Source of the DNA: Planctomycetota bacterium
GTDB taxonomy: Bacteria > Planctomycetota > Planctomycetia > Pirellulales > UBA1268
Length of the DNA stretch: 57,578 nt
Assembly (NCBI GenBank): GCA_016872955.1
Contig: VGYP01000001.1
Span: 1 to 57,578 of the forward strand
Reading direction: 5' to 3'
Part shown: positions 1 through 57,578 of the stretch, piece after piece
How the letters are laid out: the number at the start of each line of letters is the position of its first letter
How positions within the stretch are numbered: the stretch's first letter is position 1
Notes under the pieces: model-generated
What the model saw: only the letters and a program-made list of their open reading frames with translations
The model's database searches: none
What the model was told of the DNA's origin: nothing
Program-made: the position numbers and the translations under genes

Positions 1-549
1 CTCCTCGTCCGCCGCGGCGGCCTTCCCCGATGCCGCCTCGCCCAGGAAGGTGAACGCGGCGTCGCCCGGCTGCTCGGCGGCCACGGGAGGGTCGATCGGC
101 ACCCAGACGGTGGCTGTCGGCGGATCGGCAGCGACCGCCGGGGCCGGCGTGTCCTTCATTGGCCGTGGCTTCGCCCGCGGCGGCTCCTCCTCGGCCTCGA
201 TCGGGATCGTCTCGCTGTCGTGCGTCGCATCCTCGGCCGCGGCCGCCGCGTACTCCACGCGGAAGGGGACGTTGCCGAGCCAAACGCTCGCTCCCGACGC
301 CACCGGCGTGGCGACGCGGGGTTTGAGTTGGCGGCCCTCCAGAAAGGTGCCGTTGGTCGATTCCAAGTCCCGGATGCAGACCTGCCCGGCCTCGTCGAGC
401 AGGAACTCGCAGTGCCGCCGGCTGATCGCGTCCTTGGGAATCCGCAGCTTGACGTCTTCGCCGTCGGAGCGGCCGACGATAATCGGCAACCGCTTGGAAT
501 GCACCCTCGGCTTGCCGGACGTCGATTTGAAGATGAAGCGGAGTTCCAT
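1..549 (-). CDS. FHA domain-containing protein (N-terminal part; gene runs off the left edge)
   Basis: The reverse strand from ATG at 549 reads MELRFIFKSTSGKPRVHSKRLPIIVGRSDGEDVKLRIPKDAISRRHCEFLLDEAGQVCIRDLESTNGTFLEGRQL. This carries the GR...SRRH...DL.STNGT signature of FHA domains. The frame stays open to position 1, so it is absent from the ORF track. Confidence 0.8.
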   Translation of the reverse strand, partial: MELRFIFKSTSGKPRVHSKRLPIIVGRSDGEDVKLRIPKDAISRRHCEFLLDEAGQVCIRDLESTNGTFLEGRQLKPRVATPVASGASVWLGNVPFRVEYAAAAAEDATHDSETIPIEAEEEPPRAKPRPMKDTPAPAVAADPPTATVWVPIDPPVAAEQPGDAAFTFLGEAASGKAAAADEE

Positions 550-677
550 GACGGCTGCCGCGGCGGCAGGGCCCGGGGCCGCGGAAAGCGGACCCTGAAG
601 TGTACCGCCGTGACCGCCCTCGAACACGAGCCCTTGCCCAGCCCCCGCAGAAACCGGTCCCTGCCCGGCCGGTGACC

Positions 678-705
678 TTGCGACACCCCGGCGGAGCCCT
701 ATAAT
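678..705 (+). promoter_or_regulatory. sigma70-like promoter candidate upstream of tRNA-Gly
   Basis: TTGCGA (678-683), a 16-nt spacer, then a perfect TATAAT (700-705). This stands out in very GC-rich DNA and lies about 75 nt upstream of the tRNA start. Confidence 0.45.
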
Positions 706-781
706 CGCGGGGTTCCCGGGGCACGGCGGCCCCTGCATGGCCGGGCCGAAGCCCTCCAGGCGACCGTTCCGACAGCACGCT

Positions 782-854
782 GCGGGTGTAGCTCAGTTGG
801 TAGAGCACCACGTTGCCAACGTGGTTGTCGTGGGTTCGAATCCCATCACCCGCT
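782..854 (+). tRNA. tRNA-Gly (anticodon GCC)
   Basis: A manual cloverleaf fits: acceptor GCGGGTG/CACCCGC, D arm GCTC-AGTTGGTA-GAGC, anticodon arm CCACG-TTGCCAA-CGTGG, variable TTGTC, T arm GTGGG-TTCGAAT-CCCAT, discriminator T. CCA is not encoded. Confidence 0.93.
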
Positions 855-900
855 TCCCCTTTCTCCCTGCCTTCCCTCCCGTCGCCGGATCAGTCAGCCG

Positions 901-2391
901 ATGTCGTCACCTGCGTCCGATTCGTCCTCGGCCGTGGCCTCGCCCGAGGGCGAGACCGGGCCCCGGTCTCTCGACCTCGGTATCGCGATCGAGGAGGTCT
1001 CGACCTGCCGACGGCGGGTGAAGGTCACCGTTCCCCGCGCTGACATCGACCGTTATCGCGACGACGCGATCGGCGACCTGATGCCGTCGGCGCTCCTGCC
1101 CGGCTTCCGGCCGGGCCGCGCCCCGCGCCGGCTCGTCAGCAGCCGCTTCAAGAGTGAGCTGGTCGAGCAGATCCGCTCGAAGCTGGTCACCGACGCGCTG
1201 GCGCAGGTGTCCGACAGCGGCAAGCTCTCGCCGATCAGTGAGCCCGATCTCGACATGGCGGCGGTGATCCTGCCCGACGATGGCCCGCTGACGTTCGAGT
1301 TCTCGATCGAAGTGCGGCCCGAGTTCGACCTGCCCGAGTGGAAGGGGCTCTCGATCTCCCGTCCGGCCCGTGAGATCGGCGATGCCGACGTCGAGGAGGC
1401 ACTTGACAACATCCTTCGCGAACGGGGTCGGTTCGTGCCTGCCGGCGGGTCGCCGGCGGTTGGCGACCTCGTCGTCGCCAACCTCCGCTTCAGCGACTCA
1501 GGCGAGCGGCTCTCCGAGGCCGAGGAGCTCGAGATCGTGGTCCGCCCGAAGCTCTCCTTCGCCGACGCCTCGCTCGAGGGCTTCGACACGCTCGTGGCCA
1601 AGGCCAAGCCGGGCGATACGTTCGAGGCGGCGGTGCGGGTCTCCGACGAGGCGGCCCTCGAGCCGCTCCGCGGTAAGGACGCGACGTTGTCGGTGGAGAT
1701 CGTCGAGGTCAAGACGCACGAACTGCCCACCCTCACCCCGGCGCTGCTTGAGGAGCTCGGTGGCTTCGAGAGCGAGCAGGCCCTCCGCGACGCGATTCGC
1801 CGACAGTTGGAAGGCCGCCTCGAATACCACCGCCGCAGGCAGGTCCGCCAGCAGGTGGCCGCCGCCCTGACCGCGTCAGCCTCCTGGGACCTGCCGCCCG
1901 ACCTGCTCCGTCGCCAGGCGCAGCGGGAACTCGAGCGGGCGATCCTCGAGCTCCGCCGCAGCGGCTTCGACGACGACTCCATCCGTCGCCACGTCAACGA
2001 GTTGCGACAGACGGTGCTGGCCAGCACGGCCCGGGCCCTCAAGGAGCACTTCATCCTCGAGCGGATCGCCGAGGAGGAGAAGATCGCCGACGATGGCGCC
2101 GACTACGACGCCGAGATCCGGGCGATCGCCGAGCAGTCGGGTGAGTCGCCGCGGCGGGTGCGGGCCAGCCTCGAGCGGCGCGGCCTGATGGACGTGCTCC
2201 GCAACCAGATCATCGAGCGGAAGACGGTCGACCTGATCACGTCGAAGGCCACCTTTAAGGATATCCCGTTCGAGTTCCCGAAGCCCGACACCGAGGCGGT
2301 CGATCACGCCGTCTGCGGAGCCGTGATCGGGGAGGATGAAATCCCCGTGGCCGAGCATGCCGAGCCGGCCGCCCGGCCCGGCCGCGGCTGA
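901..2391 (+). CDS. tig: trigger factor
   Basis: 496 aa. The N-terminal ribosome-binding region (LPGFRPGRAPRRLV) matches trigger factor. The classic tig-clpP gene order follows. Confidence 0.88.
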   Translation: MSSPASDSSSAVASPEGETGPRSLDLGIAIEEVSTCRRRVKVTVPRADIDRYRDDAIGDLMPSALLPGFRPGRAPRRLVSSRFKSELVEQIRSKLVTDALAQVSDSGKLSPISEPDLDMAAVILPDDGPLTFEFSIEVRPEFDLPEWKGLSISRPAREIGDADVEEALDNILRERGRFVPAGGSPAVGDLVVANLRFSDSGERLSEAEELEIVVRPKLSFADASLEGFDTLVAKAKPGDTFEAAVRVSDEAALEPLRGKDATLSVEIVEVKTHELPTLTPALLEELGGFESEQALRDAIRRQLEGRLEYHRRRQVRQQVAAALTASASWDLPPDLLRRQAQRELERAILELRRSGFDDDSIRRHVNELRQTVLASTARALKEHFILERIAEEEKIADDGADYDAEIRAIAEQSGESPRRVRASLERRGLMDVLRNQIIERKTVDLITSKATFKDIPFEFPKPDTEAVDHAVCGAVIGEDEIPVAEHAEPAARPGRG

Positions 2392-2439
2392 TCCGGCCCG
2401 GTTGGCTGTTTCCCACTCCCCCGCCCAACACCCCGCCTG

Positions 2440-3069
2440 ATGACGCCCATGACTGGTTTCCAGCCACCGCGAGCCTCGACCGCCTACCGCGATTACCAGC
2501 GGCAGCGGACGATGACGCTCGGCGACCTGCTCCTCGAGAATCGGATCATCCTCCTGCAGGGCGAGATTTACGACGGCAACGCCAACGAAGTCGTGATGAA
2601 ACTGCTCTACCTGCAGAGCGAGAATCGCCGCAAGGACATCCACTTCTACATCAACTCGCCGGGCGGCAGCGTCACCGCCACGATGGCGATCTACGACACG
2701 ATGCAGATCCTCTCCTGCCCGGTGGCGACCTACTGCGTCGGCCTGGCGGCCAGCGGCGGCGCGGTGCTCTTGGCCGGTGGGTCGCGGGGTAAGCGGTTCG
2801 CGTTGCCCCACGCCAAGGTGATGATTCATCAGCCCTACGGGCAGGTGGGCGGCCAGGTGAGCGACATCGAGATCCAGGCCGACGAGATTCTCAAGACCCG
2901 TGCCGTGCTCAACGAGATCCTCGCCACCCACACCAGCCAGCCGATCGAGCAAATCGCGCGGGACACCGACCGCGACCGCTACCTGACGGCCACCGAGGCC
3001 AAGGAATACGGCCTCGTCGACGAGGTGCTCACGAAGCCGCCGGTCGAAGCCGAGGCCGAGTCCGACTGA
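2440..3069 (+). CDS. clpP: ATP-dependent Clp protease proteolytic subunit (paralog 1)
   Basis: [31 protein letters not shown] (catalytic Ser), MIHQP (His) and DTDRDRYL (Asp). The exact start is uncertain among nearby Met codons. Confidence 0.92.
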
Positions 3070-3110
3070 CCCCCTCGGGCCGCGCGGCCCGCCTGAAACT
3101 TCTGCCAGCC

Positions 3111-3713
3111 ATGCCACTGATTCCCTTCGTGATCGAGAAGAGCGGCCGCGAAGAGCGGGCGATGGACATCTACTCCCGCCTGCTCAAGGACCGGATCATC
3201 TTCCTGGGCACGCAGGTCAACGACGACGTGGCCAACGCGATCGTGGCGCAACTGCTGTTTCTGCAGTCCGAAGACCCCAAGTCGGACATCCACCTGTACA
3301 TCAACTCCCCCGGCGGCAGCGTCACGGCCGGCCTGGCGATCTACGACACGATGCAGTTCGTGACCTGTGACGTGGCCACCTACTGCATCGGCCAGGCGGC
3401 GAGCATGGGCGCGGTGCTCCTCACGGCGGGCACCAAGGGCAAACGGCGGGCCCTACCCAACGCGCGGATCATGATCCACCAGCCGCTGGCCGGCATGGAG
3501 GGCACGGCGGAGGAGATCATGATCCACGCCAAGGAGTTCAAGAACGTCAAGCGCAAGCTCAACAACATTCTCCTCAAGCACACGGGCCACCCGCTGGTCA
3601 AGATCGAGGAGGACACGGATCGTGACCGGTTCATGTCGGCGCAGGAGGCGCTCGACTACCGGCTCATCGACGAGGTGATCGAGCACATGCCGACGGGCAG
3701 GGGGGCTGGCTAG
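3111..3713 (+). CDS. clpP: ATP-dependent Clp protease proteolytic subunit (paralog 2)
   Basis: [49 protein letters not shown] and DTDRDRFM. This is a canonical ClpP. Confidence 0.95.
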
Positions 3714-3791
3714 GAATCGGTGCGGCCGTCCGGCCGTGAACGACAGATATCACCGGCCCCGCGGGGCCGATGGCACGCAAGGAGGCGCGTC

Positions 3792-4781
3792 ATGAATCCG
3801 CAGCGTTCAGCAGCACAGGCGACCGGTGGTCGCCGCCTCGTGGTTCTGCCCAGCATCCTGGCGGCGGCCTTGGCCGCGGGCTGCAAGAGCGACCTGAGCC
3901 ATCAGCTCCTGGAGCGGGAGTTGCGGTATCAAGAGGATCAGATCTACCAGCTGCAGGACGAGCTGGCGGAGAAGTGCAGCCGGCTGGAGCACGTCGCCAC
4001 CGAGAACGCCAGCCTCCGGCGGCAGTTGGGCGTCTCTGACGCCGACCAGCCGGCTCCAGGCCGAGGGCGAAGGACCCGCGCCTCAAGCGCCTTACCGGCC
4101 GCCACCGTGCCACCGGCGATCCAGGTGCCCGACGCCGCCCCGCTGCCCGCGCCCCGCCGCGTTGGGCCGCCGGTGGATCTCGCTCCACCCACGCTCGAGG
4201 GCGTGCCGCCGGTGCCGGCAGCGTCCGGCGGGGCGACACCGACGAGTGACACCGGCGACGGCCTCTCGTTGCCCCCGGCCACGGCCTCGTTCGACCCCGC
4301 GGCCAGGCCGATCGCCGCGGCGGGGTCTGCCTCGCGGGATGATACGGAGACGGGGCTGGCGACACCCTCGTTTGTGACGCTCTCCCATGCGGAGCCGGCG
4401 GGGCCAGCGCGGGCCGTGCGGCTGTCGATCAACCCGGCGACGAGCGCCCCGATCGACCCGGACGGCGATGGGCTGGCCGAGGGTATCGCGCTGGCCGTCG
4501 AGCCGCGGGACGAGGCCGAGCGGCTAATCTGGGCCGGGGGCGATGTGACCGTCACGGCCTTCGACGCGGCCGCGGCCGCAGGGTCTCCACCGCTGGCTAG
4601 TTGGACCGTCGCCGAGGCCGACGCCCGAGCGCGGTTCCGGCCCACGGGCCGCCGCCGCGGACTGTTCCTGGAACTGCCCTGGCAGGCCGTCCGACCCACG
4701 GGCGACCATGTCCGCGTGGCGGTGCACGTCACGACGCCCGAGGGCCCGATCGAGACCGAGGCCCTGGTACCCGCCCGCTGA
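3792..4781 (+). CDS. hypothetical lipoprotein with N-terminal coiled-coil segment
   Basis: An internal ATG gives MNPQRS...LVVLPSILAAALAAGCKSD, a signal peptide plus lipobox L-A-A-G-C. A heptad-like stretch LLERELRYQEDQIYQLQDELAEK and a Pro/Ala-rich linker follow. I did not recognise a family. Confidence 0.55.
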   Translation: MNPQRSAAQATGGRRLVVLPSILAAALAAGCKSDLSHQLLERELRYQEDQIYQLQDELAEKCSRLEHVATENASLRRQLGVSDADQPAPGRGRRTRASSALPAATVPPAIQVPDAAPLPAPRRVGPPVDLAPPTLEGVPPVPAASGGATPTSDTGDGLSLPPATASFDPAARPIAAAGSASRDDTETGLATPSFVTLSHAEPAGPARAVRLSINPATSAPIDPDGDGLAEGIALAVEPRDEAERLIWAGGDVTVTAFDAAAAAGSPPLASWTVAEADARARFRPTGRRRGLFLELPWQAVRPTGDHVRVAVHVTTPEGPIETEALVPAR

Positions 4782-4801
4782 GGGCCGACAGCCGGGGCTG
4801 G

Positions 4802-5818
4802 TTAGAGGCCCTGGTCCTCGAGGAAGTTGAGCAGGTCGGTGACGCGGCAGGAATAGCCCCACTCGTTGTCGTACCAACTCACCACCTTCACGAAGTTGCC
4901 GAGGCCCACCGTGTCGACGGCCGAGAAGATCGAACTGTGCGGATCCTTCTTCAGGTCGGTCGAGACGAGCTCCTGGTCGCTGTAGCGGAGGATGCCCTTG
5001 AGCGGCCCCTCGGCCGCCTTCTTCATGGCGGCGTTGATCTCGGCGGGCGGGGCATCCTTGCCGAGGATCGCCGTGAAGTCGACCACGCTGACCGTCGACA
5101 CCGGCACCCGGAACGCCATGCCTGTGAACTTCCCCTGGAGCTCGGGAATCACCAGCCCCACAGCCCTCGCCGCGCCGGTGCTCGAGGGGACGATGTTGAG
5201 GGCTGCCGCCCGGGCGTCGCGGAGGTCCTTGGCGGCCGTGTCGACGGTCTTTTGGGAGTTGGTGTAGGCGTGCACCGTGGTGAGCAGGCCCTTCTCGATC
5301 CCGAAGGTCTCGTGGAGCACCTTGGCCACCGGCGCCAGGCCGTTGGTGGTGCAGGAGGCGTTGGAGATCACGTGATGCTTCTTCGGGTCGTACATCCGGT
5401 TGTTGACGCCCAGCACGATCGTCAGGTCCTCGTTCTTGGCCGGCGCCGAAATCACTACCTTCCTGACGCTATCCCGCTTGTGGGCCACGGCCTTGGTGGC
5501 GTCGGTGAAGAAGCCGGTGCTCTCCACCACGATCTGTACGTCCTCGCTGCCCCAGGGAATGGTCCCCGGATCCTTCTCGGCGAAGACCTTGATCTTGCGA
5601 CCGTCGACGACGATGTCGTTACCCTCGTGGCCGACCGTGGCGGCGAAGGGGCCGTAGTTAGAATCGTAGGCCAACAGGTGGGCGTTGGTCTTGGCGTCGG
5701 TGAGGTCGTTGATCGCCACCACCTGCACGTCACCGGCGAGGCCGTGCTTCTCGTAGATGGCGCGGAAGGTGAGGCGGCCGATGCGGCCGAAACCGTTGAT
5801 GCCGACGCGGATGGGCAC
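4802..5818 (-). CDS. gap: type I glyceraldehyde-3-phosphate dehydrogenase
   Basis: The N-terminus is MPIRVGINGFGRIGR and the active site is SNASCTTN. Full length is 338 aa. Confidence 0.96.
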   Translation of the reverse strand: MPIRVGINGFGRIGRLTFRAIYEKHGLAGDVQVVAINDLTDAKTNAHLLAYDSNYGPFAATVGHEGNDIVVDGRKIKVFAEKDPGTIPWGSEDVQIVVESTGFFTDATKAVAHKRDSVRKVVISAPAKNEDLTIVLGVNNRMYDPKKHHVISNASCTTNGLAPVAKVLHETFGIEKGLLTTVHAYTNSQKTVDTAAKDLRDARAAALNIVPSSTGAARAVGLVIPELQGKFTGMAFRVPVSTVSVVDFTAILGKDAPPAEINAAMKKAAEGPLKGILRYSDQELVSTDLKKDPHSSIFSAVDTVGLGNFVKVVSWYDNEWGYSCRVTDLLNFLEDQGL

Positions 5819-5989
5819 GGCGAGTCTCCTGGGAGCGAAGGGGCGGGGCAGGCCGCATGGGCCCGCGACGTCGCGGGCAGCCGGTGCTGGGAAGCGGCGG
5901 GAATATACACCGGCCGGCCGGCGGTCCTCAATCGACGCGACGCATCGCCGCTGGTCGTTCGCGTCGGCCGCACGGTAGACTCTTCCTCC

Positions 5990-6676
5990 ATGCCCGACCC
6001 GGTGATCGTCCTGGAAAACGTCCGCAAGGGTTTCGCCATGCCGGGGGGCGAGCGGGTCGACGTGCTCGACGTGCCCAGCTTCCGCCTAGCCGCCGGCGAA
6101 CAGGTTGCCCTGGAGGGCTCGAGCGGCTCCGGCAAGTCGACGCTGCTGCACGTGATCGCGGGGATCATGCGGCCCGACTCGGGGCGGGTGGTCGTGGCCG
6201 GCACTGACATCACCACGCTGTCCGAAGGCCGCCGCGACCGGCTGCGGGCCGACACGCTCGGGCTGGTGTTCCAGCAGTTCAACCTCCTGCCCGGATTCAC
6301 GGCGCTGGAAAACGTGCTGGTCGCTATGTCGTTCGCGTCGGGCCAGCCGGATCGGGCCCGGGCGGCGGCGCTGCTCGAGGCCGTGGGGCTGGCCCACCGA
6401 CTGCATCACAAGCCCGTCGAACTCTCGACGGGCCAGCAGCAGCGGGTGGCGGTGGCCCGGGCCTTGGCCAACCGTCCCGCCGTGGTGCTCGCCGACGAGC
6501 CCACCGCCAGCATCGACGCGGCCCATCAGCAGCAGGTCGTCGACCTGCTCCGGAACACCTGCACCGGGCACGGCGTAGCGCTGCTGGTGGTCACGCACGA
6601 CGCCGACGTGGCCCGACAGTTTCCCCGCCGGCTCGCGCTCGGAGAGTTCAACCGGGCGACGCGGCAGCAGGCCTAA
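5990..6676 (+). CDS. ABC transporter ATP-binding protein (MacB/LolD-like)
   Basis: An internal ATG in the 4601..6676 ORF gives MPDPVIVLENVRKGF. It has Walker A GSSGSGKST, signature LSTGQQQRV and Walker B VVLADEPT. The upstream part of that ORF is antisense to gap. Confidence 0.9.
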   Translation: MPDPVIVLENVRKGFAMPGGERVDVLDVPSFRLAAGEQVALEGSSGSGKSTLLHVIAGIMRPDSGRVVVAGTDITTLSEGRRDRLRADTLGLVFQQFNLLPGFTALENVLVAMSFASGQPDRARAAALLEAVGLAHRLHHKPVELSTGQQQRVAVARALANRPAVVLADEPTASIDAAHQQQVVDLLRNTCTGHGVALLVVTHDADVARQFPRRLALGEFNRATRQQA

Positions 6677-6690
6677 GGGAGCCTCTCGAC

Positions 6691-8061
6691 ATGTCACTCC
6701 TGGGCATCGCCTGGCGCAGCATCCGGCAGCGGCTGTTCACAAGCGGGCTGACGGCCTTGTCGCTGGCGCTGGGCGTAGCGCTGGTCGTGGCCACGCTCGT
6801 GATCGGGGGCGTCGTCCGCGATGCCTTCGCCTCGGGGCAGGGGCTCGGCTACAACCTGATCGTGGGCGCGAAGGGCAGCCCGCTGCAGCTGGTCCTGAAC
6901 AGCGTCTACCTCGTCAGCAAACCGATCGAGAACATTCCCTGGTCCTTCTACCAGGCGTTCCTGCCCGCCGCGGCCCGGCCCGAGGGCACCGCGGGCCGCT
7001 ACGCCGGCAGCATCGCCCAGGCGGTGCCGATCTGCATGGGGGACTATTTCCGGAGCTTCCGCGTCGTGGGCACCAGCGCCGCCTATTTCGACGGCCTCAC
7101 GCTCGGCGACGGTCGGCCCTTCGCCTTCGCGACGGGACGAAACTTCCGTGACGACGAGTTCTTCGGCGGCGTGTTGGGCGCGACCGTGGCCGCCAGGCTC
7201 GGCCTCGCCGTGGGCGACCCCTTCTCCCCCACGCACGGCGCCGACGACGGGCTCGTGCACGACCCCTTCGTGGTCACCGGCATCCTAGCCCGCACCGACA
7301 CGCCGGTCGATCGCGGCGTGTACGTGAACATGGAGGGGTTCTATCTCCAGGAGGGACACGCCAAGCCGCTGCCCGCGGGGGGGGCGGGGGGCGACGACCG
7401 GCCGTCCCCCGATCCCCCGGCCGATCCCACGGCCGACCACGACCATGCCCATGACGCCGCGGCGGCCGGTGTGACGCAGCCCGCACCGCTCCCCTTCGCC
7501 CAGCGGGAGGTGACGGCGATCCTCGTGCAGACCGCCGCCCCCGGCGGCATGCCGCCGGAGCTGCTGGCGATGGGCCTGAAGACCACGATTAACGAGGGCC
7601 CCGACGGCCAGGCAGCCGAGCCCGTCCGCGAGATCCGCACACTTTTGGATCTCTTCGTCCGACCACTCGAGCTGCTCTTGCTGCTGGTCACCACGCTCGT
7701 CGTGATCGTCTCGGCGATCGGCATCCTCGTCAGCATGGTCGGCTCGGCCCTGGAGCGCAGCCGCGACGTGGCGGTGATGCGAGCGCTCGGGGCCCGCCGT
7801 AGCCACGTGCTCACGGCCGTGCTCCTGGAGGCGATCCTCCTGGCCGTCGGCGGTGGCTTGGCCGGCTGGCTGCTGGGCCACGGCATCGTGGCGGCGATCG
7901 GGCCGCTGATCACGACCAACGCCGGCGTCTCCGCCGGCTTCCTGTCGTCGGCGCCGCTCGGCGAGGCGCTGCTCGTGCCGCTGCTGGTCGTGCTGGCCAT
8001 CCTGGCGGCCCTGCTGCCGGCCCTGGCCGCCTACCGCACCGACGTGGCGAAGTGGCTCTGA
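6691..8061 (+). CDS. ABC transporter permease, FtsX/MacB-type, with a His/Asp-rich low-complexity insert
   Basis: 456 aa. It has an N-terminal TM helix, a large extracytoplasmic domain and a C-terminal FtsX-like 3-TM block (VMRALGARRSHVL...). The insert reads PADPTADHDHAHDAAAAG at about 7360-7495. Confidence 0.85.
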   Translation: MSLLGIAWRSIRQRLFTSGLTALSLALGVALVVATLVIGGVVRDAFASGQGLGYNLIVGAKGSPLQLVLNSVYLVSKPIENIPWSFYQAFLPAAARPEGTAGRYAGSIAQAVPICMGDYFRSFRVVGTSAAYFDGLTLGDGRPFAFATGRNFRDDEFFGGVLGATVAARLGLAVGDPFSPTHGADDGLVHDPFVVTGILARTDTPVDRGVYVNMEGFYLQEGHAKPLPAGGAGGDDRPSPDPPADPTADHDHAHDAAAAGVTQPAPLPFAQREVTAILVQTAAPGGMPPELLAMGLKTTINEGPDGQAAEPVREIRTLLDLFVRPLELLLLLVTTLVVIVSAIGILVSMVGSALERSRDVAVMRALGARRSHVLTAVLLEAILLAVGGGLAGWLLGHGIVAAIGPLITTNAGVSAGFLSSAPLGEALLVPLLVVLAILAALLPALAAYRTDVAKWL

Positions 8062-8129
8062 GCGGACGCCCGTAGCAGGTAGGACGTCGTCGTCGGCGCG
8101 GCGCGGATCGGCCCCACGTTCTGGGAGGC

Positions 8130-8761
8130 ATGACCGTGCGGTTGCGAACGCAACCCTGGCACGAGCCGACCGGCGGCCGCGGACCGGGGCGATTCTTCGT
8201 GGTCTTCCTGGCCACGATGTTCGCGCTGGAGTTCGGGATCATGGCGGTGCTGCCCCAGCGCTTGCCCGCGGACACATCGCCGCTGGCCGCGGCGGTGGTC
8301 GGCGCCGCGGTGCTGACGGCCGTGCTCGCGCCGCTGATCTGGTTCGGCTTCGTGCGGCCCGTCCAGCGCTTGCACGAGAGCCGCGGCGTGCTCCTGGGGA
8401 AGTTCCTGTCCGCCCAGGAGCACGAACGCCGGATCACCGCCAACCTCCATGACGGGCTCGGGCAAAACCTCACGGCGATGCTCGTCAGGCTCAGCGTCAT
8501 CGAGGGCTCGAGCGTCGCTGCCGGGGTGCGGGAGAATGCCGCGGCCCTCCGGGAGATCGCCGCCACCTCGCGCGCGGAGATCCGATCCAGGACATCGTCC
8601 GCTCGACGCGGCCGCCCGCACCCGACGACCTCAGGCCGGCCGCGGCCATCGAGCAGCAGTTGGCCGACCTGGCCGCCGCGACCGGCATCGCCACGGCCTT
8701 CTCCTAGCCCGACAGCGAGGGTCGCCGCTTCGCGGCGGAGATCAAGACCACCGTCTATCGC
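8130..8761 (+). pseudogene. decayed sensor histidine kinase (HisKA_3 / NarX-LiaS type)
   Basis: Two TM helices and the H-box EHERRITANLHDGLGQNL are intact. The frame is lost near 8575-8585; the continuation IQDIVRSTRPPAPDDLRPAAAIEQQLADL lies in another frame. There is an in-frame TAG at 8705-8707. The ATPase domain is missing: ...AEIKTTVYRV abuts the receiver start at 8762. Confidence 0.7.
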
Positions 8762-9188
8762 GTGGTGATCGCCGACGACCACGCCGTGATGTGGTCCGGA
8801 CTGCGGCTGTTGCCCGAAAGCCAGGCCGACATGCGGGCCGTTGACGACTGCGGGACCCACCAGGAGGTGCTCGCCACCCGCGAGCGGAATCGGGTGGGCG
8901 TCGACGTCGTGTCACTCGACCTCTCGATGCCCGGTGGATCGGCGGGCGCTCTGATCGAGGACGTCGTTCGCGGCCAACCGGGCGCGGGCCTGGTGGTGCT
9001 CACGACGCACGACGACGCCGGGCATGCCCGGCGTCGTCAAGTCGGCCACCGACCGGCTGTTCTTGAGCGTCAAGACCATCGAGTCATATCGATCGCGGCT
9101 GATGGCCAAACGCGGCCTCACCAATCGGGCGAAACTGACGCAGGTGGCCCTCGATGCGGGCCTGATGGACGGCACCGCGGGCGGCTGA
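8762..9188 (+). pseudogene. decayed NarL/LuxR-family response regulator
   Basis: The receiver start is VVIADDHAVMWSGLRLLPESQADM...DVVSLDLSMPGGSA...LVVLTTHDD. Part of the receiver and the linker are then missing, and the frame changes. The LuxR HTH tail LSVKTIESYRSRLMAKRGLTNRAKLTQVALDAGLM is read in a different frame and ends at TGA 9186-9188. Confidence 0.7.
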
Positions 9189-9190
9189 CG

Positions 9191-9734
9191 GAGCTCCGCC
9201 TGGGCGTTCTGGACGTATTCGCTCAGCCGCCGCAGCGTAAAGAGTTTCTCGCCGGGACAGGCGGTGTCACCCCGGAAGGCGTGGACCTGCGTCAAGACCC
9301 CCACGACGCCGAGGCTCTTGCGGGCCTGCGGGCTCACCTTTACCACGTCCCTGGTCGGCGGTGCCGGCGGCGGCATGATCCCGGCACCGCTTGCGGCCTC
9401 GGTCGCCGCAGGCACGACGTGCGGCAGCAGATCGTCGAGCGTGGGCAGCCGACCGCCGGGCGGCCTCACTGGCAGCCGGCGTTGGCCCGCGTCGGTCGTG
9501 TCGACCACGGCCGACATGGGCGGCAGGGCAATCGTCGTCCAGCCGTTCGCCGTGGGCATGGTCGTCGTCGTGGTGCGGGTGTCCGTGCCAGACCCAGTGG
9601 CGATGGAGCCGCAGCGCGTTCGGGGAGCCGGCCGAGGCGGCGGTCTCATGGCAGTGCGACACGGCTGAGACCGAGGGCAGCCCGTGGGCAACGACGATGG
9701 GCACGGCCAGCCAGCGGCCGAGCGACGGGATCAT
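9191..9734 (-). pseudogene. secreted His-rich protein, coding signal split over two frames (frameshifted gene or two overlapping ORFs)
   Basis: Frame A from ATG 9734 reads MIPSLGRWLAVPIVVAHGLPSVSAVSHCHETAASAGSPNALRLHRHWVWHGHPHHDDDHAHGE, with high GC3. Around 9540-9560, GC3-rich coding continues in a second frame: (M)PTANGWTTIALPPMSAVVDTTDAG...DVVKVSPQARKSLGVVGVLTQVHAFRGDTACPGEKLFTLRRLSEYVQNAQAELRQ. That second frame has no stop until 8912, inside the RR remnant, so the 3' end is undefined. Confidence 0.4.
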
Positions 9735-9833
9735 CCGAGCGATGAGCAGGCGCCTACCCGGCCGCCGGCCACGCCGCCACACCACTCCACGGCAACGCGA
9801 CGGGCGGCGACCGGCGTTGCTACAATCCGAGCT

Positions 9834-11330
9834 ATGAACCACCAGTCTGTCACCCTCCCGCCTGGGCCCGCGGCCCTGCTGCCCGTGCTTGTGGCCCTCG
9901 CCGCCGCGCTGCTGGTGACCCCCGCCAGCGCCTGCCCGTTCTGCTCCGCCGTGTCGCCGACCTTCGCCCAGGAGATCGCCCAGAGCGGGGCGGCCGTGAT
10001 CGCCACGCTCGTCGAGCCACCGCCGGCCTCAGCGCTCCAGCCCAATGCCGAGGGGCCGCTGCCCAAGGGGAAGTTCGAGGTGGTCGAGGTGCTCAAGGGG
10101 GCCGACGTCGTCGCGGCGGCCGGCCTTACCGGCGCCGGCGCCACCCCAATCGAGACGATCATGCTCGAGGCCCAGCCGGTGGGCACGACCTTCCTGTTGA
10201 TGGGCGTCGAACCGCCCCAGATCGTCTGGAGCAGCCCGATCCGCATCGGCGACCGCGCGATCGCCTACCTCAAGAAGCTCGCCGGCCTGCCGGAGAAGGG
10301 GGCCGACCGGCTGGCCTTCTTCCTGGGTCACCTCGAGGACGAGGACGACACGCTCACCCGCGACGCCTACGACGAGTTCGCCGTCGCCCCCTACGAGGAT
10401 GTCAAGAATCTCGCCGACCGGATGGACGCGACGCGGCTGCTCGGCTGGATCGAGAACCCCAAGATCCCGGCCAATCGCCGCCGTCTCTATGCCACCATGC
10501 TTGGCGTCTGCGGCACGCCGGCCGACGCCGAGCGGATCGCCGCGATCCTTGAGGGCAAGGGACTGGCCGCCGAGCAGCCCGAGATTCGCAACGGCCTCGA
10601 CGCCCTGATCGCCTGCTACGTCGCGCTGCGGGGGGAGTCGGCGCTCGACCTGGTCGACACGCTCTTCCTCGAGCGGGCCGGCGGCGGCAAGGAGGTGCCC
10701 TTCACCGAGACCTATGCGGCGGTGATGGCCCTGCGGTTTTTGGGGGAGGAGTCGCAGCTCGTGCCGCGATCGCGGGTGCTCGCCTCGCTGCGGCTGTTGC
10801 TCGACGAGCCGAAGCTCGCCGACCTGGTGATCGCCGACCTGTCCCGCTGGCAGGATTGGTCGCTCATCGAGCGGCTGACGACGATCTTCAAGGAGGCCAA
10901 GTCGGACAACATCTTCGTCCGCGAGCCAATCGTGAACTATCTCCGCGCCTGCCCGTTGCCCGAGGCCGCCGCGGCCGTCCGGGACCTTGAGCAAATCGAC
11001 CCCGAGGCGGTGCGACGGGCCGCCACGCTGGCGGGGCTCGCCGGCATCGCGGCCGCCACCCCAGCCGGCGACGACGCCGCGGCCAACCCCGCGGGCGACG
11101 CCGACCTCGCCGGCCAGATCGGCGCCGTGATCGCCGACGAGGATCCGGCCGACGGTAACCCCGGCCGCGATCCATCGTCCCCACTCCCGCCAAGCCGCAC
11201 TCCGTCGACCGCACCCGCCGGCGACGGCTGGAAGCGGGTCCTCTGGGGCGTGGTCGTCCTGGTAGTGGCGGTCGTCACCCGGTCGTTGCTCAAGCCCGGA
11301 TCGTCAAGGGGCCGGCAGGTATCGCTGTGA
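9834..11330 (+). CDS. uncharacterised envelope protein: signal peptide ending in C-P-F-C, helical-repeat body, C-terminal TM anchor (paralog 1)
   Basis: MNHQSVTLPPGPAALLPVLVALAAALLVTPASA|CPFCSAV. The body is alpha-helical and HEAT-like. The C-terminal TM helix is WKRVLWGVVVLVVAVV. It is clearly paralogous to 15568..16704. TACAAT at 9821-9826 sits immediately upstream of the ATG. Confidence 0.7.
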   Translation: MNHQSVTLPPGPAALLPVLVALAAALLVTPASACPFCSAVSPTFAQEIAQSGAAVIATLVEPPPASALQPNAEGPLPKGKFEVVEVLKGADVVAAAGLTGAGATPIETIMLEAQPVGTTFLLMGVEPPQIVWSSPIRIGDRAIAYLKKLAGLPEKGADRLAFFLGHLEDEDDTLTRDAYDEFAVAPYEDVKNLADRMDATRLLGWIENPKIPANRRRLYATMLGVCGTPADAERIAAILEGKGLAAEQPEIRNGLDALIACYVALRGESALDLVDTLFLERAGGGKEVPFTETYAAVMALRFLGEESQLVPRSRVLASLRLLLDEPKLADLVIADLSRWQDWSLIERLTTIFKEAKSDNIFVREPIVNYLRACPLPEAAAAVRDLEQIDPEAVRRAATLAGLAGIAAATPAGDDAAANPAGDADLAGQIGAVIADEDPADGNPGRDPSSPLPPSRTPSTAPAGDGWKRVLWGVVVLVVAVVTRSLLKPGSSRGRQVSL

Positions 11331-12046
11331 ACTCCCCCGGACCATGCCGAGTGCCCACGAGCACGGGACTTTTCGACGCACCCGCCCTCTCCGCCCCGCG
11401 CGTCGACGCGGCAGTTGGCGACGATCGCTACCGCGCTGTCTCCGGAGCGGCGATCGTGGCGCTGGCCCTCGCCCTGCTGACGCCGCTGGTGTTCGTCGGC
11501 TGGACCTTCGCGGCGGTGCCGGTGGTCGGGGTCGTGATCGCCCTGGTGGCACTGGGCGACATCGCCCGCCGACCCGAGGCCGTCACCGGGCGGGGCCTCG
11601 CGATCACCGCCCTGGGGGTCTCGGCCACCAGCCTCGTGGCGGGCCTGGCCTACCTTGCGACGGTCTACGCGGCGGAACTGCCCGAGGGCTTCACGCGGCT
11701 CACCTATGCGGTCCTGCAGCCGCTGCCGGGCGACCCGCCCGCGGCAGTGCCCGACTCGGCCCACGCCGTCGCCGGCCAGAACGTGCTGCTCAAGGGCTAC
11801 ATGTACCCGGGCACGCGGCAGCGGGGGATCACCGAGTTTCTGCTCTGCCGCGACCAAGGCGACTGCTGCTTCGGCGGGCAGCCCAAGATCACCGACCGGG
11901 TGCTCGTACGGCTCGCCGATCCGACCGGCATGGTGTTCACCCAGGGGCTCGTCAAGATCGCCGGCCGGTTCCGCGTCGAGCCGGCCGGCACGCCTGAACT
12001 CGGCGGCGGCGTGCTCTACCACATCGATGACGCCGTCACCCGTTAG
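11327..12046 (+). CDS. membrane protein with DUF4190-like N-terminus and DUF3299-like C-terminal domain
   Basis: The GTG start overlaps the upstream stop (GTGA at 11327-11330). The TM pair is AIVALALALLTPLVFVGW / VVGVVIALVALGDIARRP...GRGLAITALG. The C-terminus reads VLLKGYMYPGTRQRGITEFLLCRDQGDCCFGGQPKITDRVLVRL...GRFRVEP. Confidence 0.7.
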   Translation: MNSPGPCRVPTSTGLFDAPALSAPRVDAAVGDDRYRAVSGAAIVALALALLTPLVFVGWTFAAVPVVGVVIALVALGDIARRPEAVTGRGLAITALGVSATSLVAGLAYLATVYAAELPEGFTRLTYAVLQPLPGDPPAAVPDSAHAVAGQNVLLKGYMYPGTRQRGITEFLLCRDQGDCCFGGQPKITDRVLVRLADPTGMVFTQGLVKIAGRFRVEPAGTPELGGGVLYHIDDAVTR

Positions 12047-12073
12047 CGTTAGCCGCGGCGTCGAGAAGAGCCG

Positions 12074-12586
12074 ATGGACCACCCCGCCGCGACAATCCTC
12101 TTGATGGCCACACTCGCCGCCGTCGGCTGCGGCGGATCCCGCGAGCCGGCCGCGGTGCCGGCGCCCACCACGCGGCCGACGATTTCGGACGCGGGGACGG
12201 CCCCGCCGCCGGCCGCGCCGCGGGAGATCACCTTCGACGACATCAAGCTCGAGATGGAGAAGGGGGCCCCCTTCACCCGCGAGCTGCTGCCCAAGCGGGT
12301 GACCGCCCTGCCGGGCTCGGCCATCCGGATCCGCGGCTACATCCTGCCGAGCTTCCAGCAGACGGGCCTGACACAGTTCGTGCTCGTCCGCGACAACCAG
12401 GAATGCTGCTTCGGCCCGGGCGCGGCGCTGCACGACTGCATCGTGGTGCGGATGCGGCCCGGGAAGACGGCTGATTTTTCGATCCGGCCGGTGGCCGTCG
12501 CCGGCACCTTCCGGATCGACGAGTTGCGGGCCCCCGACGGATCGCACCTGGCGATCTACGCCCTCGACGGGGACGACGTGAAGTAG
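12074..12586 (+). CDS. DUF3299-like lipoprotein
   Basis: The lipobox is LLMATLAAVGCGG. The domain IRIRGYILPSFQQTGLTQFVLVRDNQECCFGPGAALHDCIVVRM...VAGTFRIDE parallels the C-terminus of the previous gene, including the shared CCFG motif. Confidence 0.7.
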   Translation: MDHPAATILLMATLAAVGCGGSREPAAVPAPTTRPTISDAGTAPPPAAPREITFDDIKLEMEKGAPFTRELLPKRVTALPGSAIRIRGYILPSFQQTGLTQFVLVRDNQECCFGPGAALHDCIVVRMRPGKTADFSIRPVAVAGTFRIDELRAPDGSHLAIYALDGDDVK

Positions 12587-12589
12587 CCC

Positions 12590-12808
12590 TGCCGCGGCAA
12601 CCCCATCATCCGATCGCTGATGAGGCTCTTCTCGGTGACGTCCAGCCTGCCGAACGTGCGGTTCATCACGCAACTGCTCCTGGGGGGCATCCTGGCCGCC
12701 TACCTGGGAACGATGACGTTTCTGGTGTTCGACATGAACCAGCCGTTCCGCGGGCAGGTGAGCATCTCGTCCGCCCCGTTCGACGCCCTTTTCCAATGGA
12801 TGGCCTAG
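12590..12808 (+). pseudogene. 3' remnant of a DUF4239-like membrane protein gene, interrupted by the IS element
   Basis: Only the last ~65 codons are present (...LLLGGILAAYLGTMTFLVFDMNQPFRGQVSISSAPFDALFQWMA). They start right after the stop of the previous gene. The TAG at 12806-12808 is supplied by the IS end. The reading frame resumes after the IS at 14033 (MAARAIVPEPRR, stop 14069-14071). Confidence 0.55.
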
Positions 12809-12826
12809 GACTACGACGTTAGCTGC
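12805..12826. repeat. left terminal inverted repeat of the IS remnant
   Basis: CTAGGACTACGACGTTAGCTGC pairs with the reverse complement of 14005-14026 (shared CTAG..CT.C..CGTTAGCT.C). Confidence 0.55.
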
Positions 12827-12852
12827 TCTTGAGCCCGATCAGTTTTGAAGTC

Positions 12853-13894
12853 ATGCTTCCTGGCATGACTGCACGGAAGCTTCACAACCTGAAGACCGAG
12901 ATGCAGGCGTTCGTCGAGGATGTGGCCGCCGGCATCGGACGGAGTGAGCGGAAACACTGGTGCTCGACGGTGATCGCAAGAGCATCGAGCCGATGGCCGG
13001 TCGGCTCACCGCGATCGATCCGCCGGAGAAGGACTACGTCCAGGCGCTCCAGCAGTTCATCAACCAGAGCAACTGGGAGGACTCGCTGGTTCAGGAAAAC
13101 ATGCGGCAGCGTATCGGCCGCATCTGCCGGAGGCGTGGACGACGGATGCCAAACGGATGAAAAAGGCCGGTGTTCCGGCCGAGATTGGCTACCGTCCGAA
13201 GTGGCAGATTGCCCTGGAGATGCTCCGACAAGCGCGAGTGGAAGGATTCTCAGGGCCAGTGTTGGCTGACAGTGCCTACGGCACCGTGACGCAGTTCCGG
13301 CGGGAACTTGACGCGCTTGGCTTGCCGTGGTGCCTGGGCATCGACAGCACGCTGCGGGTGATTGCGGCGAACGCCGATCTGGGGCCAGTACCGGCGAAGG
13401 GGCCGATGGGCAGAACGCCGACACGGCCGCACAAACTCGCCGACGGCACGTTGAAGACCAGGCGTGTTGCGGACTGGGCATGGAGGCGGCGTTCCGCCTT
13501 CCGCAAGGTTACCTGGCGACAGGGCAGCCGAGGTCCGATGGCGAGCCGCTTCGCCGTCTGGCGGGTCCGGTATGCCCATCGCGCGAGGATGGGCATTGAG
13601 CCGCTTGAGGCGTGCTGGCTGATCGCTGAATGGCCGACCGACGCCGAGAAGCCGACGAAGTTCTTCTTCTCGAATCTGCCTGCCACGGCATCCCAGAAGG
13701 AGCTCGTTTGGCTTGCGAAGCGTCGCTGGTGGATCGAGCACTCCTACAAGGAACTCAAGGACGAACTTGGACTCGACCACTTCGAGGGACGTTCCTGGCG
13801 AGGCTGGCATCATCACGTCACGCTCACGATGCTGGCGTACCTCTTCCTCGTCGAACTGCGAAAGAAGCTCGGGAACAAGGGGATCCTGGCCTGA
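12853..13894 (+). pseudogene. IS701-family DDE transposase, frameshifted and internally deleted
   Basis: Three frames must be joined. The first is MTARKLHNLKTEMQAFVEDVAAGIGRSERKHW. The second is LDGDRKSIEPMAGRLTAIDPPEKDYVQALQQFINQSNWED. The third is HLPEAWTTDAKRMKKAGVPAEIGYRPKWQIALEML...ADSAYG...RWWIEHSYKELKDELGLDHFEGRSWRGWHHHVTLTMLAYLFL. The block that normally carries the first catalytic Asp, between the Wd motif and LP..W, is missing. Confidence 0.8.
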
Positions 13895-14004
13895 GCTTGC
13901 CCACTATGCGCCGGCTCCTTCAATCGCTTCTGCTGTGCGTTTCACATCACTGCCCCATCTGCAATCGACCGATCAACGACGAACTCGTGCGGGTCGATTC
14001 CAGT

Positions 14005-14026
14005 GGAGCTAACGGAGGAGGACTAG
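14005..14026. repeat. right terminal inverted repeat of the IS remnant
   Basis: GGAGCTAACGGAGGAGGACTAG. See the left inverted repeat. Confidence 0.55.
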
Positions 14027-14071
14027 GAATGAATGGCCGCCCGCGCGATCGTTCCCGAGCCGAGACGGTGA

Positions 14072-14760
14072 CGCCGGAGCCTGGGGCTCGCCGTCGGCGT
14101 GCTCGGCCGGCCGGTGGAGGTCCGCGGTCCCAACACCAAGTCGTGGTGGCTCGACCTCTTTCCGCGGCGGGCGGAGCGGCTCTGCCAGGAGGGCGTCGCC
14201 GCACGCTTCGGCTGCTGGACGAGCACCAGCCGCAAGGCCGTGATCCCGGTGCTCGAGGAGTTCGACCGGCTGCTCTTCTAGCCCATGCAATCCGAGGGCA
14301 ACGAGTCGTCGCCACGCGTCGTTAACGGCGGATCGGTGCCCAACCAGAAAATTCTGCCGGCCATCGACTGGCTGCTCTCCCCCGGCGGGCGAGGCCTATC
14401 TGCCCCTCGGCCACAAGCAGTTCCGCAGCGCAATCGAGATGATCCAGGCAGCGCGTGACGAGCGATCAAATGGAGGCGGCCTACGGCCTGGTGCACCTTT
14501 GGAAGCGGGCCGTCGAAAAGGCCGGCTCGTTCAAGACGGCGGCGGTGCGGCAGGCGCTCCGCGAGGGCCTCGAGGTGGACGCGCCCGGCGGGCCGCTGCG
14601 GATCGACCCCGGCACGCAGCACGCGTGGAAGCGGTTCCGGCTAGGCCGGATCCACGCCGATCGGCAGTTCGACATCGTCCACGAGTCGGCCGAGCCGACC
14701 CGCCCGATCCCTCCCCCGAGGTCGCCTTTCCCGGCTGCAGTGCGACTGGACGGCGCGAGG
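14072..14760 (+). pseudogene. urtA: urea/amide ABC transporter substrate-binding protein (UrtA/AmiC-like) pseudogene
   Basis: Fragments lie in UrtA order: VLGRPVEVRGPN...VAARFGCWTSTSRKAVIPVLEEFDRLLF. Next comes TAG (14279-14281) where Tyr is expected, then PMQSEGNESSPRVV..VPNQKILPAIDWLLSPGGRG. A frame change and deletion follow, then YLPLGHKQFRSAIEMIQAA. After another frame change and deletion comes QMEAAYGLVHLWKRAVEKAGS...LEVDAPGGPLRIDPGTQHAWKRFRLGRIHADRQFDIVHES. The N-terminus and signal peptide are absent. Confidence 0.7.
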
Positions 14761-14789
14761 CCTCACCCGCGGCCCGGAGGTCCCGATCG

Positions 14790-15461
14790 ATGGCAACCTT
14801 TGAGAGCGAGGAATCCCAGTCGATGCGCTGGGTCCGCATCGACCTTGACGCCGACGACTGCCACACCGAGCGGAACGCGCTCAACCACCTGAAGAAGAAC
14901 GTCACAATGCACGTGCCGCTCCCCTCGCTTCAAGCCTGCTGGGTCTCGCTGTTCTCCGACGAGTCGATCATCCGGCCCCGCTACGAGGGCACCGGCAGGG
15001 TCTACCTCGACTCGTCCTTCGGCGGCTACCCTATCTTCACGATCACCCACCCTGACCGCTGGATCCTCGACACACACTGCTTCTGGGCGAGTGACGGCAA
15101 GGTCACCCTCCACATCCACCGCGAGCCGGTGCTCACGGCGTTGTTCGCTCGCCAGGGACTGCTCTGGTACAAGACGGCGCTCTCGGGTGACGGCCAGGTA
15201 GTGCTGAAGGTGGACGGCCCTGTCGAGGAAGTGACGCTCGACAATGACCGCCTCGTCCGCGACTGCCCCTACGTGGTGGCCCACACCGAAGGAATCACGC
15301 TGCGGAGGCTGCGGCCGGCGCGGTCGCTCTGGAGCACCTGGCTGGCGGGCCAGCAGCGGACCTATTCCTACGAGGGCACCGGTCGGCTGCTCCTGTGTAC
15401 CGTGCCCTACTGGCGTTGCCCGATAGAACTGGAAAACATCGGCTCGCTGGCCGGCATCTGA
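14790..15461 (+). CDS. AIM24 family protein (DUF124-like)
   Basis: An internal ATG gives MATFESEESQSMRWVRIDL. The pattern GTGRVYLDSSFGG...WILDTHCFWASDGKVTL...LSGDGQVVLKVDGPVEEVTLDNDRLVRDCPYVVAHTEGITL...YEGTGRLLL matches the repeated G.G beta-sandwich layout of AIM24 proteins. Confidence 0.6.
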   Translation: MATFESEESQSMRWVRIDLDADDCHTERNALNHLKKNVTMHVPLPSLQACWVSLFSDESIIRPRYEGTGRVYLDSSFGGYPIFTITHPDRWILDTHCFWASDGKVTLHIHREPVLTALFARQGLLWYKTALSGDGQVVLKVDGPVEEVTLDNDRLVRDCPYVVAHTEGITLRRLRPARSLWSTWLAGQQRTYSYEGTGRLLLCTVPYWRCPIELENIGSLAGI

Positions 15462-15567
15462 TCGTCGGCCCGGCCGACGGATGCCGTGCTGGCCACGATC
15501 AACGGGTCGCCCCCGACCGGTGCCACACCCGCCCCACATCCGTGCCAGACCCGCGACAGACCCGCCC

Positions 15568-16704
15568 ATGAAATACCGCTGGCCGATCGTCATCGCTTTT
15601 TCAACACTGGCGGGGGGCGTGTCGGCCTGTCCGTTTTGCAACGTCGTGGGCCGCCCGCTCGCCGCCCGTCGCGATGCGGCGGCGGTGGTCGCCGCGGGCG
15701 AGGCGGCCGGCTCCGTGCGGCAGGACCCGGCCGGGCCGCGACAGCCGTTCACCGTCCGCAGCCTACTCCGCGGGGACCGCGTCGCGGTGGGGGACGAGGT
15801 CGACGGCCGCGTGGCCGGGCCGGTCGCGGGCACGGCGGTACTCTTCGGCGACGACCGCGGCGACTGGGAGGCGCTAGCGGCCGACGAGGCGGTGCTGGGA
15901 TACGTCGCTGCGGCCCCGGTCGCCTCGGCCGATGCGGCGGATCGGCTCCGCTGGTTCGCCGGCCGGCTCGAAGATCCCAACGCGACGATCGCCGCGGACG
16001 CATTTAGCGAGTTCGGCGTGGCCCCGTTCGCCGCGGTCGTGGCGGCCTCGGCCGCTCTCGATCCTGCCCGCCTCCGCGGTTGGCTCGACGAGCCGGGGAT
16101 CGATCCGCGGCGGCGGGGCTTCTACGGTCTGGCGGTCGGCATCGTCGCCCGCCGCGCGGCGGACCTCGGCGACGAGGCGGAGGCCCGCCGGTGCGTTGCC
16201 GCGCTCGAACGGCCGCTCGTCGCGCCGGGCAGCGATTTGCGGGCCGGCTTCGACGGCCTGCTCGGCGGCCTGCTGGTCGCCCGCGGTGAGGCGGCCCTCG
16301 ACTGGCTCGTGGCCCGCGGACTCGTCGCCGCCGACACGCGGGCCGGCGACGCACGGCACATGCTGGCGGCGCTGCGATTCGCCTGGGAAGACCTCGCCGA
16401 TCACCTGCCCCGCCAGCGGGTCGCGGCGATCGCGGCACGGCTACTGGCCAATCCCGCCGTGGCGGCCGACGTGGCGGTGGATCTGGCCCGCTGGCGGCAC
16501 TGGGCGAGCGTGGAGGACGTCGCGGCGCTCTGGGACGCCGCCGGCCGCGACGATCCGCTCGTGCGCCGCGCCGTGGCCGGCTATCTGCGGGCCTGCCCGC
16601 TCGCTTCGGCGCGGCGGCACGCCGCGCGGATCGCCGCCGCGTCGCCCGGCGCCTGGCAGGCCGCCGTGGCGGCCGCCGCCTGGCCGCCGCAGGGATTGGA
16701 TTGA
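15568..16704 (+). CDS. uncharacterised envelope protein with signal peptide ending in C-P-F-C (paralog 2, orphan copy)
   Basis: MKYRWPIVIAFSTLAGGVSA|CPFCNVV. Several blocks are shared with 9834..11330. ADRLRWFAGRLEDPNATIAADAFSEFGVAPF matches ADRLAFFLGHLEDEDDTLTRDAYDEFAVAPY. RLRGWLDEPGIDPRRRGFY matches RLLGWIENPKIPANRRRLY. GYLRACPL matches NYLRACPL. It lacks the C-terminal TM tail of paralog 1. Confidence 0.7.
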   Translation: MKYRWPIVIAFSTLAGGVSACPFCNVVGRPLAARRDAAAVVAAGEAAGSVRQDPAGPRQPFTVRSLLRGDRVAVGDEVDGRVAGPVAGTAVLFGDDRGDWEALAADEAVLGYVAAAPVASADAADRLRWFAGRLEDPNATIAADAFSEFGVAPFAAVVAASAALDPARLRGWLDEPGIDPRRRGFYGLAVGIVARRAADLGDEAEARRCVAALERPLVAPGSDLRAGFDGLLGGLLVARGEAALDWLVARGLVAADTRAGDARHMLAALRFAWEDLADHLPRQRVAAIAARLLANPAVAADVAVDLARWRHWASVEDVAALWDAAGRDDPLVRRAVAGYLRACPLASARRHAARIAAASPGAWQAAVAAAAWPPQGLD

Positions 16705-16809
16705 GGTCGACCTCGGCGGCGGCGGCCGGAGCGGGCCGAGGGTTGCGGACGGACGGTTTCCTGCGATATTTCCGGCCGGGCGACAGTCGCCCCGGCACGA
16801 GGCCCGCCC

Positions 16810-17997
16810 ATGAAGATTCACGAGTTCCAGGCCAAGGATTTGTTGCGGGCCAACGGCGTGACCGTGCTCGCCGGCCGCGTGGCCCGCACCGCCGAGGAGG
16901 CGGCCGCGGCCTTCACGGCACTCGGCACGCCGGTCTGCGCGGTCAAGGCCCAGATCCACGCCGGGGGTCGCGGGAAAGGTCAGGTGCCAGGCTCCGGCCA
17001 ACGGGGTGTGGAACTCGCCAAGACCGCCGCCGATGCCGAGCGGATCGCGCGGGCCCTACTCGGCAACACGCTCGTCACCATCCAGACCGGCCCGGCGGGC
17101 CAGACCGTCCGGCAGGTGTTCGTGGAAAGCGGCTGCGGCATCGACCGCGAACTCTACTCCGCCATTCTCGTCGACCGTGCCGCCGGATCGCCGGTGCTGG
17201 TCGCCAGCACGGCCGGCGGCGTCAACATCGAGGAGGTGGCGGCCAAGACGCCGGAACTGATCCTGTCGGAGCCCTTCGACCCCGACCGCGGCCTGGCCGG
17301 CTGGCAGGCGCGGCTGCTGGCCTCCAAGCTCGGCCTGCCGACGGCCAGCTGGCGGCATGCCGAGACCTTCTTCCGGCGGCTGTGCGTGGCGTTCGTGAGC
17401 CTCGACGCCTCGCTGCTGGAGGTCAACCCGCTCGTGCTCACCAAGGAGGGCGCGCTCGTCGCCCTCGACGCAAAGATGACCTTTGACGACAACGCGCTGT
17501 TTCGCCACGCCGACGTCGCCGCGCTCCGCGATGCCGCCGAGGAGGAGCCGGCCGAGACGCGGGCCGCCGCCGCGGGCCTCTCCTACGTCAAGCTCGACGG
17601 CACGATCGGCTGCCTCGTCAACGGTGCCGGCCTCGCGATGAGCACCATGGACCTCGTCAAGCTCCACGGCGGAGAACCGGCCAACTTTCTCGACGTGGGC
17701 GGCGGTGCCGACGTCAAGCAGGTGACCGAGGCCTTCCGGATCATCCTCTCCGACGCCAACGTGAAGGCGATCCTCGTCAACATCTTCGGCGGCATCATGC
17801 GGTGCACCACCATCGCCACGGCGCTCGTCGAGGCCTCCAAGACCATCGGCTTCAAGGTGCCGCTGGTCGTGCGGCTCGAGGGCACCGAGGTCGAGGAGGG
17901 CAAGAAGATCCTGGCAGCCAGCGGCACGGCGATCATCACTGCCGACGGTCTCACCGACGCGGCCAAGAAGGTCGTCGCCGCCGCCAGCAAGGCCTGA
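16810..17997 (+). CDS. sucC: succinate--CoA ligase (ADP-forming) subunit beta
   Basis: The N-terminus is [17 protein letters not shown]. The ATP-grasp layout is present, followed by [15 protein letters not shown] and NIFGGIMRC. Confidence 0.96.
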
Positions 17998-18050
17998 ATA
18001 CCTCCCCTCGTCCACCCCTCGTGCCGCCGCCCCGCTTCGGCCCGCCTCCC

Positions 18051-18938
18051 ATGAGCATCCTCGTCAATCGCGACACCCGAGTCATCTGCCAGGGCATCAC
18101 CGGCAAGGTGGGCGAGTTCCACACGCGCGGCTGCCTCGACTACGGTACCCGGATGGTGGGCGGCGTGACGCCCGGCAAGGGGGGCGAGACGGTGGCCGGC
18201 CTACCGGTCTTCAACACAGTGGCCGAGGCCCGCGACGCCACCGGTGCCAACGCCACGATGATCTTCGTGCCGCCGGCCTTCGCGGCCGACGCGATCCTGG
18301 AGGCGATCGGCGCCGGCATCGCACTGGTGGTGGCGATCACGGAGGGCATCCCCGTACTCGACATGGCCCGTGTGCTGCCGGTGCTCAAGGACTCGGCCAG
18401 CCGCCTGATCGGCCCCAACTGTCCGGGGGTGATCACGCCAGCGGAGTGCAAGATCGGCATCATGCCCGGCTACATCCACACCCCCGGTCACGTGGGCGTG
18501 ATGAGCCGCTCGGGCACGCTCACCTACGAGGCCGTCTGGCAGTTGACACAGTTGGGGTACGGCCAGAGCACCTGTGTCGGCCTGGGGGGCGACCCGCTGG
18601 TCGGCTCGTCGTTCATCGACATCCTGAGACTCTTCCAGGCTGACCCCGACACTCACGCGATCCTGATGATGGGCGAGATCGGGGGGGGTGCCGAGGAGGA
18701 GGCGGCTGATTGCATCCGGCACCATGTCACCAAGCCGGTGGCTGCGTTCATCGCCGGCCGGACGGCGCCGCCCGGCAAGCGGATGGGTCATGCCGGGGCG
18801 ATCATCTCCGGGGGCAAGGGGACGGCGGAGGCCAAGCTCGCAGCCCTGGCCGAGGCCGGCATCGAGATCGCCGACAGCCCGGCCGACATGGGGTCGGCCC
18901 TGGTCCGGGCCATCCAAAAGGCTGGTCCTGGCCGTTAA
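18051..18938 (+). CDS. sucD: succinate--CoA ligase subunit alpha
   Basis: An internal ATG gives [25 protein letters not shown]. Also present are SRSGTLTYE and the [14 protein letters not shown] phosphohistidine loop. Confidence 0.96.
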
Positions 18939-19063
18939 AACCAGCCCTCCCCTGCCGACCGCGAACTGGCCCCGGCCAAGACTCGTAGGTATGGTTAGGT
19001 TGTCGCGATAATCGGCGGGTGGTTTGCCGCGGCGACGCTCTGTCTCCTCCTCCGACCGTCGCC

Positions 19064-21034
19064 ATGCGTCCGCGGAAACTCGCTCGCCCCGAATACCTCG
19101 AGTCCCGCCGGCTGTTGGCCGTCGACTTGCTCGCGCCGCTCGGCGACCTGGTCGTCGTCCGCGGCACCCCGCCGCGGACGATTGACCTCGGTCCCTTGTT
19201 CGACCTGGCCGGCGTCACGGGGACGCTCGTGCGGCTCAAAACCAACATGCCGCTGCCCGACGCCACCCTCCACGCCGAACTCTTCGATCAGTCCGGACCC
19301 GACCGCACCCGCACCACGCCCCTCACGGTGACCAACTTCCTGGCCTACACCGACGCGGGTCGCTACAACAACACCATCGTTCATCGCTCGGTGCCGAACT
19401 TCGTCATCCAGGCGGGTGGCTTCGCGGCCACCGAGTCGGGCACCTCGCTCGTCGAGTCAATCGAGCCGTTTCCCGCTCTGGTCAATGAGTCGGGCAACAC
19501 CAACGCCCGTGGCACTCTGGCGATGGCGAAGCTCGATGGTGACCCCAACAGCGCCACCAACCAGTTCTTCGTGAACCTGGCCAACAACGCGGACAACTTG
19601 GACTCGGCAAACGGCGGCTTCACGGTCTTCGGCCGCGTGCTCGGCAACGGCATGGACCTGGCCGACGCCGTCGCCGCCCTGCCCCGCTACGACTACGGCA
19701 CGCCCTTCAACGAGTTGCCGACGATCGGGCTCACCGATCCTGCCGCCATCGCCCGCGAAAACGTCGTCTTGATCACCTCGGTGACCCGCGTCGGTGATCT
19801 GGTCTACAGGGCCTCGACCACCGCGCCGGCGCTGGTCGCGGCCACGGTCGAGGCCGCGGAGGGGCTCGTGCTCTCCTTCACGTCGGCCTCGACTGGCACC
19901 GCCACGATCACCGTGCGGGCCGCATCCGTGTTCGACGCCGCCGACTTCGTGGAGGAGTCGTTCTTGGTCACGGTCGTTAACCCCGCGGCGGACGAGGTCA
20001 ACGCGATCGCCGGGATCGACGGAAGCGTCCTGCGAGTCAGCCGCAGCGCCGGCAACGCCCTCGTCGACGATCCGGACGTGCCCCTGCCCGCGGACGGCGG
20101 CTGGGAGGCGATCGTGCAGGGCGACTTCGACGGCAACGGCCGGGGCGACGTGGCGATGATGTCGGTCGGCGGCAAATGGTGGGTGGCGCTGACACCAGCG
20201 ACCGGCGTGGCCCCGACGCCGACCGTCTGGACCAACCTCCGGACGGACGTGCCGTGGCGGTTCCCGACCGTCGGCGACTTCACGGGCGAAGGGCGGGACG
20301 ACATCGCCGTCTTCAACCCGCTCTCCGGCGCCTGGCGGGTGCTGACGAGCAACGGCTCCGCCTTCGATAAGGCCACCTTCGGCGAGTGGGACCCGGCGGG
20401 CGAGTGGACGAAGCCGCTCCGGGGCGACTTCGACGGCGACGGCCGTGCCGATCTGGCCAGCCGCGACCTCCGGACCGGCGGCTGGCACGTCGCTCGCAGC
20501 GACGGGGCCTCGTTCACCACCGGCATCTGGCGGTGGCAACGCAAGATCATCGACTGGCAGTCGCTGACGGCGGCCGATTTCGACGGCGACGGCCGCACCG
20601 ACATCGCCACCTGGAACAGCAAGTCGGGCGCCTGGCGGGTGCTGACGAGCACGGGCACAGGCTTCACCAACAACTGGTTCACCCAGTGGAATCCCAAAGT
20701 CGCATGGACCGACGTCGTGGCCGGCGACTTCGACGGCGACGGCAAGCACGACCTGGCGGCCCGCGAATCCACCGGCAGCACGGTGGTGGTGGCGATCAGC
20801 GAGACCACCTCGTTCACAACCTCGTCATGGGGCGAGCTCGACGCCGTCGTGACCTGGCAGTTCGTCACGTCCGGCGACTTCAACGGCGACGGCAAGAGCG
20901 ACCTGGCGGCCTGGGATGCCGGCACGGGCGCATGGCGGCTGCTGGCCAGCAATGGCCTGGCCTTCGTCGCCGCGGCCTTCGGTTCCTGGTCGACCGACGT
21001 CTCCTGGTCGCACTCCTACGGCCTGCGGGTGTGA
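19064..21034 (+). CDS. secreted cyclophilin-type peptidyl-prolyl isomerase fused to FG-GAP/VCBS repeats
   Basis: The N-terminus is MRPRKLARPEYLESRRLLAV. The cyclophilin core is IVHRSVPNFVIQAGGF...GTLAMAK..DPNSATNQFFVNL...FTVFGRV. At least six repeats of the type GDF(D/N)GDG(R/K).D(L/I)A follow. Confidence 0.8.
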   Translation: MRPRKLARPEYLESRRLLAVDLLAPLGDLVVVRGTPPRTIDLGPLFDLAGVTGTLVRLKTNMPLPDATLHAELFDQSGPDRTRTTPLTVTNFLAYTDAGRYNNTIVHRSVPNFVIQAGGFAATESGTSLVESIEPFPALVNESGNTNARGTLAMAKLDGDPNSATNQFFVNLANNADNLDSANGGFTVFGRVLGNGMDLADAVAALPRYDYGTPFNELPTIGLTDPAAIARENVVLITSVTRVGDLVYRASTTAPALVAATVEAAEGLVLSFTSASTGTATITVRAASVFDAADFVEESFLVTVVNPAADEVNAIAGIDGSVLRVSRSAGNALVDDPDVPLPADGGWEAIVQGDFDGNGRGDVAMMSVGGKWWVALTPATGVAPTPTVWTNLRTDVPWRFPTVGDFTGEGRDDIAVFNPLSGAWRVLTSNGSAFDKATFGEWDPAGEWTKPLRGDFDGDGRADLASRDLRTGGWHVARSDGASFTTGIWRWQRKIIDWQSLTAADFDGDGRTDIATWNSKSGAWRVLTSTGTGFTNNWFTQWNPKVAWTDVVAGDFDGDGKHDLAARESTGSTVVVAISETTSFTTSSWGELDAVVTWQFVTSGDFNGDGKSDLAAWDAGTGAWRLLASNGLAFVAAAFGSWSTDVSWSHSYGLRV

Positions 21035-21089
21035 CGGCCGACGGACCGGTCGGCCGCCGGTGGCGGGACGGGGCTGGTATATTCGCAGC

Positions 21090-21812
21090 ATGAAGGTGTC
21101 GCTCTTCGTGCCCTGCTTCGTCGACCAGATGGTGCCTAGGGTCGGGCTGGCAACCGCGACGGTGCTCGAGCGACTCGGCCACACGGTCGATTTTCGGCCG
21201 TCCCAGACCTGCTGCGGCCAGCCGAGTTTCAACGCCGGCTACTGGGAGGAGGCCCGCAGCGTGGCGATCCGCGCGATCGGGGTGTTCGCCGACGCCGAGG
21301 CGGTGGTTGGGCCGAGCGGCTCCTGCGTCGCGATGATGCGGGTCTTCTATCCCCAGCTGCTCGCCAACACGCCTCACGAACCCGCCGCCCTCGACCTGGC
21401 CGGCCGGACGTTCGAGTTCGGCGAGTTCCTCGTCAAGCGCCTCGGCGTCACCGACGTCGGCGCCCGCTTCCCCCACCGGGTCACCTACCACGACGGCTGC
21501 CACGGCCTCCGCGAGCTGCGGATCAAGGAGGAGCCCCGCCGGCTGCTGCGGGCCGTCCGTGACCTGGAACTGGTAGAATGCGACGAGCCGGAGAGTTGCT
21601 GCGGCTTCGGCGGCCTGTTCAGCGTCAAATTCCCGATGGTGTCGACCGCAATGGCCGAGGTGAAGGGCGGATCGCTCGCCCGCACCGAGTGCGAATACGT
21701 CGTCTCGAGTGATCCTTCCTGCCAGCTGCAGCTCGACGGCTGGCTCGCCACCCAGGGCAAGCGGCCGCGGACGATCCACCTAGCCGAGGTTCTGGCGGGA
21801 GCATCGCCATGA
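21090..21812 (+). CDS. lutA: lactate utilization protein A ((Fe-S)-binding CCG-domain oxidoreductase)
   Basis: MKVSLFVPCFVDQMVPRVGLATATVLERLGHTVDF..SQTCCGQP, plus a second CCG motif ESCCGFGG. An ATGA overlap joins it to the next gene. Confidence 0.88.
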   Translation: MKVSLFVPCFVDQMVPRVGLATATVLERLGHTVDFRPSQTCCGQPSFNAGYWEEARSVAIRAIGVFADAEAVVGPSGSCVAMMRVFYPQLLANTPHEPAALDLAGRTFEFGEFLVKRLGVTDVGARFPHRVTYHDGCHGLRELRIKEEPRRLLRAVRDLELVECDEPESCCGFGGLFSVKFPMVSTAMAEVKGGSLARTECEYVVSSDPSCQLQLDGWLATQGKRPRTIHLAEVLAGASP

Positions 21813-23242
21813 TCGCGTCAACGCCGGAGCACGCCGCGGTCGGGGTCCACGACCCCCGTCACGCCAAGCAGCAGTTTCTCCACGACGCCGCCGAGCACGT
21901 GCGGGACACCGGCCACCGGGCCTTCGTCCGCAACGCGCTGGGAGGCTACTACGAGAGTCGCGACGCCCAGAAGTCCCGCTACCGCGACTGGGAACAAGCC
22001 CGCGACGCTGCCAGCCTCGCCAAGTGGCAGGCGGTCAATCGGCTCGACGAACTGCTGCCTCGATTCGTCGCCGCCTTTGAGGCCAACGGGGGGCGGGTCC
22101 ACTGGGCCCGCGACGGCGAGGAGGCACGGCGGATCATCCTCGACATCCTCCGCGACGCCGACGCCCGCTCGGTCATCAAGAGCAAGTGCATGACCAGCGA
22201 GGAGATCCACCTGAACGCGGCCATGGAGGCCGAGGGGTACGGGGTCGTGGAGAGCGATCTCGGCGAGTTCATCCAGCAGTTGCGGGGCGAGCCCCCCTAC
22301 CACTTCGTCTTCCCGTGCATGCACGTCCGCCGCGCTGAGATCAGCGACCTGTTCGGCAAGCACCTCGGCACGCCGCCGACCGACAGTCCCGAGGAACTGA
22401 CGATGATCGCCCGTCGTCACCTGCGACGGCTATACGTCAAGGCCGACGTGGGGATCACCGGCGCGAATTTCCTCGTGGCCGAGACCGGGCAAATCTCGAT
22501 CACCGAGAACGAGGGCAACGCCAGGCTGACGGTGGCCCTGCCGCGGGTGCACATCGCACTGGCCGGGATCGAGAAGGTGGTCGAGCGGCTCGACGACCTG
22601 GCGGTGCTCCTGCCGATGCTGGCCACCGCGGGGGCCGGCCAGCCGATGACCTGCTACAACACGCTCTACTCCGGACCACGGCGGGAGGGGGAGTGCGATG
22701 GGCCGGAGGAGATGCACCTTGTGCTCCTCGACAACGCCCGCACGGCGCTGTTGGCCGACGGCGAGCAGCGGGATGCCCTGCAGTGCATCCGCTGCGGGGC
22801 CTGCCTCAACGTCTGCCCGATCTTCAAGAACGTGGGGGGCTTCACCTATGGCACCACCTACCAGGGTCCGATCGGCAGCGTGATCACACCGCACCTTCGT
22901 GGCCTGGCGGATTGGAACCACCTCTCCGGGGCGAGTTCGCTGTGCGGTGCCTGCACCGACGCCTGCCCGGTGCGGATCGACATCCACCACCACCTCCTCC
23001 ACAATCGCCGCAACGCCACCCGCGCGGCCCCGTCGCAGCTCGAGCGGCTCGGCCACCGGCTGTTCGCCTTCGTGGCCGCGCGGCCGTGGCTGTTCGCGGC
23101 CGGCGGCTGGCTGTTTCGCAGGGCACTGCCGCTGGCGAGGGCGCTGCGGCCGCCGCCCCTGGCCGCGTGGCTGGCGACCCGGGATCTCCCGGCGGCGCCG
23201 CGGGAGAGTTTTCGTGCCGCCTGGCGGAGGCGTCGGCGATGA
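21809..23242 (+). CDS. lutB: lactate utilization protein B (iron-sulfur cluster-binding)
   Basis: Two 4Fe-4S motifs are present, CIRCGACLNVCP and CGACTDACP, after an LUD-type domain. ATGA overlaps occur at both ends. Confidence 0.88.
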   Translation: MIASTPEHAAVGVHDPRHAKQQFLHDAAEHVRDTGHRAFVRNALGGYYESRDAQKSRYRDWEQARDAASLAKWQAVNRLDELLPRFVAAFEANGGRVHWARDGEEARRIILDILRDADARSVIKSKCMTSEEIHLNAAMEAEGYGVVESDLGEFIQQLRGEPPYHFVFPCMHVRRAEISDLFGKHLGTPPTDSPEELTMIARRHLRRLYVKADVGITGANFLVAETGQISITENEGNARLTVALPRVHIALAGIEKVVERLDDLAVLLPMLATAGAGQPMTCYNTLYSGPRREGECDGPEEMHLVLLDNARTALLADGEQRDALQCIRCGACLNVCPIFKNVGGFTYGTTYQGPIGSVITPHLRGLADWNHLSGASSLCGACTDACPVRIDIHHHLLHNRRNATRAAPSQLERLGHRLFAFVAARPWLFAAGGWLFRRALPLARALRPPPLAAWLATRDLPAAPRESFRAAWRRRRR

Positions 23243-23994
23243 GCGGCCGCACGCCCGCCGAGGACGCGGCCCGCGACGTCATCCTGGCGCGGATTCGCGA
23301 GGCGCTCACGGTGCCGGGCAGACCGCCGCACGTAGGTCATCGCGCCACCGACACCATGACCACCGGCAGCGGCACCGGGACGGGCCACCCGGCCCTGCCG
23401 ATCCTGGCGGGGGAGGCGGGCCGGCCCTGGCTGCCCGACGGCGGCGACTCGCCCGCGGAGAGCCTGGCCATCCTGTCCGACAATCTCGCCCGGCTGCGGG
23501 CCGTGTTCCTGCGGGTGCCCGACGAGGCTGCCGCGGCCGAGACGCTCGCCCGAGAGGCCCGGCAGCGGGGCTGGCGGACGGTCGCCCATCACGGGGACCC
23601 CCTGGTGAGTGCCGCGCTCACTGGACTGGGCCTGGCGACCGTGCGGGTCGACGACCCGCATGCGGCCTTCGACAAGGATGCCATCGAGGCGTGCGATGCG
23701 GGCATCACCGCCTGCGAATGCCTCGTCGCCCAGACCGGCTCGATCCTGGTTTCGTCGGCCCGGGGTGGCCGCGCATTGTCGATCCTGCCGCACGCGCACG
23801 TGGTGGTCGCCACCCCCGACCAGGTCGTGCCCACGCTGGCCGACGCCTTCGACCAGATCCGATCGCGGCACGCCGGCCGGTTGCCCAGCATGCTCTCCTT
23901 CATCACGGGGCCGAGTCGCACCGGCGACATCGAACGAATTCTCGTGCTAGGTGCACACGGACCCAAGGAACTGCTCGTGATCCTCGTCGGATAG
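23239..23994 (+). CDS. lutC: lactate utilization protein C (LUD domain)
   Basis: An internal ATG at 23239 overlaps the lutB stop. The C-terminus (GITACECLVAQTGSILV...ILPHAHVVVA...GPSRTGDIE) is typical of LutC/YkgG. Confidence 0.8.
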   Translation: MSGRTPAEDAARDVILARIREALTVPGRPPHVGHRATDTMTTGSGTGTGHPALPILAGEAGRPWLPDGGDSPAESLAILSDNLARLRAVFLRVPDEAAAAETLAREARQRGWRTVAHHGDPLVSAALTGLGLATVRVDDPHAAFDKDAIEACDAGITACECLVAQTGSILVSSARGGRALSILPHAHVVVATPDQVVPTLADAFDQIRSRHAGRLPSMLSFITGPSRTGDIERILVLGAHGPKELLVILVG

Positions 23995-24006
23995 CCGCCA
24001 CTCGCG

Positions 24007-24546
24007 GTGGTCTCGGCGGCCGCGGAGGCCCAGATGCGTTGGTTTTTGCTCGATCGCTTCGAGGAGTTCGTGCGGTGCCGGCGGGCGACGGCGATCAAGG
24101 CGGTGACGCTGGCCGAGGAGCACCTGCACGACCACGTCCCCGGCTGGGCGATCGTGCCCAACACGCTGGTGCTCGAGGGCCTGGCCCAGACCGCCGGCAT
24201 CCTGGTCGCCGACGCCATCGACTACCGCCGTCAGGTGGTGCTGGCGAAGGTCGGCGTGTGCGAGTTCCACTTCGATGCCATGCCCGGGGACGTGCTTAGG
24301 TACGAGGTCGAACTGGTGGAGCTCTCCGAGGACGGCTCGGTGGTGCAGGCGACCAGCCGGGTGGGGGGACGGCCGCACGGCCGGGCAGAGCTGTTCTTCG
24401 GCCACCTCGCGTCGGGCGACTCGGTGCCCAAGTTGTTCTCCAACGAGCAGTTCAACCGCTGGCTCGACAACCTGCGGATCTACGAAGTGGCCCGTGAGCA
24501 CGACGGTACGCCCGTGACCCGTAATCGGGTCCGCGTTCCGGAGTGA
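24007..24546 (+). CDS. FabA/FabZ-like hotdog-fold dehydratase family protein with C-terminal extension
   Basis: RWFLLDRFEEF...AIKAVTLAEEHLHDHVPGWAIVPNTLVLEGLAQTAG...PGDVLRYEVEL follows the FabZ pattern (LLDR..., HF-P--PVMPG-L--E--AQ). The start may instead be the Met at 24034. Confidence 0.65.
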   Translation: MVSAAAEAQMRWFLLDRFEEFVRCRRATAIKAVTLAEEHLHDHVPGWAIVPNTLVLEGLAQTAGILVADAIDYRRQVVLAKVGVCEFHFDAMPGDVLRYEVELVELSEDGSVVQATSRVGGRPHGRAELFFGHLASGDSVPKLFSNEQFNRWLDNLRIYEVAREHDGTPVTRNRVRVPE

Positions 24547-24553
24547 ACCGCCC

Positions 24554-24760
24554 ATGAGCGACCCGATCTGCCCCGTCTGCGGCGGTGAGACCCGTGAGAT
24601 TCGTGCCAAGATCGTCTGTCGCCACTGCGGCACGATCCTCGAGACCTGCTGCGAAGGGGGGCCGATGGCCGGCGGCTGCCATCCGGGCGACGGCCGGCTC
24701 GACGGCCAGGCCACACCACCGGCACGACCGGAATCATCGGATGATTTTCGCGACCACTGA
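24554..24760 (+). CDS. small zinc-ribbon protein
   Basis: MSDPICPVCGGETREIRAKIVCRHCGTILETCCEGG has paired CxxC motifs. The gene starts 7 nt after the upstream stop, and GC3 is high. Confidence 0.5.
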   Translation: MSDPICPVCGGETREIRAKIVCRHCGTILETCCEGGPMAGGCHPGDGRLDGQATPPARPESSDDFRDH

Positions 24761-24987
24761 GTTTTGGGGTCCGCGAAGATCGATCTTCTGGGCAGAGTTT
24801 GCCGGCAGCGCAAGCCCTTCCGATGGCGGTGTATGCGGCCCCGTGGGCCGACCCGGCCAACGACGGGATGCCGGCCAGCTCCTGCCGTTTCCCGGTGTAG
24901 TGGCTCGTCGCTTCGACGCGGCCGTGGTCCGGTAACCGGCGCCGGTTTCGCGAAACGTTGGCTTTTTTTTCCCCTCTGGAGGTTTCC

Positions 24988-26301
24988 GTGAAGAAGTTTT
25001 TCTCGTCCAAGTTTCTGCCGTGGGTGGCGGCTGCCGGCGTCTGCGTCGGCGGCACGCTCGTCCGCGGTGAGGATGCGGCGGCCGCGCCGGCCGCCGACTC
25101 CGTGCTGACCGCCGAACTCGAGGGCGGAGCCGCCGGTCCGTGCATGCGGACGGTGAAGGTCTGGAAGATGGTGCCCGAGATCCGCGAGGTCGAGTGCACC
25201 GAATGGGCGACCGAGGTCCGCGAGCGGACCCTGACGGTCAAGAAGCGGGTGCCCCGGATCGAGGAGAAGACCCGCACCTCCACCGTGATGGTTCCGGAGA
25301 AGCGGACGAAGACGGTCGAGTACACCGTCAACGTCAACGTCCCCGAGACCAAGACGGTCGAGTACAGCGTCAAGGTGCCCTTCACCGAGGAGGTCGAACA
25401 GACCTACACGGTGCGGGTGCCGATCAAGGAGGAGAAGACGGCCACCTACAAGGTGATGGTGCCGTACACCGAGGAGCGGACCGCCACCTGCAAGGTGAAC
25501 GTGCCCTTCACCGAGGAGGTCCAGCAGACCTACACGGTGCGGGTTCCCTACACCGAGGAGATGACCGGCACGCGGACGGTGGCGAAGCGGGTTCCCGTGA
25601 AGGGCACCAAGACCGTCACCTGTCGGGGTGGTCACTGGGTCACGGAGGCCAAGGAGATCTCGGCCAACGGCAAGTACGACGCCGCAGGCAACCCCTGCTG
25701 CCCGAAGGTGGTCTGCTGCCGCAAGTGGGTCCCCACCTGCGAGACCAAGGAAGTCGAGGTCACCACGTGGAAGACGGAGTGCGAGCAGGTGCCCTTCACC
25801 TACTGCGTGAAGAAGTTTCGTTGCGAGGAGCGGACCCGCACCGTGTGCGTGCGGAAGAACCGCTGCGAGGAACGGACCCGCACCTACTGCGTCAAGCTCT
25901 ATCGCTGCGAGGAGCGGACGCGGACCTACTGCGTCACGAAGATGGTGCCCGAGACCCGCACCAAGAAGGTGTGCATCCACAAGTGCCGCTGTGAGACTCG
26001 CACCCGCGAGATCACGGTCAACAAGTGCATCGCCGAAACCCGCACCCGCGAGTGCTGCCACACGGTGATGGTCCCGTGCCAGAAGACCCAGACCTATTCC
26101 GTCTGCTGCAGCGACGTCGTCGAGGAGCAGAAGACAGAGTCGTACGTGGTCCGCGTGCCGAAGACGGTCACCAAGAAGGTGTGCGTCAAGGTGAAGAAGT
26201 GCGTCGAGGAGCAGGTCCCGGCCGGTGACGCCGGCGCTTGCGGCAACGGCGGCAACGGTCGCGGCAAGCGCGGTCTCCTCCACTGCCGTAAGGGCTGCTG
26301 A
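24988..26301 (+). CDS. secreted YTV-type repeat protein with Cys-rich C-terminal repeat region
   Basis: The GTG start is 5 nt after a GGAGG. The signal peptide is KKFFSSKFLPWVAAAGVCVGG. Repeats follow of the type T.EYTV.V.VP.T/ YTVRVPYTEE. Then come RCEERTRT(V/Y)CV units and many Cys. As I recall, the YTV repeat family was defined on Rhodopirellula proteins. Confidence 0.8.
   Translation: MKKFFSSKFLPWVAAAGVCVGGTLVRGEDAAAAPAADSVLTAELEGGAAGPCMRTVKVWKMVPEIREVECTEWATEVRERTLTVKKRVPRIEEKTRTSTVMVPEKRTKTVEYTVNVNVPETKTVEYSVKVPFTEEVEQTYTVRVPIKEEKTATYKVMVPYTEERTATCKVNVPFTEEVQQTYTVRVPYTEEMTGTRTVAKRVPVKGTKTVTCRGGHWVTEAKEISANGKYDAAGNPCCPKVVCCRKWVPTCETKEVEVTTWKTECEQVPFTYCVKKFRCEERTRTVCVRKNRCEERTRTYCVKLYRCEERTRTYCVTKMVPETRTKKVCIHKCRCETRTREITVNKCIAETRTRECCHTVMVPCQKTQTYSVCCSDVVEEQKTESYVVRVPKTVTKKVCVKVKKCVEEQVPAGDAGACGNGGNGRGKRGLLHCRKGC
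25312..25560 (+). repeat. coding tandem repeats (YTV-type, ~12-14 aa units)
   Basis: TVEYTVNVNVPETKTVEYSVKVPFTEEVEQTYTVRVPIKEEKTATYKVMVPYTEERTATCKVNVPFTEEVQQTYTVRVPYTEE. Confidence 0.8.
25819..25944 (+). repeat. three tandem 42-nt coding repeats
   Basis: The units are RCEERTRTVCVRKN, RCEERTRTYCVKLY and RCEERTRTYCVTKM. At the DNA level the core cgctgcgaggagcggacccgcacc recurs with few changes. Confidence 0.85.
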
Positions 26302-26350
26302 GCAGGCCGTCGCCCACGGGCGACCAATCGACCCCTGTGTTGTGAACGCG

Positions 26351-26394
26351 GCGGGCCGGGTGGGGAGTCCCATCCGGCCCGCTCGCGGCTTTTT
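26351..26394 (+). terminator. rho-independent terminator candidate after the YTV gene
   Basis: A 14-bp stem (GCGGGCCGGGTGGG / CCCATCCGGCCCGC) encloses a GAGT loop. TCGCGGC and T5 follow. Confidence 0.5.
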
Positions 26395-26583
26395 CGGGCC
26401 GACCCGCACGGGATCCGTCCCCCCGACCTCTTCAGCCGTCACGACCCGACCGGTATCTCCCCACGAACACGGATTCCGGGCATCTTCGTGACGCCAGGGG
26501 CTCCGGCGGCGACTCATCTGGAGAACCGCGGTCGCAGGATGGCCCGGTCACACCTGAACCCTTTGCGACGGAAGCCAAGTCCA

Positions 26584-26874
26584 ATGGATCCCCAGATCAT
26601 CAGCTGGATCGTAAGCCTCATCGCCGGCAGCGTTGGTGGCAACATCGTCGGCGCCCTGCTCAAGAACAAGAGCCTCGGCCCGATACTCAACACCGTGCTC
26701 GGCCTGGTCGGCGGCGGCGTCGGCGGCAAGCTCCTGCCGATGCTCGTGCCGGCGATCGGTCGGCTCGTCGGCGGCAGCGAGAGCCTCACCGTCACGGGCG
26801 GGCTGTCGGCCATCATCGTGGGCGCCGTCCTGCCCCTGATCGTCAGCTTCCTCAAGAAGCCGGCCGCCGCCTGA
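26584..26874 (+). CDS. GlsB/YeaQ/YmgE-family (transglycosylase-associated) small membrane protein
   Basis: MDPQIISWIVSLIAGSVGGNIVGALL...LGLVGGGVGGKLL...IIVGAVLPLIVSFL. Gly-rich TM helices are typical of this family. Confidence 0.7.
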   Translation: MDPQIISWIVSLIAGSVGGNIVGALLKNKSLGPILNTVLGLVGGGVGGKLLPMLVPAIGRLVGGSESLTVTGGLSAIIVGAVLPLIVSFLKKPAAA

Positions 26875-26902
26875 GCGACGCTGCGCGGCATGAGCCACCA
26901 CA

Positions 26903-26944
26903 CCGGCCGGGAGCAGGCCTCTACTCCCGGCCGGCTCGTTTTCT
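26903..26944 (+). terminator. rho-independent terminator
   Basis: An 11-bp perfect stem CCGGCCGGGAG / CTCCCGGCCGG has a 10-nt loop. CTCGTTTTCT follows. Confidence 0.6.
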
Positions 26945-27268
26945 GGTCCAGCGGGGATTTGTGTGGGCAGCGCCGCCGGGGAGACTGCCATCTGCGGTAG
27001 CCCACGACTTTCTCAGGAGGCAGCCCTCTGGAGGCAAGCCGGAGGTTCGATTCGGAGCTCTCCCAGCAGGTTCTCGGCTTGACCTCTCCTTGGAAGGTGA
27101 CGGACGCGAGGCCGGGCTGTTGCTCGTCGCGGAAGACGACCGGCTGACGGGTGCGACGTCCCTGGTGAGAACCGCCACGGAGAACCTGCGGCACCTGTGG
27201 TCGTTCCGCGTCGCGGGCTGTGCGGCCCGGACCTGCGCGACTATGCTGCCGCCCGAGGGGTCCGACGC

Positions 27269-27787
27269 GTGAGACACTGGCTCATCAAGAGCGAACCCGA
27301 GACCTTCTCGATCAGTGACCTCGCCCGGGCCCCCAAGCGGACCACGTCGTGGGACGGCGTTCGGAACTACCAAGCCCGCAACTTCCTGCGGGCCATGCGG
27401 TGCGGCGACCTGGCGATCTTCTACCACTCCAACGCCGACCCGCCGGCCGCAGTGGGGATCGTGACGGTCGTCCGCGAGGCCTTTCCGGACGTCAGCGCCT
27501 GGGACCCCGGCAGCCCCGGCCACGACCCCAAGGCTTCCCCGGCCAATCCGGTCTGGTCGATGGTCGACGTGCAGCTCATGGAAGTCTTCCCGCGACCGCT
27601 GGCCCTCGACGAACTCCGCGGGCAGAAATCCCTGGCGGGCATGGAATTGCTCCGCCGGGGCAGTCGGCTGTCGGTGACGCCCGTCACGGCCACCGAGTTC
27701 CGCACCATCCACACGCTGGCCCACGCGCGGCCGGCGGCGGGCGTGGCACCGACCTCGAGGCCCGCCAAAAAATCCCGCGGCAACTGA
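27269..27787 (+). CDS. EVE domain-containing protein
   Basis: From the GTG start: RHWLIKSEPETFSISDL.....TSWDGVRNYQARNFLRAMRCGDLAIFYHS....AVGIVTVVREAFPD. This is the canonical EVE/PUA-like signature. Confidence 0.85.
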   Translation: MRHWLIKSEPETFSISDLARAPKRTTSWDGVRNYQARNFLRAMRCGDLAIFYHSNADPPAAVGIVTVVREAFPDVSAWDPGSPGHDPKASPANPVWSMVDVQLMEVFPRPLALDELRGQKSLAGMELLRRGSRLSVTPVTATEFRTIHTLAHARPAAGVAPTSRPAKKSRGN

Positions 27788-27822
27788 CGGCGGCCACCCC
27801 GTGTCAGCGGCATAATGGAGGA

Positions 27823-29028
27823 ATGCCCTGCCGGATCGAAAATCCCCCGCCGCCGTCCGCCGCCGCCACGACGCTGCCCGAACCGCTCGCCTGGATCGAC
27901 GGCGACCTGGCGAGGTTGGCGGCGGACGACCTCGTGCGGCCACGACGGGTGCGGACCGGCAAGCAGTCGGCCCGGGTGTCGCTTGACGGGATCGAAATGG
28001 TCAACTTCGGATCGAACGACTACCTCGGCTACGCCGGCGACGTGCGGCTCACGAAGGCCGCCTCCAAGGCTGCCTGCGCCGAGGGCTTCGGCGCGGGCGC
28101 CAGCCCGCTGGTCAGCGGCCACTCGCAGGCCCACGAAGCGCTCGAGCGGGCCGTCGCCGACCTGCTCGCCGTCGAGGCGGCCCTGGTGTTTCCCAGCGGC
28201 TTCGCCGCCAACACCGCCACGATCGCGGCACTGGCCGGCGCCGACGACGTGATCTTCTCCGACGAGCGGAACCACGCGAGCCTGATCGACGGCTGCCGGC
28301 TGTCGCGGGCACGGGTCGTGGTCTACCCGCACCGCGACCTCACCGCCCTCGACCACCTGCTCGACGCGGCCGCCGCCGCCCGCCGCCGGCTCGTCGTTAC
28401 CGACACGTTGTTCTCAATGGACGGCACCGTCGCTCCGCTCGCCGACCTCTGCGAGCTTGCCCGGCGCCATGCCGCGATCCTGATGGTGGACGAGGCCCAC
28501 GCCACGGGCGTGTTCGGCGCTCGCGGCAGCGGCCTCGTCGAGCAGGCCGGCTGCGAGGGGGGCGTCCACGTCCGCGTGGGTACGCTCTCCAAGGCGCTCG
28601 GGGCCGCCGGCGGCTTCGTGGCCGGCCACGGGCGGCTCGTCGAATGGCTCCGGCACAGGGCGCGAGCCTGGATCTTCTCGACGGCCCATCCGCCCGCCGT
28701 CGCGGCCGCGGCCACTCGCGCGATCGCCCTGGTGGCCGCGGAGCCGGAGCGGCGGCGGCACCTGCTCGCCCGCGCGGCCGAGTTCCGCACCGACCTGGCC
28801 GCGAGAAACGTGGCTACCGGCGATGCGGCGGCGCAGATCGTGCCCGTCGTGACAGGCACGGCGACCGCGGCGGTGGCCCTCGCCGGCCGGCTGGCGGCGC
28901 GGGGCTATTTCGTGCCGGCCATCCGTCCACCAAGCGTGCCGGCCGGCGGGAGTCTCGCCCGCGTGAGCCTCTCCTGGCTGCACTCCGAGGCCGACCTGGC
29001 AGGGCTCGCCGATGCACTCGCCGGCTGA
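27823..29028 (+). CDS. bioF: 8-amino-7-oxononanoate synthase (alpha-oxoamine synthase family)
   Basis: GSNDYLGY, SGFAANTATIAAL, DEAHATGVFG and the PLP-lysine motif GTLSKALG. Assignment within the family (BioF versus Kbl) is inferred. Confidence 0.8.
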   Translation: MPCRIENPPPPSAAATTLPEPLAWIDGDLARLAADDLVRPRRVRTGKQSARVSLDGIEMVNFGSNDYLGYAGDVRLTKAASKAACAEGFGAGASPLVSGHSQAHEALERAVADLLAVEAALVFPSGFAANTATIAALAGADDVIFSDERNHASLIDGCRLSRARVVVYPHRDLTALDHLLDAAAAARRRLVVTDTLFSMDGTVAPLADLCELARRHAAILMVDEAHATGVFGARGSGLVEQAGCEGGVHVRVGTLSKALGAAGGFVAGHGRLVEWLRHRARAWIFSTAHPPAVAAAATRAIALVAAEPERRRHLLARAAEFRTDLAARNVATGDAAAQIVPVVTGTATAAVALAGRLAARGYFVPAIRPPSVPAGGSLARVSLSWLHSEADLAGLADALAG

Positions 29029-30370
29029 CCTGCCATGGTGCGTGATCGGCGCCGGGCCGTCGGGCCTGACGGCGCTCAAGCATCTCCATGCCGCCGGTGT
29101 CGCCGCCGAGTGCCTGGAACGCGAGACGGGCATCGGCGGCAACTGGCGGTTCGGCTCCGGCACTAGCCGCGTCTTTGCGTCGACGCGCTTGATCAGCTCC
29201 CGGCGGCTCACCGAGTACGGCGACTTCCGCATGCCCGCCGACTGGCCGGCCTATCCCGATCACCGCCAGTGCCTCGCCTACCTGCAGGCCTACGCCGCTG
29301 AGTTCGGCCTGGCGGAGCACGTCGCGACGGGTGTCGCGGTCGAGCGGATCGAGCCGGCCGGGCCGCCCGGCGCCGGCTGGATCGTGCATGCCACCGGCCG
29401 GCCGCCCCGATCCTACGCCGGCGTGGTGATTGCCAGCGGGCACAACCACGTGCCACGCTGGCCGGAGATCCCCGGTGCCTTCACGGGTGATCTCCTCCAT
29501 GCCGCCGACTACAAGAGCCCGACTGAGCCCTTGGCGATCGCAGGCCGGCGGGTGCTCGTGATCGGCGGCGGCAACTCCGGCTGCGATCTCGCGGTGGAGT
29601 GCTCACGACACGCGGCCCTGACGGCGCACTCCACGCGCCGGGGCTACTTCGTCGTGCCGCGGTTCATCGTCGGCCGCCCGGCCGACCTCCGCGGGGAGCG
29701 GCTGCTGAAGATGCACGCGCCCCTCTGGCTGCGGCGATTGGTCGCCCTCCGCGGCATCGCCGGCACGATCGGCCTGCCCTGGAGCCACGGCCTGCTGAGG
29801 CCCGATCACCGGCTCTTCGAGACCCACCCGGTCGTCAACGCCGACCTGCTCGGGCGGATCGACGCCAACGCGATCCGGCCCGCCGGTGACGTGGCCGCCT
29901 TCGCCGGTGCAAGCGTCCTGTTTCGTGACGGCGGGCGGCAGGATTTCGACGTCGTCATCTGTGCGACCGGCTACCACACGACGCTTCCCTTCATCGACTG
30001 CCGGCTGCTTGGCGCCACGACCGCCGACGGCACGCCCCGGCTGTTCATGAACCTGCTGCATCCCGACCGGGACGACGTCGCTGTGGTCGGGCTCATCCAG
30101 CCAGACAGCGGCCAATGGGGCATCACGGGCGTGCAGGCCCGGCTCGTGGCGGGCATGGCGTCAGCCACGAGGTGGGCGCCGAGGGCCGCGGCCTGGCTCT
30201 ACGCCCGCCGTCGGCGGCCCGGCCGACGATCACCGATCCGATACGTCGACTCGCCGCGGCACACGCTGGAGGTCGAGCACTTCGCCTACCGTCGTGAGCT
30301 CGAGCGACTCGTGACCGCACTCGACCGCCGCCTCCGCGCGTGGCGAGCCCAGCCTACCGTGGAAGCGTGA
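29012..30370 (+). CDS. flavin-containing monooxygenase (NAD(P)/FAD-dependent)
   Basis: CVIGAGPSGLTALKHL is the FAD GxGxxG motif and VIGGGNSGCDLAVE is the NADPH site. ATGY is near the C-terminus. Confidence 0.8.
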   Translation: MHSPADLPWCVIGAGPSGLTALKHLHAAGVAAECLERETGIGGNWRFGSGTSRVFASTRLISSRRLTEYGDFRMPADWPAYPDHRQCLAYLQAYAAEFGLAEHVATGVAVERIEPAGPPGAGWIVHATGRPPRSYAGVVIASGHNHVPRWPEIPGAFTGDLLHAADYKSPTEPLAIAGRRVLVIGGGNSGCDLAVECSRHAALTAHSTRRGYFVVPRFIVGRPADLRGERLLKMHAPLWLRRLVALRGIAGTIGLPWSHGLLRPDHRLFETHPVVNADLLGRIDANAIRPAGDVAAFAGASVLFRDGGRQDFDVVICATGYHTTLPFIDCRLLGATTADGTPRLFMNLLHPDRDDVAVVGLIQPDSGQWGITGVQARLVAGMASATRWAPRAAAWLYARRRRPGRRSPIRYVDSPRHTLEVEHFAYRRELERLVTALDRRLRAWRAQPTVEA

Positions 30371-33300
30371 GCGGCACCGGCTGCCCCGCAGCCGGCGGCC
30401 GACCGAAGATCGCCTCCAGACCGCGGCCGAGCCCCTCGTCGACCACAGCGCGGGCCGTGTTCTCGAGTATCCGCTTGAGCGTCACGTCGATCGCCGTGGC
30501 GTCGAACTGCGGACGGGCGAGCGTGCCCTTGAGCGGAATCGCGATTGGTGTCCGCACGAGCGTGGCCACCACCGGTGTCTGGCCGGCGAGGTCACCGCGA
30601 AAGGCCACCTCCGCGAGCATCGTGATCCCGCCGTCCGCACCGACACTGCCGCGCGATGTGACCGTGAACTGACCCGAATCCATCACGAGGCCATCGTGCC
30701 AGATTCGCCGCTCCGCCAGCCGCAGCCGGATCGGCTCGTTGCGGACTCGCAGCAGGACTGGTTTGTCGGAGAGGGAGAACCGCGGGTCGACCGCTGCCTG
30801 GAGCCTGCCGAGCAGGTTCACCAGGGGCTGCATTGGGCCGCTGGGCCTGACCTCGAACTCCTCGAACGACACCTGCGTGGCGGCCTCGCCGGCGAAGGGG
30901 TCCCGCAGTGGTAGCCGTGCCCCCGCCACGTCGACGGTGACCAAAGCGGACGTGTCGGTGGCCTTACCCAGCAGCGGCGAGATCCAACCCACCAGTCGGT
31001 TCGAGACGTCTCCCGCCACGCGCACGCGCTCGACGACGCGGCCCGGCGGCACGACCACCTCGCCGGGAAAGGGGTCGAGCTTCCACCACGGATTGCCGCG
31101 GAGTCGGCCGCCCGACGCCGACACGTCGAGGGGACCGACCGCGAGCTGCCCCTCGACGAGCCGGATCGGCAGCTCACCCGCCGCCAGTGGCAGACCCTCG
31201 AGGTCGGCGGTCGCCCAGGCGGCCGAGGTCTCGAGCGACAGGCTTTCGAGCCAGTCGACCAACCGCCGCGACGAGGCCGCAGGCCTGACCGGCACCACGA
31301 TCCCCTCGGGCGGGCCGGCGGCGTCGCCCCCCCGCGTGGCCGCCAGCCAGGCTTCCGGCAGCGGCAGCGCCGTCGCGGTGGAGGCCGGGGCGGCCCGCGG
31401 GACCGTGCCGCCGGACAGGGACCCACGGACCGCGAACGGGCGATTGACCGCGCCGGTGAGGCGAATCCGGCCGCCCGTCCAGGGCATGGCCAGTCGGGAG
31501 AGCTGGGACCAATCGTAGGAAAGCGCGCCGGTCAACTCGCCGCGGCGGCGGCCGGACCACTCCTCGACCGCCCCGCGAGCGGCCACGGCCACCGTCGATG
31601 ACTCGATCGCCACGCGGTCGATCACGAGCCTGTCGGCGACCGCCGGCGGTCCCTGCGCCGTGCGGACGAACGGTCGCGTCAGTTCCACGCCCACCGTCGC
31701 CTGCGGTTCGCTCCAGATCGGCCGGGCCTCCCCCTTGCCCCCTGCCCGCTCGGCAACCACCACTTGGCTGCCGGTCGCTTCGGCCACGAGGTTGAGGCCG
31801 AGCTGCGTCTCGGCCACGTCGAGCGTGCCCCACGCGCGGCCGGTGATCGGCCAGGCCGCGGCCGCAGCCGCCGGCAACATCCACTCCTCGAGCCGCGCGA
31901 GGTCGGCCTGCCATTGGATCCGACCCCGAAAGCCGCCGAGCAGCCCAGCCAGCGGACCGTCGGTGGCGACCGGATCGAACCCTGCCAGCCACGTGGCCCC
32001 GCCGCTGCGGACCGACAGCGAACTGGAGAGCACCTCGGCCGATGAGACGTCGACACGGCCCGTCGCGGGGTGGATGACGCCGGCGGCCGTGGCGACGACC
32101 CGCGGCTCGGCCACGTGGCGATTCGCGAAGCGTAGTGCGAACCGCTCGATCTCGCCGCCGGCCTTCGTGATCCGCCAGGCATCGCTGCCCGCCGCCGGCT
32201 CGGGCGCGACCGCGGCGGCGGCGGTGATGCTACCGCCCACCTCCAGGCCGTCCGGCGTCGGCACGACCGCCGCCCAGCGGGCATGCCAGCGGCCGAGGTC
32301 TCCGGTGAGTGAACAGTCCGCCGCCACCTCGCCGCCCGCGGCGGCCGGACGCCAGGTCGGCTGGCGCTGGCGACCCGGCGTCAGGACCGCTGCGGTGTCC
32401 ACCAGCACGCCGCCCGACAGGGACGCCTCGATCGCGTCACCCGCGGCGCTCGCCATGATCCGTGCCCGTTCGATGGCGGCCACCGGCCCGTCGAACGAGC
32501 CGACCACCTGGCCGTCGAGCGTGACTGAGCCGTCGCGCCACGCGGGACGGCCGGGAAGTGCGAGCTCGAGGTCTGCGACACTCGACGCCACGGTCACGCT
32601 GCGAACGCCATTCCCAACCCGCTCCGTGTCGAGCCGGCCCCGAGCCCGGCCTGCCAGCCGCAGCCCGCCGAGATCGAGCACCTCCGAGACCTCGCCGACG
32701 AGCCCGCCGAGGTCGGCCGTCCATTCCACCCGCAGGGCCCCCGGCGTGCCGGTCGCGGAGACCTCGGCCGAGGGTGACACCAGCCGTCCCTCCTCGATCC
32801 GCAGGCCGGCCCCCCGTTCCGGACCGCGGCGACCACGCAGCCACACCGTCAAAGGCTCGCTCCAGCAAAGTTGACGATCGCCGCCGGGCGGACCGGCCGC
32901 GTCCGCGACAGACCGCACCGCCGCCAGGTTGTGGGCGTCGAGTTTCACTTCGATCACCCGATCGGCACCGTCGGCCCGGGCCACGGCGGCCAGGTCGAGC
33001 GTGCCGCCGGTCACCCGCACGTCGGGCCTGACGACCAGGCCACCGGGCAGCGCCGCGGCCGCCGCCGCCAGATCAATCCGCGCGGCCAGCGCAGCGTCGC
33101 GGGCCACGGCGTCCTGGAGCCAGCGCCAGGGGTCGTCGATCGTTAGCGGCAGCCGGCCCGAGGCCTCTGCCTCGAACACCGGGGAGGTCGCCCGCAGCTG
33201 CCGTACCGCGAGCGTGCCGTCGGCGATCACCACGTCGAGCGGCACCTCGCACCGGTCCACCGCGAACAGTTCCGCGAGCGTGTCGGCGGCGCAGACGGCG

Positions 33301-34262
33301 AACGTCTCGAACACGGCCCTGCCCCGCACCGTGCTCGTCGCGGGGGAGGTCGCGACGTCGAGGCGGAGATCGACTAGGCCGTCGACCAGAACGCCCCGCT
33401 GGAACCGGGTGGCCGCCACGCTCGAGATTCCCAGCGGCAGGTGGTGCGTCGCGACGGCGATGGTCCTCCCGCCACCGGCATCGGCGGCGGGCGCCGAGAT
33501 CGACCAGCCGCCGTCGCGGGCGAGTGCCGCCGCGGCCGCCGCCGGAATCGTCGTGCGGTCGAGGCGAGGGACGGCCGTCTCCGGCACGACCGACGGTGCC
33601 GTGGGAAGATCGCCAGCGAAGCCGTCGGCTGGCCGGCCCGCGTGCCGCACGCGGCCGGCCAGCGTCCAGCCAGCGAGCGACCCGTCGGCCGCGAGCGTGC
33701 CGGCGGCCATCAGATCGCACAGCCGCCAGGCATCGCCGCGCGGCACGTCCACCAGTTCGATCGTGCCGCCCACGAGTTCGAGGTCGGCCGTCAAGCCGGC
33801 GGCCGTGCCGGCCACGTTCCGCCAGGGGGCGAGGATGTCCTCGAGCGAGCTGCCACCCGGTCGGACCGCGATCACCGCCTCGGCGCCGGAGAGCCGCACG
33901 GTGCCGAGGTTTCGCGGGTCGGCCGCGAGCGACAACAGCCCCCGCTCGATCACGACGCTCGGCACAATCACCGCCGGCCGCCCCTGGCCGTCGGCGAGGA
34001 CGACGTCGTGGTATTCGATACCCGAGAGCCACGTCCAGCGGGCCGCGCGGCTCGTCACCCGCCCGTCGATGCCGGCGAAGGCCGCCTCCAGTGGCCGGTC
34101 GCGCAGGCTCGTCTGCACGAGCACCGCCGGCGCCATCCACGCGGCGGCGCCGAGGATCGCCAGAGCCGCGAGTGAAAAGACGCCCAGTCGCGGTCGCCGT
34201 CTCAGCCCCGATCGCGATGTTCGCCTCGCCATGAGCGACGAGTATAGGAGCGCCGACTCCAT
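30354..34262 (-). CDS. large AsmA/TamB-like envelope protein
   Basis: 1302 aa. A single N-terminal TM anchor (RRRPRLGVFSLAALAILGAAAWM) is followed by a long Ala/Gly/Val-rich beta-type region. The C-terminus ends ...IAIPLKGTLARPQFD. The family call is tentative. The start may instead be Met-11 at 34232. Confidence 0.55.
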   Translation of the reverse strand: MESALLYSSLMARRTSRSGLRRRPRLGVFSLAALAILGAAAWMAPAVLVQTSLRDRPLEAAFAGIDGRVTSRAARWTWLSGIEYHDVVLADGQGRPAVIVPSVVIERGLLSLAADPRNLGTVRLSGAEAVIAVRPGGSSLEDILAPWRNVAGTAAGLTADLELVGGTIELVDVPRGDAWRLCDLMAAGTLAADGSLAGWTLAGRVRHAGRPADGFAGDLPTAPSVVPETAVPRLDRTTIPAAAAAALARDGGWSISAPAADAGGGRTIAVATHHLPLGISSVAATRFQRGVLVDGLVDLRLDVATSPATSTVRGRAVFETFAVCAADTLAELFAVDRCEVPLDVVIADGTLAVRQLRATSPVFEAEASGRLPLTIDDPWRWLQDAVARDAALAARIDLAAAAAALPGGLVVRPDVRVTGGTLDLAAVARADGADRVIEVKLDAHNLAAVRSVADAAGPPGGDRQLCWSEPLTVWLRGRRGPERGAGLRIEEGRLVSPSAEVSATGTPGALRVEWTADLGGLVGEVSEVLDLGGLRLAGRARGRLDTERVGNGVRSVTVASSVADLELALPGRPAWRDGSVTLDGQVVGSFDGPVAAIERARIMASAAGDAIEASLSGGVLVDTAAVLTPGRQRQPTWRPAAAGGEVAADCSLTGDLGRWHARWAAVVPTPDGLEVGGSITAAAAVAPEPAAGSDAWRITKAGGEIERFALRFANRHVAEPRVVATAAGVIHPATGRVDVSSAEVLSSSLSVRSGGATWLAGFDPVATDGPLAGLLGGFRGRIQWQADLARLEEWMLPAAAAAAWPITGRAWGTLDVAETQLGLNLVAEATGSQVVVAERAGGKGEARPIWSEPQATVGVELTRPFVRTAQGPPAVADRLVIDRVAIESSTVAVAARGAVEEWSGRRRGELTGALSYDWSQLSRLAMPWTGGRIRLTGAVNRPFAVRGSLSGGTVPRAAPASTATALPLPEAWLAATRGGDAAGPPEGIVVPVRPAASSRRLVDWLESLSLETSAAWATADLEGLPLAAGELPIRLVEGQLAVGPLDVSASGGRLRGNPWWKLDPFPGEVVVPPGRVVERVRVAGDVSNRLVGWISPLLGKATDTSALVTVDVAGARLPLRDPFAGEAATQVSFEEFEVRPSGPMQPLVNLLGRLQAAVDPRFSLSDKPVLLRVRNEPIRLRLAERRIWHDGLVMDSGQFTVTSRGSVGADGGITMLAEVAFRGDLAGQTPVVATLVRTPIAIPLKGTLARPQFDATAIDVTLKRILENTARAVVDEGLGRGLEAIFGRPPAAGQPVPLTLPR

Positions 34263-34281
34263 CCCAAGAAGACTGATTCGC

Positions 34282-34920
34282 TCAACGATCGCCGGCCGCG
34301 GCTGGGAGTTGCGCCGGCGTGTCGACGTCGGCGAACGACGCCAGGGTCGGATCGACGGCCGAGAGTTCCCCCTCCGCGAGCAGGCGGACGGCCGCCGGTG
34401 TGTCGAGGCGCAGGCGGTCGATGAGGTCCCGCGGCCTCACGCGGCCGGCGGCCAACGCCGCACCGATCTCGACGGCCAGGTCGGTCTTCAGAGCCGAGAC
34501 GAGTACCTGCGGATGGCCGCCGACGTCGGGCACCGCCCACCGCACGCCCGGCTGGCGGACCGCCGCCACCAGCGCTAGCACGACCTCCGGCCGCAGCCAC
34601 GGCACGTCGCAGGCGACGACCGCGGCGAGCCGCGGTCCGTGACCGGCGTAGAGCAGCGCGTCGTGGATCGCGGCCAACGGTCCGGCCGCCGGCCTCGTGT
34701 CGCGGATGGTCTCGATGCCGGGAGGCAGCGGGGGCAGGGGCTGTCCCGTGGCCGCCACGACGATCACACGGTCGGCCGCGACCGCGACCGCGCGACAGAC
34801 CCGTGCGAGCATGCTCTCGCCGTCCACCATGAGAGCCGCCTTGCCTGCCGGCCCCACCAGCGTGCCCATCCGCCGCGAGCGGCCGCCGGCCAGCACGATC
34901 GCGATCACGTCGTCGGCCAT
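34282..34920 (-). CDS. mobA: molybdenum cofactor guanylyltransferase
   Basis: An internal ATG gives MADDVIAIVLAGGRSRRMG...KAALMV.G.SML. The upstream 165 codons of the 34282..35415 ORF have no coding character. Confidence 0.8.
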   Translation of the reverse strand: MADDVIAIVLAGGRSRRMGTLVGPAGKAALMVDGESMLARVCRAVAVAADRVIVVAATGQPLPPLPPGIETIRDTRPAAGPLAAIHDALLYAGHGPRLAAVVACDVPWLRPEVVLALVAAVRQPGVRWAVPDVGGHPQVLVSALKTDLAVEIGAALAAGRVRPRDLIDRLRLDTPAAVRLLAEGELSAVDPTLASFADVDTPAQLPAAAGDR

Positions 34921-35139
34921 CGGGAGATCCTGCGGCGGTCGGCGCCGGGGCTGCCAAGGCCCGTCGTCGTCACCATCGTACGCCGCGGGCCGGCAGTGTC
35001 CCTGCGCGGCGGCGACCCTTTCTTCCAGCCGGCAGGGCGTTCCCTTGCCGGGGGGCGATGAGAGCGATGACCATGGGACACGGACCACCTCGGCATCCGG
35101 GCCGCGGGAACTGCGCAGCGGATGCCGCCCCCGCCCACG

Positions 35140-36091
35140 GGAGACCCTCCGCGTGAACGCCCGCTGTGCCGCCGCGATCGACTTCGAATCGCTCTCCCCG
35201 GAAAGCCTCCGGCCTCTCGTCGAACCGCCCGCGACGAGGTGGAGCGATTGCTGCATCCCTTCCGTGTCCTCGACGGCGACCGTCACTTCTGGGAGCACGC
35301 CCGCGAGGGATTGGCCGTGCGAGTGGCCGACGGCAGGGCGTGGGCTTATCTGCTTTCGCGGCCCGTCCGGCGGCTGAGCGGTTTCACGTGCTGCCGTGGG
35401 TGCGTCTCGTCTCATCGCTCGAGCGGTTCGCGGAGCTGGCCCTCACCAGCCGCGAGGCGTCCGTCTACCAGGCCACGGCATGACACGACGTCGCCGGTGG
35501 CCCCGCCGCCTACGACGTCACCGTGGGTCCGCTCGACCCGCTGCCACCGGGTCGTGTCACCGGCGCGGCCGGCCTGCCCGCAACGCGGGGCGACGTGGTG
35601 GACAAAGAGACGCACGAATCGCACCGCGTCTCTCGGTAGAAGGGACCGCGGAGCCGGGCCGACATCCGTGTCATCCACGGTGGCACCGGCTCGAGGCAGG
35701 CCGACGTCAACGACGACACCGAGGTCTTCCTGCGGCACGTCGACACCCTGGTGCACGACCAGGTGTCGCGACCGACGGGCCTGCCGCTGCTGGTCGCGGC
35801 GAACGGCCGCCTGGTGGCGGTCTTCCGGCGGCTCTCCCGAAATCCGCTCTTGCTCGAGGATCAGGCGCTCCTCGATCCGCACCTGTTCTGCCCCACCGAA
35901 CTCGCCGCGACCATCGCCCCGGTGTTCGCGGCAGCCCGCGCCCGCAGGATCGCCGCCTGCCGGCGTGCTGCACCGAGGACGTGCTCGGGGCGATCGCCGA
36001 GGAGGTCCTGCGGCACGGCGGCAAGGTGGTGTCCATCGCCCGATCGGCCATGCCTTCCCGGAGCGGCGCCGCGGCGATCTACCGTTTCTGA
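35140..36091 (+). pseudogene. baeRF3-like (bacterial eRF1-fold family) pseudogene
   Basis: The pieces are collinear but spread over three frames. They begin AIDFESLSPESLRPLVE / RDEVERLLHPFRVLDGDRHFWEHAREGLAV / ERFHVLPWVRLVSSLERFAELALTSREASVYQATA. TGA (35481-35483) comes next, then HDVAGGPAAYDV...THESHRVSR and TAG (35637-35639). After that: ...IHGGTGSRQADVNDDTEVFLRHVDTLVHDQVSRPTGLPLLVAANGRLVAVFRRL. A further frame change and deletion precede ...EDVLGAIAEEVLRHGGKVVSIARSAMPSRSGAAAIYRF. The 5' boundary is uncertain. Confidence 0.55.
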
Positions 36092-36279
36092 AGCGGCGAC
36101 CGCCCGCATGCCGGCGGGACCTGTGTCGCGCCACCCGGCACCGGCTCGATCCCGCCATCGCCCTCACTGAAATCCAACGGGCCCGCGCCTGATTCGACAG
36201 GGCGAACCAGCGCCCGGTGGCCGCGGTCGGCCGCGCACGGCACAATCGGTGCCTGCGTTCCTCCGTCACAGGTGTCGCG

Positions 36280-37443
36280 ATGCCGGGCTCCCAGGTCGAT
36301 CCACTGTTCGCCACAGCACCCGACCGCCGGGGCACCGGGAGCGAGAAGTGGGACCGCTGGGCCGGCCACGACGTGATCCCGACGTGGGTGGCCGACATGG
36401 ATTTCGCGGCGCCCGAGGTGGTGCTCGATGCGATCCGCGACCGCGTCGCCCACGGCGTCTTCGGCTACACCGACATGCCACCTGGATTCGCACCGGCGCT
36501 CGCGGAGCACCTCGAACGCCGGCACGGCTGGACGATCGAGCCCGACTGGGTGACGAGCGTGCCGGGCGTCGTCAACGGCCTGGCAATCACCGCGCGACTC
36601 CTGGCCGGGGCCGGCGACGGGATCATCACCTTCACGCCGGTCTATCCGCCGTTCCTCTCGCTGCCCCCCTTGGCTGGCCGCGAGTGCATCCGCGTGCCGC
36701 TCTCGCAGGCAGCGAACCGGTGGACGATCGACTGGGACCGGCTCGAGGCCTCCGTCACACCCAGGACGAAACTCTTCTGGCTCTGCCATCCCCACAACCC
36801 CACCGGCACGGTGTTCCGCGAGCCGGACCTGCTACGGATCGCCGAGTTCGCCGCCCGCCACGGCCTGACCGTGATCAGCGACGAGATCTGGTCGGACCTG
36901 CTCCTCGACGAGGAGCATGGTGGCCCGCGGCACGTCCCGTTTGCCAGCCTCGATCACGACAAGGCCCACAATGCGATCACGCTGGTGGCCCCTTCGAAGA
37001 CCTGGAACCTGGCAGGGCTCGGCTGCGCCGCCGCGGTCACTCGTGAGGTGAGCCTACTCAAGAAGTGGCGGCCCACCGGCGGCGGCCTCGTGCCGATGAT
37101 CAATCCGCTCGGCTACGCAGCGGCCGAGGCGGCCTGGCGGCACGGCGACCACTGGCGGCGGCGGCTAGTCGCGGTGCTGCGCCGCCACCGCGAACTCGTG
37201 CTCGAGACGGTCGCCGCCCTGCCCGGCCTCACGTGTGCCACGCCCGAGGCGACGTATCTCGTCTGGATCGACTGCCGCCAGGCGGGCCGCGCCGATCCGC
37301 AGGCCGCCTGCGAGGCGGCGGGCATCGGCACCTCCGACGGCAAGGATTTCGGGTTTCCAGGCTTCATCCGTCTCAACACCGCCTGCCCGACCGACCGCCT
37401 CGTGGAGATTCTCCACCGCCTCGCGCGGGCGTTTTCCCAGTAG
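36280..37443 (+). CDS. PLP-dependent aminotransferase class I/II, MalY/PatB-type C-S lyase
   Basis: DRRGTGSEKWD...VIPTWVADMDFAAPEVVLDAIRDRVAHGVFGYT, and the PLP lysine context APSKTWNLAGL. Confidence 0.82.
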   Translation: MPGSQVDPLFATAPDRRGTGSEKWDRWAGHDVIPTWVADMDFAAPEVVLDAIRDRVAHGVFGYTDMPPGFAPALAEHLERRHGWTIEPDWVTSVPGVVNGLAITARLLAGAGDGIITFTPVYPPFLSLPPLAGRECIRVPLSQAANRWTIDWDRLEASVTPRTKLFWLCHPHNPTGTVFREPDLLRIAEFAARHGLTVISDEIWSDLLLDEEHGGPRHVPFASLDHDKAHNAITLVAPSKTWNLAGLGCAAAVTREVSLLKKWRPTGGGLVPMINPLGYAAAEAAWRHGDHWRRRLVAVLRRHRELVLETVAALPGLTCATPEATYLVWIDCRQAGRADPQAACEAAGIGTSDGKDFGFPGFIRLNTACPTDRLVEILHRLARAFSQ

Positions 37444-37508
37444 CTCCGCCGCAGGGCCGGCGAGCTGGTGCGGGCCACCCGACGCGGACCATGCTGGCCG
37501 CTGAACAC

Positions 37509-39080
37509 TCAGCGCCGAACCCAACAGCAATCCACGTACCGCCACGGATTCCCCGCCGGCGCCGCGTCCCGCACGATCTCTGGCAGCCGGCGCTCCGTCC
37601 AGCCGTCGAAGCAAATCCGGCGGGCGAACCGCAGGATCGACCAGGGCAGGCCCACCGCCGAGAAGAAAGGGGGCGCGGCCGAAGGCCAGGGGCCGCCGTG
37701 CTGCATCGGTGGCGTGACGGCCAGGCCCGTCGGCATTCGGTTCTCGATCACGCGGCCGGCGCGGGCCACGAGCAGGGGGGCGATCGCGGCGAAGGCCGCC
37801 TCGTCGCGACCGTCCTGGCCGCAGTAAAGGCTCGCGCTGAGCGAGCCGTGGGCACAGCGGACCGCCTGGGTGAGCTCTGCGAGCGAACCGCAGCGCACGA
37901 GCAGCGTGGCGTTGCCGAACGCCTCGACCACGAACGATTCGGGCCGGGCGACGAGGTCGCTGCCGGCCACCTCGAGGAGCGTCGGCACGTGACGCGCGGG
38001 CCCTGCCGCGGCGGCCTGGCCAGCGAGCAGGGTGGCGCCGGCCCGCACCAGCCCCTCGATGCCGACCCCGAGCCGCCGGCAGCCAGCCTCGCTCAGCAGC
38101 ACCTGCGGCCCGATCGAGGCGAACGTCTTCGTCACGGCCAGGACGAACTCGGCGCCAGCCGCATCGCCCACGAAGAACACGAGGCCGGGCTTGGTGCAGA
38201 ACTGCCCGGCCGAGCCGGTCACGCTCAGGGCAAGCTCGCCGGCGATCTCACCACCCCGCTCGGCAAGCGCGGCCGGGAGCAGCACGACCGGATTGATGCT
38301 GCCCATCTCGACCCAGATCACGTTCCCGGCGGCTGTCGCGGCTGCGAAAAGCTTTCTGCCGGCCGCTTCGCTGCCCGTAAAGCCCGTCGCGCCCACTCGC
38401 GGGTCGGCCACGAGCCGCTCGCCGTCGGCATCCTCGAGGCCGTGGATGAGCTGCACGGTGGCCGGGGGCAAGCCGGTCTCGCGGACGGCCTCGAGGGCCT
38501 CCTCGGCGGCGAGTCTGGAGATGCTCGGGTGGCCGGGGTGGGCCTTGGCGATCACGGGGTTGCCGGCGGCGATCGCCGCGGCCATGTCGCCGCCAGTCAC
38601 GCAGCCGTAGGCCAGCGGGAAGTTGGCGGGCGGAAAGACGACGACCGGGCCGATCCCGAAGCAGGCGGCACGGATGTTCTTGGCGGTGTCGAGCATCGCC
38701 ATCCGCCAGGTCTGTTCGCGGGCGCTCGCGGCCGCCTGCCGCAACTGGTCGAGTGTGCGGGGCAGTTCTACGTCGGCAAGCCGCGGCTTCACGGCCAGGC
38801 CCGTCTCGGCATGGGCCGCCGCGACGAGCGCCTCCCCTCTGGCCTTGAGCCGCGCGGCGAAGCGGTCGAGAAACTCGCCCAGTTGCGCTGCGGGCAGCGT
38901 CGCCAGTTCCGCGGCGGACGCCACGGCCGCGGCGAGCGCCTCGTCGACGTCGGCCCAGCGGCTGACCGGCCACTCCTCCGCGCAGGCACGCCCCGCGGTC
39001 GGATCGAAGGCCCGGAAGGTGGCGGCGGCGGCCGCGGGCCGCCAACGACCGGCAATCAGGACGGGAGCGATCGCCGACAT
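37509..39080 (-). CDS. aldehyde dehydrogenase family protein (2,5-dioxovalerate / alpha-ketoglutaric semialdehyde dehydrogenase-like)
   Basis: 523 aa. The catalytic Cys context is SAGQFCTKPG and the Glu context is VEMGSINP. Both are typical of the KGSADH-like ALDH subgroup. Confidence 0.75.
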   Translation of the reverse strand: MSAIAPVLIAGRWRPAAAAATFRAFDPTAGRACAEEWPVSRWADVDEALAAAVASAAELATLPAAQLGEFLDRFAARLKARGEALVAAAHAETGLAVKPRLADVELPRTLDQLRQAAASAREQTWRMAMLDTAKNIRAACFGIGPVVVFPPANFPLAYGCVTGGDMAAAIAAGNPVIAKAHPGHPSISRLAAEEALEAVRETGLPPATVQLIHGLEDADGERLVADPRVGATGFTGSEAAGRKLFAAATAAGNVIWVEMGSINPVVLLPAALAERGGEIAGELALSVTGSAGQFCTKPGLVFFVGDAAGAEFVLAVTKTFASIGPQVLLSEAGCRRLGVGIEGLVRAGATLLAGQAAAAGPARHVPTLLEVAGSDLVARPESFVVEAFGNATLLVRCGSLAELTQAVRCAHGSLSASLYCGQDGRDEAAFAAIAPLLVARAGRVIENRMPTGLAVTPPMQHGGPWPSAAPPFFSAVGLPWSILRFARRICFDGWTERRLPEIVRDAAPAGNPWRYVDCCWVRR

Positions 39081-39099
39081 CGGGCGGAGTCCGCGAGGG

Positions 39100-40428
39100 T
39101 CAGGCGATCTCGTGGCTGCCGAGCTTGACGGGGTCGCGGAAGGCCGCGGCGAAGCCCGCCGTCACGACGGCCGCCGCGATCGCGAAGGCCAGCCAGAACG
39201 GCTGCCACGGGTAGGCGTCGCCGGCACCCGCCAGCAGGCCGGCCACCGCCGGGAAGACGAGGTTGCCCACGTACATCCCGGCCCCGTAGGTCAACAGCGC
39301 GATCAGCCCCTGAGCGCTAGCCCGCAGGCTCTTGGGGGCGACGTGGTCGGTGTAGAGCTGGCCGGTGACGAAGAAGAAGTCGTAGCAGATGCCGTGCAGC
39401 ACGACGGCCGCCACCAGCATCCACGCCGTCTGGCCGCCGTAGGCGAAGAGCACGTAGCGGGCCACCCAGGCGAGCATCCCGCCCAACAGCATCGTCTTGA
39501 CGCCATAGCGGGATAGAAAGAGCGGCATCAGGAGCATGAACCCGATCTCGCTCATCTGCCCGAAGGTCATCACCGTCTCGCTGCCCAGTCCCAGCATCTC
39601 CTGGATCTTCATGCCGCTGATGTACTCGTTGGCCTTCGAGTAGTAGACGGCCAGCGGGATGCAGATCAGGAAGCTGGCCAGGGCGAAGGTGGCGAAGGCC
39701 CGGGACGACAGCAGGCCGATGGCGTCGAGCCCCAGCAGACGAGCGACGCTCACATGCTCCCCACGGCCCTTGGGCGGACTGTTGGGAAGCGAGAAGCAGT
39801 AGAGCCCAAGCAGCGCCGAGGTGGCCGCCGCTAGCAGGAAAGGGAGATTCGTCTTACCGGCATCATGGCCGCCGGCATCGCCGAGCACGAGCGGGGCAAC
39901 GCCCGCCGGCAGGCCCGCGGTCAGCAGCCGCGGCAGGAGCGAGCCGACGGTGATGCCGGCGGCGATCCAGCCGATCGTCCCCCAGACCCGCACGAGCGGA
40001 AACTGCTTCCGCGGCTCGGAGAGTTGGTCGAAGCTGACCGAGTTCACGAGCGCCAACGTCGGCATGTAGCAGAGACCGGCGGCCAGCAGCAGCCAGTAGA
40101 AGGAGACCGGGTCGGTGGCCCGGGCCACCCCGAACAGCAGGCCCGCGCCGGCCAGGTGGAGCACGCCGAGCACGATCTGCCCGGGCAGAAAACGGTCCGC
40201 CACGAGCCCGACGAACAAGGGCGCGATGATCGCCGCAATGGCGCTGGTGCCGTAGGCCTGGCCGATGATCGTGTCGACGGCGGCCTTGGTGCGGCCTTCC
40301 GAAAAGACGGTGCCGAGGTACTTACCCATCGGCACCGCCCAGGCACCCCAGACGAAGAACTCCAGGAACATCATCACGCCCAGCCTGGACATCGCGGCCG
40401 GGGCGGGGGGATGGCTGGTGTCGGGCAT
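39100..40428 (-). CDS. MFS transporter, nucleoside:H+ symporter (NupG/XapB-like) family
   Basis: MSRLGVMMFLEFFVWGAWAVPMGKYL...APLFVGLVADRF...YMPTLALVNSVSF...FPLVRVWGTIGWI parallels NupG motifs (FLQF.LWGSW, ADKW, YMPTL, IRIWGTIGF). The start is either 40428 or 40392. Confidence 0.78.
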   Translation of the reverse strand: MPDTSHPPAPAAMSRLGVMMFLEFFVWGAWAVPMGKYLGTVFSEGRTKAAVDTIIGQAYGTSAIAAIIAPLFVGLVADRFLPGQIVLGVLHLAGAGLLFGVARATDPVSFYWLLLAAGLCYMPTLALVNSVSFDQLSEPRKQFPLVRVWGTIGWIAAGITVGSLLPRLLTAGLPAGVAPLVLGDAGGHDAGKTNLPFLLAAATSALLGLYCFSLPNSPPKGRGEHVSVARLLGLDAIGLLSSRAFATFALASFLICIPLAVYYSKANEYISGMKIQEMLGLGSETVMTFGQMSEIGFMLLMPLFLSRYGVKTMLLGGMLAWVARYVLFAYGGQTAWMLVAAVVLHGICYDFFFVTGQLYTDHVAPKSLRASAQGLIALLTYGAGMYVGNLVFPAVAGLLAGAGDAYPWQPFWLAFAIAAAVVTAGFAAAFRDPVKLGSHEIA

Positions 40429-40612
40429 CGCTTCGCTCGCGGGGGCACGCGGGGAGCTCCACGCCCCCTGTGGACGCACATGATACGCGGTTTCATCAGC
40501 CGCGGCAGCCCTCGGCCGGCGGAGTGCCGCGAAGGCCCGACCGGCTTGTGGCGCGGCGGCAAACGGCGAGAATGTCGGGGCTTTCGGCACCGCGCCCCGG
40601 CACGGACTCCCC

Positions 40613-41905
40613 ATGCGGCATGCACCGATCGACCCGGAACTCTTCGTCGCCCACCGGCGTCGGCTGACCGCGCTCTTGCCTCCCGGCGCGGTGGCGGTGG
40701 TGCATGCGGCCGACATCCCGCCCACCAGCGGCGACGGCACGCTGCGGCTCCATCCGGCCAGCGACCTCTTCTGGCTCTCCGGCGTCGAGCAGGAGGAGAG
40801 TGTGCTCGTGCTCTGCCCGCAGGCCAGCGACCCGGCGGCCCGCGAGATGCTCTTCCTCCGTCAGCCCAACGACCACCTGGCGACCTGGGAGGGAGCGAAG
40901 CTCACGAAGGAACAGGCCCGGGAAATCTCGGGAATCAAACGGGTCCGCTGGCTCTCCGAACTGCCCGCGGCCCTGCACGCGCTGCTCTGCGAGAGCGGCT
41001 CGGTCTGGCTCAACGCCAACGAGCACGAGCGTGCCGCCTACGAGGTCGAGGACCGCGACCTGCGGGCGGCCAGAGCGCTGGTCGCCCGCTATCCGCTGCA
41101 CCGTTACGAGCGGCTGGCGTCGCTCTTCCGCCGGCTCCGTGCCGTCAAGTCTCCAGCGGAGGTAGCGCTGGTCCGCCGCGCCGTCGACATCACCGACGCG
41201 GGCCTGCGACGGCTACTTGGAGCCCTTCGGCCGGGAGTGATGGAGTACGAACTCGAAGCCGAGATCGTTGGTGAGTTCATCCGCCGCCGCGGCCGGATGG
41301 CCTACGAGCCGATCGTGGGCTCCGGCAGGAATGCCTGCGTGCTGCACTACCTCGACAACGACCAGGCCTGCCGGGCTGACGACCTCGTGCTCGTCGACGC
41401 GGGCGCCTCGTACGCCAACTACTGCGCCGACCTGACCCGCACCTATCCGGTGAGCGGCACCTTCACCACCCGGCAGCGGGCCGTCTACGAGGCGGTGCTG
41501 CGGGTGTTGCGGTCGTCGATCGCCCGGGCGGTGCCCGGGACGTCGCTCCGCGAATGGAAGCGGGCCTCCCAGGTGGAGATGGCCGCCGAACTGGTCGGCC
41601 TGGGCCTGATCACGGCCGACGAGGCCGCCCAGGACACCCCCGACGAGCCGGCCTGTCGGAAATACTTCATGCACGGGCTGGGGCATTCCCTCGGCCTTGG
41701 CGTCCACGACGTCGCGCCGCTGGACGGCCCGCTCGAGCCCGGCTGGGTGATCACCGTCGAGCCGGGCATCTACATTCCTGACGAGGGCCTGGCGGTGCGG
41801 CTGGAGAACGACGTGCTGGTCACCGACAAGGGGCCAGTCGACCTCTGCAGCCATGTCCCCATCGAGCCCGACGAGATCGAGAGCCTCCTCGCCCGCCGCA
41901 GCTGA
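40613..41905 (+). CDS. Xaa-Pro aminopeptidase (M24B family)
   Basis: A creatinase-like N-domain is followed by the M24 metal ligands: DLVLVDAGASY..YCADLTRTY, HGLGHSLGLGVHD, VEPGIY and LENDVLV. Confidence 0.85.
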   Translation: MRHAPIDPELFVAHRRRLTALLPPGAVAVVHAADIPPTSGDGTLRLHPASDLFWLSGVEQEESVLVLCPQASDPAAREMLFLRQPNDHLATWEGAKLTKEQAREISGIKRVRWLSELPAALHALLCESGSVWLNANEHERAAYEVEDRDLRAARALVARYPLHRYERLASLFRRLRAVKSPAEVALVRRAVDITDAGLRRLLGALRPGVMEYELEAEIVGEFIRRRGRMAYEPIVGSGRNACVLHYLDNDQACRADDLVLVDAGASYANYCADLTRTYPVSGTFTTRQRAVYEAVLRVLRSSIARAVPGTSLREWKRASQVEMAAELVGLGLITADEAAQDTPDEPACRKYFMHGLGHSLGLGVHDVAPLDGPLEPGWVITVEPGIYIPDEGLAVRLENDVLVTDKGPVDLCSHVPIEPDEIESLLARRS

Positions 41906-41972
41906 CGCCCCGGTTGGCGACCGCTTCGACCCCGACCCCCGAACCCTTCCCAGCGCGTCGGAGACCTGCCGC

Positions 41973-42440
41973 ATGAAATGTCCCGCGCTCGTCGTCTTCC
42001 TCTGCCTCGCCCTCACGCACCAAGAGTTCCTCATGGCCGCCGACATCCCCCATCCCACCCTCCCCGACGGCGCCGGCCCCATCGAAGCCGCTGCCCCGAT
42101 GGCGTTCACGAGCACGGCCTCTGGGCTCAAATACCGCATCCTCCGCAAGGGCGCCGGCGGCACACCGAAAGCCAACGACACCGTCGAGGTCCACTACCAT
42201 GGGTGGCTCGACGGCGGCCAAGTGTTCGACAGTTCCTACCAGCGGGGCGAGTCGATCGAGTTTCCGCTCAACCGGGTGATCCCGGGCTGGACCGAGGGGA
42301 TGCAGCTCGTCGGCGAGGGGGGCATGATCGAGCTCGAGATCCCGAGCAACCTCGGCTACGGCAAGCGGGGCACGCCCGGCGGTCCGATCCCACCCGACGC
42401 CAAGCTCCACTTCCTGGTCGAGCTGATCGCCGTCAAGTAG
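41973..42440 (+). CDS. FKBP-type peptidyl-prolyl cis-trans isomerase (secreted)
   Basis: The signal peptide is MKCPALVVFLCLAL. Then GLKYRILRKG.G..P...DTVEVHYHGWL.DGQVFDSSY.RGESIEFPLNRVIPGWTEG...M..GG...L.IPS.LGYG. Confidence 0.9.
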   Translation: MKCPALVVFLCLALTHQEFLMAADIPHPTLPDGAGPIEAAAPMAFTSTASGLKYRILRKGAGGTPKANDTVEVHYHGWLDGGQVFDSSYQRGESIEFPLNRVIPGWTEGMQLVGEGGMIELEIPSNLGYGKRGTPGGPIPPDAKLHFLVELIAVK

Positions 42441-42532
42441 CCGCTCGGCCGCGGGCCGCTGCGACCGCCGCCGCGATCGGCACTCCGGCGAGGTTGCGCG
42501 GAGGGGGCGGTCATGGCGAGCACCCCGCCCGC

Positions 42533-42985
42533 TCAGAAGGTGCGACAGCCGAGCGAGAGCAGGAGGTTCGCCCAGGGTTGCGTGTCGGCCGTCTGGATCG
42601 TGAGCACGTGGTCGGCCGAACAGGCCGCGTCATAGAACTCCCACTTCAGGATCGGCGCGAGTTCGATCGGCGTGCCGGCCGCCGCCAGGATGTGGCGGTA
42701 CTCGGCCCACACCGGCGGGTCGCCCGGCGTCGCGGCCGCGTAGGGATCGTCGCGATCGACGCCCATGGTATGCACCTCGTCGACCCGCACGGCCGCGAGG
42801 ACCGCCGCGAACGCCTGGGCGACCGTCGGCAGGCCGGGGGACAGTTGCAGCGAGATGAGTTCCGCCCGCGGCCCCCGCTTATTGGCCGCCGGGTAGTTGC
42901 CGTCGGCGATCAGCACCTTGGAGTGGTGGCCGGCCTGGGCCAGGATGCGGAGGATGTCGGGGTGCAGCAGAGGTCCGTTGAGCAT
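42533..42985 (-). CDS. RbsD/FucU family sugar mutarotase/pyranase
   Basis: MLNGPLLHPDILRILAQAGHHSKVLIADGNYPA. The GH..LI.DGN.P motif is characteristic of RbsD/FucU. Confidence 0.75.
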   Translation of the reverse strand: MLNGPLLHPDILRILAQAGHHSKVLIADGNYPAANKRGPRAELISLQLSPGLPTVAQAFAAVLAAVRVDEVHTMGVDRDDPYAAATPGDPPVWAEYRHILAAAGTPIELAPILKWEFYDAACSADHVLTIQTADTQPWANLLLSLGCRTF

Positions 42986-43015
42986 GGGGGCGATCCTCCT
43001 GGGCGTGACGGCGGC

Positions 43016-45899
<2,884 letters not shown>

Positions 45900-45917
45900 C
45901 CATCCCAGGGCCGATCA

Positions 45918-47030
45918 TCAGTCGGCCGCCAGCGGCATGATGACGTAGCCGTACCCGTCGTCGGTGCGGCAGACGCAGGCGCTCTGCGGATCGGCGATCT
46001 CCACCGTGATCGCCGCTCCACCGTCGAGCACCCGCAGGAATTCGCTCATGAAACGGGGGTCGAGTTTGATGCGAACGGGACTGCCCGCATAGTCGATCGG
46101 CAACTCGATGCGACTCTCGCCGCTCTCGGCCGACCGTCCCGAGAGCACGAGTTGGCCGGGCTCGAAGGCGAAGTCGACCCCCTTCGACTGCTCGCTGGTC
46201 ACGATCGCGGCCTGCCGCACGGCCGCCAACAGCGGGCCGGCCACCATCGGCACGCGGGCCGCCTCCGGCCGCTCCGGAAACACGTCCCGCCAACGCGGGA
46301 AACGGCCGGTGACGAGGCGGGCGGAAATCGTCGTCGCACCGGTGCGCACGAGGATCTCGTGCTGGTCGGAGGTCAGGTGCACCGGCGCGTCGCCGGCCCC
46401 GAGACTCCGCTCGACCATCTGCATGGCGCGGGCCGGCACGATCGGCTGCCCCTCGCGCACCTCGCCTCCCTGGGGCTGTCCAGGCCCCTCCATCTTGGCC
46501 AGCCGCCGGCCATCGGTACCCACCGCAACCACACGACTGCCGGAGATCTCGAGCAGCACGCCGCCGAGGGCATAGCGACTCGATTCGTTGTCGGTGGCGA
46601 ACACGGTGCGGCGGACGAGTTCCCGGACCAGCGGCGCGGAGACTTCGAAGCACGGCCCTTCGGGAAACGTCGCCACCGAGGGGAACTCCAGTGGATCCTC
46701 GACGGGCAGGCGGAACTCGCTCCGCGGAGCCCGCACCACGACGGCGGAGCCGTCGCTTTCGATCTCGAACACCGTGCCGGGGGCCGCCTCGCGCAGAATC
46801 GCCACGAGCCGTGCGCTCGGCAGGAGCACCGCCCCGGCCGCGAGCGTCTCCACACCCTCGGCCGCCGCGCGAATCCCGACCTCGAGGTCGGTCGCGGAAA
46901 CCACCGCCCCAGTCGGGCCGGCTTCGAACTTGATGTTGGTGAGCACTGGCTTCGGAGACCGGGCCGGCACGACCGACGCCGCCGTCTGCACGGCCGCGAG
47001 CAGGGGTTCCTTGGGTGAACGAATTTTCAT
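45918..47030 (-). CDS. dnaN: DNA polymerase III subunit beta (sliding clamp)
   Basis: From the ATG at 47030: MKIRSPKEPLLAAVQTAASVVPARSPKPVLTNIKFEA... There are three beta-clamp domains. The C-terminus is ...GYGYVIMPLAAD. Confidence 0.93.
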   Translation of the reverse strand: MKIRSPKEPLLAAVQTAASVVPARSPKPVLTNIKFEAGPTGAVVSATDLEVGIRAAAEGVETLAAGAVLLPSARLVAILREAAPGTVFEIESDGSAVVVRAPRSEFRLPVEDPLEFPSVATFPEGPCFEVSAPLVRELVRRTVFATDNESSRYALGGVLLEISGSRVVAVGTDGRRLAKMEGPGQPQGGEVREGQPIVPARAMQMVERSLGAGDAPVHLTSDQHEILVRTGATTISARLVTGRFPRWRDVFPERPEAARVPMVAGPLLAAVRQAAIVTSEQSKGVDFAFEPGQLVLSGRSAESGESRIELPIDYAGSPVRIKLDPRFMSEFLRVLDGGAAITVEIADPQSACVCRTDDGYGYVIMPLAAD

Positions 47031-47507
47031 GCGACGGCGGAGACCCGGAGGCAAGACACCCCTGCAGGCAGATCGGGGTAGATCGGGCTAATGTACCCAA
47101 AAAAAGTCGGCTCCGAAACGGCTTGCCCGGCTGCCGCGGCGGGCGTCTGCCGATGGCTCCGCGAAGGTTGTTGAGTTCTGTGTCTTGGATATTGGTAAAT
47201 ATCAGGAGTTAGGAGTCGAACCGGGCAATGCCGCGTGTGGCCCACCCTGGGCGAGTGTCGTGTCACTGCGCTACGCCGCGGTGAGCGCAGAGGTTGAAAA
47301 TCGATGTTCACCCGCAAGACACGCCGCGTTTGCTGTCGAAAGCGGTGTCGGAAACGTGTCGGGCGACAGTCGACGGGTTGGCCATGGCCGTTCGGGAAGG
47401 CCTCGGGTGAATGGCGAGAGGCGGATCACCTGGTTGACGGGTCACGGTCGGTGTCTCGTCGTGACGAGGTCGTGGCCTGTGTCGCCTCGGCCGCCGCCCA
47501 CTATCCG

Positions 47508-48728
47508 TCACGGACTCGACAGGTCGGCGCCCGACGTCCGGCTGCTGCGGCTGATAAGGGCGGCCAACCGCGCCACGGCCTCGTCGACGTCCCGCGACGT
47601 CGACGATCGTCCCAGGCTCAGCCGCACGACGCCCTGGCGGAAGCGGGGCGGGATGCCCATCGCCGCGACGATCGTGGGCGGTTCGCTCGAACCGCTGGCG
47701 CAGGCCGTGCCGGTGGCGAGGCAGATACCCTCGAGGTCGGCGGCCATCGCGAAGGCCTGTCGGTCGACGCCTGCGAAGGCGACCAGCGCGACGTGGGGTG
47801 CCCGCGAGGAGTCCGACCCGACGACGAGCGCCTCGACGCCCGCGGCCTGTGCCGCCGTGAGCAGGGCCCGCTCTAGTCTCGTGCGGAGCCCCGCGATCCG
47901 AGCCGCCGTGTCGCGCCGCTCGGCCACTGCGAGGGACAGGGCGTGCGCGAATCCGACCGCGAGCGAGACCGCCTCGGTGCCGCCGCGGAGACCGAGTTCC
48001 TGCGGTCCCGGAGCGAGCGGCAGCAGAGGGAGTCCGCCGCGAACCACCAGCCCGCCGATGCCCCGCGGGCCGCCGAATTTGTGCGGTGCCAACGCCAGCG
48101 TGGCCAGCGGCGTGGTGGCGAAGTCGACCTCGTCCCAGGCGACGGCCTGCGTGGCGTCGGCGTGGACGATGAGGCCGTCGGCGGTCGCGCACTCGGTGAT
48201 CACCGCGAGATCCTCCCGAATGCCGGACTGACCGCAGACCGTGGTCACCGCCAGGATTCGCGGCCTGGCGGCGGGGCAGGCCGCCGTCGCGGCCCGTATG
48301 GCGTCGACGGCGATCGTCCCCGCGGCCGCGAGGGGCACGGTCTCGAGCCTCCAGCCGCGGTGCGCGAGCTCGGTGGCGGCGGCCTGGATGCTCGTGTGGT
48401 CGCGGCCGGAGACCCCGATCCAGCCGCCGTCGCCCCGCGCCCGGCCTGTCCCGAGGATGCCCAGCCGGTTGGCCTCCGTGGCGCCGCTGGTGAACACCAG
48501 CCGGTCGCGTCGGCCGTCGGCCGTCCGTCCGCCGAGCAGGGCGAGAATCCGTTCCCGAGACGCTTCCAACGCATGCCTGGCGACGCGACCGGCCGCGTGC
48601 GGGCTCGACGGGTTGGCGAACGCGTCGGCCGCGGCCTGCGCCATTGCCTCGGCCACCTCCGGCCGCAGGGGTGTGGCGGCGGCGTGGTCGAGATAGAGGC
48701 GGTCGGCGGACGAGGCTCGCGCGGGCAT
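47508..48728 (-). CDS. cysteine desulfurase (NifS/IscS class V aminotransferase)
   Basis: YLDHAATTPL-type start (YLDHAAATPL), SGATEAN, HKFGGPRGIGGLVV (PLP lysine) and ATGTACASGSSEP (catalytic Cys loop). Confidence 0.88.
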   Translation of the reverse strand: MPARASSADRLYLDHAAATPLRPEVAEAMAQAAADAFANPSSPHAAGRVARHALEASRERILALLGGRTADGRRDRLVFTSGATEANRLGILGTGRARGDGGWIGVSGRDHTSIQAAATELAHRGWRLETVPLAAAGTIAVDAIRAATAACPAARPRILAVTTVCGQSGIREDLAVITECATADGLIVHADATQAVAWDEVDFATTPLATLALAPHKFGGPRGIGGLVVRGGLPLLPLAPGPQELGLRGGTEAVSLAVGFAHALSLAVAERRDTAARIAGLRTRLERALLTAAQAAGVEALVVGSDSSRAPHVALVAFAGVDRQAFAMAADLEGICLATGTACASGSSEPPTIVAAMGIPPRFRQGVVRLSLGRSSTSRDVDEAVARLAALISRSSRTSGADLSSP

Positions 48729-48752
48729 GGGCGTGCGGGCGGCGAAGGCCCG

Positions 48753-49955
48753 TCAGGCCCTCGGTGTCGTGGGATCGTCGAGGAAGGCCGCGACCCGGTC
48801 GAGGCCACGGGCGAGCGTCTCCTCGCCCGCCGCGAAACTCATGCGGACGTGCCCCTCCGCGCCGAAGGCGCTGCCGGCCACGAGCGCCACCTGCTGGCGC
48901 TCCAGCAGCATCTCGCACCAGGCGAGGCTCGTGGCGATGCCTACCGACCGCGCCCGGGCCAGGGCGGCGCGGATGTCGAAGAAGGCGTAGAAGGCACCCC
49001 CGATGTCGGGCAGGCGGATGCCCGACAGCCGGCGGAGCCGCGCGGCGACGAGATCGCGCCGCAGCTGGAAGGCCCGGCGCATCTGCTCGACGCACTCCTG
49101 CGGCCCGGTGAGCGCGGCGACCGCCGCGTGCTGGCTGATGCTCGAGGGATTGCTCGTCTCCTGGCTCTGGAGGTTGGCGATCGCCTTGGAGAGCGGCTCC
49201 GGTGCGATCGTCCAGCCGATCCGCCAGCCTGTCATCGAGTAGGTCTTGCTGACGCCGGCCACCACGATGGTCCGGTCGGTGAGGCCGGGGCGAAGCGTGG
49301 GGAACGAGGGGCTCGTGCGGCCGTCGAAGACAAGCTGGTCATAGATCTCGTCAGCCAGCACCGTCAGATCGGCGTCGATCGCCACGTCGGCCAGCGCCGC
49401 CAGTTCCGCCGGCTGGTAGACCACGCCGGTGGGGTTGCTCGGCGAGCAGATCAAGAGCATCCGCGTCCGGGGCGTGAGGGCCGCCCGTAGGGCCTCGGGC
49501 AGGAGCTTGAAATCGTCCTCGATCCGAGTCTCCACGAGCACGGGCGTGGCCCCGGCCAGCTTGACCAGTTCGGCGTAGCTGACCCAGTACGGGGCCGGCA
49601 CCACCACCTCGTCCTGCTCGTCGAGCAAGGCGGTAAACGCGTTGTGGAGAGCGTGCTTGGCACCGTTCGAGACCACCACCTGGGACGGCGTCACGGCCAG
49701 GCCGGAGCGACGCGTGTAGTCTTCGGCGACGGCCTTGCGCAGCGCCGCAAGGCCCGCCGCCGGCGTGTATTTGGTGTAGCCGGCCGCGATCGCCGCCTCG
49801 GCCGCCCGGCAGATATGCGGTGGCGTGGGGAAGTCCGGCTCCCCGACCGACAGGTCGATCACATCCAGCCCGGCGGCCTTCATGGCCCCGGCCCGGGCGG
49901 CCATCGCCAGCGTGGCGGAGGGCTCGAGAGCCGCCATGCGGCGGGCCAGCTTCAC
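48753..49955 (-). CDS. pyridoxal phosphate-dependent aminotransferase (aspartate aminotransferase-like)
   Basis: From the GTG start: KLARRMAALEPSATLAMAARAGAMKAAGLDVIDLSVGEPDFPTP. Also NPTGVVY and SKTYSMTGWRIGW. The long 5' extension of the 987-aa ORF is antisense to the next gene. Confidence 0.88.
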   Translation of the reverse strand: MKLARRMAALEPSATLAMAARAGAMKAAGLDVIDLSVGEPDFPTPPHICRAAEAAIAAGYTKYTPAAGLAALRKAVAEDYTRRSGLAVTPSQVVVSNGAKHALHNAFTALLDEQDEVVVPAPYWVSYAELVKLAGATPVLVETRIEDDFKLLPEALRAALTPRTRMLLICSPSNPTGVVYQPAELAALADVAIDADLTVLADEIYDQLVFDGRTSPSFPTLRPGLTDRTIVVAGVSKTYSMTGWRIGWTIAPEPLSKAIANLQSQETSNPSSISQHAAVAALTGPQECVEQMRRAFQLRRDLVAARLRRLSGIRLPDIGGAFYAFFDIRAALARARSVGIATSLAWCEMLLERQQVALVAGSAFGAEGHVRMSFAAGEETLARGLDRVAAFLDDPTTPRA

Positions 49956-50114
49956 GGGCGCGGTCTCCGTCTGGACTCGTGCGTCTGCCCGCCGGAGGCT
50001 TCCTTGACGCGACCTGCGGGCCGCAGAATGATACCACCGCTCGTCCGGCTTCCCAGCCGGCGGGCACCGCGGTCGCCCCGGCCGCCGCGGCCACGAGTGT
50101 CCTGAAAGGTCCCC

Positions 50115-51326
50115 ATGCCCAGCCGTCGAGTCGGAGCCTGGCTCATCGGAGCCAAGGGGGGCGTCGCGACGACCATGATCACCGGCCTGGCGGCGCTCGC
50201 GCGGCGGGCGTTGGATCCCGTCGGCCTGGTGACGGCCACCGAACCGTTCGCCGGCCTGTCGCTGGTCGACTTCCCAGACATCGTCGTCGGCGGCCACGAC
50301 ATCCGCGCGGGCCGCCTCGCGGCCGAGGCGGGGAAGATGTGGACGCAGAGCCGGGCCATTCGTCCGGACCTCCTGGCCGACGCCGCGGACTTCTTCGCGG
50401 CGGTCGAGTCGCGCTTGAGGCCAGGCACGGTCGTGGGGGCCGGCGACCGGATCCGAGCGATCGCGGAGCAGGGGGCGGCCGTCGTGGTCGAGAGCCCGCG
50501 GCAGGCGATCGAGCGGATCCGGTCCGACATCGCCGCCTTCGCCGCGGCCGAGCGGCTCGACCACGTGGTGGTCGTCAATCTCGCCTCCACCGAGCCGCCC
50601 CCGGAGTGGCCGATCCCGCGTGACGTCGCCGACCTCGAGCCGCTGCTCGACGAGGTGGCGACGTGTCCGCTGCCGGCCAGCAGCCTCTATTTCCTGGCGG
50701 CGGCCGAGGCAGGGGCCTCCTACGTGAACTTCACACCCTCGGCCGGCGGTACGCCGGCCTGCCTGCAGGATGTCGCGGTCGCGCGGGGCATCGCCCAGGC
50801 CGGCTGCGACGGCAAGACGGGGGAGACGCTGCTCAAGAGCGTGCTCGCCCCGATGTTCGCCGCCCGGCACCTGGAGGTGATGAGCTGGGTGGGGCACAAC
50901 ATCTTCGGCAACATGGACGGCCAGGTCCTCGACGACCCCCGCAACAAGGCCGCCAAGGTCCGAAGTAAGGATCACCTGTTGGCGTCGATCCTGGGCTACG
51001 CCCCGCAGACGCACGTCTCGATCGAGTACATCGCGAGCATGGGCGACTGGAAGACCGCCTGGGACCACGTCCATTTCCGCGGCTTCCTCGGCACGCCGAT
51101 GACGCTGCAGTTCACCTGGCAGGGATGCGATTCGATCCTGGCGGCGCCGCTCGTGCTCGATCTGGTGCGGTTGGTGGAGCGGGCCTGGCGGGGCGGCGAG
51201 CGAGGCGGGCTCGACTGGCTGGCCTGCTTCTTCAAGAGCCCGCTGGGTGTGACGGAGCAGTCGTTCACCGAGCAGGTGACGATGCTGCACGACTGGGTGG
51301 AGCGGCAGCCGAGCGCGTCGAGTTGA
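50115..51326 (+). CDS. inositol-3-phosphate synthase (myo-inositol-1-phosphate synthase family)
   Basis: 403 aa. VGAWLIGAKGGVATTMITG..., SYVNFTPS and GKTGETLLKSVLAPMF, with the layout of the short bacterial/archaeal MIPS. Recognition is by overall pattern only. Confidence 0.75.
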   Translation: MPSRRVGAWLIGAKGGVATTMITGLAALARRALDPVGLVTATEPFAGLSLVDFPDIVVGGHDIRAGRLAAEAGKMWTQSRAIRPDLLADAADFFAAVESRLRPGTVVGAGDRIRAIAEQGAAVVVESPRQAIERIRSDIAAFAAAERLDHVVVVNLASTEPPPEWPIPRDVADLEPLLDEVATCPLPASSLYFLAAAEAGASYVNFTPSAGGTPACLQDVAVARGIAQAGCDGKTGETLLKSVLAPMFAARHLEVMSWVGHNIFGNMDGQVLDDPRNKAAKVRSKDHLLASILGYAPQTHVSIEYIASMGDWKTAWDHVHFRGFLGTPMTLQFTWQGCDSILAAPLVLDLVRLVERAWRGGERGGLDWLACFFKSPLGVTEQSFTEQVTMLHDWVERQPSASS

Positions 51327-51607
51327 GCCCGACGCGGCGACCGCACCGCGGTCCGCGCGCGGTCGCGAGGCCGTCGGAGCGGTCGACGACACCGATGGTG
51401 GTCCGCCCCTGCCGGTAAAAATTCCGGTTTTCTTCCCTTGACAGTTTTCCGGGTGATCCTCCACAACTCTCCGAATCGGCATGGGAACGAGGGCGAGTGA
51501 TCGCTCGGATTCCGATGCCGAAACGTCGTTCGCTCCCCTCCACAAGAGCACCCGGGGGCGCGGACGTGAGATCGGTGTCAGGGTGTTCGTGGCAAGGAGC
51601 CAGTTCC

Positions 51608-51670
51608 ATGGCGAAGAAGAAGAAAAAGAAGGCCGCCAAGAAGGTCGCCAAGAAGAAGGGCCACGGCTGA
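51608..51670 (+). CDS. 20-codon poly-lysine micro-ORF (MAKKKKKKAAKKVAKKKGHG)
   Basis: AAGGAG lies 9 nt upstream of the ATG. 11 of 20 codons are Lys, and 10 of those 11 use the GC-preferred AAG. The alternative poly-Glu frame would use the disfavoured GAA. Whether it is coding or regulatory is open. Confidence 0.4.
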   Translation: MAKKKKKKAAKKVAKKKGHG

Positions 51671-51855
51671 GTGGCCCGTGCCTGACGGCCCTTCGGAGCC
51701 GGTCATGGCACGGCACTCACCCGCGGGGTTCCACTCGTGGAGCCCCTGGCGGTCCGCTTCGCGGGCCGCCCCCTTCGCTTCGGCCGGCCTGCGGCCGTCC
51801 GACCCTCGGGTCTGGCGGGACGGGGAGGTCGAGGCGTCCACGATCTGACGAGAAA

Positions 51856-51898
51856 GGCCGGCCCGGGCCCTTGGGCGCCCGGGCCGGCCTCATTTTTG
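51856..51898 (+). terminator. strong rho-independent terminator
   Basis: A perfect 13-bp stem GGCCGGCCCGGGC / GCCCGGGCCGGCC has an 8-nt loop. TCATTTTTG follows. It lies 45 nt upstream of the rlmM-like start. Confidence 0.75.
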
Positions 51899-51942
51899 TC
51901 GCCAGCGCCCGCGGCCCGGCCGGCCACTAGGCTTTTCGCCCG

Positions 51943-53046
51943 ATGGAACCCGTCGTCCGAGCCATGCCGCCGCAAAGCGAGTTTCTGCTTGCCGCCTGCC
52001 AGGCGGGTGCGGAGGGGGCGGTGCGCGAGCGGATGGCGGTCGGCTGGCCGGACGTGAAGCCCGGCGCCTGGCGCCGGGGCGTGGTGACCTTTCGTCTGCC
52101 TGCGCCGGTTCAAGACCTGCCAGCCGACCTGCTCGATCGCCTCGTCTTCGCACGCACGCTCATGCACTCGCTCGGTCAGGTGACCGGATCGGACCCCGCG
52201 GCGCTCGCCGCCGAGGCGACTGCCCGCGCGGGCACGACCGGCTGGCAGCGGGTCCACTGTTGGCATCGGCAGTTCGTGCCGGGATCACAGCGCCCGACGC
52301 TCGCCGAGCCGGTCGCCGCGGCGCTCGCCGCGACGCTGGCCGCCTGCGGCCTGCCGGCCCAGACCGACCCGACGGCCCGCCCTGGGGACCTCGTGCTCGA
52401 TGTGGTCGTCGACTCGCCGGAGCGCTGGTGGGTGGGCTGGCATCGAGCCGCCGAACCCGCCACCTGCTGGCCTGGCGGCATCCACCGGCTCGCGACCGGA
52501 CCGTTACCCGTCGGCAAGGTGTCGCGGGCGTGGTTGAAGCTCGACGAAGCGATCGCGTTGTTCGGGATCCCGTTGGCCGCCGGCGAGCGTAGCGTGGAGC
52601 TCGGCGCCGCGCCCGGCGGAGCGTGTCAGCGATTGCTTGAGGCCGGCCTGCGGGTGGTCGGGGTCGATCCGGCGATCGTCGATCCGGCAGTTGCGGCACT
52701 GCCAGGATTCACCCAGTGGCGGATGCGGGCGCGGGACGTGCCCGTGGCCCGCTTCGCGGGGTTCGACTGGCTCGTGGCGGACATGAACATCGACCCGCGC
52801 AGCACCCTGGCGGCCTTGGGCCGCGTCGCCACGGCCAAGGGAGTGCGGCCGGCGGGCATCGTGGCGACCTTTAAACTTCCCGTCTGGTCGCGTGCCGGGG
52901 AGGTCGCCGAGTGGCTGGCGGCCTTCGCCGGCTGGGGCTTCCGGACCAGGGCGCGGCAGCTCTCGTCGAGCGGCCGTGAACTCTGCGTGGTGGCCACGCC
53001 GGGCGGCGTCAGGCCTCGCCCAGCCAGACGTCCTCGGGGGGCGTGA
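51943..53046 (+). CDS. rlmM: RlmM-like 23S rRNA 2'-O-ribose methyltransferase (THUMP-like N-domain plus FtsJ-type SAM MTase)
   Basis: VSRAWLKLDEAIALFGIPLAAGERSVELGAAPGGACQRLLEAGLRVVGVD...DWLVADMNIDP parallels RlmM (SRSTLKLEEA...DLGACPGGWT...CDMVEKP). Confidence 0.7.
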   Translation: MEPVVRAMPPQSEFLLAACQAGAEGAVRERMAVGWPDVKPGAWRRGVVTFRLPAPVQDLPADLLDRLVFARTLMHSLGQVTGSDPAALAAEATARAGTTGWQRVHCWHRQFVPGSQRPTLAEPVAAALAATLAACGLPAQTDPTARPGDLVLDVVVDSPERWWVGWHRAAEPATCWPGGIHRLATGPLPVGKVSRAWLKLDEAIALFGIPLAAGERSVELGAAPGGACQRLLEAGLRVVGVDPAIVDPAVAALPGFTQWRMRARDVPVARFAGFDWLVADMNIDPRSTLAALGRVATAKGVRPAGIVATFKLPVWSRAGEVAEWLAAFAGWGFRTRARQLSSSGRELCVVATPGGVRPRPARRPRGA

Positions 53047-53830
53047 GGCTGCCGGACACGATGAGGAGCTGGCCCGTCGGCGTGTCGAGGATGAGTCGGC
53101 CGTCGGCTGCGATGCCGCCACAGATGCCATCGTGGATGCGCTTTGCCACGTGGACGCGGATCGGTCGCCCCACGAGTGCACACAGCGGTCGGTAGCGGTC
53201 GGCCAGAAACCGCTCGTCGCTGGTCACGTCGGCCAAGACCGCGAACAGCCGCGGCAGGAACTCGGCGAGCAGCCGCTGTCTGCCGAGGGGACGGCCGACG
53301 AGATCGGGTAGTGTGGCCACGCGGCGAGCGAGCCGCGGCGGTGCCTCGGTCGCAGAGCCGGTCGTGTTGACGCCGATTCCGAAAATCGTCCGGCCGCCGA
53401 CCGTCTCGACGAGGATACCGGCGAGCTTGCGGCCCGCGACCTCCACGTCGTTGGGCCAGCGGACGAGGGCCGCCACGGTCGGCTCGAGCAGGCGGATCGT
53501 CTCGGCGAGCGCCACCCCTGCGGCCAGCGACCAGGAGGGCGGCGGCCCGGCGGGAGCGTTCCGGGCGGCCACCACCACGCTCACCGCCAGCGCGCCGGCG
53601 GGCTGCCACCAGCTGGCCGCGCGGCGACCACGGCCGCGCCGCTGCCGGTCGGCGACGACGGCGAAGGGCAGGGCCGCGTCCGATGCGCTGGCGACCGCGC
53701 GGGCCCGATCCATGGTGGAGTCGGCCTCCGCCAGCTGCTCGAACGTCGCCAGGGAGCCTGGGCCGACGAGGGCGGCGGGGTCGATCGCGTCGGTCGGCCC
53801 GACCGCCGTTGCGGGCTGGTGGCTGGGCAA
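53009..53830 (-). CDS. birA: biotin--[acetyl-CoA-carboxylase] ligase
   Basis: FEQLAEADSTMDRAR and RQRRGRGRRAASWW (the GRGRxGRxW biotin-binding loop). The listed start is TTG, so the true start is uncertain. It overlaps the rlmM-like 3' end convergently. Confidence 0.82.
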   Translation of the reverse strand: MPSHQPATAVGPTDAIDPAALVGPGSLATFEQLAEADSTMDRARAVASASDAALPFAVVADRQRRGRGRRAASWWQPAGALAVSVVVAARNAPAGPPPSWSLAAGVALAETIRLLEPTVAALVRWPNDVEVAGRKLAGILVETVGGRTIFGIGVNTTGSATEAPPRLARRVATLPDLVGRPLGRQRLLAEFLPRLFAVLADVTSDERFLADRYRPLCALVGRPIRVHVAKRIHDGICGGIAADGRLILDTPTGQLLIVSGSLTPPEDVWLGEA

Positions 53831-54015
53831 GCTGGGCTGGCTCCACGAGGGGAGGAAGCCGGCAATGTAGAGGCTCCGCCCGGAGGTCGTCCGCGGCCTT
53901 GATTCAGCCCGCCTGCGCGCGGTACCTCCCGCGGGCTCCGGGGTCGTTTTCCTGGGCTTTTGAACCCTCGCTGCCGGAGGGCCCGACCGCGGCCCGCCGG
54001 CCGGACGTGCGCCGC

Positions 54016-55221
54016 ATGCAACCGTCGCCGAGACCCCTGCTCACGTTGCTGGTCTTCGCGTCGCTCGCGACGACCGTGGTCCGCGGCCAGACCGCCTCGT
54101 TACCCCCGCCAGCCGCCTCGTCGATCGATCGACTCGCGCAGGCCCCGGCCCTGTCGCCGCCGCCGCCCACGTGGGATCCCTACGCCGCACAGGCTGCGCC
54201 CTTCCCGGCTAATCCTGGCACGGCCGGCTGGGCCCCCTCGGCGATCAGCGGCCAGCCCGGCTACCCGGGCTATTCGCCGGCCGCGCCCTCGCTCGTCCAA
54301 CCGACCGCGCCGCCGGGTCAGGCGCTGACGCCCGCGGGCTATCCGGCCCCGAGTTCCACCTTCGACCAGAGCATGCAGCAGACCTACGCCCAGACGATGC
54401 ATGTCTTCCAGGGTGTCCGCGGCAGCTGGGCCTACCTGCTCGGGGACGGCTCGGGCACCCGCGTGGGCATCAACGAACTGGACACCACGGCCACCTTCGC
54501 GCTGCCCTTCTTCCACAACTCACCGGCCAACATCAACCACGCCCCGCTGCTGATCACGCCCGGCTTCGGCCTCCAGCTCTGGGACGGTCCACAGACCTCG
54601 TCGACACTCCTGGCCGACCTGCCGCCCAATACGTACGACGTGTTCGTCGACGCCGCCTGGAACCCGAAGTTCACGCCGTTGTTCGGCGCCGAGCTGGGCA
54701 TCCGGGTCGGCATCTTCACCAACTGGGACGTGTTCGTCACCGACAGCTGGCGCATCATGGGGCGGGCCATCGGGACGCTGCAGATGACGCCCACCATGCA
54801 GGGCAAGGTGGGCATCGTCTACCTCGACCGCAACCAGGTGAAGCTGCTGCCGGCGGTGGGCATGACCTGGACGCCCAACGCTGACTCCCGCTACGACATC
54901 TTCTTCCCGGCGCCGCGGGCCTCCAAGCGGTTTGGTGCCACGGGGCGGCACAACTGGTGGGGCTACCTCTCGGGTGAGTATGGCGGCGGCGCCTGGACCT
55001 TCCGTCGCAACACGCCGCTCTACAACATGATCACAGGCTTCGACTACAACGACATCCGCATCGCGCTGGGCACCGAATGGGTGCCCAAGGCCGCCACGGG
55101 CCTGGCAGGCAACTTCGAGGTGGGCTACGTCTTTTACCGGCAGCTCTTCTACGTCGAAGGGCCGCCGCAGATCCAAAACCTGCCCGACACGATCATGTTC
55201 CGCCTGGGGTTGGCGTACTGA
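54016..55221 (+). CDS. secreted hypothetical protein, putative outer-membrane beta-barrel (tandem paralog 1)
   Basis: The signal peptide is MQPSPRPLLTLLVFASLATTVVRGQ. A Pro-rich linker follows, then alternating-hydrophobic beta-strand patterns. The C-terminus is ...MFRLGLAY, with an aromatic last residue. Confidence 0.55.
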   Translation: MQPSPRPLLTLLVFASLATTVVRGQTASLPPPAASSIDRLAQAPALSPPPPTWDPYAAQAAPFPANPGTAGWAPSAISGQPGYPGYSPAAPSLVQPTAPPGQALTPAGYPAPSSTFDQSMQQTYAQTMHVFQGVRGSWAYLLGDGSGTRVGINELDTTATFALPFFHNSPANINHAPLLITPGFGLQLWDGPQTSSTLLADLPPNTYDVFVDAAWNPKFTPLFGAELGIRVGIFTNWDVFVTDSWRIMGRAIGTLQMTPTMQGKVGIVYLDRNQVKLLPAVGMTWTPNADSRYDIFFPAPRASKRFGATGRHNWWGYLSGEYGGGAWTFRRNTPLYNMITGFDYNDIRIALGTEWVPKAATGLAGNFEVGYVFYRQLFYVEGPPQIQNLPDTIMFRLGLAY

Positions 55222-55341
55222 CTTCGGGGCTGTGTGGGCATCGATGCCCCCTGCAGCCCCGCCGGCCGTTCAGCCGGGCGGCGGTGTTGGTGCGCAGGGT
55301 GGCATTGCAGGGTTGGTGACGGCGCATCGAGGAGGTTCTGT

Positions 55342-56409
55342 GTGAGCGGGACGTCGATGCCCCCTGCCGCCCCGCCGGCCCTCCAGCCGCTGCTCGTCGC
55401 CGCGGTTATCGCCTGCCTGCCGGTCTTCCGGCCGCGGGCCGACGACGTGGTCGTGCCGCTGCCGCCCGTGGAGGCGTCGATCTTCGAGCGGATCAGGCTG
55501 GCGGCCCTCGGCGACCCACAGGATCTCACCGAGCCCCTCCTGCCCGACGACGTGGCGCCGCCCGGCCAGCCGCGGCAGGAGTTCGAGCCGCCCGCCGGAC
55601 GCAGGTTGCCCCCCGGGGCGAAACCCGGCCCGCTCCAGCAGGCGATCTTCACCGTCACGGAACTGCCGCGTTTGGGTGACGACGGGCTTGGGCTCACCAC
55701 GCTCGACACGAGCCTCACGATCGGCCTGCCGGCACCCACCGTCGAGTCGCCGCTCTTGCTGACGCCGGGCTTCGGCACGACCTTCGTGGACGAGGTGCCC
55801 GGGCCGATGGACCCCGGGCTGCCCGCGCAGCTCTACGACGGCTGGGTGCAGGCCCGCTGGCTCTCCAAAATAGGCACCCGCTTCGGCATCGACCTCGCCG
55901 TGGCGCCGGGCTGGTATTCGGACTTCGATAACGACACGCCGCAGGCCTTCCGGATCACCGGCCACGGCTTCGGGGCCTGGGAGCCGCGTGCGGATCTCCG
56001 CGTCGTGGCCGGGCTCATCTACCTCGACCGCTACGACGTCAACATCCTGCCGGCTGGCGGCCTGCTCTGGACGCCGACCGACGACCAGCGGCATGAACTG
56101 ATTTTCCCCCGGCCGCGGCTGGCCTGGCGGGTGGCCGAGAGCCCGCGGGCGGCTCAGTGGGTCTATGTGGCCGGTGAGTTCGGCGGCAACCAGTGGGCGG
56201 TCCGCCGCGACAGCGGTGCCGACGACGTCGTGGTGTATCACGACTATCGCCTGCTCGTGGGCTGGGAGCGACGGCCGGCCGATCTGGCCGCAAGCTGGCG
56301 GCTCGAGACCGGCTGGGTGACCGGACGGCTCGTGGAGTACTACCTCACCGACACCGCCGACTACCGGCCGGCCGACACGTTCCTCGTCCGCTGGGGCGTG
56401 TGGTACTGA
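55342..56409 (+). CDS. secreted hypothetical protein, putative outer-membrane beta-barrel (tandem paralog 2)
   Basis: The GTG start lies 6 nt after GGAGG. It shares blocks with paralog 1. LLLTPGFGTTFVDEVPGP matches LLITPGFGLQLWDGP. GLIYLDRYDVNILPAGGLLWTP matches GIVYLDRNQVKLLPAVGMTWTP. The C-terminus is ...LVRWGVWY. Confidence 0.55.
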   Translation: MSGTSMPPAAPPALQPLLVAAVIACLPVFRPRADDVVVPLPPVEASIFERIRLAALGDPQDLTEPLLPDDVAPPGQPRQEFEPPAGRRLPPGAKPGPLQQAIFTVTELPRLGDDGLGLTTLDTSLTIGLPAPTVESPLLLTPGFGTTFVDEVPGPMDPGLPAQLYDGWVQARWLSKIGTRFGIDLAVAPGWYSDFDNDTPQAFRITGHGFGAWEPRADLRVVAGLIYLDRYDVNILPAGGLLWTPTDDQRHELIFPRPRLAWRVAESPRAAQWVYVAGEFGGNQWAVRRDSGADDVVVYHDYRLLVGWERRPADLAASWRLETGWVTGRLVEYYLTDTADYRPADTFLVRWGVWY

Positions 56410-56426
56410 CAGGAGCGCCGACGGCC

Positions 56427-56930
56427 ATGGTGTGGTTGGCTGGAAGCTGCTGCGACGCCGACCTGGTCCTATGCAGGGGGGCAGACCCAATGCTTGCGGG
56501 GGCTTGGGCGACCTGCGTTGCTGCCGTGGTAGCACGACATGCTCCAAGGTGGTCGGTCATGGTCGAGCGATGGATCCGGGTCCGTGCGATCAGGCCGTGG
56601 TTCGGCCTCGCCGGTGACGCCGCGATGGTCGTGGTCTGCGTGGCGGCCCTGGTGCTGACCGGTGCTGGGCCGATCGATGGGCCCGAAGCCACGGCCGACG
56701 ACACCGTCGCCCTGGTGTCTCAGAAGTGCGTGCTCTGCGGCCGGGCGTTCGCTGACAAGATGGCCCAGCTCTGCTCGCGTTGCGACCGTGGCAAGTGCTT
56801 CAAGTGCGGCAACACGTTTCCCAGCGTCGTGGCTCGCGTCTGCTCTTCCTGCGACAAGGGGAAGTGCGTCGACTGCGGTCGGGCGTTCCCCGACAAGGCA
56901 GCCAGGCTCTGTAGCCGCTGTGCCAACTAG
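56427..56930 (+). CDS. membrane-anchored protein with three tandem zinc-ribbon units
   Basis: The TM helix is AAMVVVCVAALVLTGAG. Three units of about 22 aa follow: KCVLCGRAFADKMAQLCSRCDRG, KCFKCGNTFPSVVARVCSSCDKG and KCVDCGRAFPDKAARLCSRCAN. AGGAG lies upstream of the ATG at 56427. An alternative start is the Met at MVERW. Confidence 0.5.
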   Translation: MVWLAGSCCDADLVLCRGADPMLAGAWATCVAAVVARHAPRWSVMVERWIRVRAIRPWFGLAGDAAMVVVCVAALVLTGAGPIDGPEATADDTVALVSQKCVLCGRAFADKMAQLCSRCDRGKCFKCGNTFPSVVARVCSSCDKGKCVDCGRAFPDKAARLCSRCAN

Positions 56931-57123
56931 GCCGTCGCCACGTTTGGCGGGCCTGAACAAGGTGAATGCCACTGGTTCTGGGCCACGCGGATCGGCAGGC
57001 CTGGCGGACGTGTCCGCTCCGGCACCGCCGCCGGCCGCGAGCGGGCAAACGGCACTGCTTCCCGCCGGCCGCACCCCGGTTCATACTTGGCTCGCCGCGT
57101 TCGACTCGTCCCGGAGAATCGCC

Positions 57124-57578
57124 ATGCTCGCCCCAGCGACGGAAGACTTCGCCACGCGGCTCGCGGAGCCGGCGCGCTTTTACGACTATCGGTATGCCTC
57201 CAACCCTCTTGCTGACGGTGCGCTCCCGCCGGTGCCGGGCGTCCGATTTCAAGCCATGCTTCACGAGCAGGGGCCGACACGGACGATCCCGCTCGACGCC
57301 AGCGAGCGACTGCTCTGTCCCGGGCCGGCGACAGCGCCGGGCTTGTGTGCCAACTTCGTCCACGTCCGTCCGGGTGAGTCGCATTTTACTGCCGCCAACG
57401 CCACGAGCCACCTGTTCTTCGTGATGCGTGGTGAGGGGACGACGCGGCTGCCGGAGGGGAAGGAGTTCTCCTGGCAGGCTGGCGATCTGTTCACGCTGCC
57501 CGCCCGTAGTCGGGCCCTGCATTCGGCCGCCGCCGATGCGGCCCTCTACTGGGTGCACGACGAGCCGCTGCTACGATA
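57124..57578 (+). CDS. cupin-domain protein, gentisate 1,2-dioxygenase-like (N-terminal part; runs off the right edge)
   Basis: The frame is open from ATG 57124 to the window end: MLAPATEDFATRLAEPARFYDY...CANFVHVRPGESHFTAANATSHLFFVMRGEGTTRLPEGKEFSWQAGDLFTLPA. It is absent from the ORF track because no stop lies in the window. Confidence 0.6.
   Translation, partial: MLAPATEDFATRLAEPARFYDYRYASNPLADGALPPVPGVRFQAMLHEQGPTRTIPLDASERLLCPGPATAPGLCANFVHVRPGESHFTAANATSHLFFVMRGEGTTRLPEGKEFSWQAGDLFTLPARSRALHSAAADAALYWVHDEPLLR

Follow-up and report, generated by a model that had tools for sequence, protein, structure and literature searches.

The window analysed here, a 57,578-nucleotide stretch of a Planctomycetota contig, carries a conserved planctomycete envelope module of six genes, which encode an ABC ATPase, a permease, two proteins of a family designated CPFC, and two DUF3299 proteins. 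The module gene order is found again in 166 related loci at identities down to ~37%, comprising a close set of 86 loci and a distant set of 80 (37–47% identity). The permease gene adjoins the CPFC gene in 50 of the 66 close loci with room and in 35 of 49 distant loci; a DUF4190-DUF3299 gene is adjacent in 75/77 close and 61/68 distant loci, a lipoprotein gene is found in 59/59 and 46/56, respectively, and, further downstream, 45 close and 20 distant loci have a second CPFC paralog. In this census the linkage of the CPFC gene to DUF3299 genes is tight and mostly extends to ABC genes; a preliminary description of this DNA had named the absence of such linkage as a refuting outcome, and the census does not refute it. 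That description placed the module at 5990–12586, where five of the core genes do lie, but missed the second CPFC paralog at 15568–16704, which widens the module to six genes. Between genes 5 and 6 sits a lineage-specific disruption (12620–14325, plus strand), made up of a Bestrophin-like gene reduced to its C-terminal stump (12620–12808, plus) and a frame-split DDE_5/DDE_Tnp_1 transposase (12829–13894, plus). Housekeeping genes (tig, clpP, gap and sucCD) surround the module, with sucC directly 3′ of the second CPFC paralog.

The engine of the module is, judged by sequence, a split ABC transporter of type VII (MacB-like) that belongs to the PA4064/PA4065-ZrgBC subfamily. The ATPase (5990–6676, plus strand; 228 aa, PF00005 E=2.7e-33) carries the signature LSTGQQQR and is a full-length homolog of Pseudomonas aeruginosa PA4064 (42% identity, E=8e-56). 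The 456-aa permease (6691–8061, plus) matches FtsX (3.8e-14) and MacB_PCD (2.5e-12), so that both identifications in the preliminary description hold, and it shares 31–32% identity over its whole length with PA4065 (8e-43) and with a DUF3299-linked permease of Phaeobacter (1e-53). Two permease residues, H182 and H190 (nt 7231–7263), are invariant across 43 permeases, PA4065 among them. The motif DHDHAHD, first noted in the preliminary description, is present at aa 249–255 (nt 7435–7455) in a variable periplasmic loop; the exact string is not conserved among orthologs, yet the same loop is recurrently His-rich, with at least 5 His per 20 aa in 18 of 53 distant orthologs and a maximum of 22 His. 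Half of the permease orthologs have a loop without any His, and none of the other four proteins at the distant loci reaches the density of the His-rich ones.

The 1.77-kb stretch between the permease and the CPFC gene (8062–9833) consists of remnants of a CusA/CzcA-type heavy-metal RND efflux island and lies outside the conserved module. It begins with a decayed NarL-type two-component system (8130–9188, plus), rightly described earlier as dead: the kinase remnant keeps a HisKA_3 piece without HATPase_c, changes frame near 8590, is interrupted by an in-frame stop, and is fused to a partial REC domain and half a GerE HTH in another frame. On the opposite strand, a remnant of an RND periplasmic adaptor (MFP) gene (9191–9428, minus) retains two blocks of the 458-aa gene of L005, the closest relative, having lost the N-terminal TM segment, 35 internal codons and everything beyond residue ~146. 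Adjoining it is a pseudogene for a small His-rich protein (9417–9743, minus), part of what had been described as a secreted His-rich ORF at 9267–9734. Its first ~74 codons are intact, HGHPHHDDDHAH included, and these alone match the L005 homolog, an intact gene of 149 aa; after them the frame is broken by a 113-nt deletion, and two further deletions fuse the remainder to the MFP fragments. The debris at 9191–9743 descends from a CusCFBA/CzcCBA-like operon, of which the window keeps no pump gene and only fragments of the adaptor and small-protein genes; the island was inserted here and is no module component. Intact island versions in relatives pass the TIGR00914 model (711 and 1101 bits, cut-off 701). 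Such HME-RND islands adjoin the module in only 7 of the 166 loci, representing two insertion events, and their adjacency is poor support for a metal role. The earlier proposal that the His-rich ORF and the two-component system are wired to the ABC and Cys/His-motif genes, all parts forming one functional metal module, drew on physical proximity and on the His-rich motifs of the ORF. It is now highly improbable: a shifted frame and a fusion to adaptor fragments have disrupted the ORF, the two-component system has lost the parts for catalysis and for DNA binding, and both are missing from most relatives, neither being present in those close loci (50 of 66) that have the permease and CPFC genes side by side. 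As functional module parts, the two were rejected on these grounds.

The four cysteine-motif envelope proteins that accompany the ABC machine are uncharacterised and form two paralogous pairs. The first CPFC protein (9834–11330, plus; 498 aa) has, as described earlier, a signal peptide ending in AxA followed by CPFC at aa 34–37 (nt 9933–9944), the predicted mature N-terminus. In the model an NTR/TIMP-like OB domain follows, then a HEAT/ARM-like domain with an invariant DLARWxDW, a long Pro/Ala-rich linker and a C-terminal TM anchor. The second paralog (15568–16704, plus; 378 aa) likewise has a signal peptide and CPFC (nt 15628–15639), and is predicted to be soluble in the periplasm because it lacks both the linker and the TM anchor. 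Signal peptide and CPFC recur in 20 of 20 distant paralogs. The family comprises 584 clusters (E<1e-30), occurs in at least 584 species genomes and, with no sequence match in Pfam, NCBIfam or the PDB, is uncharacterised. C34 and C37 are invariant and the residues between them vary, the motif reading CPFC in 115 of 150 representatives; beyond these two Cys, no invariant His or Met was found in the family.

Glutaredoxin and DsbA have CPxC as their classic redox motif. On this resemblance, the CPFC proteins, together with the DUF3299 proteins and their Cys-Cys, might act in the periplasm, coupled to the ABC engine, as a thiol-disulfide relay or quality-control system, which would suit both the invariance of the two Cys amid varying neighbours and the presence of free thiols, which call for explanation because the periplasm is oxidising. 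Such a relay is nevertheless unlikely: the modelled fold is OB/NTR and not thioredoxin, the sole glutaredoxin match is insignificant (E=0.73), canonical DUF3299 has Cys-x-His in place of a Cys pair, and the nearby genes encode no DsbD/CcdA-like electron source.

The fold itself invites another comparison. At the top of the structural matches to the N-domain model, an OB barrel with flanking helices, stand only NTR modules (agrin NtA, E=6e-5, TM 0.52; TIMP-1, E=8.5e-3; the meteorin NTR; TIMP-2), and, as in that module, the domain begins with a Cys at the predicted mature N-terminus. TIMPs act through their mature N-terminal Cys (cf. PMC2871463). The CPFC proteins could by analogy be regulators in which a Cys exposed by signal peptidase, as AxA|C cleavage would leave it, plugs or ligates the catalytic metal of a periplasmic metallo-hydrolase, with the ABC engine acting as a switch in the manner of FtsEX with cell-wall hydrolase activators. 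HEAT repeats fit protein binding, and canonical DUF3299 genes adjoin metallo-hydrolase genes. This regulatory role is still quite improbable: TM is only ~0.5 and identity ~15%, with no detectable sequence similarity and no Pfam TIMP/NTR match; nothing corresponds to the disulfides that hold the TIMP N-terminal ridge in place, because the domain has no other conserved Cys; the model shows a flexible CPFC tail; and the neighbourhood has no conserved protease gene. Unlike NTR modules, moreover, the CPFC domain is bacterial and periplasmic, lacks the NTR disulfide pattern, and continues into HEAT repeats and a membrane tether.

The second pair comprises two DUF3299 homologs, one with a two-helix inner-membrane anchor and the other with a lipoprotein tether; both assignments in the preliminary description are upheld, so that its refuting outcome of two domains without a DUF3299 profile match did not occur. 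The membrane protein (11327–12046, plus; 239 aa) combines a DUF4190-like TM hairpin (Pfam 6.3e-6, under the cut-off) with a periplasmic DUF3299 domain that scores only 0.093 in Pfam but matches canonical DUF3299 in profile-profile comparison (97.3% probability, E=1.6e-11). Its gene start overlaps the stop of the CPFC gene in GTGA at 11327–11330, as previously reported. The lipoprotein (12074–12586, plus; 170 aa), with lipobox Cys19 and a Pro/Ala-rich tether, passes the DUF3299 model (24.4 bits, cut-off 22) and matches PDB 4hsp (E=3.5e-6). The CCFG that had been noticed in both proteins is invariant among relatives, within RDxGDCCFGG in the membrane protein (CCFG at nt 11864–11875) and RDNxECCFGPGA in the lipoprotein (nt 12404–12415). 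Its first Cys aligns with the Cys of the canonical GACIH; the module proteins have Cys-Cys where canonical DUF3299 has Cys-x-His. Amidohydrolase, MBL-hydrolase and PhoD/metallophosphoesterase genes are also neighbours of canonical DUF3299 genes.

LolA/LolB and LptC/LptA are paralog pairs with differing anchors. An ABC engine working with paralogous, differently anchored periplasmic carriers recalls the LolCDE-LolA-LolB and LptB2FGC-LptA-LptDE systems, and the module might be a trans-envelope relay whose inner-membrane-anchored and mobile paralogs pass a lipoprotein or lipid outward as building material for the envelope. The best curated match of the ATPase is LolD (202.7 bits), and housekeeping context and very broad conservation would also suit such a relay. 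It is improbable all the same, as that score is well under the cut-off of 307.75 (LolD and LolC models both fall far below their cut-offs), the permease is far nearer PA4065 than LolC/E/F, DUF3299 and CPFC proteins have no sequence relation to LolA/B or Lpt proteins, and invariant Cys/His motifs would be unexpected in lipid carriers.

The closest known counterpart is the PA4063-PA4066/Zrg system, which is under Zur control and linked with Zn/Co homeostasis (PMC9817125, PMC9820375, PMC11481552). The parallel, already drawn in the preliminary description, extends to three of its four parts: like PA4063-PA4066 and Vibrio ZrgABCDE, the module has a split ATPase and a four-TM permease whose periplasmic domain is large, both homologous along their full length, with the invariant His pair ‘HG...H.D.PF’ and a DUF3299 protein encoded beside the permease. 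It does not extend to the fourth, as there is no homolog of DUF2796 (ZrgA/PA4063); the module also lacks ZrgD. The module further differs in its duplicated DUF3299, in its two CPFC-NTR-HEAT proteins, and in carrying its His-rich loop, if any, in the permease itself.

The function of the Pseudomonas system is disputed between zinc uptake and pyochelin-cobalt export (PMC9820375, PMC11481552), and the exporter role argued for PA4064/PA4065, together with the report that PA4066 shows no evident zinc binding (PMC11481552), gives some room to an export reading here. The module would then extrude an organic molecule (a metallophore, hydrophobic metabolite or peptide) from the periplasm or membrane, with DUF3299 and CPFC proteins as substrate-binding or adaptor parts, in keeping with its MacB-type architecture and the full-length homology to PA4065. 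The permease does share the FtsX/MacB_PCD fold with MacAB-TolC, and mechanotransmission is expected (PMC5985334), but the ATPase is a separate polypeptide, sequence similarity to MacB, as to LolC/E in the PDB, is confined to the C-terminal TM region, and the locus neighbourhoods show no MFP (MacA) adaptor or TolC-like gene within the conserved module. No biosynthetic genes lie nearby, and the recurrent His-rich loops and invariant thiol motifs suggest ions and not organic cargo, leaving organic export a rather small chance.

Metal handling is instead the probable role, on indirect support from Zrg homology, the permease His pair, the His-rich loops and the DUF3299 Cys-Cys. The fuller proposal, of an ATP-driven, Zrg-related envelope machine that handles a metal ion in the periplasm, is put forward tentatively, at somewhat less than an even chance. 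The ion would be thiophilic or borderline, zinc being the best guess. It would be captured by the permease periplasmic domain via the invariant His pair, joined in many lineages by the His/Asp-rich loop; the CPFC N-terminal Cys-x-x-Cys and the DUF3299 Cys-Cys may also bind it, and it would be handed between membrane-anchored and mobile paralogs. ATP hydrolysis would drive loading or release through mechanotransmission, not passage through the permease, and the direction could be supply to envelope clients or uptake as well as removal.

Counting for a metal role are H182/H190, the recurrence of His-rich loops, the alignment of the CCFG Cys with that of GACIH, the C34/C37 pair, and the hydrolase genes beside canonical DUF3299 genes. 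Counting against it are the reported behaviour of PA4066, the pyochelin-cobalt export argued for the Pseudomonas pump, the absence of the zinc-binding ZrgA/PA4063 component, the orthologs without loop His, and the lack of further invariant His or Met in the CPFC family; the low-confidence model of the CPFC tail weighs on the proposal as well. A housekeeping neighbourhood is, in addition, unlike a starvation regulon and distinguishes the module from the Zur-regulated systems. The search for Zur/Fur-type boxes suggested in the preliminary description saw no such operator in the module intergenic regions, which also counts against a metal role. The sole conserved motif between gap and the ATPase gene, TTGAGG-18-TATATT (5902–5931, minus strand), reads as the sigma-70-like promoter of the divergent gap gene and not as a module operator.

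The module, whose core is Zrg-like (related to the Zrg operons of Vibrio and PA4063-PA4066 of Pseudomonas aeruginosa), is built around a large uncharacterised protein family. The G+C content of the window is about 70%, and coding ORFs were chosen by third-position G+C. Next to a divergent gap (GAPDH) gene (4802-5818, minus strand), the plus strand encodes an ABC ATPase (5990-6676; PF00005, E=2.7e-33), an FtsX/MacB_PCD permease (6691-8061; FtsX PF02687, 3.8e-14; MacB_PCD PF12704, 2.5e-12) and, beyond a 1.77-kb stretch of mixed frames and strands, a 498-aa protein with a CPFC motif (9834-11330; no match in Pfam or NCBIfam), a 239-aa membrane protein (11327-12046; DUF4190 at 6.3e-6, below the cut-off, and DUF3299 sub-threshold) and a 170-aa lipoprotein (12074-12586; DUF3299, 24.4 bits vs a cut-off of 22). 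The preliminary description, which proposed a Cys/His-motif metal or thiol-redox module at 5990-12586, was largely right in what it saw in the sequence; its gene set contains the five conserved genes and misses a sixth, a second CPFC paralog at 15568-16704.

The reference operons for comparison, PA4063-PA4066 and its Phaeobacter equivalent, were taken from plasmid records. The ATPase of the window shares 42% identity with PA4064 (ZrgC; E=8e-56); the permease aligns from end to end with PA4065 (ZrgB) and with the Phaeobacter permease, at 31-32% identity (E=8e-43 and 1e-53). The PDB entries for MacB (E=5.4e-10), LolC/E/F and YtrF match the C-terminal transmembrane part of the permease only; a Lol-like relay is one of the rival explanations for the module. 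With the MacB/type VII superfamily the permease shares the FtsX transmembrane bundle and a MacB core between TM1 and TM2; with the Zrg operons the window shares a split ATPase and MacB-like four-TM permease, and a DUF3299 protein encoded with the transporter. The lipoprotein matches PDB entry 4hsp (E=3.5e-6); across the portion of sequence searched with, that entry and PA4066 are identical. The proposed kinship with PA4063-PA4066 is borne out for the ATPase, permease and DUF3299 proteins, homologous to PA4064, PA4065 and PA4066, respectively.

The partner proteins are where the two architectures diverge. No module protein matches DUF2796 (ZrgA/PA4063), and the relatives carry no extra gene at that position; the soluble zinc-binding protein of the Zrg systems is replaced in the planctomycete module by four tethered or soluble Cys-motif proteins. 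The two DUF3299 domains of the window are paralogs (31% identity, E=3e-16), and their assignment, first made by eye, survived profile searches, the lipoprotein by its score above the cut-off and the membrane-anchored form by profile-profile alignment with canonical DUF3299 (hhalign, 97.3%, E=1.6e-11). Both differ from canonical DUF3299 (PF11736) in lacking its GACIHxPPPP core, which is replaced by an invariant [DE]CCFG(G/P) with the first Cys alone common to both. Planctomycetes are not covered in the DUF3299 literature that we found. Canonical DUF3299 genes also occur without an ABC transporter on three plasmid records (L169, L170 and L171), beside genes for metal-dependent enzymes: an amidohydrolase, an MBL-fold hydrolase with a TPR protein, and a PhoD/metallophosphoesterase.

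The function of the Zrg/PA4063-PA4066 systems is itself unsettled in the literature. Zur controls the operons in both Vibrio and Pseudomonas (PMC9817125). When zinc is limiting, growth depends on ZrgA, while ZrgE is described as having no known role (PMC9820375). PA4064/65 have been argued to export pyochelin-cobalt in the manner of MacB, and zinc binding by PA4066 is not evident (PMC11481552). Export of an organic cargo by the planctomycete module is a rival explanation that can draw on the exporter argument. On its other side stands the difference from MacAB-TolC, which works with an adaptor and an outer-membrane duct, whereas the conserved module has neither: MFP adaptor and TolC genes are absent from the conserved loci, and the adaptor remnant seen in the window derives from an RND island. 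The family is a known, mechanistically unresolved player in zinc homeostasis. Ion import is not expected of a MacB-type machine, yet genetic data tie these systems to zinc and cobalt. The planctomycete version is a natural variant that makes the question of the partner proteins directly testable.

The module is ancient and very widespread. The CPFC family returned at least 998 matches (63-88% identity among the matches listed) and 584 clusters (50% identity) at E<1e-30; the gene is present in no fewer than 584 species genomes, of which the 80 kept are all Planctomycetota MAGs bar a few evidently mislabelled records. The arrangement of genes was compared across 166 loci, comprising a close set of 86 and a distant set of 80 metagenome loci at 37-47% identity; for distant members, the only names obtained were 'HEAT repeat' or hypothetical proteins of Pirellulales or Planctomycetota. 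Long contigs show the genes in the order tig, clpP, clpP, x, gap (minus strand), ATPase, permease, CPFC, DUF4190-DUF3299, DUF3299 lipoprotein, ..., sucC, sucD, with 16-72 bp between the permease and CPFC genes and neither a regulator nor a His-rich ORF between them. The suspected linkage of the CPFC gene to DUF3299 and permease genes holds in both sets: the DUF4190-DUF3299 gene adjoins it in 75 of 77 close and 61 of 68 distant loci, the permease gene lies directly upstream in 50 of the 66 close loci with room and in 35 of 49 distant ones, and the lipoprotein gene is present in 59/59 and 46/56, respectively. The permease|CPFC junction acts as a hotspot for insertions, with RND islands, a gene pair of the PSCyt type and a 733-aa protein among its cargo, and three loci carry an inversion; these insertions and inversions suggest two transcription units. 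Five distant loci (L098, L134, L137, L139 and L155) have a tandem pair of CPFC-family genes that is not followed by DUF3299 genes, so a CPFC pair can occur without the DUF3299 pair. Several MAGs that carry this locus, which is of Pirellulales type, bear the names 'Candidatus Kuenenia' or 'Chitinophaga', apparently through taxonomic mislabelling or bin contamination.

The CPFC family has no sequence homologs in Pfam, NCBIfam or PDB. When 38 members, with identities as low as 32%, are aligned, an invariant Cys-x-x-Cys comes immediately after an AxA signal peptide, and T43, W132, P135, D177 and a DLARWxDW motif are likewise invariant. The helical domain leads into a low-complexity Pro/Ala/Ser linker, and a C-terminal TM helix with a basic tail ends the protein; the exact CPFC is found in 115 of 150 representatives. 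AxA directly precedes the Cys in nearly all members, a position suggesting that the Cys is the predicted mature N-terminus with a free alpha-amino group. A lipoprotein reading of this Cys was rejected on the same AxA and on a -2 residue that is often charged. In the AlphaFold2 model of the full protein (mean pLDDT 82.9), a beta-rich N-domain precedes a helical repeat domain, and the tail that bears CPFC has a pLDDT below 50. Foldseek relates the helical part to HEAT/ARM proteins and the N-domain to agrin NtA/N-TIMP. Modelled alone, the mature N-domain (pLDDT 82.7) again finds NTR modules first, with NtA at 6e-5 to 2.5e-4 (TM 0.52) and TIMP-1 at 8.5e-3, and then the meteorin NTR, TIMP-2 and complement C3. 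The models accordingly predict an OB barrel with N- and C-terminal helices that would be NTR/TIMP-like at the level of fold only. With about 2,000 clusters, this large uncharacterised family now has a clear architecture and invariant motifs.

Two rival explanations arise from these features. Regulation of a hydrolase in the manner of TIMP is consistent with the predicted fold; identity between the N-domain and NTR modules is about 15%, the CPFC protein has no TIMP/NTR match in Pfam, and we found nothing on bacterial TIMP-like proteins in the literature. In NTR/TIMP, moreover, the N-terminal Cys is disulfide-locked to the barrel, whereas the CPFC N-domain has no other conserved Cys and the NTR disulfide pattern is absent. 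A thiol-redox relay would draw on the invariant thiol motifs of both partner families, CPFC and DUF3299; against it may be set a glutaredoxin match to the CPFC protein that is insignificant (E=0.73). A thioredoxin fold, which would put the CxxC at the start of helix 1, was itself rejected, the model being an OB fold.

Metal handling is backed by the Zrg/PA homology, an invariant His pair, His-rich loops, the thiol motifs and the DUF3299 gene neighbours. All 43 permeases compared, drawn from Planctomycetota and Proteobacteria, keep H182 and H190. The permease loop that carries DHDHAHD ranges from 22 to 90 aa across orthologs, and in 18 of 53 distant permeases it has at least five His per 20 residues, with up to 22 His in HD/HE repeats; in many lineages the His-rich loop is on the permease itself, and a segment this rich in His is missing from the other four proteins of the module. 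Against a metal role stand the failure to find an operator, the housekeeping context, the half of permeases with no His in the loop, and the presence of RND islands beside the module in only 7/166 loci. The Zur/Fur boxes sought at 9735-9833 and 5819-5989 were not seen; a generic inverted-repeat search found no AT-rich palindrome in 5800-6000, 8050-8140 or 9700-9850. Nor did a k-mer footprint of 51 gap/ATPase intergenic regions reveal a Zur/Fur-like operator, showing only the conserved sigma-70-like gap promoter (TTGAGG-18-TATATT, 5902-5931, minus strand), whose hexamer regions are common to 28-33 of the 51.

The explanation that best fits these observations, which we advance tentatively as a serious possibility, is an ATP-driven periplasmic machine that would hand off metal, zinc being the most likely ion. 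A more specific proposal, which we consider unlikely as a whole, is that the CPFC proteins are the first bacterial proteins of NTR/TIMP fold and that their N-terminal Cys-x-x-Cys, made by signal peptidase, would be the working part (a 1,2-aminothiol plus a second thiol), forming with the Cys-Cys DUF3299 proteins and the type VII engine a housekeeping, ATP-driven metal relay across the unusually wide planctomycete periplasm. If true, this would also give the MacB-like Zrg/PA4063-66 systems the mechanistic rationale that their part in zinc homeostasis has lacked.

The module does not include the stretch 8062-9833, which is debris. The two-component system formerly counted among the module genes is a remnant in three frames that most relatives lack. 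On the plus strand, a HisKA_3 piece runs into a frame change and an in-frame stop and is fused to a partial receiver domain; a domain search of the window found no HATPase_c with it. Of the NarL-type regulator, REC profile positions 2-85 and GerE positions 25-57 are left, the latter being only the last half of the helix-turn-helix, in the third frame. The stretch holds no complete NarL-type system (HisKA_3 plus HATPase_c; full REC plus GerE HTH). The His-rich ORF on the minus strand, likewise assigned to the module, proved to be a frameshifted pseudogene fused to adaptor fragments, its frame backed by third-position G+C only at about 9480-9734. In the closest relative, L005 (CPFC protein 88% identical), an intact 149-aa His-rich protein is encoded divergently from the CPFC gene, after which come an adaptor of 458 aa and the first part of an RND pump. 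Against this DNA, window 9191-9743 aligns as four blocks with deletions between them: one of 113 nt shifts the frame after HAHGER in the small His-rich gene, another took that gene's stop and the adaptor N-terminus, and a further one removed 35 adaptor codons. The adaptor is gone beyond residue ~146, leaving about 80 codons in two blocks, and the window contains neither a CusA/CzcA pump nor a complete HME-RND operon (pump plus complete adaptor).

Intact versions of the window-type RND island occur in L007, L011 and L017 and a different island in L024, L030 and L051, with pump and adaptor both intact in L017 and L030; pumps of the two types pass the CusA/CzcA model TIGR00914 (711 and 1101 bits vs a cut-off of 701). 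Among the 166 loci scanned, RND islands lie beside the module in seven, representing two insertion events, and HME-RND adjacency was for this reason given little weight as functional evidence. Neighbouring His-rich ORFs and regulators can, as a caution, be the remains of an unrelated insertion. The two RND operons sit at the same permease|CPFC junction, each in its own sublineage: that of L005, L007, L011 and L017, upstream of the CPFC gene, has small His-rich proteins and an AMG..VDDAIV.VEN motif, and that of L024, L030 and L051 (about 880-8000) a DFG...VEN motif in its pump and an outer-membrane factor resembling IhpA. In L037, L058 and L059 the junction holds other cargo.

The sixth gene (15568-16704, plus strand; CPFC-family profile, E=2.7e-51) lies directly upstream of sucC/sucD and encodes a protein 32% identical to the first CPFC protein (E=1e-40), with its own signal peptide and CPFC, no linker and no TM anchor. 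Downstream of the module, such a paralog is found in 45 loci of the close set and 20 of the distant set, and all 20 of the latter have signal peptide and CPFC. In L004 it comes directly after the lipoprotein gene; in the window the two are separated by a Bestrophin-like stump, a frame-split DDE transposase and an AIM24 gene. The stump is a 62-codon ORF (12620-12808, plus strand) resembling the C-terminal end of the Bestrophin-like PF14023 gene that follows the lipoprotein gene in L003, L005 and L006, its first ~200 codons apparently deleted. The decayed insertion sequence (12829-14325) carries a DDE_5/DDE_Tnp_1 transposase broken into two frames, 12829-13269 and 13157-13894, and an imperfect 22-nt inverted repeat is found at 12979-13000 and 14357-14378. 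The AIM24-family ORF (14439-15461, plus strand; PF01987, E=9e-22) lies between this remnant and the paralog, and relatives carry Bestrophin-like, Peripla_BP_6 and AIM24 genes at the same position.

Follow-up and report, generated by a model that had tools for sequence, protein, structure and literature searches.

Operons that combine a split MacB transporter with DUF3299 proteins, namely PA4063-66 of Pseudomonas aeruginosa and ZrgABCDE of Vibrio, have been described as Zur-regulated and as acting in zinc and cobalt homeostasis; each includes a dedicated periplasmic metal-binding protein (PMC11481552, PMC9817125, PMC9820375). In both, the ABC ATPase and the MacB_PCD/FtsX permease are separate proteins, encoded together with one or more periplasmic DUF3299 proteins and an extra periplasmic accessory protein, and there is no MacA-like adaptor (PMC11481552, PMC9817125). 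A structural-genomics structure of PA4066 is described as well (PMC9820375).

These operons are the closest known system to a gene cluster in the 57.6-kb window studied here, that is, the whole stretch of planctomycete DNA that was analysed. In an initial annotation of this window, two paralogous genes had been picked out because their products carry Cys-Pro-Phe-Cys (CPFC) right after the signal peptide, and both ORFs are indeed present on the plus strand, at 9834..11330 and 15568..16704. We found, beyond that annotation, that both genes belong to a MacB-type ABC/DUF3299 operon and that a TIMP/NTR-type OB barrel follows the CPFC motif. The best explanation is that both gene products serve in the periplasm as accessory subunits of a split MacB (FtsX-permease) type ABC system specific to planctomycetes. 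The account given below of how the proteins are built, where they are predicted to be cleaved and to which operon they belong is, in our view, very likely to be correct.

A conserved cluster around a MacB-type permease

The first gene of the conserved cluster encodes an ABC transporter ATP-binding subunit of 228 aa with Walker A and signature motifs (5990..6676, plus strand), whose ortholog in one related locus (L001) matches Pfam ABC_tran. It lies upstream of the permease gene in most of 81 related loci. The permease itself (6691..8061, plus strand) is of the MacB type, with Pfam matches to FtsX (E 3.8e-14) and MacB_PCD (E 2.5e-12). The long CPFC paralog follows as a 498-aa ORF that begins with the ATG at 9834. 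A longer ORF with a GTG start at 9684 is possible, and the ATG is favoured because homologs are ∼490–500 aa long and have CPFC at median residue 27. The 1.8 kb between the permease and this gene hold decayed remnants of a histidine kinase and a response regulator, which we set aside as lying outside the system.

Two DUF3299 genes come next. The start of the first (11327..12046, plus strand) overlaps the stop codon of the long CPFC gene; it encodes a membrane-anchored protein with DUF4190 helices (Pfam, E 6e-6) and a DUF3299-like domain (Pfam, E 0.09), and carries a CCFG motif that is present in 79 of 82 orthologs. Its paralog (E 6e-16), encoded at 12074..12586 on the plus strand, is a predicted lipoprotein with a DUF3299 domain (Pfam, 24.4 bits against a 22-bit cutoff) and a Cys-Cys motif found in all 79 of its orthologs (79/79). 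The lipoprotein matches PDB entry 4HSP (E 3.5e-6), which we take to be the PA4066 structure and which has GACIH at the CC position. Since CPFC is found in two proteins and CC in both DUF3299 paralogs, all four accessory proteins carry paired cysteines.

The conserved order is thus ABC ATPase, MacB_PCD/FtsX permease, long CPFC protein, transmembrane DUF3299 protein, DUF3299 lipoprotein and, often after an insertion, short CPFC protein. This order is kept in the 81 related loci and in ∼36%-identical relatives, with intergenic gaps that are short or overlapping, and in several related loci the short paralog directly follows the DUF3299 genes. Terminal inverted repeats of a neighbouring transposase remnant were looked for and not found. 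The cluster resembles PA4063-66/ZrgABCDE in its separate ATPase and permease, its DUF3299 proteins and its additional periplasmic accessory proteins; neither a MacA-like membrane-fusion gene nor a ZrgA-like gene is present in the window cluster or in loci L001 and L082. It differs in three respects. First, the His-rich DUF2796 metal-binding protein PA4063/ZrgA is missing, and two CPFC proteins of OB-HEAT architecture, unrelated to PA4063/ZrgA, stand in that role or position. Second, DUF3299 is duplicated. Third, the DUF3299 proteins have CC(F)G instead of GACIH.

The two CPFC proteins are 31% identical across ∼374 residues (E 4e-32), and the blocks previously listed as conserved (ADRL..F.G.LED, F.EF.VAP, RL.GW...P.I...RR..Y and YLRACPL) all align between them. 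There are at least 998 homologs of the long paralog, the family comprises ∼2,600 clusters at 50% identity, and all its named matches are Planctomycetota MAGs. The initial annotation could not place the proteins in a named family, and no source that we found gives the family a functional name. Pfam and NCBIfam scans of both paralogs returned only a sub-threshold HEAT_2 match, a PDB sequence search with the long paralog returned no match, and one with the full-length family profile returned only noise. Likewise, we found no description of the family in the literature on CPFC and periplasmic proteins, on bacterial TIMP-like proteins or on DUF3299. Both CPFC proteins are uncharacterised and are predicted to belong to the planctomycete envelope.

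CPFC at the predicted mature N-terminus

In the long paralog, CPFC (9933..9944, plus strand) directly follows a Sec signal peptide that ends in A-S-A (9834..9932, plus strand; ...PASA|), and in the short paralog (15628-15639, plus strand) it follows a signal peptide at 15568-15627 (plus strand; ...GVSA|). A search of the 57.6-kb window for the degenerate pattern TGYCCNTTYTGY finds these two CPFC sites and no others, against an expectation of 0.16 occurrences from shuffles. From an alignment of 150 diverse representatives with the two paralogs, we obtained conservation of 147/147 for C34, 144/146 for P35, 142/147 for F36 and 146/147 for C37, which bears out the invariance of both cysteines. No other element of the family is as conserved as CPFC, whose conservation is therefore far beyond chance. 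The two cysteines of the motif are the only ones in the N-terminal domain of either window paralog, and across the family that domain has no other conserved Cys column. We rejected C373, in the YLRACPL block, as a third ligand: Cys is kept at this position in only 131 of 151 diverse members and so is not an obligate partner of CPFC.

Across the family, the residues ahead of the motif make up a canonical signal peptide: a charged n-region is followed by a hydrophobic h-region, with AxA immediately before the Cys. Among long-type members, Ala is found at −3 in 103 of 118 and at −1 in 109 of 118, and Arg occupies −2 in 66 of 118. Given this conserved AxA|C junction, the mature chain should begin with CPFC once the signal peptide is cut off, as had been proposed; by the sequence rule the Cys is predicted to be residue 1 of the mature chain, AxA preceding it in essentially all members. 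Moreover, no spacer separates AxA from CPFC in ∼147 diverse sequences, which implies that the free N-terminus matters.

The initial annotation had left open which signal peptidase makes the cut. If it were signal peptidase II, Cys34 of the long paralog and Cys21 of the short one would be diacylglycerol-modified, such that the first Cys would serve as a lipid anchor and only the second would be free. The short paralog of the window (LAGGVSA|C) and 69 of 115 short-type homologs do fit a permissive PROSITE-style lipobox, and this subfamily is ambiguous. Where the signal peptide ends, the long type does not follow the lipobox [LVI][ASTVI][GAS]C: only 15 of 118 members fit even the permissive form, and the Arg at −2 in most long-type members argues against it. 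In addition, −3 is Ala rather than Leu, Val or Ile in most members of both types, ∼21 of 115 short-type members have Asp, Glu, Gln, His or Arg at −2, and a lipid anchor would leave the invariance of the Pro, the Phe and the second Cys unexplained. We consider lipidation of the first Cys very improbable. The family-wide residues favour signal peptidase I over II, although for the short type the choice is less clear.

Signal peptidase I cleavage must also be weighed against no cleavage at all, in which case the N-terminal hydrophobic segment would stay in the membrane, the long paralog would be anchored twice and CPFC would lie at the membrane surface. The n-region of the window's long paralog, which has neither Lys nor Arg, would suit such an anchor, but one or the other is present in the n-region of 309 of 359 homologs. 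The strongly conserved small residues at −3 and −1, with a variable −2, are the signature of a cleavage site and would be needless for an anchor, and the short paralog, whose N-terminus is of the same kind, has nothing else that could anchor it. Retention of the segment thus appears extremely unlikely.

The N-terminal barrel and the solenoid

The AlphaFold model of the long paralog (mean pLDDT 85.9) places a five-stranded OB barrel with flanking helices in the ∼100 residues after CPFC. This N-terminal domain (residues 34–139; 9933..10250, plus strand) is assigned to the TIMP/NTR type from the model, Foldseek and hhalign, and the barrel is modelled with a pLDDT of 80 as an isolated domain and >90 across nearly all of the region in the full-length model. 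The top eight Foldseek matches in the PDB are agrin NtA and TIMP-1, with TM-scores of 0.42–0.55 (query length) and probabilities of 0.87–1.0, at E-values of only ∼1e-2 to 1e-1. No thioredoxin-fold chain appears among the 50 Foldseek matches listed, in line with the earlier argument that this fold is absent: because the signal peptide directly precedes CPFC, there can be no β1 strand and no thioredoxin fold.

What marks TIMPs functionally is the free Cys at their N-terminus, whose α-amino group and carbonyl cap the zinc of metzincins, and in TIMP-1 three disulfides (C1-C70, C3-C99 and C13-C124) tie the N-terminal segment to the barrel. Like the TIMP N-domain, NTR modules and agrin NtA, the CPFC domain is secreted and has a Cys at the predicted mature start and a five-stranded OB barrel preceded by a short helix. 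Hydrophobic motifs (…VIxAK…, F/YxI..KG, FLxxG and W) are shared in collinear order as well: in the hhalign alignment SDLVIRAK, YEIK..KG, FLIAG and W105 of TIMP are matched by ADvvvlA, F.v..VLKG, FLLMG and W132 of the CPFC family. This alignment spans 81 collinear columns (P 8.6e-4, probability 23.5%), and its score of 24.1 compares with maxima of 17.1 in 150 column shuffles and 18.3 in 150 block shuffles, the TIMP profile comprising only four sequences.

There are also clear differences. The CPFC domain is bacterial and seen only in Planctomycetota, has CxxC instead of CxC, and continues into a HEAT solenoid; its genes lie in an operon for an ABC transporter. None of the three NTR disulfides is found, the partner Cys all being missing, and the Pfam models TIMP (PF00965) and NTR (PF01759) match neither the paralogs nor 90 full-length members nor 49 isolated N-domains at E-values up to 10.

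The resemblance raises the possibility that the proteins are inhibitors or regulators rather than carriers. The N-terminal segment, stiffened by a C34-C37 disulfide, would then enter the cleft of a partner, either a periplasmic metalloprotease or a site on the pump, where the α-amino group and carbonyl of Cys1 would cap a protein-bound zinc. Such a plug would account for the top structural matches, for the collinear profile match scoring above all shuffles and for the Cys that all members have right where cleavage is predicted. However, with the counterparts of C70, C99 and C124 absent, the segment cannot be stapled to the barrel, and the hook is ∼3 residues longer than that of TIMP in the hhalign register. 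The weak Foldseek E-values and the silent Pfam models count against it too. A secreted metalloprotease or metzincin is found neither in the window nor in the conserved cluster; the sole metallopeptidase seen is an M24 aminopeptidase P at ∼40.5–41.9 kb, ∼24 kb away. We judge such a plug quite unlikely.

Behind the barrel, model helices, Foldseek and HEAT_2 define a HEAT/ARM-like α-solenoid (residues 140–409; 10251..11060, plus strand), in agreement with the helical-repeat-like body noted previously. Tandem helical hairpins form the solenoid in the model (helices at 140–408), Foldseek matches it to deoxyhypusine hydroxylase, designed armadillo proteins and importin-α, and a sub-threshold HEAT_2 match is found in 74 of 90 members (best E 1.8e-6). 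It has many near-invariant charged and aromatic residues (R159, D177, E181, D256, R301, D335, R338 and W342). A Pro/Ala/Asp-rich low-complexity linker, predicted to be disordered, follows (residues 410–464; 11061..11225, plus strand; pLDDT ∼47–59) and leads to a C-terminal transmembrane helix with a basic tail after it (residues 465–485, helical in the model; 11226..11288, plus strand). The short paralog (378 aa) has the same OB and HEAT body and no membrane helix; a strongly hydrophobic C-terminal window is present in most long-type representatives and is absent from the short type. The initial annotation was thus right about the C-terminal helix, which is typical of the long subfamily, but its suggestion that both ends are anchored would fail if the signal peptide is cleaved, since the long paralog would then be held only by that helix.

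Candidate roles for the paired cysteines

We propose that both proteins are exported by Sec and cut at AxA by signal peptidase I, which would give chains that start with CPFC and have a free α-amino group. This hook would head the TIMP/NTR-type OB barrel, itself mounted on the HEAT/ARM solenoid; the long paralog would be tethered to the inner membrane through its ∼55-residue flexible linker and C-terminal helix, and the short paralog would be soluble. The two thiolates, possibly with the N-terminal amine, may bind a thiophilic metal ion and pass it to and from the vicinal Cys-Cys pairs of both DUF3299 proteins of the operon, in a ligand-exchange relay that would either feed the MacB-type pump or be emptied by it, with the solenoid as a putative docking surface.

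A precedent for a CxxC/CC relay is the hand-over from the CxxC of MerP to the CC of MerT. As in MerP/MerT and Atx1/CopZ, a CxxC dithiol in an exported protein is accompanied by co-encoded proteins with vicinal Cys-Cys, and this arrangement suggests thiolate ligand exchange. MerP and CopZ have a ferredoxin-like fold with an internal GMTCxxC motif, as opposed to the N-terminal CPFC, and we found no sequence or structural similarity of the CPFC proteins to MerP/MerT or Atx1/CopZ. That the CxxC and CC motifs make up a pump-attached thiolate relay, along which a soft metal is passed in the periplasm, is a tentative reading that we place somewhat short of probable.

Several observations touch on this relay. 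The periplasmic domain of the permease has an acidic loop that is sometimes His-rich (DHDHAHD here); since the loop varies and most orthologs do not have it in a His-rich form, it is a weak hint of metal handling at best. On the other side, the aligned upstream regions of 50 loci have σ70-like boxes and a small inverted repeat and no recognised metal-responsive operator: no AT-rich Zur-like or Fur-like box was found upstream of the ABC gene, there being no established planctomycete Zur site for comparison. The neighbours of the cluster are the housekeeping genes tig, clpP, gap and sucCD, not metal-resistance genes, and it is beside such core genes that the cluster is kept in freshwater Pirellulales-type planctomycetes. 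PA4066 has no evident zinc binding (PMC11481552), the CPFC segment is modelled with low confidence (pLDDT ∼56), and the short paralog is absent from a few related loci. A strongly conserved GGAATATACACC...GCTCAATCG element, considered as an operator, was rejected because it is the divergent gap promoter (TTGAGG-18-TATATT, minus strand).

The near-invariant Pro and Phe between the cysteines also speak against the metal relay, since they are typical of redox-active CP[FY]C sites. CPFC could instead be a catalytic dithiol/disulfide of the glutaredoxin/DsbE kind on a non-thioredoxin scaffold, with the Cys1 ammonium lowering the thiol pKa; its partners in disulfide exchange would be either the DUF3299 CC motifs or a cargo of the pump. 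The paired cysteines of all four accessory proteins fit this idea, as does the retention of the dipeptide found in the Grx and Mpt53 active sites. Indeed, an hmmsearch of the N-domain profile against PDB sequences returned only thioredoxin-fold oxidoreductases, aligned over the CxxC and the helix and strand that follow it (Mpt53, 1lu4, E 0.013; yeast Grx2, E ∼1). But the Mpt53 match, 34 residues long, is due for the most part to the four residues of the motif, and no thioredoxin-type Pfam family emerged from the scan of 90 members and 49 N-domains, Glutaredoxin matching a single one of the 49 at E 0.035. CPFC differs from these oxidoreductases in lying at the mature N-terminus of a confidently modelled OB barrel, where the thioredoxin fold, its β1 strand and its cis-Pro loop are all lacking, and the cluster has no evident electron donor or acceptor. 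A redox hook of this kind is rather unlikely in our view. The CxxC may also simply be a disulfide in the oxidising periplasm. Metal-binding and redox hooks, the two alternatives raised by the initial annotation, remain the right pair of candidates.

A more far-reaching version of the metal reading is that the N-domain and the TIMP/NTR module of metazoans are truly related. In this prokaryotic form, the exposed Cys1 would ligate a metal through its amine and the second thiol would complete a metal-capture or capping hook, working with the MacB-type ABC transporter and the Cys-Cys DUF3299 proteins. We hold this to be unlikely. If it is true, metal handling in the bacterial envelope would gain a new class of system, and an NTR-type module would for the first time have a defined role in bacteria. 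The module has so far been treated as eukaryotic, and a bacterial domain that combined its fold with an N-terminal Cys in the manner of TIMPs would be relevant to where it came from.

To our knowledge, the partners and substrates of type VII (MacB-like) ABC transporters beyond MacAB-TolC, Lol and FtsEX are poorly known. If CPFC is a metal or redox hook, the proteins described here would be a new kind of accessory subunit for these transporters, and would provide a way into the still unexplained DUF3299 proteins that Pseudomonas and Vibrio encode in their Zur-regulated PA4063-66/Zrg systems. For the planctomycetes, in which some 2,600 sequence clusters of this family have been without any annotation, an operon with paired-Cys helpers suggests an unstudied metal- or thiol-handling machine.

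Conservation and predicted export of the CPFC proteins

The window (about 70% G+C) carries a number of housekeeping genes (trigger factor, clpP, gap, sucCD and gyrB) and two plus-strand ORFs, the long CPFC gene (9834-11330, 498 aa) and the short CPFC gene (15568-16704, 378 aa), which are paralogs based on 31% identity (E 4e-32); all of the conserved blocks listed in the initial annotation align between them. The codons for Cys-Pro-Phe-Cys (CPFC) are at 9933-9944 (+) and 15628-15639 (+), and TGYCCNTTYTGY is matched in the window at these two places only, compared to 0.16 matches expected. Relatives recovered by word-based search number at least 998 for the long paralog and at least 516 for the short. 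When 1.84 billion representatives were searched with a profile, 2,639 clusters reached E ≤ 1e-3, of which 1,051 had E ≤ 1e-30. The homologs named by organism are all from Planctomycetota or Pirellulales metagenome-assembled genomes. No relative of either paralog carries a function label in any source, the entries being nameless or ‘hypothetical protein’; literature searches found no published description of the family, and the proteins belong to none of the curated families tested. Elsewhere in the window, a 1,360-aa ORF with coding-like codon bias (30354-34436, −) has no Pfam match, and 24901-26301 (+) encodes a protein in which the YTV repeat (Pfam PF07639) occurs four times.

The CPFC motif noticed in the initial annotation is real, with more support than was available to its author. 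Among the 150 best representatives plus the two window paralogs, the motif is nearly invariant (C34 147/147, P35 144/146, F36 142/147 and C37 146/147, numbered on the long paralog), while C373, in the YLRACPL block, seemed invariant among close relatives but is found in only 131/151 of this wider sample.

The sequence preceding CPFC has the pattern of a textbook Sec signal peptide, with Lys or Arg in the n-region of 309/359 sequences, an uncharged stretch with a median of 18 residues, and small residues at −3 and −1, while −2 varies. A cysteine anchored by lipid, as the initial annotation considered, finds some favor in the short type, in which a permissive lipobox fits 69/115 sequences, although −2 can also be Asp, Glu, Gln, His or Arg; in the long type, the lipobox fits only 15/118 and Arg occupies −2 in 66/118, and we consider this reading very unlikely. 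Thus, based on the signal-peptide pattern, the −3 and −1 residues and the lipobox counts, both paralogs are predicted to be signal peptidase I substrates, with mature chains beginning Cys-Pro-Phe-Cys. The first Cys always follows the cleavage site without a spacer, which suggests that the free N-terminus may itself be functional.

Architecture of the long paralog and its N-terminal domain

An AlphaFold2 model of the long paralog, built from a 90-sequence alignment (mean pLDDT 85.9), has a signal-peptide helix (residues 12-26), a low-confidence stretch around CPFC (residues around 34-40, pLDDT about 56), a beta-rich domain (residues about 44-135) and an all-helical solenoid (residues 140-408), the latter two with pLDDT mostly above 90. 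These are followed by a disordered Pro/Ala/Asp-rich segment (residues about 410-460) and a C-terminal helix (residues 465-485) with a basic tail. The hydrophobic C-terminal helix is general in long-type representatives and absent from the short type. If the signal peptide is cleaved as predicted, the long paralog would therefore be a type I membrane protein whose N-terminus faces outward. The initial annotation had suggested anchoring at both ends, but the predicted cleavage leaves the C-terminal helix as the single anchor; the chance that the N-terminal helix stays uncleaved as an anchor, for which its hydrophobic stretch would serve, seems to us slighter even than that of a lipid anchor. In Foldseek searches with the whole model, HEAT/ARM proteins were matched (deoxyhypusine hydroxylase, designed armadillo proteins and importin-alpha), and Pfam HEAT_2 is found below threshold in 74/90 family members; the N-terminal part matches agrin NtA.

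The isolated N-domain (residues 34-144, pLDDT 80) was modeled as a short helix, five strands and a C-terminal helix, and its best eight Foldseek matches in the PDB are all NTR-type OB barrels. These include agrin NtA (1pxu; E 1.0e-2, TM 0.54, probability 1.0) and TIMP-1 chains (1uea_B, 9sop_A, 6n9d_B and 3ma2_C), with TIMP-2 and the C345C domain of complement C3 ranked lower; generic OB folds, such as ribosomal proteins, had lower probabilities. Similarly, hhalign comparison of 49 diverse CPFC N-domains with a four-sequence TIMP profile, for which the TIMP-1, TIMP-2 and TIMP-3 N-domain sequences had been confirmed against the PDB, gave P 8.6e-4 (probability 23.5%) over 81 collinear columns. 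The alignment pairs CPFC ADvvvlA with TIMP SDLVIRAK, F.v..VLKG with YEIK..MYKG, FLLMG with FLIAG, and the near-invariant W132 with TIMP W105. When the TIMP alignment was shuffled, this alignment's score of 24.1 was reached in 0/150 shuffles by column (maximum 17.1) and 0/150 by block (maximum 18.3); an earlier run with another N-domain alignment was weaker, with a score of 17.6 equalled by 8/200 block shuffles. The resemblance in fold is supported by the agreement of two independent methods, and homology with TIMP is possible.

The TIMP parallel matters because TIMPs work through a Cys that signal cleavage exposes as residue 1 and whose alpha-amino group is a ligand of the protease zinc (PMC9890683). 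We rejected membership in the TIMP family itself on the disulfide pattern, since the CPFC N-domain has no counterparts of the cysteines by which TIMPs staple their N-terminus to the barrel, and the Pfam TIMP and NTR models matched none of the 49 N-domains. A TIMP-like N-terminal plug, to which the fold would lend itself, or a purely structural disulfide is in our estimate distinctly unlikely.

A redox-active CxxC has more in its favor. Near-invariant Pro and Phe inside CxxC are a feature of redox-tuned sites, and the profile of 49 N-domains had only three hits among all PDB sequences, all of them thioredoxin-fold oxidoreductases: M. tuberculosis Mpt53 (CPFCNAEAPSLSQ..., E 0.013) and two chains of yeast glutaredoxin-2 (E about 1), each aligned from its own CP[FY]C into the next helix and strand. 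However, the matches are short (34-38 residues) and carried partly by the motif itself, and neither the full-length nor the N-domain model has a thioredoxin fold; we regard redox activity as somewhat unlikely.

Linkage to a MacB-type transporter and DUF3299 proteins

The gene order in the window is that of a related NCBI MAG: gap (minus strand), ABC_tran, MacB_PCD/FtsX, long CPFC, a 230-aa protein and DUF3299, followed by bestrophin-like, Peripla_BP_6, AIM24, short CPFC, sucC and sucD. In a tblastn map of 81 loci, nearly all contain the block of ABC ATPase (5990-6676 in the window), permease (6691-8061), long CPFC, TM-DUF3299 (11327-12046) and lipo-DUF3299 (12074-12586). The short CPFC gene lies past the three-gene insertion or directly 3′ of the second DUF3299 gene (L009, L037, L053, L072, L076, L081). 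The arrangement is kept in representatives only about 34-36% identical to the window paralogs: one (P0389) has the order ABC, FtsX, long CPFC, 252 aa and 179 aa, and another (P0378) has DUF3299 and then short CPFC. In five loci (L010, L020, L027, L038, L056), sucC comes immediately after AIM24 and there is no short paralog, which is therefore dispensable in some lineages.

Several remnants and putative regulatory elements lie around these genes. At 8130-9300 (+), between the permease and long CPFC genes, is a decayed two-component system: a HisKA_3 kinase fragment with a frameshift and an in-frame stop runs straight into a response-regulator receiver, which shifts frame into a LuxR-type HTH tail. 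This junction is only 17-250 nt in related loci, and several others (L020, L027, L035, L056, L066, L067) have multi-kb insertions there. A DDE transposase remnant (DDE_5/DDE_Tnp_1, in two frames; 12829-13894 (+) and 14455-14700), for which we looked for terminal inverted repeats and found none, occupies the position at which one related locus (L001) has the bestrophin-like gene and then Peripla_BP_6; of the latter, the C-terminal end alone remains here. In the gap/ABC intergenic region, a highly conserved GGAATATACACC...N12-14...GCTCAATCG element (5902-5931, −) occurs at the same spot in about 45/50 related loci; its minus-strand TTGAGG-18-TATATT is, as read from the sequence, a predicted sigma-70-type promoter for gap. 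Ahead of the ABC ATPase gene, related loci (e.g. L031, L062, L028, L022) have a short inverted repeat, either GAAAAAC-N3-5-GTTTTTGAC or GAAATC-N5-GATTTC, that overlaps the −35 box of the promoter for the ABC operon and whose arms covary between lineages; the window has a different one at 5940-5985, GACGCGA-N-TCGCGTC. The inverted repeat at this site may act as an operator.

The TM-DUF3299 and lipo-DUF3299 genes are themselves paralogs (E 6e-16). The first has DUF4190 membrane helices; the second has a lipoprotein-like signal, scores above the Pfam cutoff for DUF3299 and has a match to PDB 4HSP. Both have a conserved Cys-Cys (CCFG in 79/82 TM-DUF3299 and CC in 79/79 lipo-DUF3299 proteins) at the position of GACIH, within GACIHVPPPP, in 4HSP, a solved DUF3299 structure. 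The change to Cys-Cys is lineage-specific and falls in a loop that is probably functional.

A possible role in metal exchange

A split MacB-type transporter with DUF3299 is known from PA4063-PA4066 of P. aeruginosa and ZrgABCDE of Vibrio, which are under Zur control and function in zinc/cobalt homeostasis; most recently, a cobalt-pyochelin complex has been argued to be what they export (PMC11481552, PMC9817125, PMC9820375). In these systems, PA4063/ZrgA is a His-rich periplasmic metal-binding protein, and PA4066/ZrgE is a DUF3299 member of solved structure without a known role (PMC11481552, PMC9817125, PMC9820375). The planctomycete cluster has the pump and DUF3299 in common with them, but it lacks a ZrgA-like gene and a MacA-like adaptor, has two CPFC OB-HEAT proteins in their place, and has Cys-Cys in place of Cys-x-His in its DUF3299 proteins. 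The permease has a variable acidic loop in its periplasmic domain (residues about 230-262, window about 7380-7480). The loop is His-rich here (ADHDHAHD) and, with up to 6 His, in a small number of relatives, but most of them lack this enrichment; close to it is a conserved PTHGADDGxVHDPF motif.

Alongside what we observed of the architecture, conservation and operon linkage of the CPFC proteins, we propose that they would be periplasmic accessory subunits of the pump, with the HEAT solenoid as a docking surface and the tether of roughly 55 residues allowing the long paralog to extend across the periplasmic space. The N-terminal dithiol, either by itself or together with the free amine, might bind a thiophilic metal and exchange it with the Cys-Cys sites of DUF3299, a reading we put forward tentatively. 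Such an exchange would resemble the hand-over from the CxxC of MerP to the CC of MerT. The components resemble known kinds, but the combination of an NTR/TIMP-type OB barrel, a HEAT solenoid and a MacB/DUF3299 operon is new, as is the invariant N-terminal CPFC, and the proposed metal-exchange system may have arisen from the Zn/Co-related pumps of the Zrg type or have converged with them.

Follow-up and report, generated by a model that had tools for sequence, protein, structure and literature searches.

A self-contained polylysine micro-gene with a covariation-supported pseudoknot leader, extremely conserved in freshwater planctomycetes

What does a reading frame of 20 codons, more than half of them lysine codons, do in front of an rRNA methyltransferase gene from which it is separated by stacked hairpins and a strong terminator? 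The question is raised by the plus strand of the window, i.e. the whole stretch of 57,578 nucleotides of planctomycete DNA that was analyzed here, for which an earlier note, made from the sequence alone, had offered two readings. The locus would either be a leader-peptide attenuator, in which translation of the lysine-dense frame sets the fold of the downstream RNA, or encode a genuine, tiny protein in the class of the ultra-short ribosomal proteins bS22 and bL37. A sequence check recovered all features that the note had listed at the positions it had given for them. Positions 51438-51898 are a single transcription unit, which consists of a promoter, a leader, a Shine-Dalgarno sequence, a 20-codon open reading frame (ORF), a structured 3' UTR and a terminator, and which has a predicted transcript length of approximately 425 nt. 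The fold of the 471-nt stretch has a z-score of -6.2 relative to dinucleotide shuffles. The note had also proposed a scan of Rfam; cmscan of positions 50800-52500 at E values up to 10 yielded chance-level matches only, which were far below the gathering scores, so that neither the leader nor the 3' UTR has a covariance-model match above chance. Overall, the unit is an autonomous, strongly signalled micro-gene, which is real, self-contained and extremely conserved in freshwater planctomycetes.

Directly 5' of the -35 hexamer lies an A/T-rich inverted repeat (51411..51436, plus strand; CCGG-A5TT-CCGG with a T-rich tail) that was flagged by a terminator-like scan. An equivalent palindrome occupies the same position in the genus and in other genera, even where the upstream gene is a different one, and the repeat may terminate the upstream inositol-phosphate synthase gene, serve as an UP-like element, or do both. 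The -35 hexamer TTGACA (51438..51443, plus strand, within TTGACAG) is unchanged in all 20 genus loci and occurs in most other genera, and in this part the promoter claimed by the earlier note is borne out. Its description of the -10 element as weak has to be corrected, since the -10-like CACAAC (51462..51467, plus strand), located 18 nt after the -35 hexamer, likewise shows no change in any of the 20 genus loci, and other genera and families have it as TACAAC or in an xAxAAC variant. Judged from the sequence, CACAAC is probably the -10 element of this lineage. We infer a transcription start near position 51474; one contig from a relative's metatranscriptome begins approximately 62 nt 5' of position 51536, near this predicted start. 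Units of relatives are present in four river and freshwater metatranscriptome assemblies with word depths of hundreds to thousands, whereby these data are unstranded contigs from relatives and may contain DNA. One of the relatives' contigs crosses the terminator into the methyltransferase gene, and short RNA contigs cover the terminator alone.

The leader is approximately 134 nt long. Its first hairpin (51476..51521, plus strand), taken from the centroid fold, is variable in sequence and length, both of its arms co-change in the genus alignment, and other hairpins stand in its place in other genera. The following stem P1 (51527..51566, plus strand; 51527-51538 pairing with 51555-51566) was predicted by RNAalifold with 12 pairs, eight of which show compensatory changes, and 93.6% of its cells are paired. 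Within the P1 loop, the strand GAGCACCC (51546-51553, plus strand) is predicted to pair with GGGTGTTC (51581..51588, plus strand), which ends 5 nt before the Shine-Dalgarno sequence. This helix has eight pairs, three of them changed on both sides, with 97% of cells paired. For the whole pseudoknot structure, 95.5% of cells are paired compared to 35-49% in controls with slid partners, changes on both sides occur in 11 pairs, and the observed covariation score was reached in none of 500 shuffles. Thus, covariation across families supports that the leader holds an H-type pseudoknot adjoining the ribosome-binding site. The start region (51594..51612, plus strand) comprises the Shine-Dalgarno sequence AAGGAG (51594-51599) and a small 5-bp hairpin, GCCAG/ATGGC, which encloses the start codon (51599-51612) and never varies; in 39 family sequences neither AAGGAGCC nor ATGGC shows any change, and covariation is therefore no test of that helix. 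The conserved, regulatory-looking structure sits 5' of the ORF, not 3' of it.

The ORF (51608..51670, plus strand; codons 51608-51667, TGA stop 51668-51670) specifies the peptide MAKKKKKKAAKKVAKKKGHG, which is 20 aa long and contains 11 Lys (55%; ten AAG codons and one AAA codon) and 1 His. Among the canonical 20-mers there are 1, 5, and 7 variable sites at the first, second, and third codon position, respectively. Substitutions within the ORF are wobble or conservative only, with synonymous changes at Ala codons, and either TGA or TAG serves as the stop. Across 73 family loci 28 peptide variants with lengths of 10-67 aa were found, and every indel is in frame; the increase in length within the family, from 20 aa to as much as 67 aa, is an expansion of (V/A)AKKK pentamers, of which the window's peptide has about three and peptides of other genera have up to about a dozen. 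Lysine is specified by AAG 1017 times and by AAA 49 times in the family ORFs. These data support the micro-ORF as a real coding gene under clear coding constraint, and the peptide is presumably translated. Trypsin-based proteomics would destroy such a peptide. The near-total nucleotide identity of the Lys codons and of the terminator could also fit a function at the RNA level.

Downstream of the stop codon follows a structured 3' UTR (51671..51847, plus strand), whose length and sequence are genus-specific and which shows covariation within the genus. It contains four hairpins at 51676-51713, 51725-51746, 51748-51770, and 51800-51811 (all plus strand); all four agree with the list of the earlier note, and the second shows compensatory changes in five of its eight pairs within the genus. 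Paired substitutions were also seen in the genus alignment for the other hairpins. The note had called for a conservation check in relatives, and both the in-frame maintenance of the ORF and the compensatory changes in the second hairpin answer to it. In other genera, 67-200 nt lie between stop and terminator and form variable, self-contained hairpins, and the alignments showed neither a conserved antiterminator nor another conserved pairing partner for the terminator arm. The terminator is directly preceded by a signature 9-mer, ACGAGAAAG (51848..51856, plus strand), which is invariant, bar one G and one extra T, in 14 aligned 3' ends, taken from eight families of the order and from the two unit types A and B introduced below. 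Unlike the 9-mer, the hairpin 3' of it varies between families. In the window's own genome ACGAGAAAG stands before a terminator at this locus only, and its complement occurs 19 times on both strands, compared to approximately 27 times expected at equal base use. The intrinsic terminator (51855..51898, plus strand) has a stem at 51855-51890 that comprises 14 pairs, of which 13 are G-C, and a T5 tract behind it; a terminator scan likewise detects the G+C stem and T tract, in agreement with the earlier claim. The 36-nt terminator hairpin is identical or differs at one position in the family loci that were examined.

With regard to distribution, 22 of the 24 genus genomes that were sampled carry the unit, with 69-83% nucleotide identity, as do 160 of 176 genomes of the family, among them all 83 of high quality; each of the 12 genera is represented. 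The window's own genome has a single copy, and the micro-gene is among the best-conserved stretches of its neighbourhood. Across the order, which is Pirellulales by the depositors' label, the signature terminator pattern was detected in 104 of 151 genomes, which represent 27 of 30 families; elsewhere in the phylum the pattern gave non-hairpin noise only. Thirty loci were fetched, of which 25 are hairpin-type matches that all have a basic micro-ORF upstream (23 recognized by a first script, two Arg/Ser-rich ones later), and the other five are not hairpins. As a gene marker outside the planctomycetes, the combination of ACGAGAAAG and a GGCCGG terminator was rejected, with matches in Actinomycetota, Gemmatimonadota, and Pseudomonadota lacking a basic ORF. 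These matches are ordinary G+C-rich hairpins.

Here, we define type B by a pseudoknot leader, a start region AGGAGCC-N5-8-ATGGC, a basic micro-ORF, and ACGAGAAAG together with a GGCCGG...CCGGCC terminator. All four features are present in the window, in 73 family loci and in other families. The type-B leaders of other families (n = 25) have the identical loop-to-pre-Shine-Dalgarno design at constant positions with different loop sequences, whereby 64% of them contain a loop-to-pre-Shine-Dalgarno match of at least 8 nt compared to 11% of shuffles. Between families, type-B proteins are 27-75 aa long and consist of low-complexity repeats, and those of other families contain RSPKK/SPKK-like motifs. 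A paralogous type A exists beside type B in the order, and many genomes carry both gene types. The window's unit thus belongs to an order-wide, undescribed family of strongly positive micro-proteins, usually encoded before RNA-handling enzymes. An exact look-up of seven such peptides among approximately 15 billion predicted proteins found none on record, and searches of Pfam, NCBIfam, and PDB sequences with the 20-mer, longer relatives and a type-B profile gave no usable match. With E values up to 10, neither phmmer with the peptide nor a profile built from 15 type-B peptides returned any PDB chain (2026 copy), and at E = 10 the window's peptide matched no NCBIfam model. A word-based homologue search with the 67-aa relative gave a single low-complexity match, and a 44-aa type-B protein led only to unnamed "hypothetical protein" clusters in the ESM Atlas.

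The gene that starts 45 nt after the terminator (51943..53046, plus strand) is co-directional and encodes an RlmM-like (FtsJ-fold) rRNA 2'-O-methyltransferase (Pfam FtsJ, 4e-09; NCBIfam RlmM, 1.3e-15, below cut-off). It adjoins the unit in every genus locus with enough downstream sequence, and in six other genera an N-terminus like the FLL..CQ.G.E motif of the window's gene was read by eye behind the terminator. The RlmM-like gene of five other families lies on another contig or 1.6 Mb away from the unit. Outside the family, 18 of 28 type-B loci, covering at least six families, are followed co-directionally by a DEAD-box RNA helicase gene, which a strong terminator and 85-310 nt separate from the micro-ORF. 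Some families (f23, f3, f13) lack an RNA-enzyme neighbourhood. A second copy or remnant of the unit was sought before the DEAD-box orthologue of the window's own genome, and there is none at that place. A shared functional neighbour of the type-A units was also considered and dropped, the gene downstream of them being a convergent Mrp/NUBPL ATPase gene. Between the stop codon of the micro-ORF and the methyltransferase start no TTGAC-type -35 element was seen. A sigma-70 consensus scan misses the unit's own promoter and is therefore uninformative on promoters for the downstream gene.

On balance we lean towards the reading that the micro-gene encodes a polycationic nucleic-acid-binding peptide, probably RNA- or ribosome-related, that is controlled by the pseudoknot and whose terminator read-through feeds the downstream gene. 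The translated product would act as a small polycation on nucleic acids, namely as an RNA-condensing or chaperoning cofactor and not as a fixed component of a ribosomal subunit, and rRNA or ribosome-assembly intermediates would be its likely partner. It is the gene neighbourhood that makes RNA more likely than DNA as the partner, because a DEAD-box helicase gene (orthologous type-B units elsewhere in the order) or an RlmM-like gene (the window's family) lies downstream; DNA coating of the histone-H1 or Hc2 type is possible. By analogy, the pseudoknot would probably set the translation of the peptide, either as an operator to which the product or a partner binds, comparable to the leaders of rpsO/S15 and T4 gene 32, or as a temperature-dependent fold, as in cspA mRNA. 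The terminator would give a short, abundant mRNA its 3' end, and residual, constitutive read-through probably supplies the downstream enzyme gene. A lysine-sensing step has no place in this proposal. A replacement of missing cold-shock-domain proteins by the peptide was considered and dropped, since 71 of 81 genomes in the order have the domain, although the window's genome and several genomes of its family lack it. A more far-reaching version, which we regard as tentative and would not call probable, is that the Pirellulales-labelled order holds an undescribed pair of polycationic micro-protein genes, of which type B stands under a new pseudoknot riboregulator and provides a free-standing basic "tail" that works with the DEAD-box helicase (with the rRNA 2'-O-methyltransferase in the window's family) in ribosome assembly or RNA remodelling.

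Several other explanations have to be weighed against this. Planctomycetes and Chlamydiae belong to one superphylum, and the peptide might be a nucleoid protein like histone H1 or Hc2, which coats and compacts DNA by its charge and for which the RNA-enzyme neighbours would be incidental. The Lys/Ala-rich composition, the varying number of (V/A)AKKK pentamers, the RSPKK motifs of type-B proteins in other families, and the fact that weak likenesses were obtained solely to HC2 (PF07382) and a Burkholderia H1-like model are consistent with such a role. However, the 67-aa relative reaches only 8.3 bits (E = 3) with PF07382, compared to a cut-off of 40, and is thus no member of the HC2 family, and the 20-mer gives no match at all. 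In addition, the window's peptide has few pentamers and lacks an SPKK motif, the genes conserved downstream in the same direction encode two different RNA enzymes and are not DNA-related, and HU genes are present and available for nucleoid duty; we therefore consider this explanation unlikely, though far from negligible. Rather improbable in our view is a stoichiometric ribosomal micro-protein of the bS22/eL41/bL37 kind, which would fill an rRNA pocket and whose pseudoknot leader would serve as an autoregulatory rRNA mimic. Pseudoknot operators are typical of ribosomal protein genes, as in rpsO, and the peptide fits the class in its size and charge, being very short with more than half of its residues basic. 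The gene is also single-copy and near-universal in the family, adjoins an rRNA methyltransferase gene, and is unannotated, as bS22 was in Borrelia (PMC10618245). Against this stand the searches of PDB chains and NCBIfam models, which were empty even at E = 10, the two paralogous gene types in many genomes, and the length, which is not fixed but differs, with low-complexity repeats, within one family and between families; with 10-67 aa in one family the peptide is unlike the near-invariant bS22 (PMC10618245). Thus, from the second reading of the earlier note a real, coding gene was retained, in view of the synonymous changes, stop swaps, and in-frame indels, whereas membership in the bS22/bL37 class was not.

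It might also be that the RNA itself is the main product, with ACGAGAAAG and the hairpin released as a 3'-UTR-derived regulatory RNA, or with the whole RNA titrating a protein. An invariant single-stranded 9-mer before a variable hairpin in both paralogous types is what a seed region would look like, the 36-nt hairpin is near-identical across the genera of the family, and the short RNA contigs over the terminator would suit such a product. The clear coding constraint on the ORF and the lack of enrichment of the 9-mer complement in the window's genome speak against it, and we regard it as very improbable. The lowest probability, close to negligible, we assign to the attenuator, i.e. the first reading of the earlier note, according to which the progress of the ribosome on the Lys run sets the downstream fold and thereby read-through into the RlmM-like gene. 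What agrees with it is the layout of a Lys-dense ORF, hairpins, a terminator, and a co-directional gene, which is kept in the genus loci with enough downstream sequence and apparently in six more genera, and the relative's RNA contig that bridges the terminator; this architecture, with a co-directional RNA-enzyme gene behind the terminator, was confirmed for the window's family and, in the form of the helicase gene, for at least six others. The lysine-sensing mechanism, however, did not hold up, as the unit occurs order-wide without the methyltransferase gene and in front of other genes, the variable hairpins between stop and terminator show no conserved antiterminator or pairing to the terminator arm, and the conserved structure lies 5' of the ORF. 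Furthermore, the downstream gene is unrelated to lysine, the unit is retained while the ORF grows from 10 to 67 codons, and the Lys codons are nearly always AAG and seldom AAA.

The locus presents an unannotated core gene, which is single-copy and found in every high-quality genome of one lake-planctomycete family, together with a new RNA motif, a predicted pseudoknot adjoining the ribosome-binding site with covariation across families. The micro-gene is a candidate for two planctomycete questions, namely nucleic-acid compaction and small factors in ribosome biogenesis. If the tentative reading of type B as a cofactor is true, type B would represent a class of trans-acting micro-protein cofactors that is new, as its cis-regulatory RNA motif would be, and ACGAGAAAG would be its signature 3'-end element. 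It would be unwise to assume an attenuator by default wherever a Lys-rich micro-ORF precedes a terminator.

Amino-acid leader-peptide attenuators are known from the trp, his, leu, and thr operons, and like these the unit has a short ORF rich in one amino acid before a terminator and a co-directional gene; in contrast to them it has a long, independent 3' UTR without an antiterminator, the target gene is unrelated to the amino acid, and the unit is autonomous in other lineages. Pseudoknot translational operators occur in E. coli rpsO-pnp (S15) and T4 gene 32. The resemblance to these lies in a gene for a small, basic, nucleic-acid-binding protein (putative here) with a pseudoknot by the ribosome-binding site, and in the case of rpsO-pnp also in a terminator followed by a co-directional RNA-enzyme gene. 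There is no homology, and the pseudoknot proposed here ends 5 nt before the Shine-Dalgarno sequence and does not include it. E. coli yrbN is a conserved 26-aa micro-ORF of unknown function in the long leader of deaD (csdA) (bioRxiv 10.1101/2021.03.08.434349) and likewise precedes a DEAD-box RNA helicase gene, but yrbN extends over the helicase start and lacks a terminator of its own, whereas the planctomycete units are set apart by a terminator and 85-310 nt. With bS22, eL41, and bL37 the peptide shares a length of 20-35 aa, more than half basic residues (55% Lys here), and a conserved, single-copy gene that is missed by annotation pipelines and linked to the ribosome by its neighbourhood. Borrelia bS22, whose gene had been unannotated, consists of approximately 61% Lys and Arg and differs in one residue across three species groups (PMC10618245), whereas the peptide described here is highly variable in length, has no detectable sequence similarity and is a Lys-only repeat in place of a mixed Arg/Lys sequence with anchoring residues. 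SPKK-like motifs and pentamer-repeat expansions are classical in DNA-binding H1-like proteins, and the pentamer number varies in Chlamydia Hc2 and Bordetella BpH1 (PMC2848022). The window's peptide is 10 to 20 times smaller than Hc2/HctB and BpH1 (20 aa compared to 150-237 aa) and has no Pfam HC2 match, and its unit differs in the predicted pseudoknot leader, the signature terminator, and the RNA-enzyme neighbours. It is like these proteins in being Lys/Ala-rich and of low complexity, with pentamer periodicity and without negative charges (PMC2848022), and in a repeat number that changes fast between close relatives, and the putative post-transcriptional control of the unit has a counterpart in that of HctA by the sRNA IhtA (PMC3469542).

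All features that the earlier note had listed were found in the window sequence at the positions it gave. On the forward strand, these comprise a -35 hexamer TTGACA (51438-51443), a Shine-Dalgarno sequence AAGGAG (51594-51599), a 20-codon ORF with 11 Lys codons (10 AAG, one AAA; 51608-51670), four hairpins within 177 nt after the ORF, and the ATG of an RlmM-like gene at 51943. The terminator scan yielded a 14-bp G+C stem (51855-51890) followed by a U tract on the same strand, and the 471-nt stretch of the unit folds with z = -6.2 compared to shuffles. An Rfam search of the unit region led to no family for any part. The unit is flanked upstream by a myo-inositol-1-phosphate synthase gene and downstream by the RlmM-like gene, which encodes an FtsJ-fold methyltransferase and is followed by a convergent biotin ligase gene. 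The RlmM-like ORF (forward, ending at 53046) and the longest biotin ligase ORF (reverse, 53009-53830) share their last 38 nt tail to tail (53009-53046). Immediately 5' of the -35 hexamer lies an A/T-rich inverted repeat, CCGG-A5TT-CCGG, with a T-rich run (51411-51436). An equivalent A/T palindrome occupies the same position in other species, even with a different upstream gene; it may serve as an UP-like element, operator, or insulating terminator.

In a DNA search, relatives of the window's genome, which is a lake-water assembly, matched from the -35 hexamer to the U tract and almost nowhere outside; the neighboring protein genes show only 50-85% amino acid identity. Of the 24 genomes of the genus, 22 carry the unit. 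In the family, 160 of 176 genomes have it, among them all 83 of high quality, and each of the 12 genera is represented. In the alignment of relatives, TTGACAG, CACAAC 18 nt downstream, AAGGAGCC, and the ORF are invariant, as are the final ~60 nt of the unit including the terminator. The counterpart of CACAAC in other genera and families has a TACAAC or xAxAAC form. We take CACAAC as the probable -10 of the lineage, with a predicted transcription start near 51474. Depositors labeled the relatives as Pirellulales or Planctomycetia MAGs. Lake MAGs that carry the family's unit at the fetched loci L092, L094, L099, L140, and L118 were deposited as, e.g., Candidatus Kuenenia or Planctomicrobium piriforme, labels that misfit the shared locus and are probably mistaken.

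In 73 loci of the family, 28 variants of the peptide occur, from 10 to 67 residues long and every one in frame. All 28 start with MAKKK and most end with G-H-G or G-H-A, whereby the extreme length variants retain both ends and Gly-His-Gly/Ala is common to the 10-mer through the 67-mer. The shortest variant is MAKKKKKGHG (10 aa, L087); repeat-expanded variants of 53-67 aa with (V/A)AKKK units occur at L031, L048, L141, and L154. The canonical 20-mers (41 loci) have 16 nucleotide variants with 1, 5, and 7 variable sites at codon positions 1, 2, and 3, respectively, synonymous Ala codon swaps (GCG/GCC/GCA and GCT/GCC/GCA), and TGA or TAG as stop codon. The length differences consist of inserted (V/A)AKKK-type units, a pattern characteristic of a translated protein of low complexity, not of a mere RNA spacer, and the ORF is judged to be coding. 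The peptide is missing from annotation: an exact look-up of seven peptide variants among ~15 billion predicted proteins returned none, Pfam, NCBIfam, and PDB searches with the peptide gave no match, and full-text literature searches found no paper on planctomycete lysine-rich micro-proteins.

In 39 family sequences, compensatory changes were observed in eight pairs of a 12-bp leader stem (51527-51538 with 51555-51566). The loop octamer of this stem (51546-51553) pairs with an octamer (51581-51588) that ends 5 nt 5' of the Shine-Dalgarno sequence; in the resulting pseudoknot helix, 97% of cells are paired and three pairs show both-side changes in these 39 sequences. For the whole leader structure, 95.5% of cells are paired compared to 35-49% with slid partners, and its covariation score was reached by none of 500 shuffles. 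The AUG lies inside a 5-bp hairpin of invariant sequence, so that covariation is uninformative there. The pseudoknot probably tunes translation of the peptide, as an operator or thermosensor. RNA evidence comes from relatives' versions in four river and freshwater metatranscriptome assemblies, there being no RNA run with the window's own genome. Conserved parts of the unit reach word depths of hundreds to thousands in these assemblies. A 296-nt contig begins about at the predicted transcription start, and a 1488-nt contig extends from the leader across the terminator into the methyltransferase gene. These contigs are unstranded, stem from relatives, and may contain DNA; at most, they place the unit in RNA libraries and fit terminator read-through.

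In other families of the order, lysine-rich micro-ORFs also have the 9-mer ACGAGAAAG, directly 5' of a terminator whose stem sequence changes between families; across the examined genera of the window's family, the 36-nt terminator hairpin varies at one position at most. Within the order, the 3'-end pattern matches 104 of 151 genomes, from 27 of 30 families; outside it, 201 sampled genomes of the phylum gave only non-hairpin noise. In the window's own genome, ACGAGAAAG precedes a terminator solely at this unit. Among 30 fetched pattern loci, five were chance matches without a hairpin; in 23 of the 25 hairpin loci, the first script detected an upstream basic micro-ORF, and the remaining two carry Arg/Ser-rich ones. 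ACGAGAAAG is fixed in both of two paralogous micro-gene types. Type A has GGAGG, 7 nt, and GTG GCC AAG, a AGAGCCGC...GCGGCUCU terminator, and a K/A-rich protein. Type B has AGGAGCC, 5-8 nt, and ATGGC, a GGCCGG...CCGGCC terminator, a protein of 27-75 aa built around a conserved AKRSPK core, and a leader of the same pseudoknot design as in the window, in which the pairing joins a 7-9-mer in the loop (-58 to -67 relative to the AUG) to a second 7-9-mer (-26 to -32) and the sequences differ from family to family. All signals place the window's unit in type B; its peptide has turned into a pure Lys/Ala 20-mer. Type-A loci of other families (L021-L030, L051-L079), with their GTG start after GGAGG, encode products of 21-86 aa and end in ACGAGAAAG-AGCCGC...GCGGCUCU. 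Many genomes hold both types together; the window's family has type B only.

By tblastn, the RlmM-like gene is the co-directional downstream gene in the genus loci with enough downstream sequence, and a window-like N-terminus was read by eye after the terminator in six other genera of the family. In five other families, the RlmM-like gene is found on a different contig or at a distance of 1.6 Mb. Outside the family, a co-directional DEAD-box RNA helicase gene follows the type-B terminator by 85-310 nt at 18 of 28 loci, which span at least six families. These helicases are a single orthologous group whose C-terminus is conserved and of the RRFRRAL type; at L060, L063, L119, L131, L159, L241, and L244-L250, an acidic Ala/Pro-rich linker and a GRGGR.PRRFRRAL-type C-terminal end were seen. 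The orthologue of the window's genome is on a different contig from the unit (C5, ~9870-11430), has no micro-ORF, and sits behind a succinate dehydrogenase Fe-S subunit-like gene. Type A has no helicase neighbor, its downstream gene being a convergent Mrp/NUBPL-type ATPase gene. At four loci of the window's genus (L004, L007, L008, L010), the hairpin is otherwise identical and the U tract is degraded (CGTCTGTT instead of a T5-type run); the spacer to the RlmM-like gene is ~400-500 nt longer at L004, L008, and L010, and the L007 sequence stops short of the gene. No cold-shock-domain gene was found in the window's genome, which is 92% complete, or in three of five other high-quality family genomes; across the order, by contrast, at least one is present in 71 of 81 genomes.

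Overall, the unit is conserved, its ORF is under coding constraint, its leader forms a pseudoknot, and it has a signature terminator, an order-wide family, and conserved synteny. We suggest that the peptide is made and acts on nucleic acid as a polycation. Judged solely by gene neighborhood, RNA or ribosome assembly is favored over DNA as its partner, mainly because two different RNA- or ribosome-biogenesis enzymes adjoin the same micro-gene. The downstream gene starts 45 nt after the U tract, no TTGAC-type -35 follows the micro-ORF stop codon, and terminator read-through probably feeds this gene. The leader-peptide attenuator of the earlier note, in which translation of the Lys-dense ORF sets the downstream fold, is not supported as a lysine-sensing device, as three of its four defining features failed. 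Its other reading, a tiny basic protein of the bS22/bL37 class, held in part: in-frame variants and synonymous changes support a coding gene, and a lack of sequence similarity and of constant length speaks against membership in that class (PMC10618245). By its profile score, the micro-protein does not belong to the HC2 family, although it shares the pentamer-repeat behavior (PMC2848022). The type-B products of family f8 (L233-L236) are Arg/Ser-rich, not Lys-rich (MAARRK...SSSRKSARSPKK...RRSSSGRR), and recall protamine or SR-type tails.
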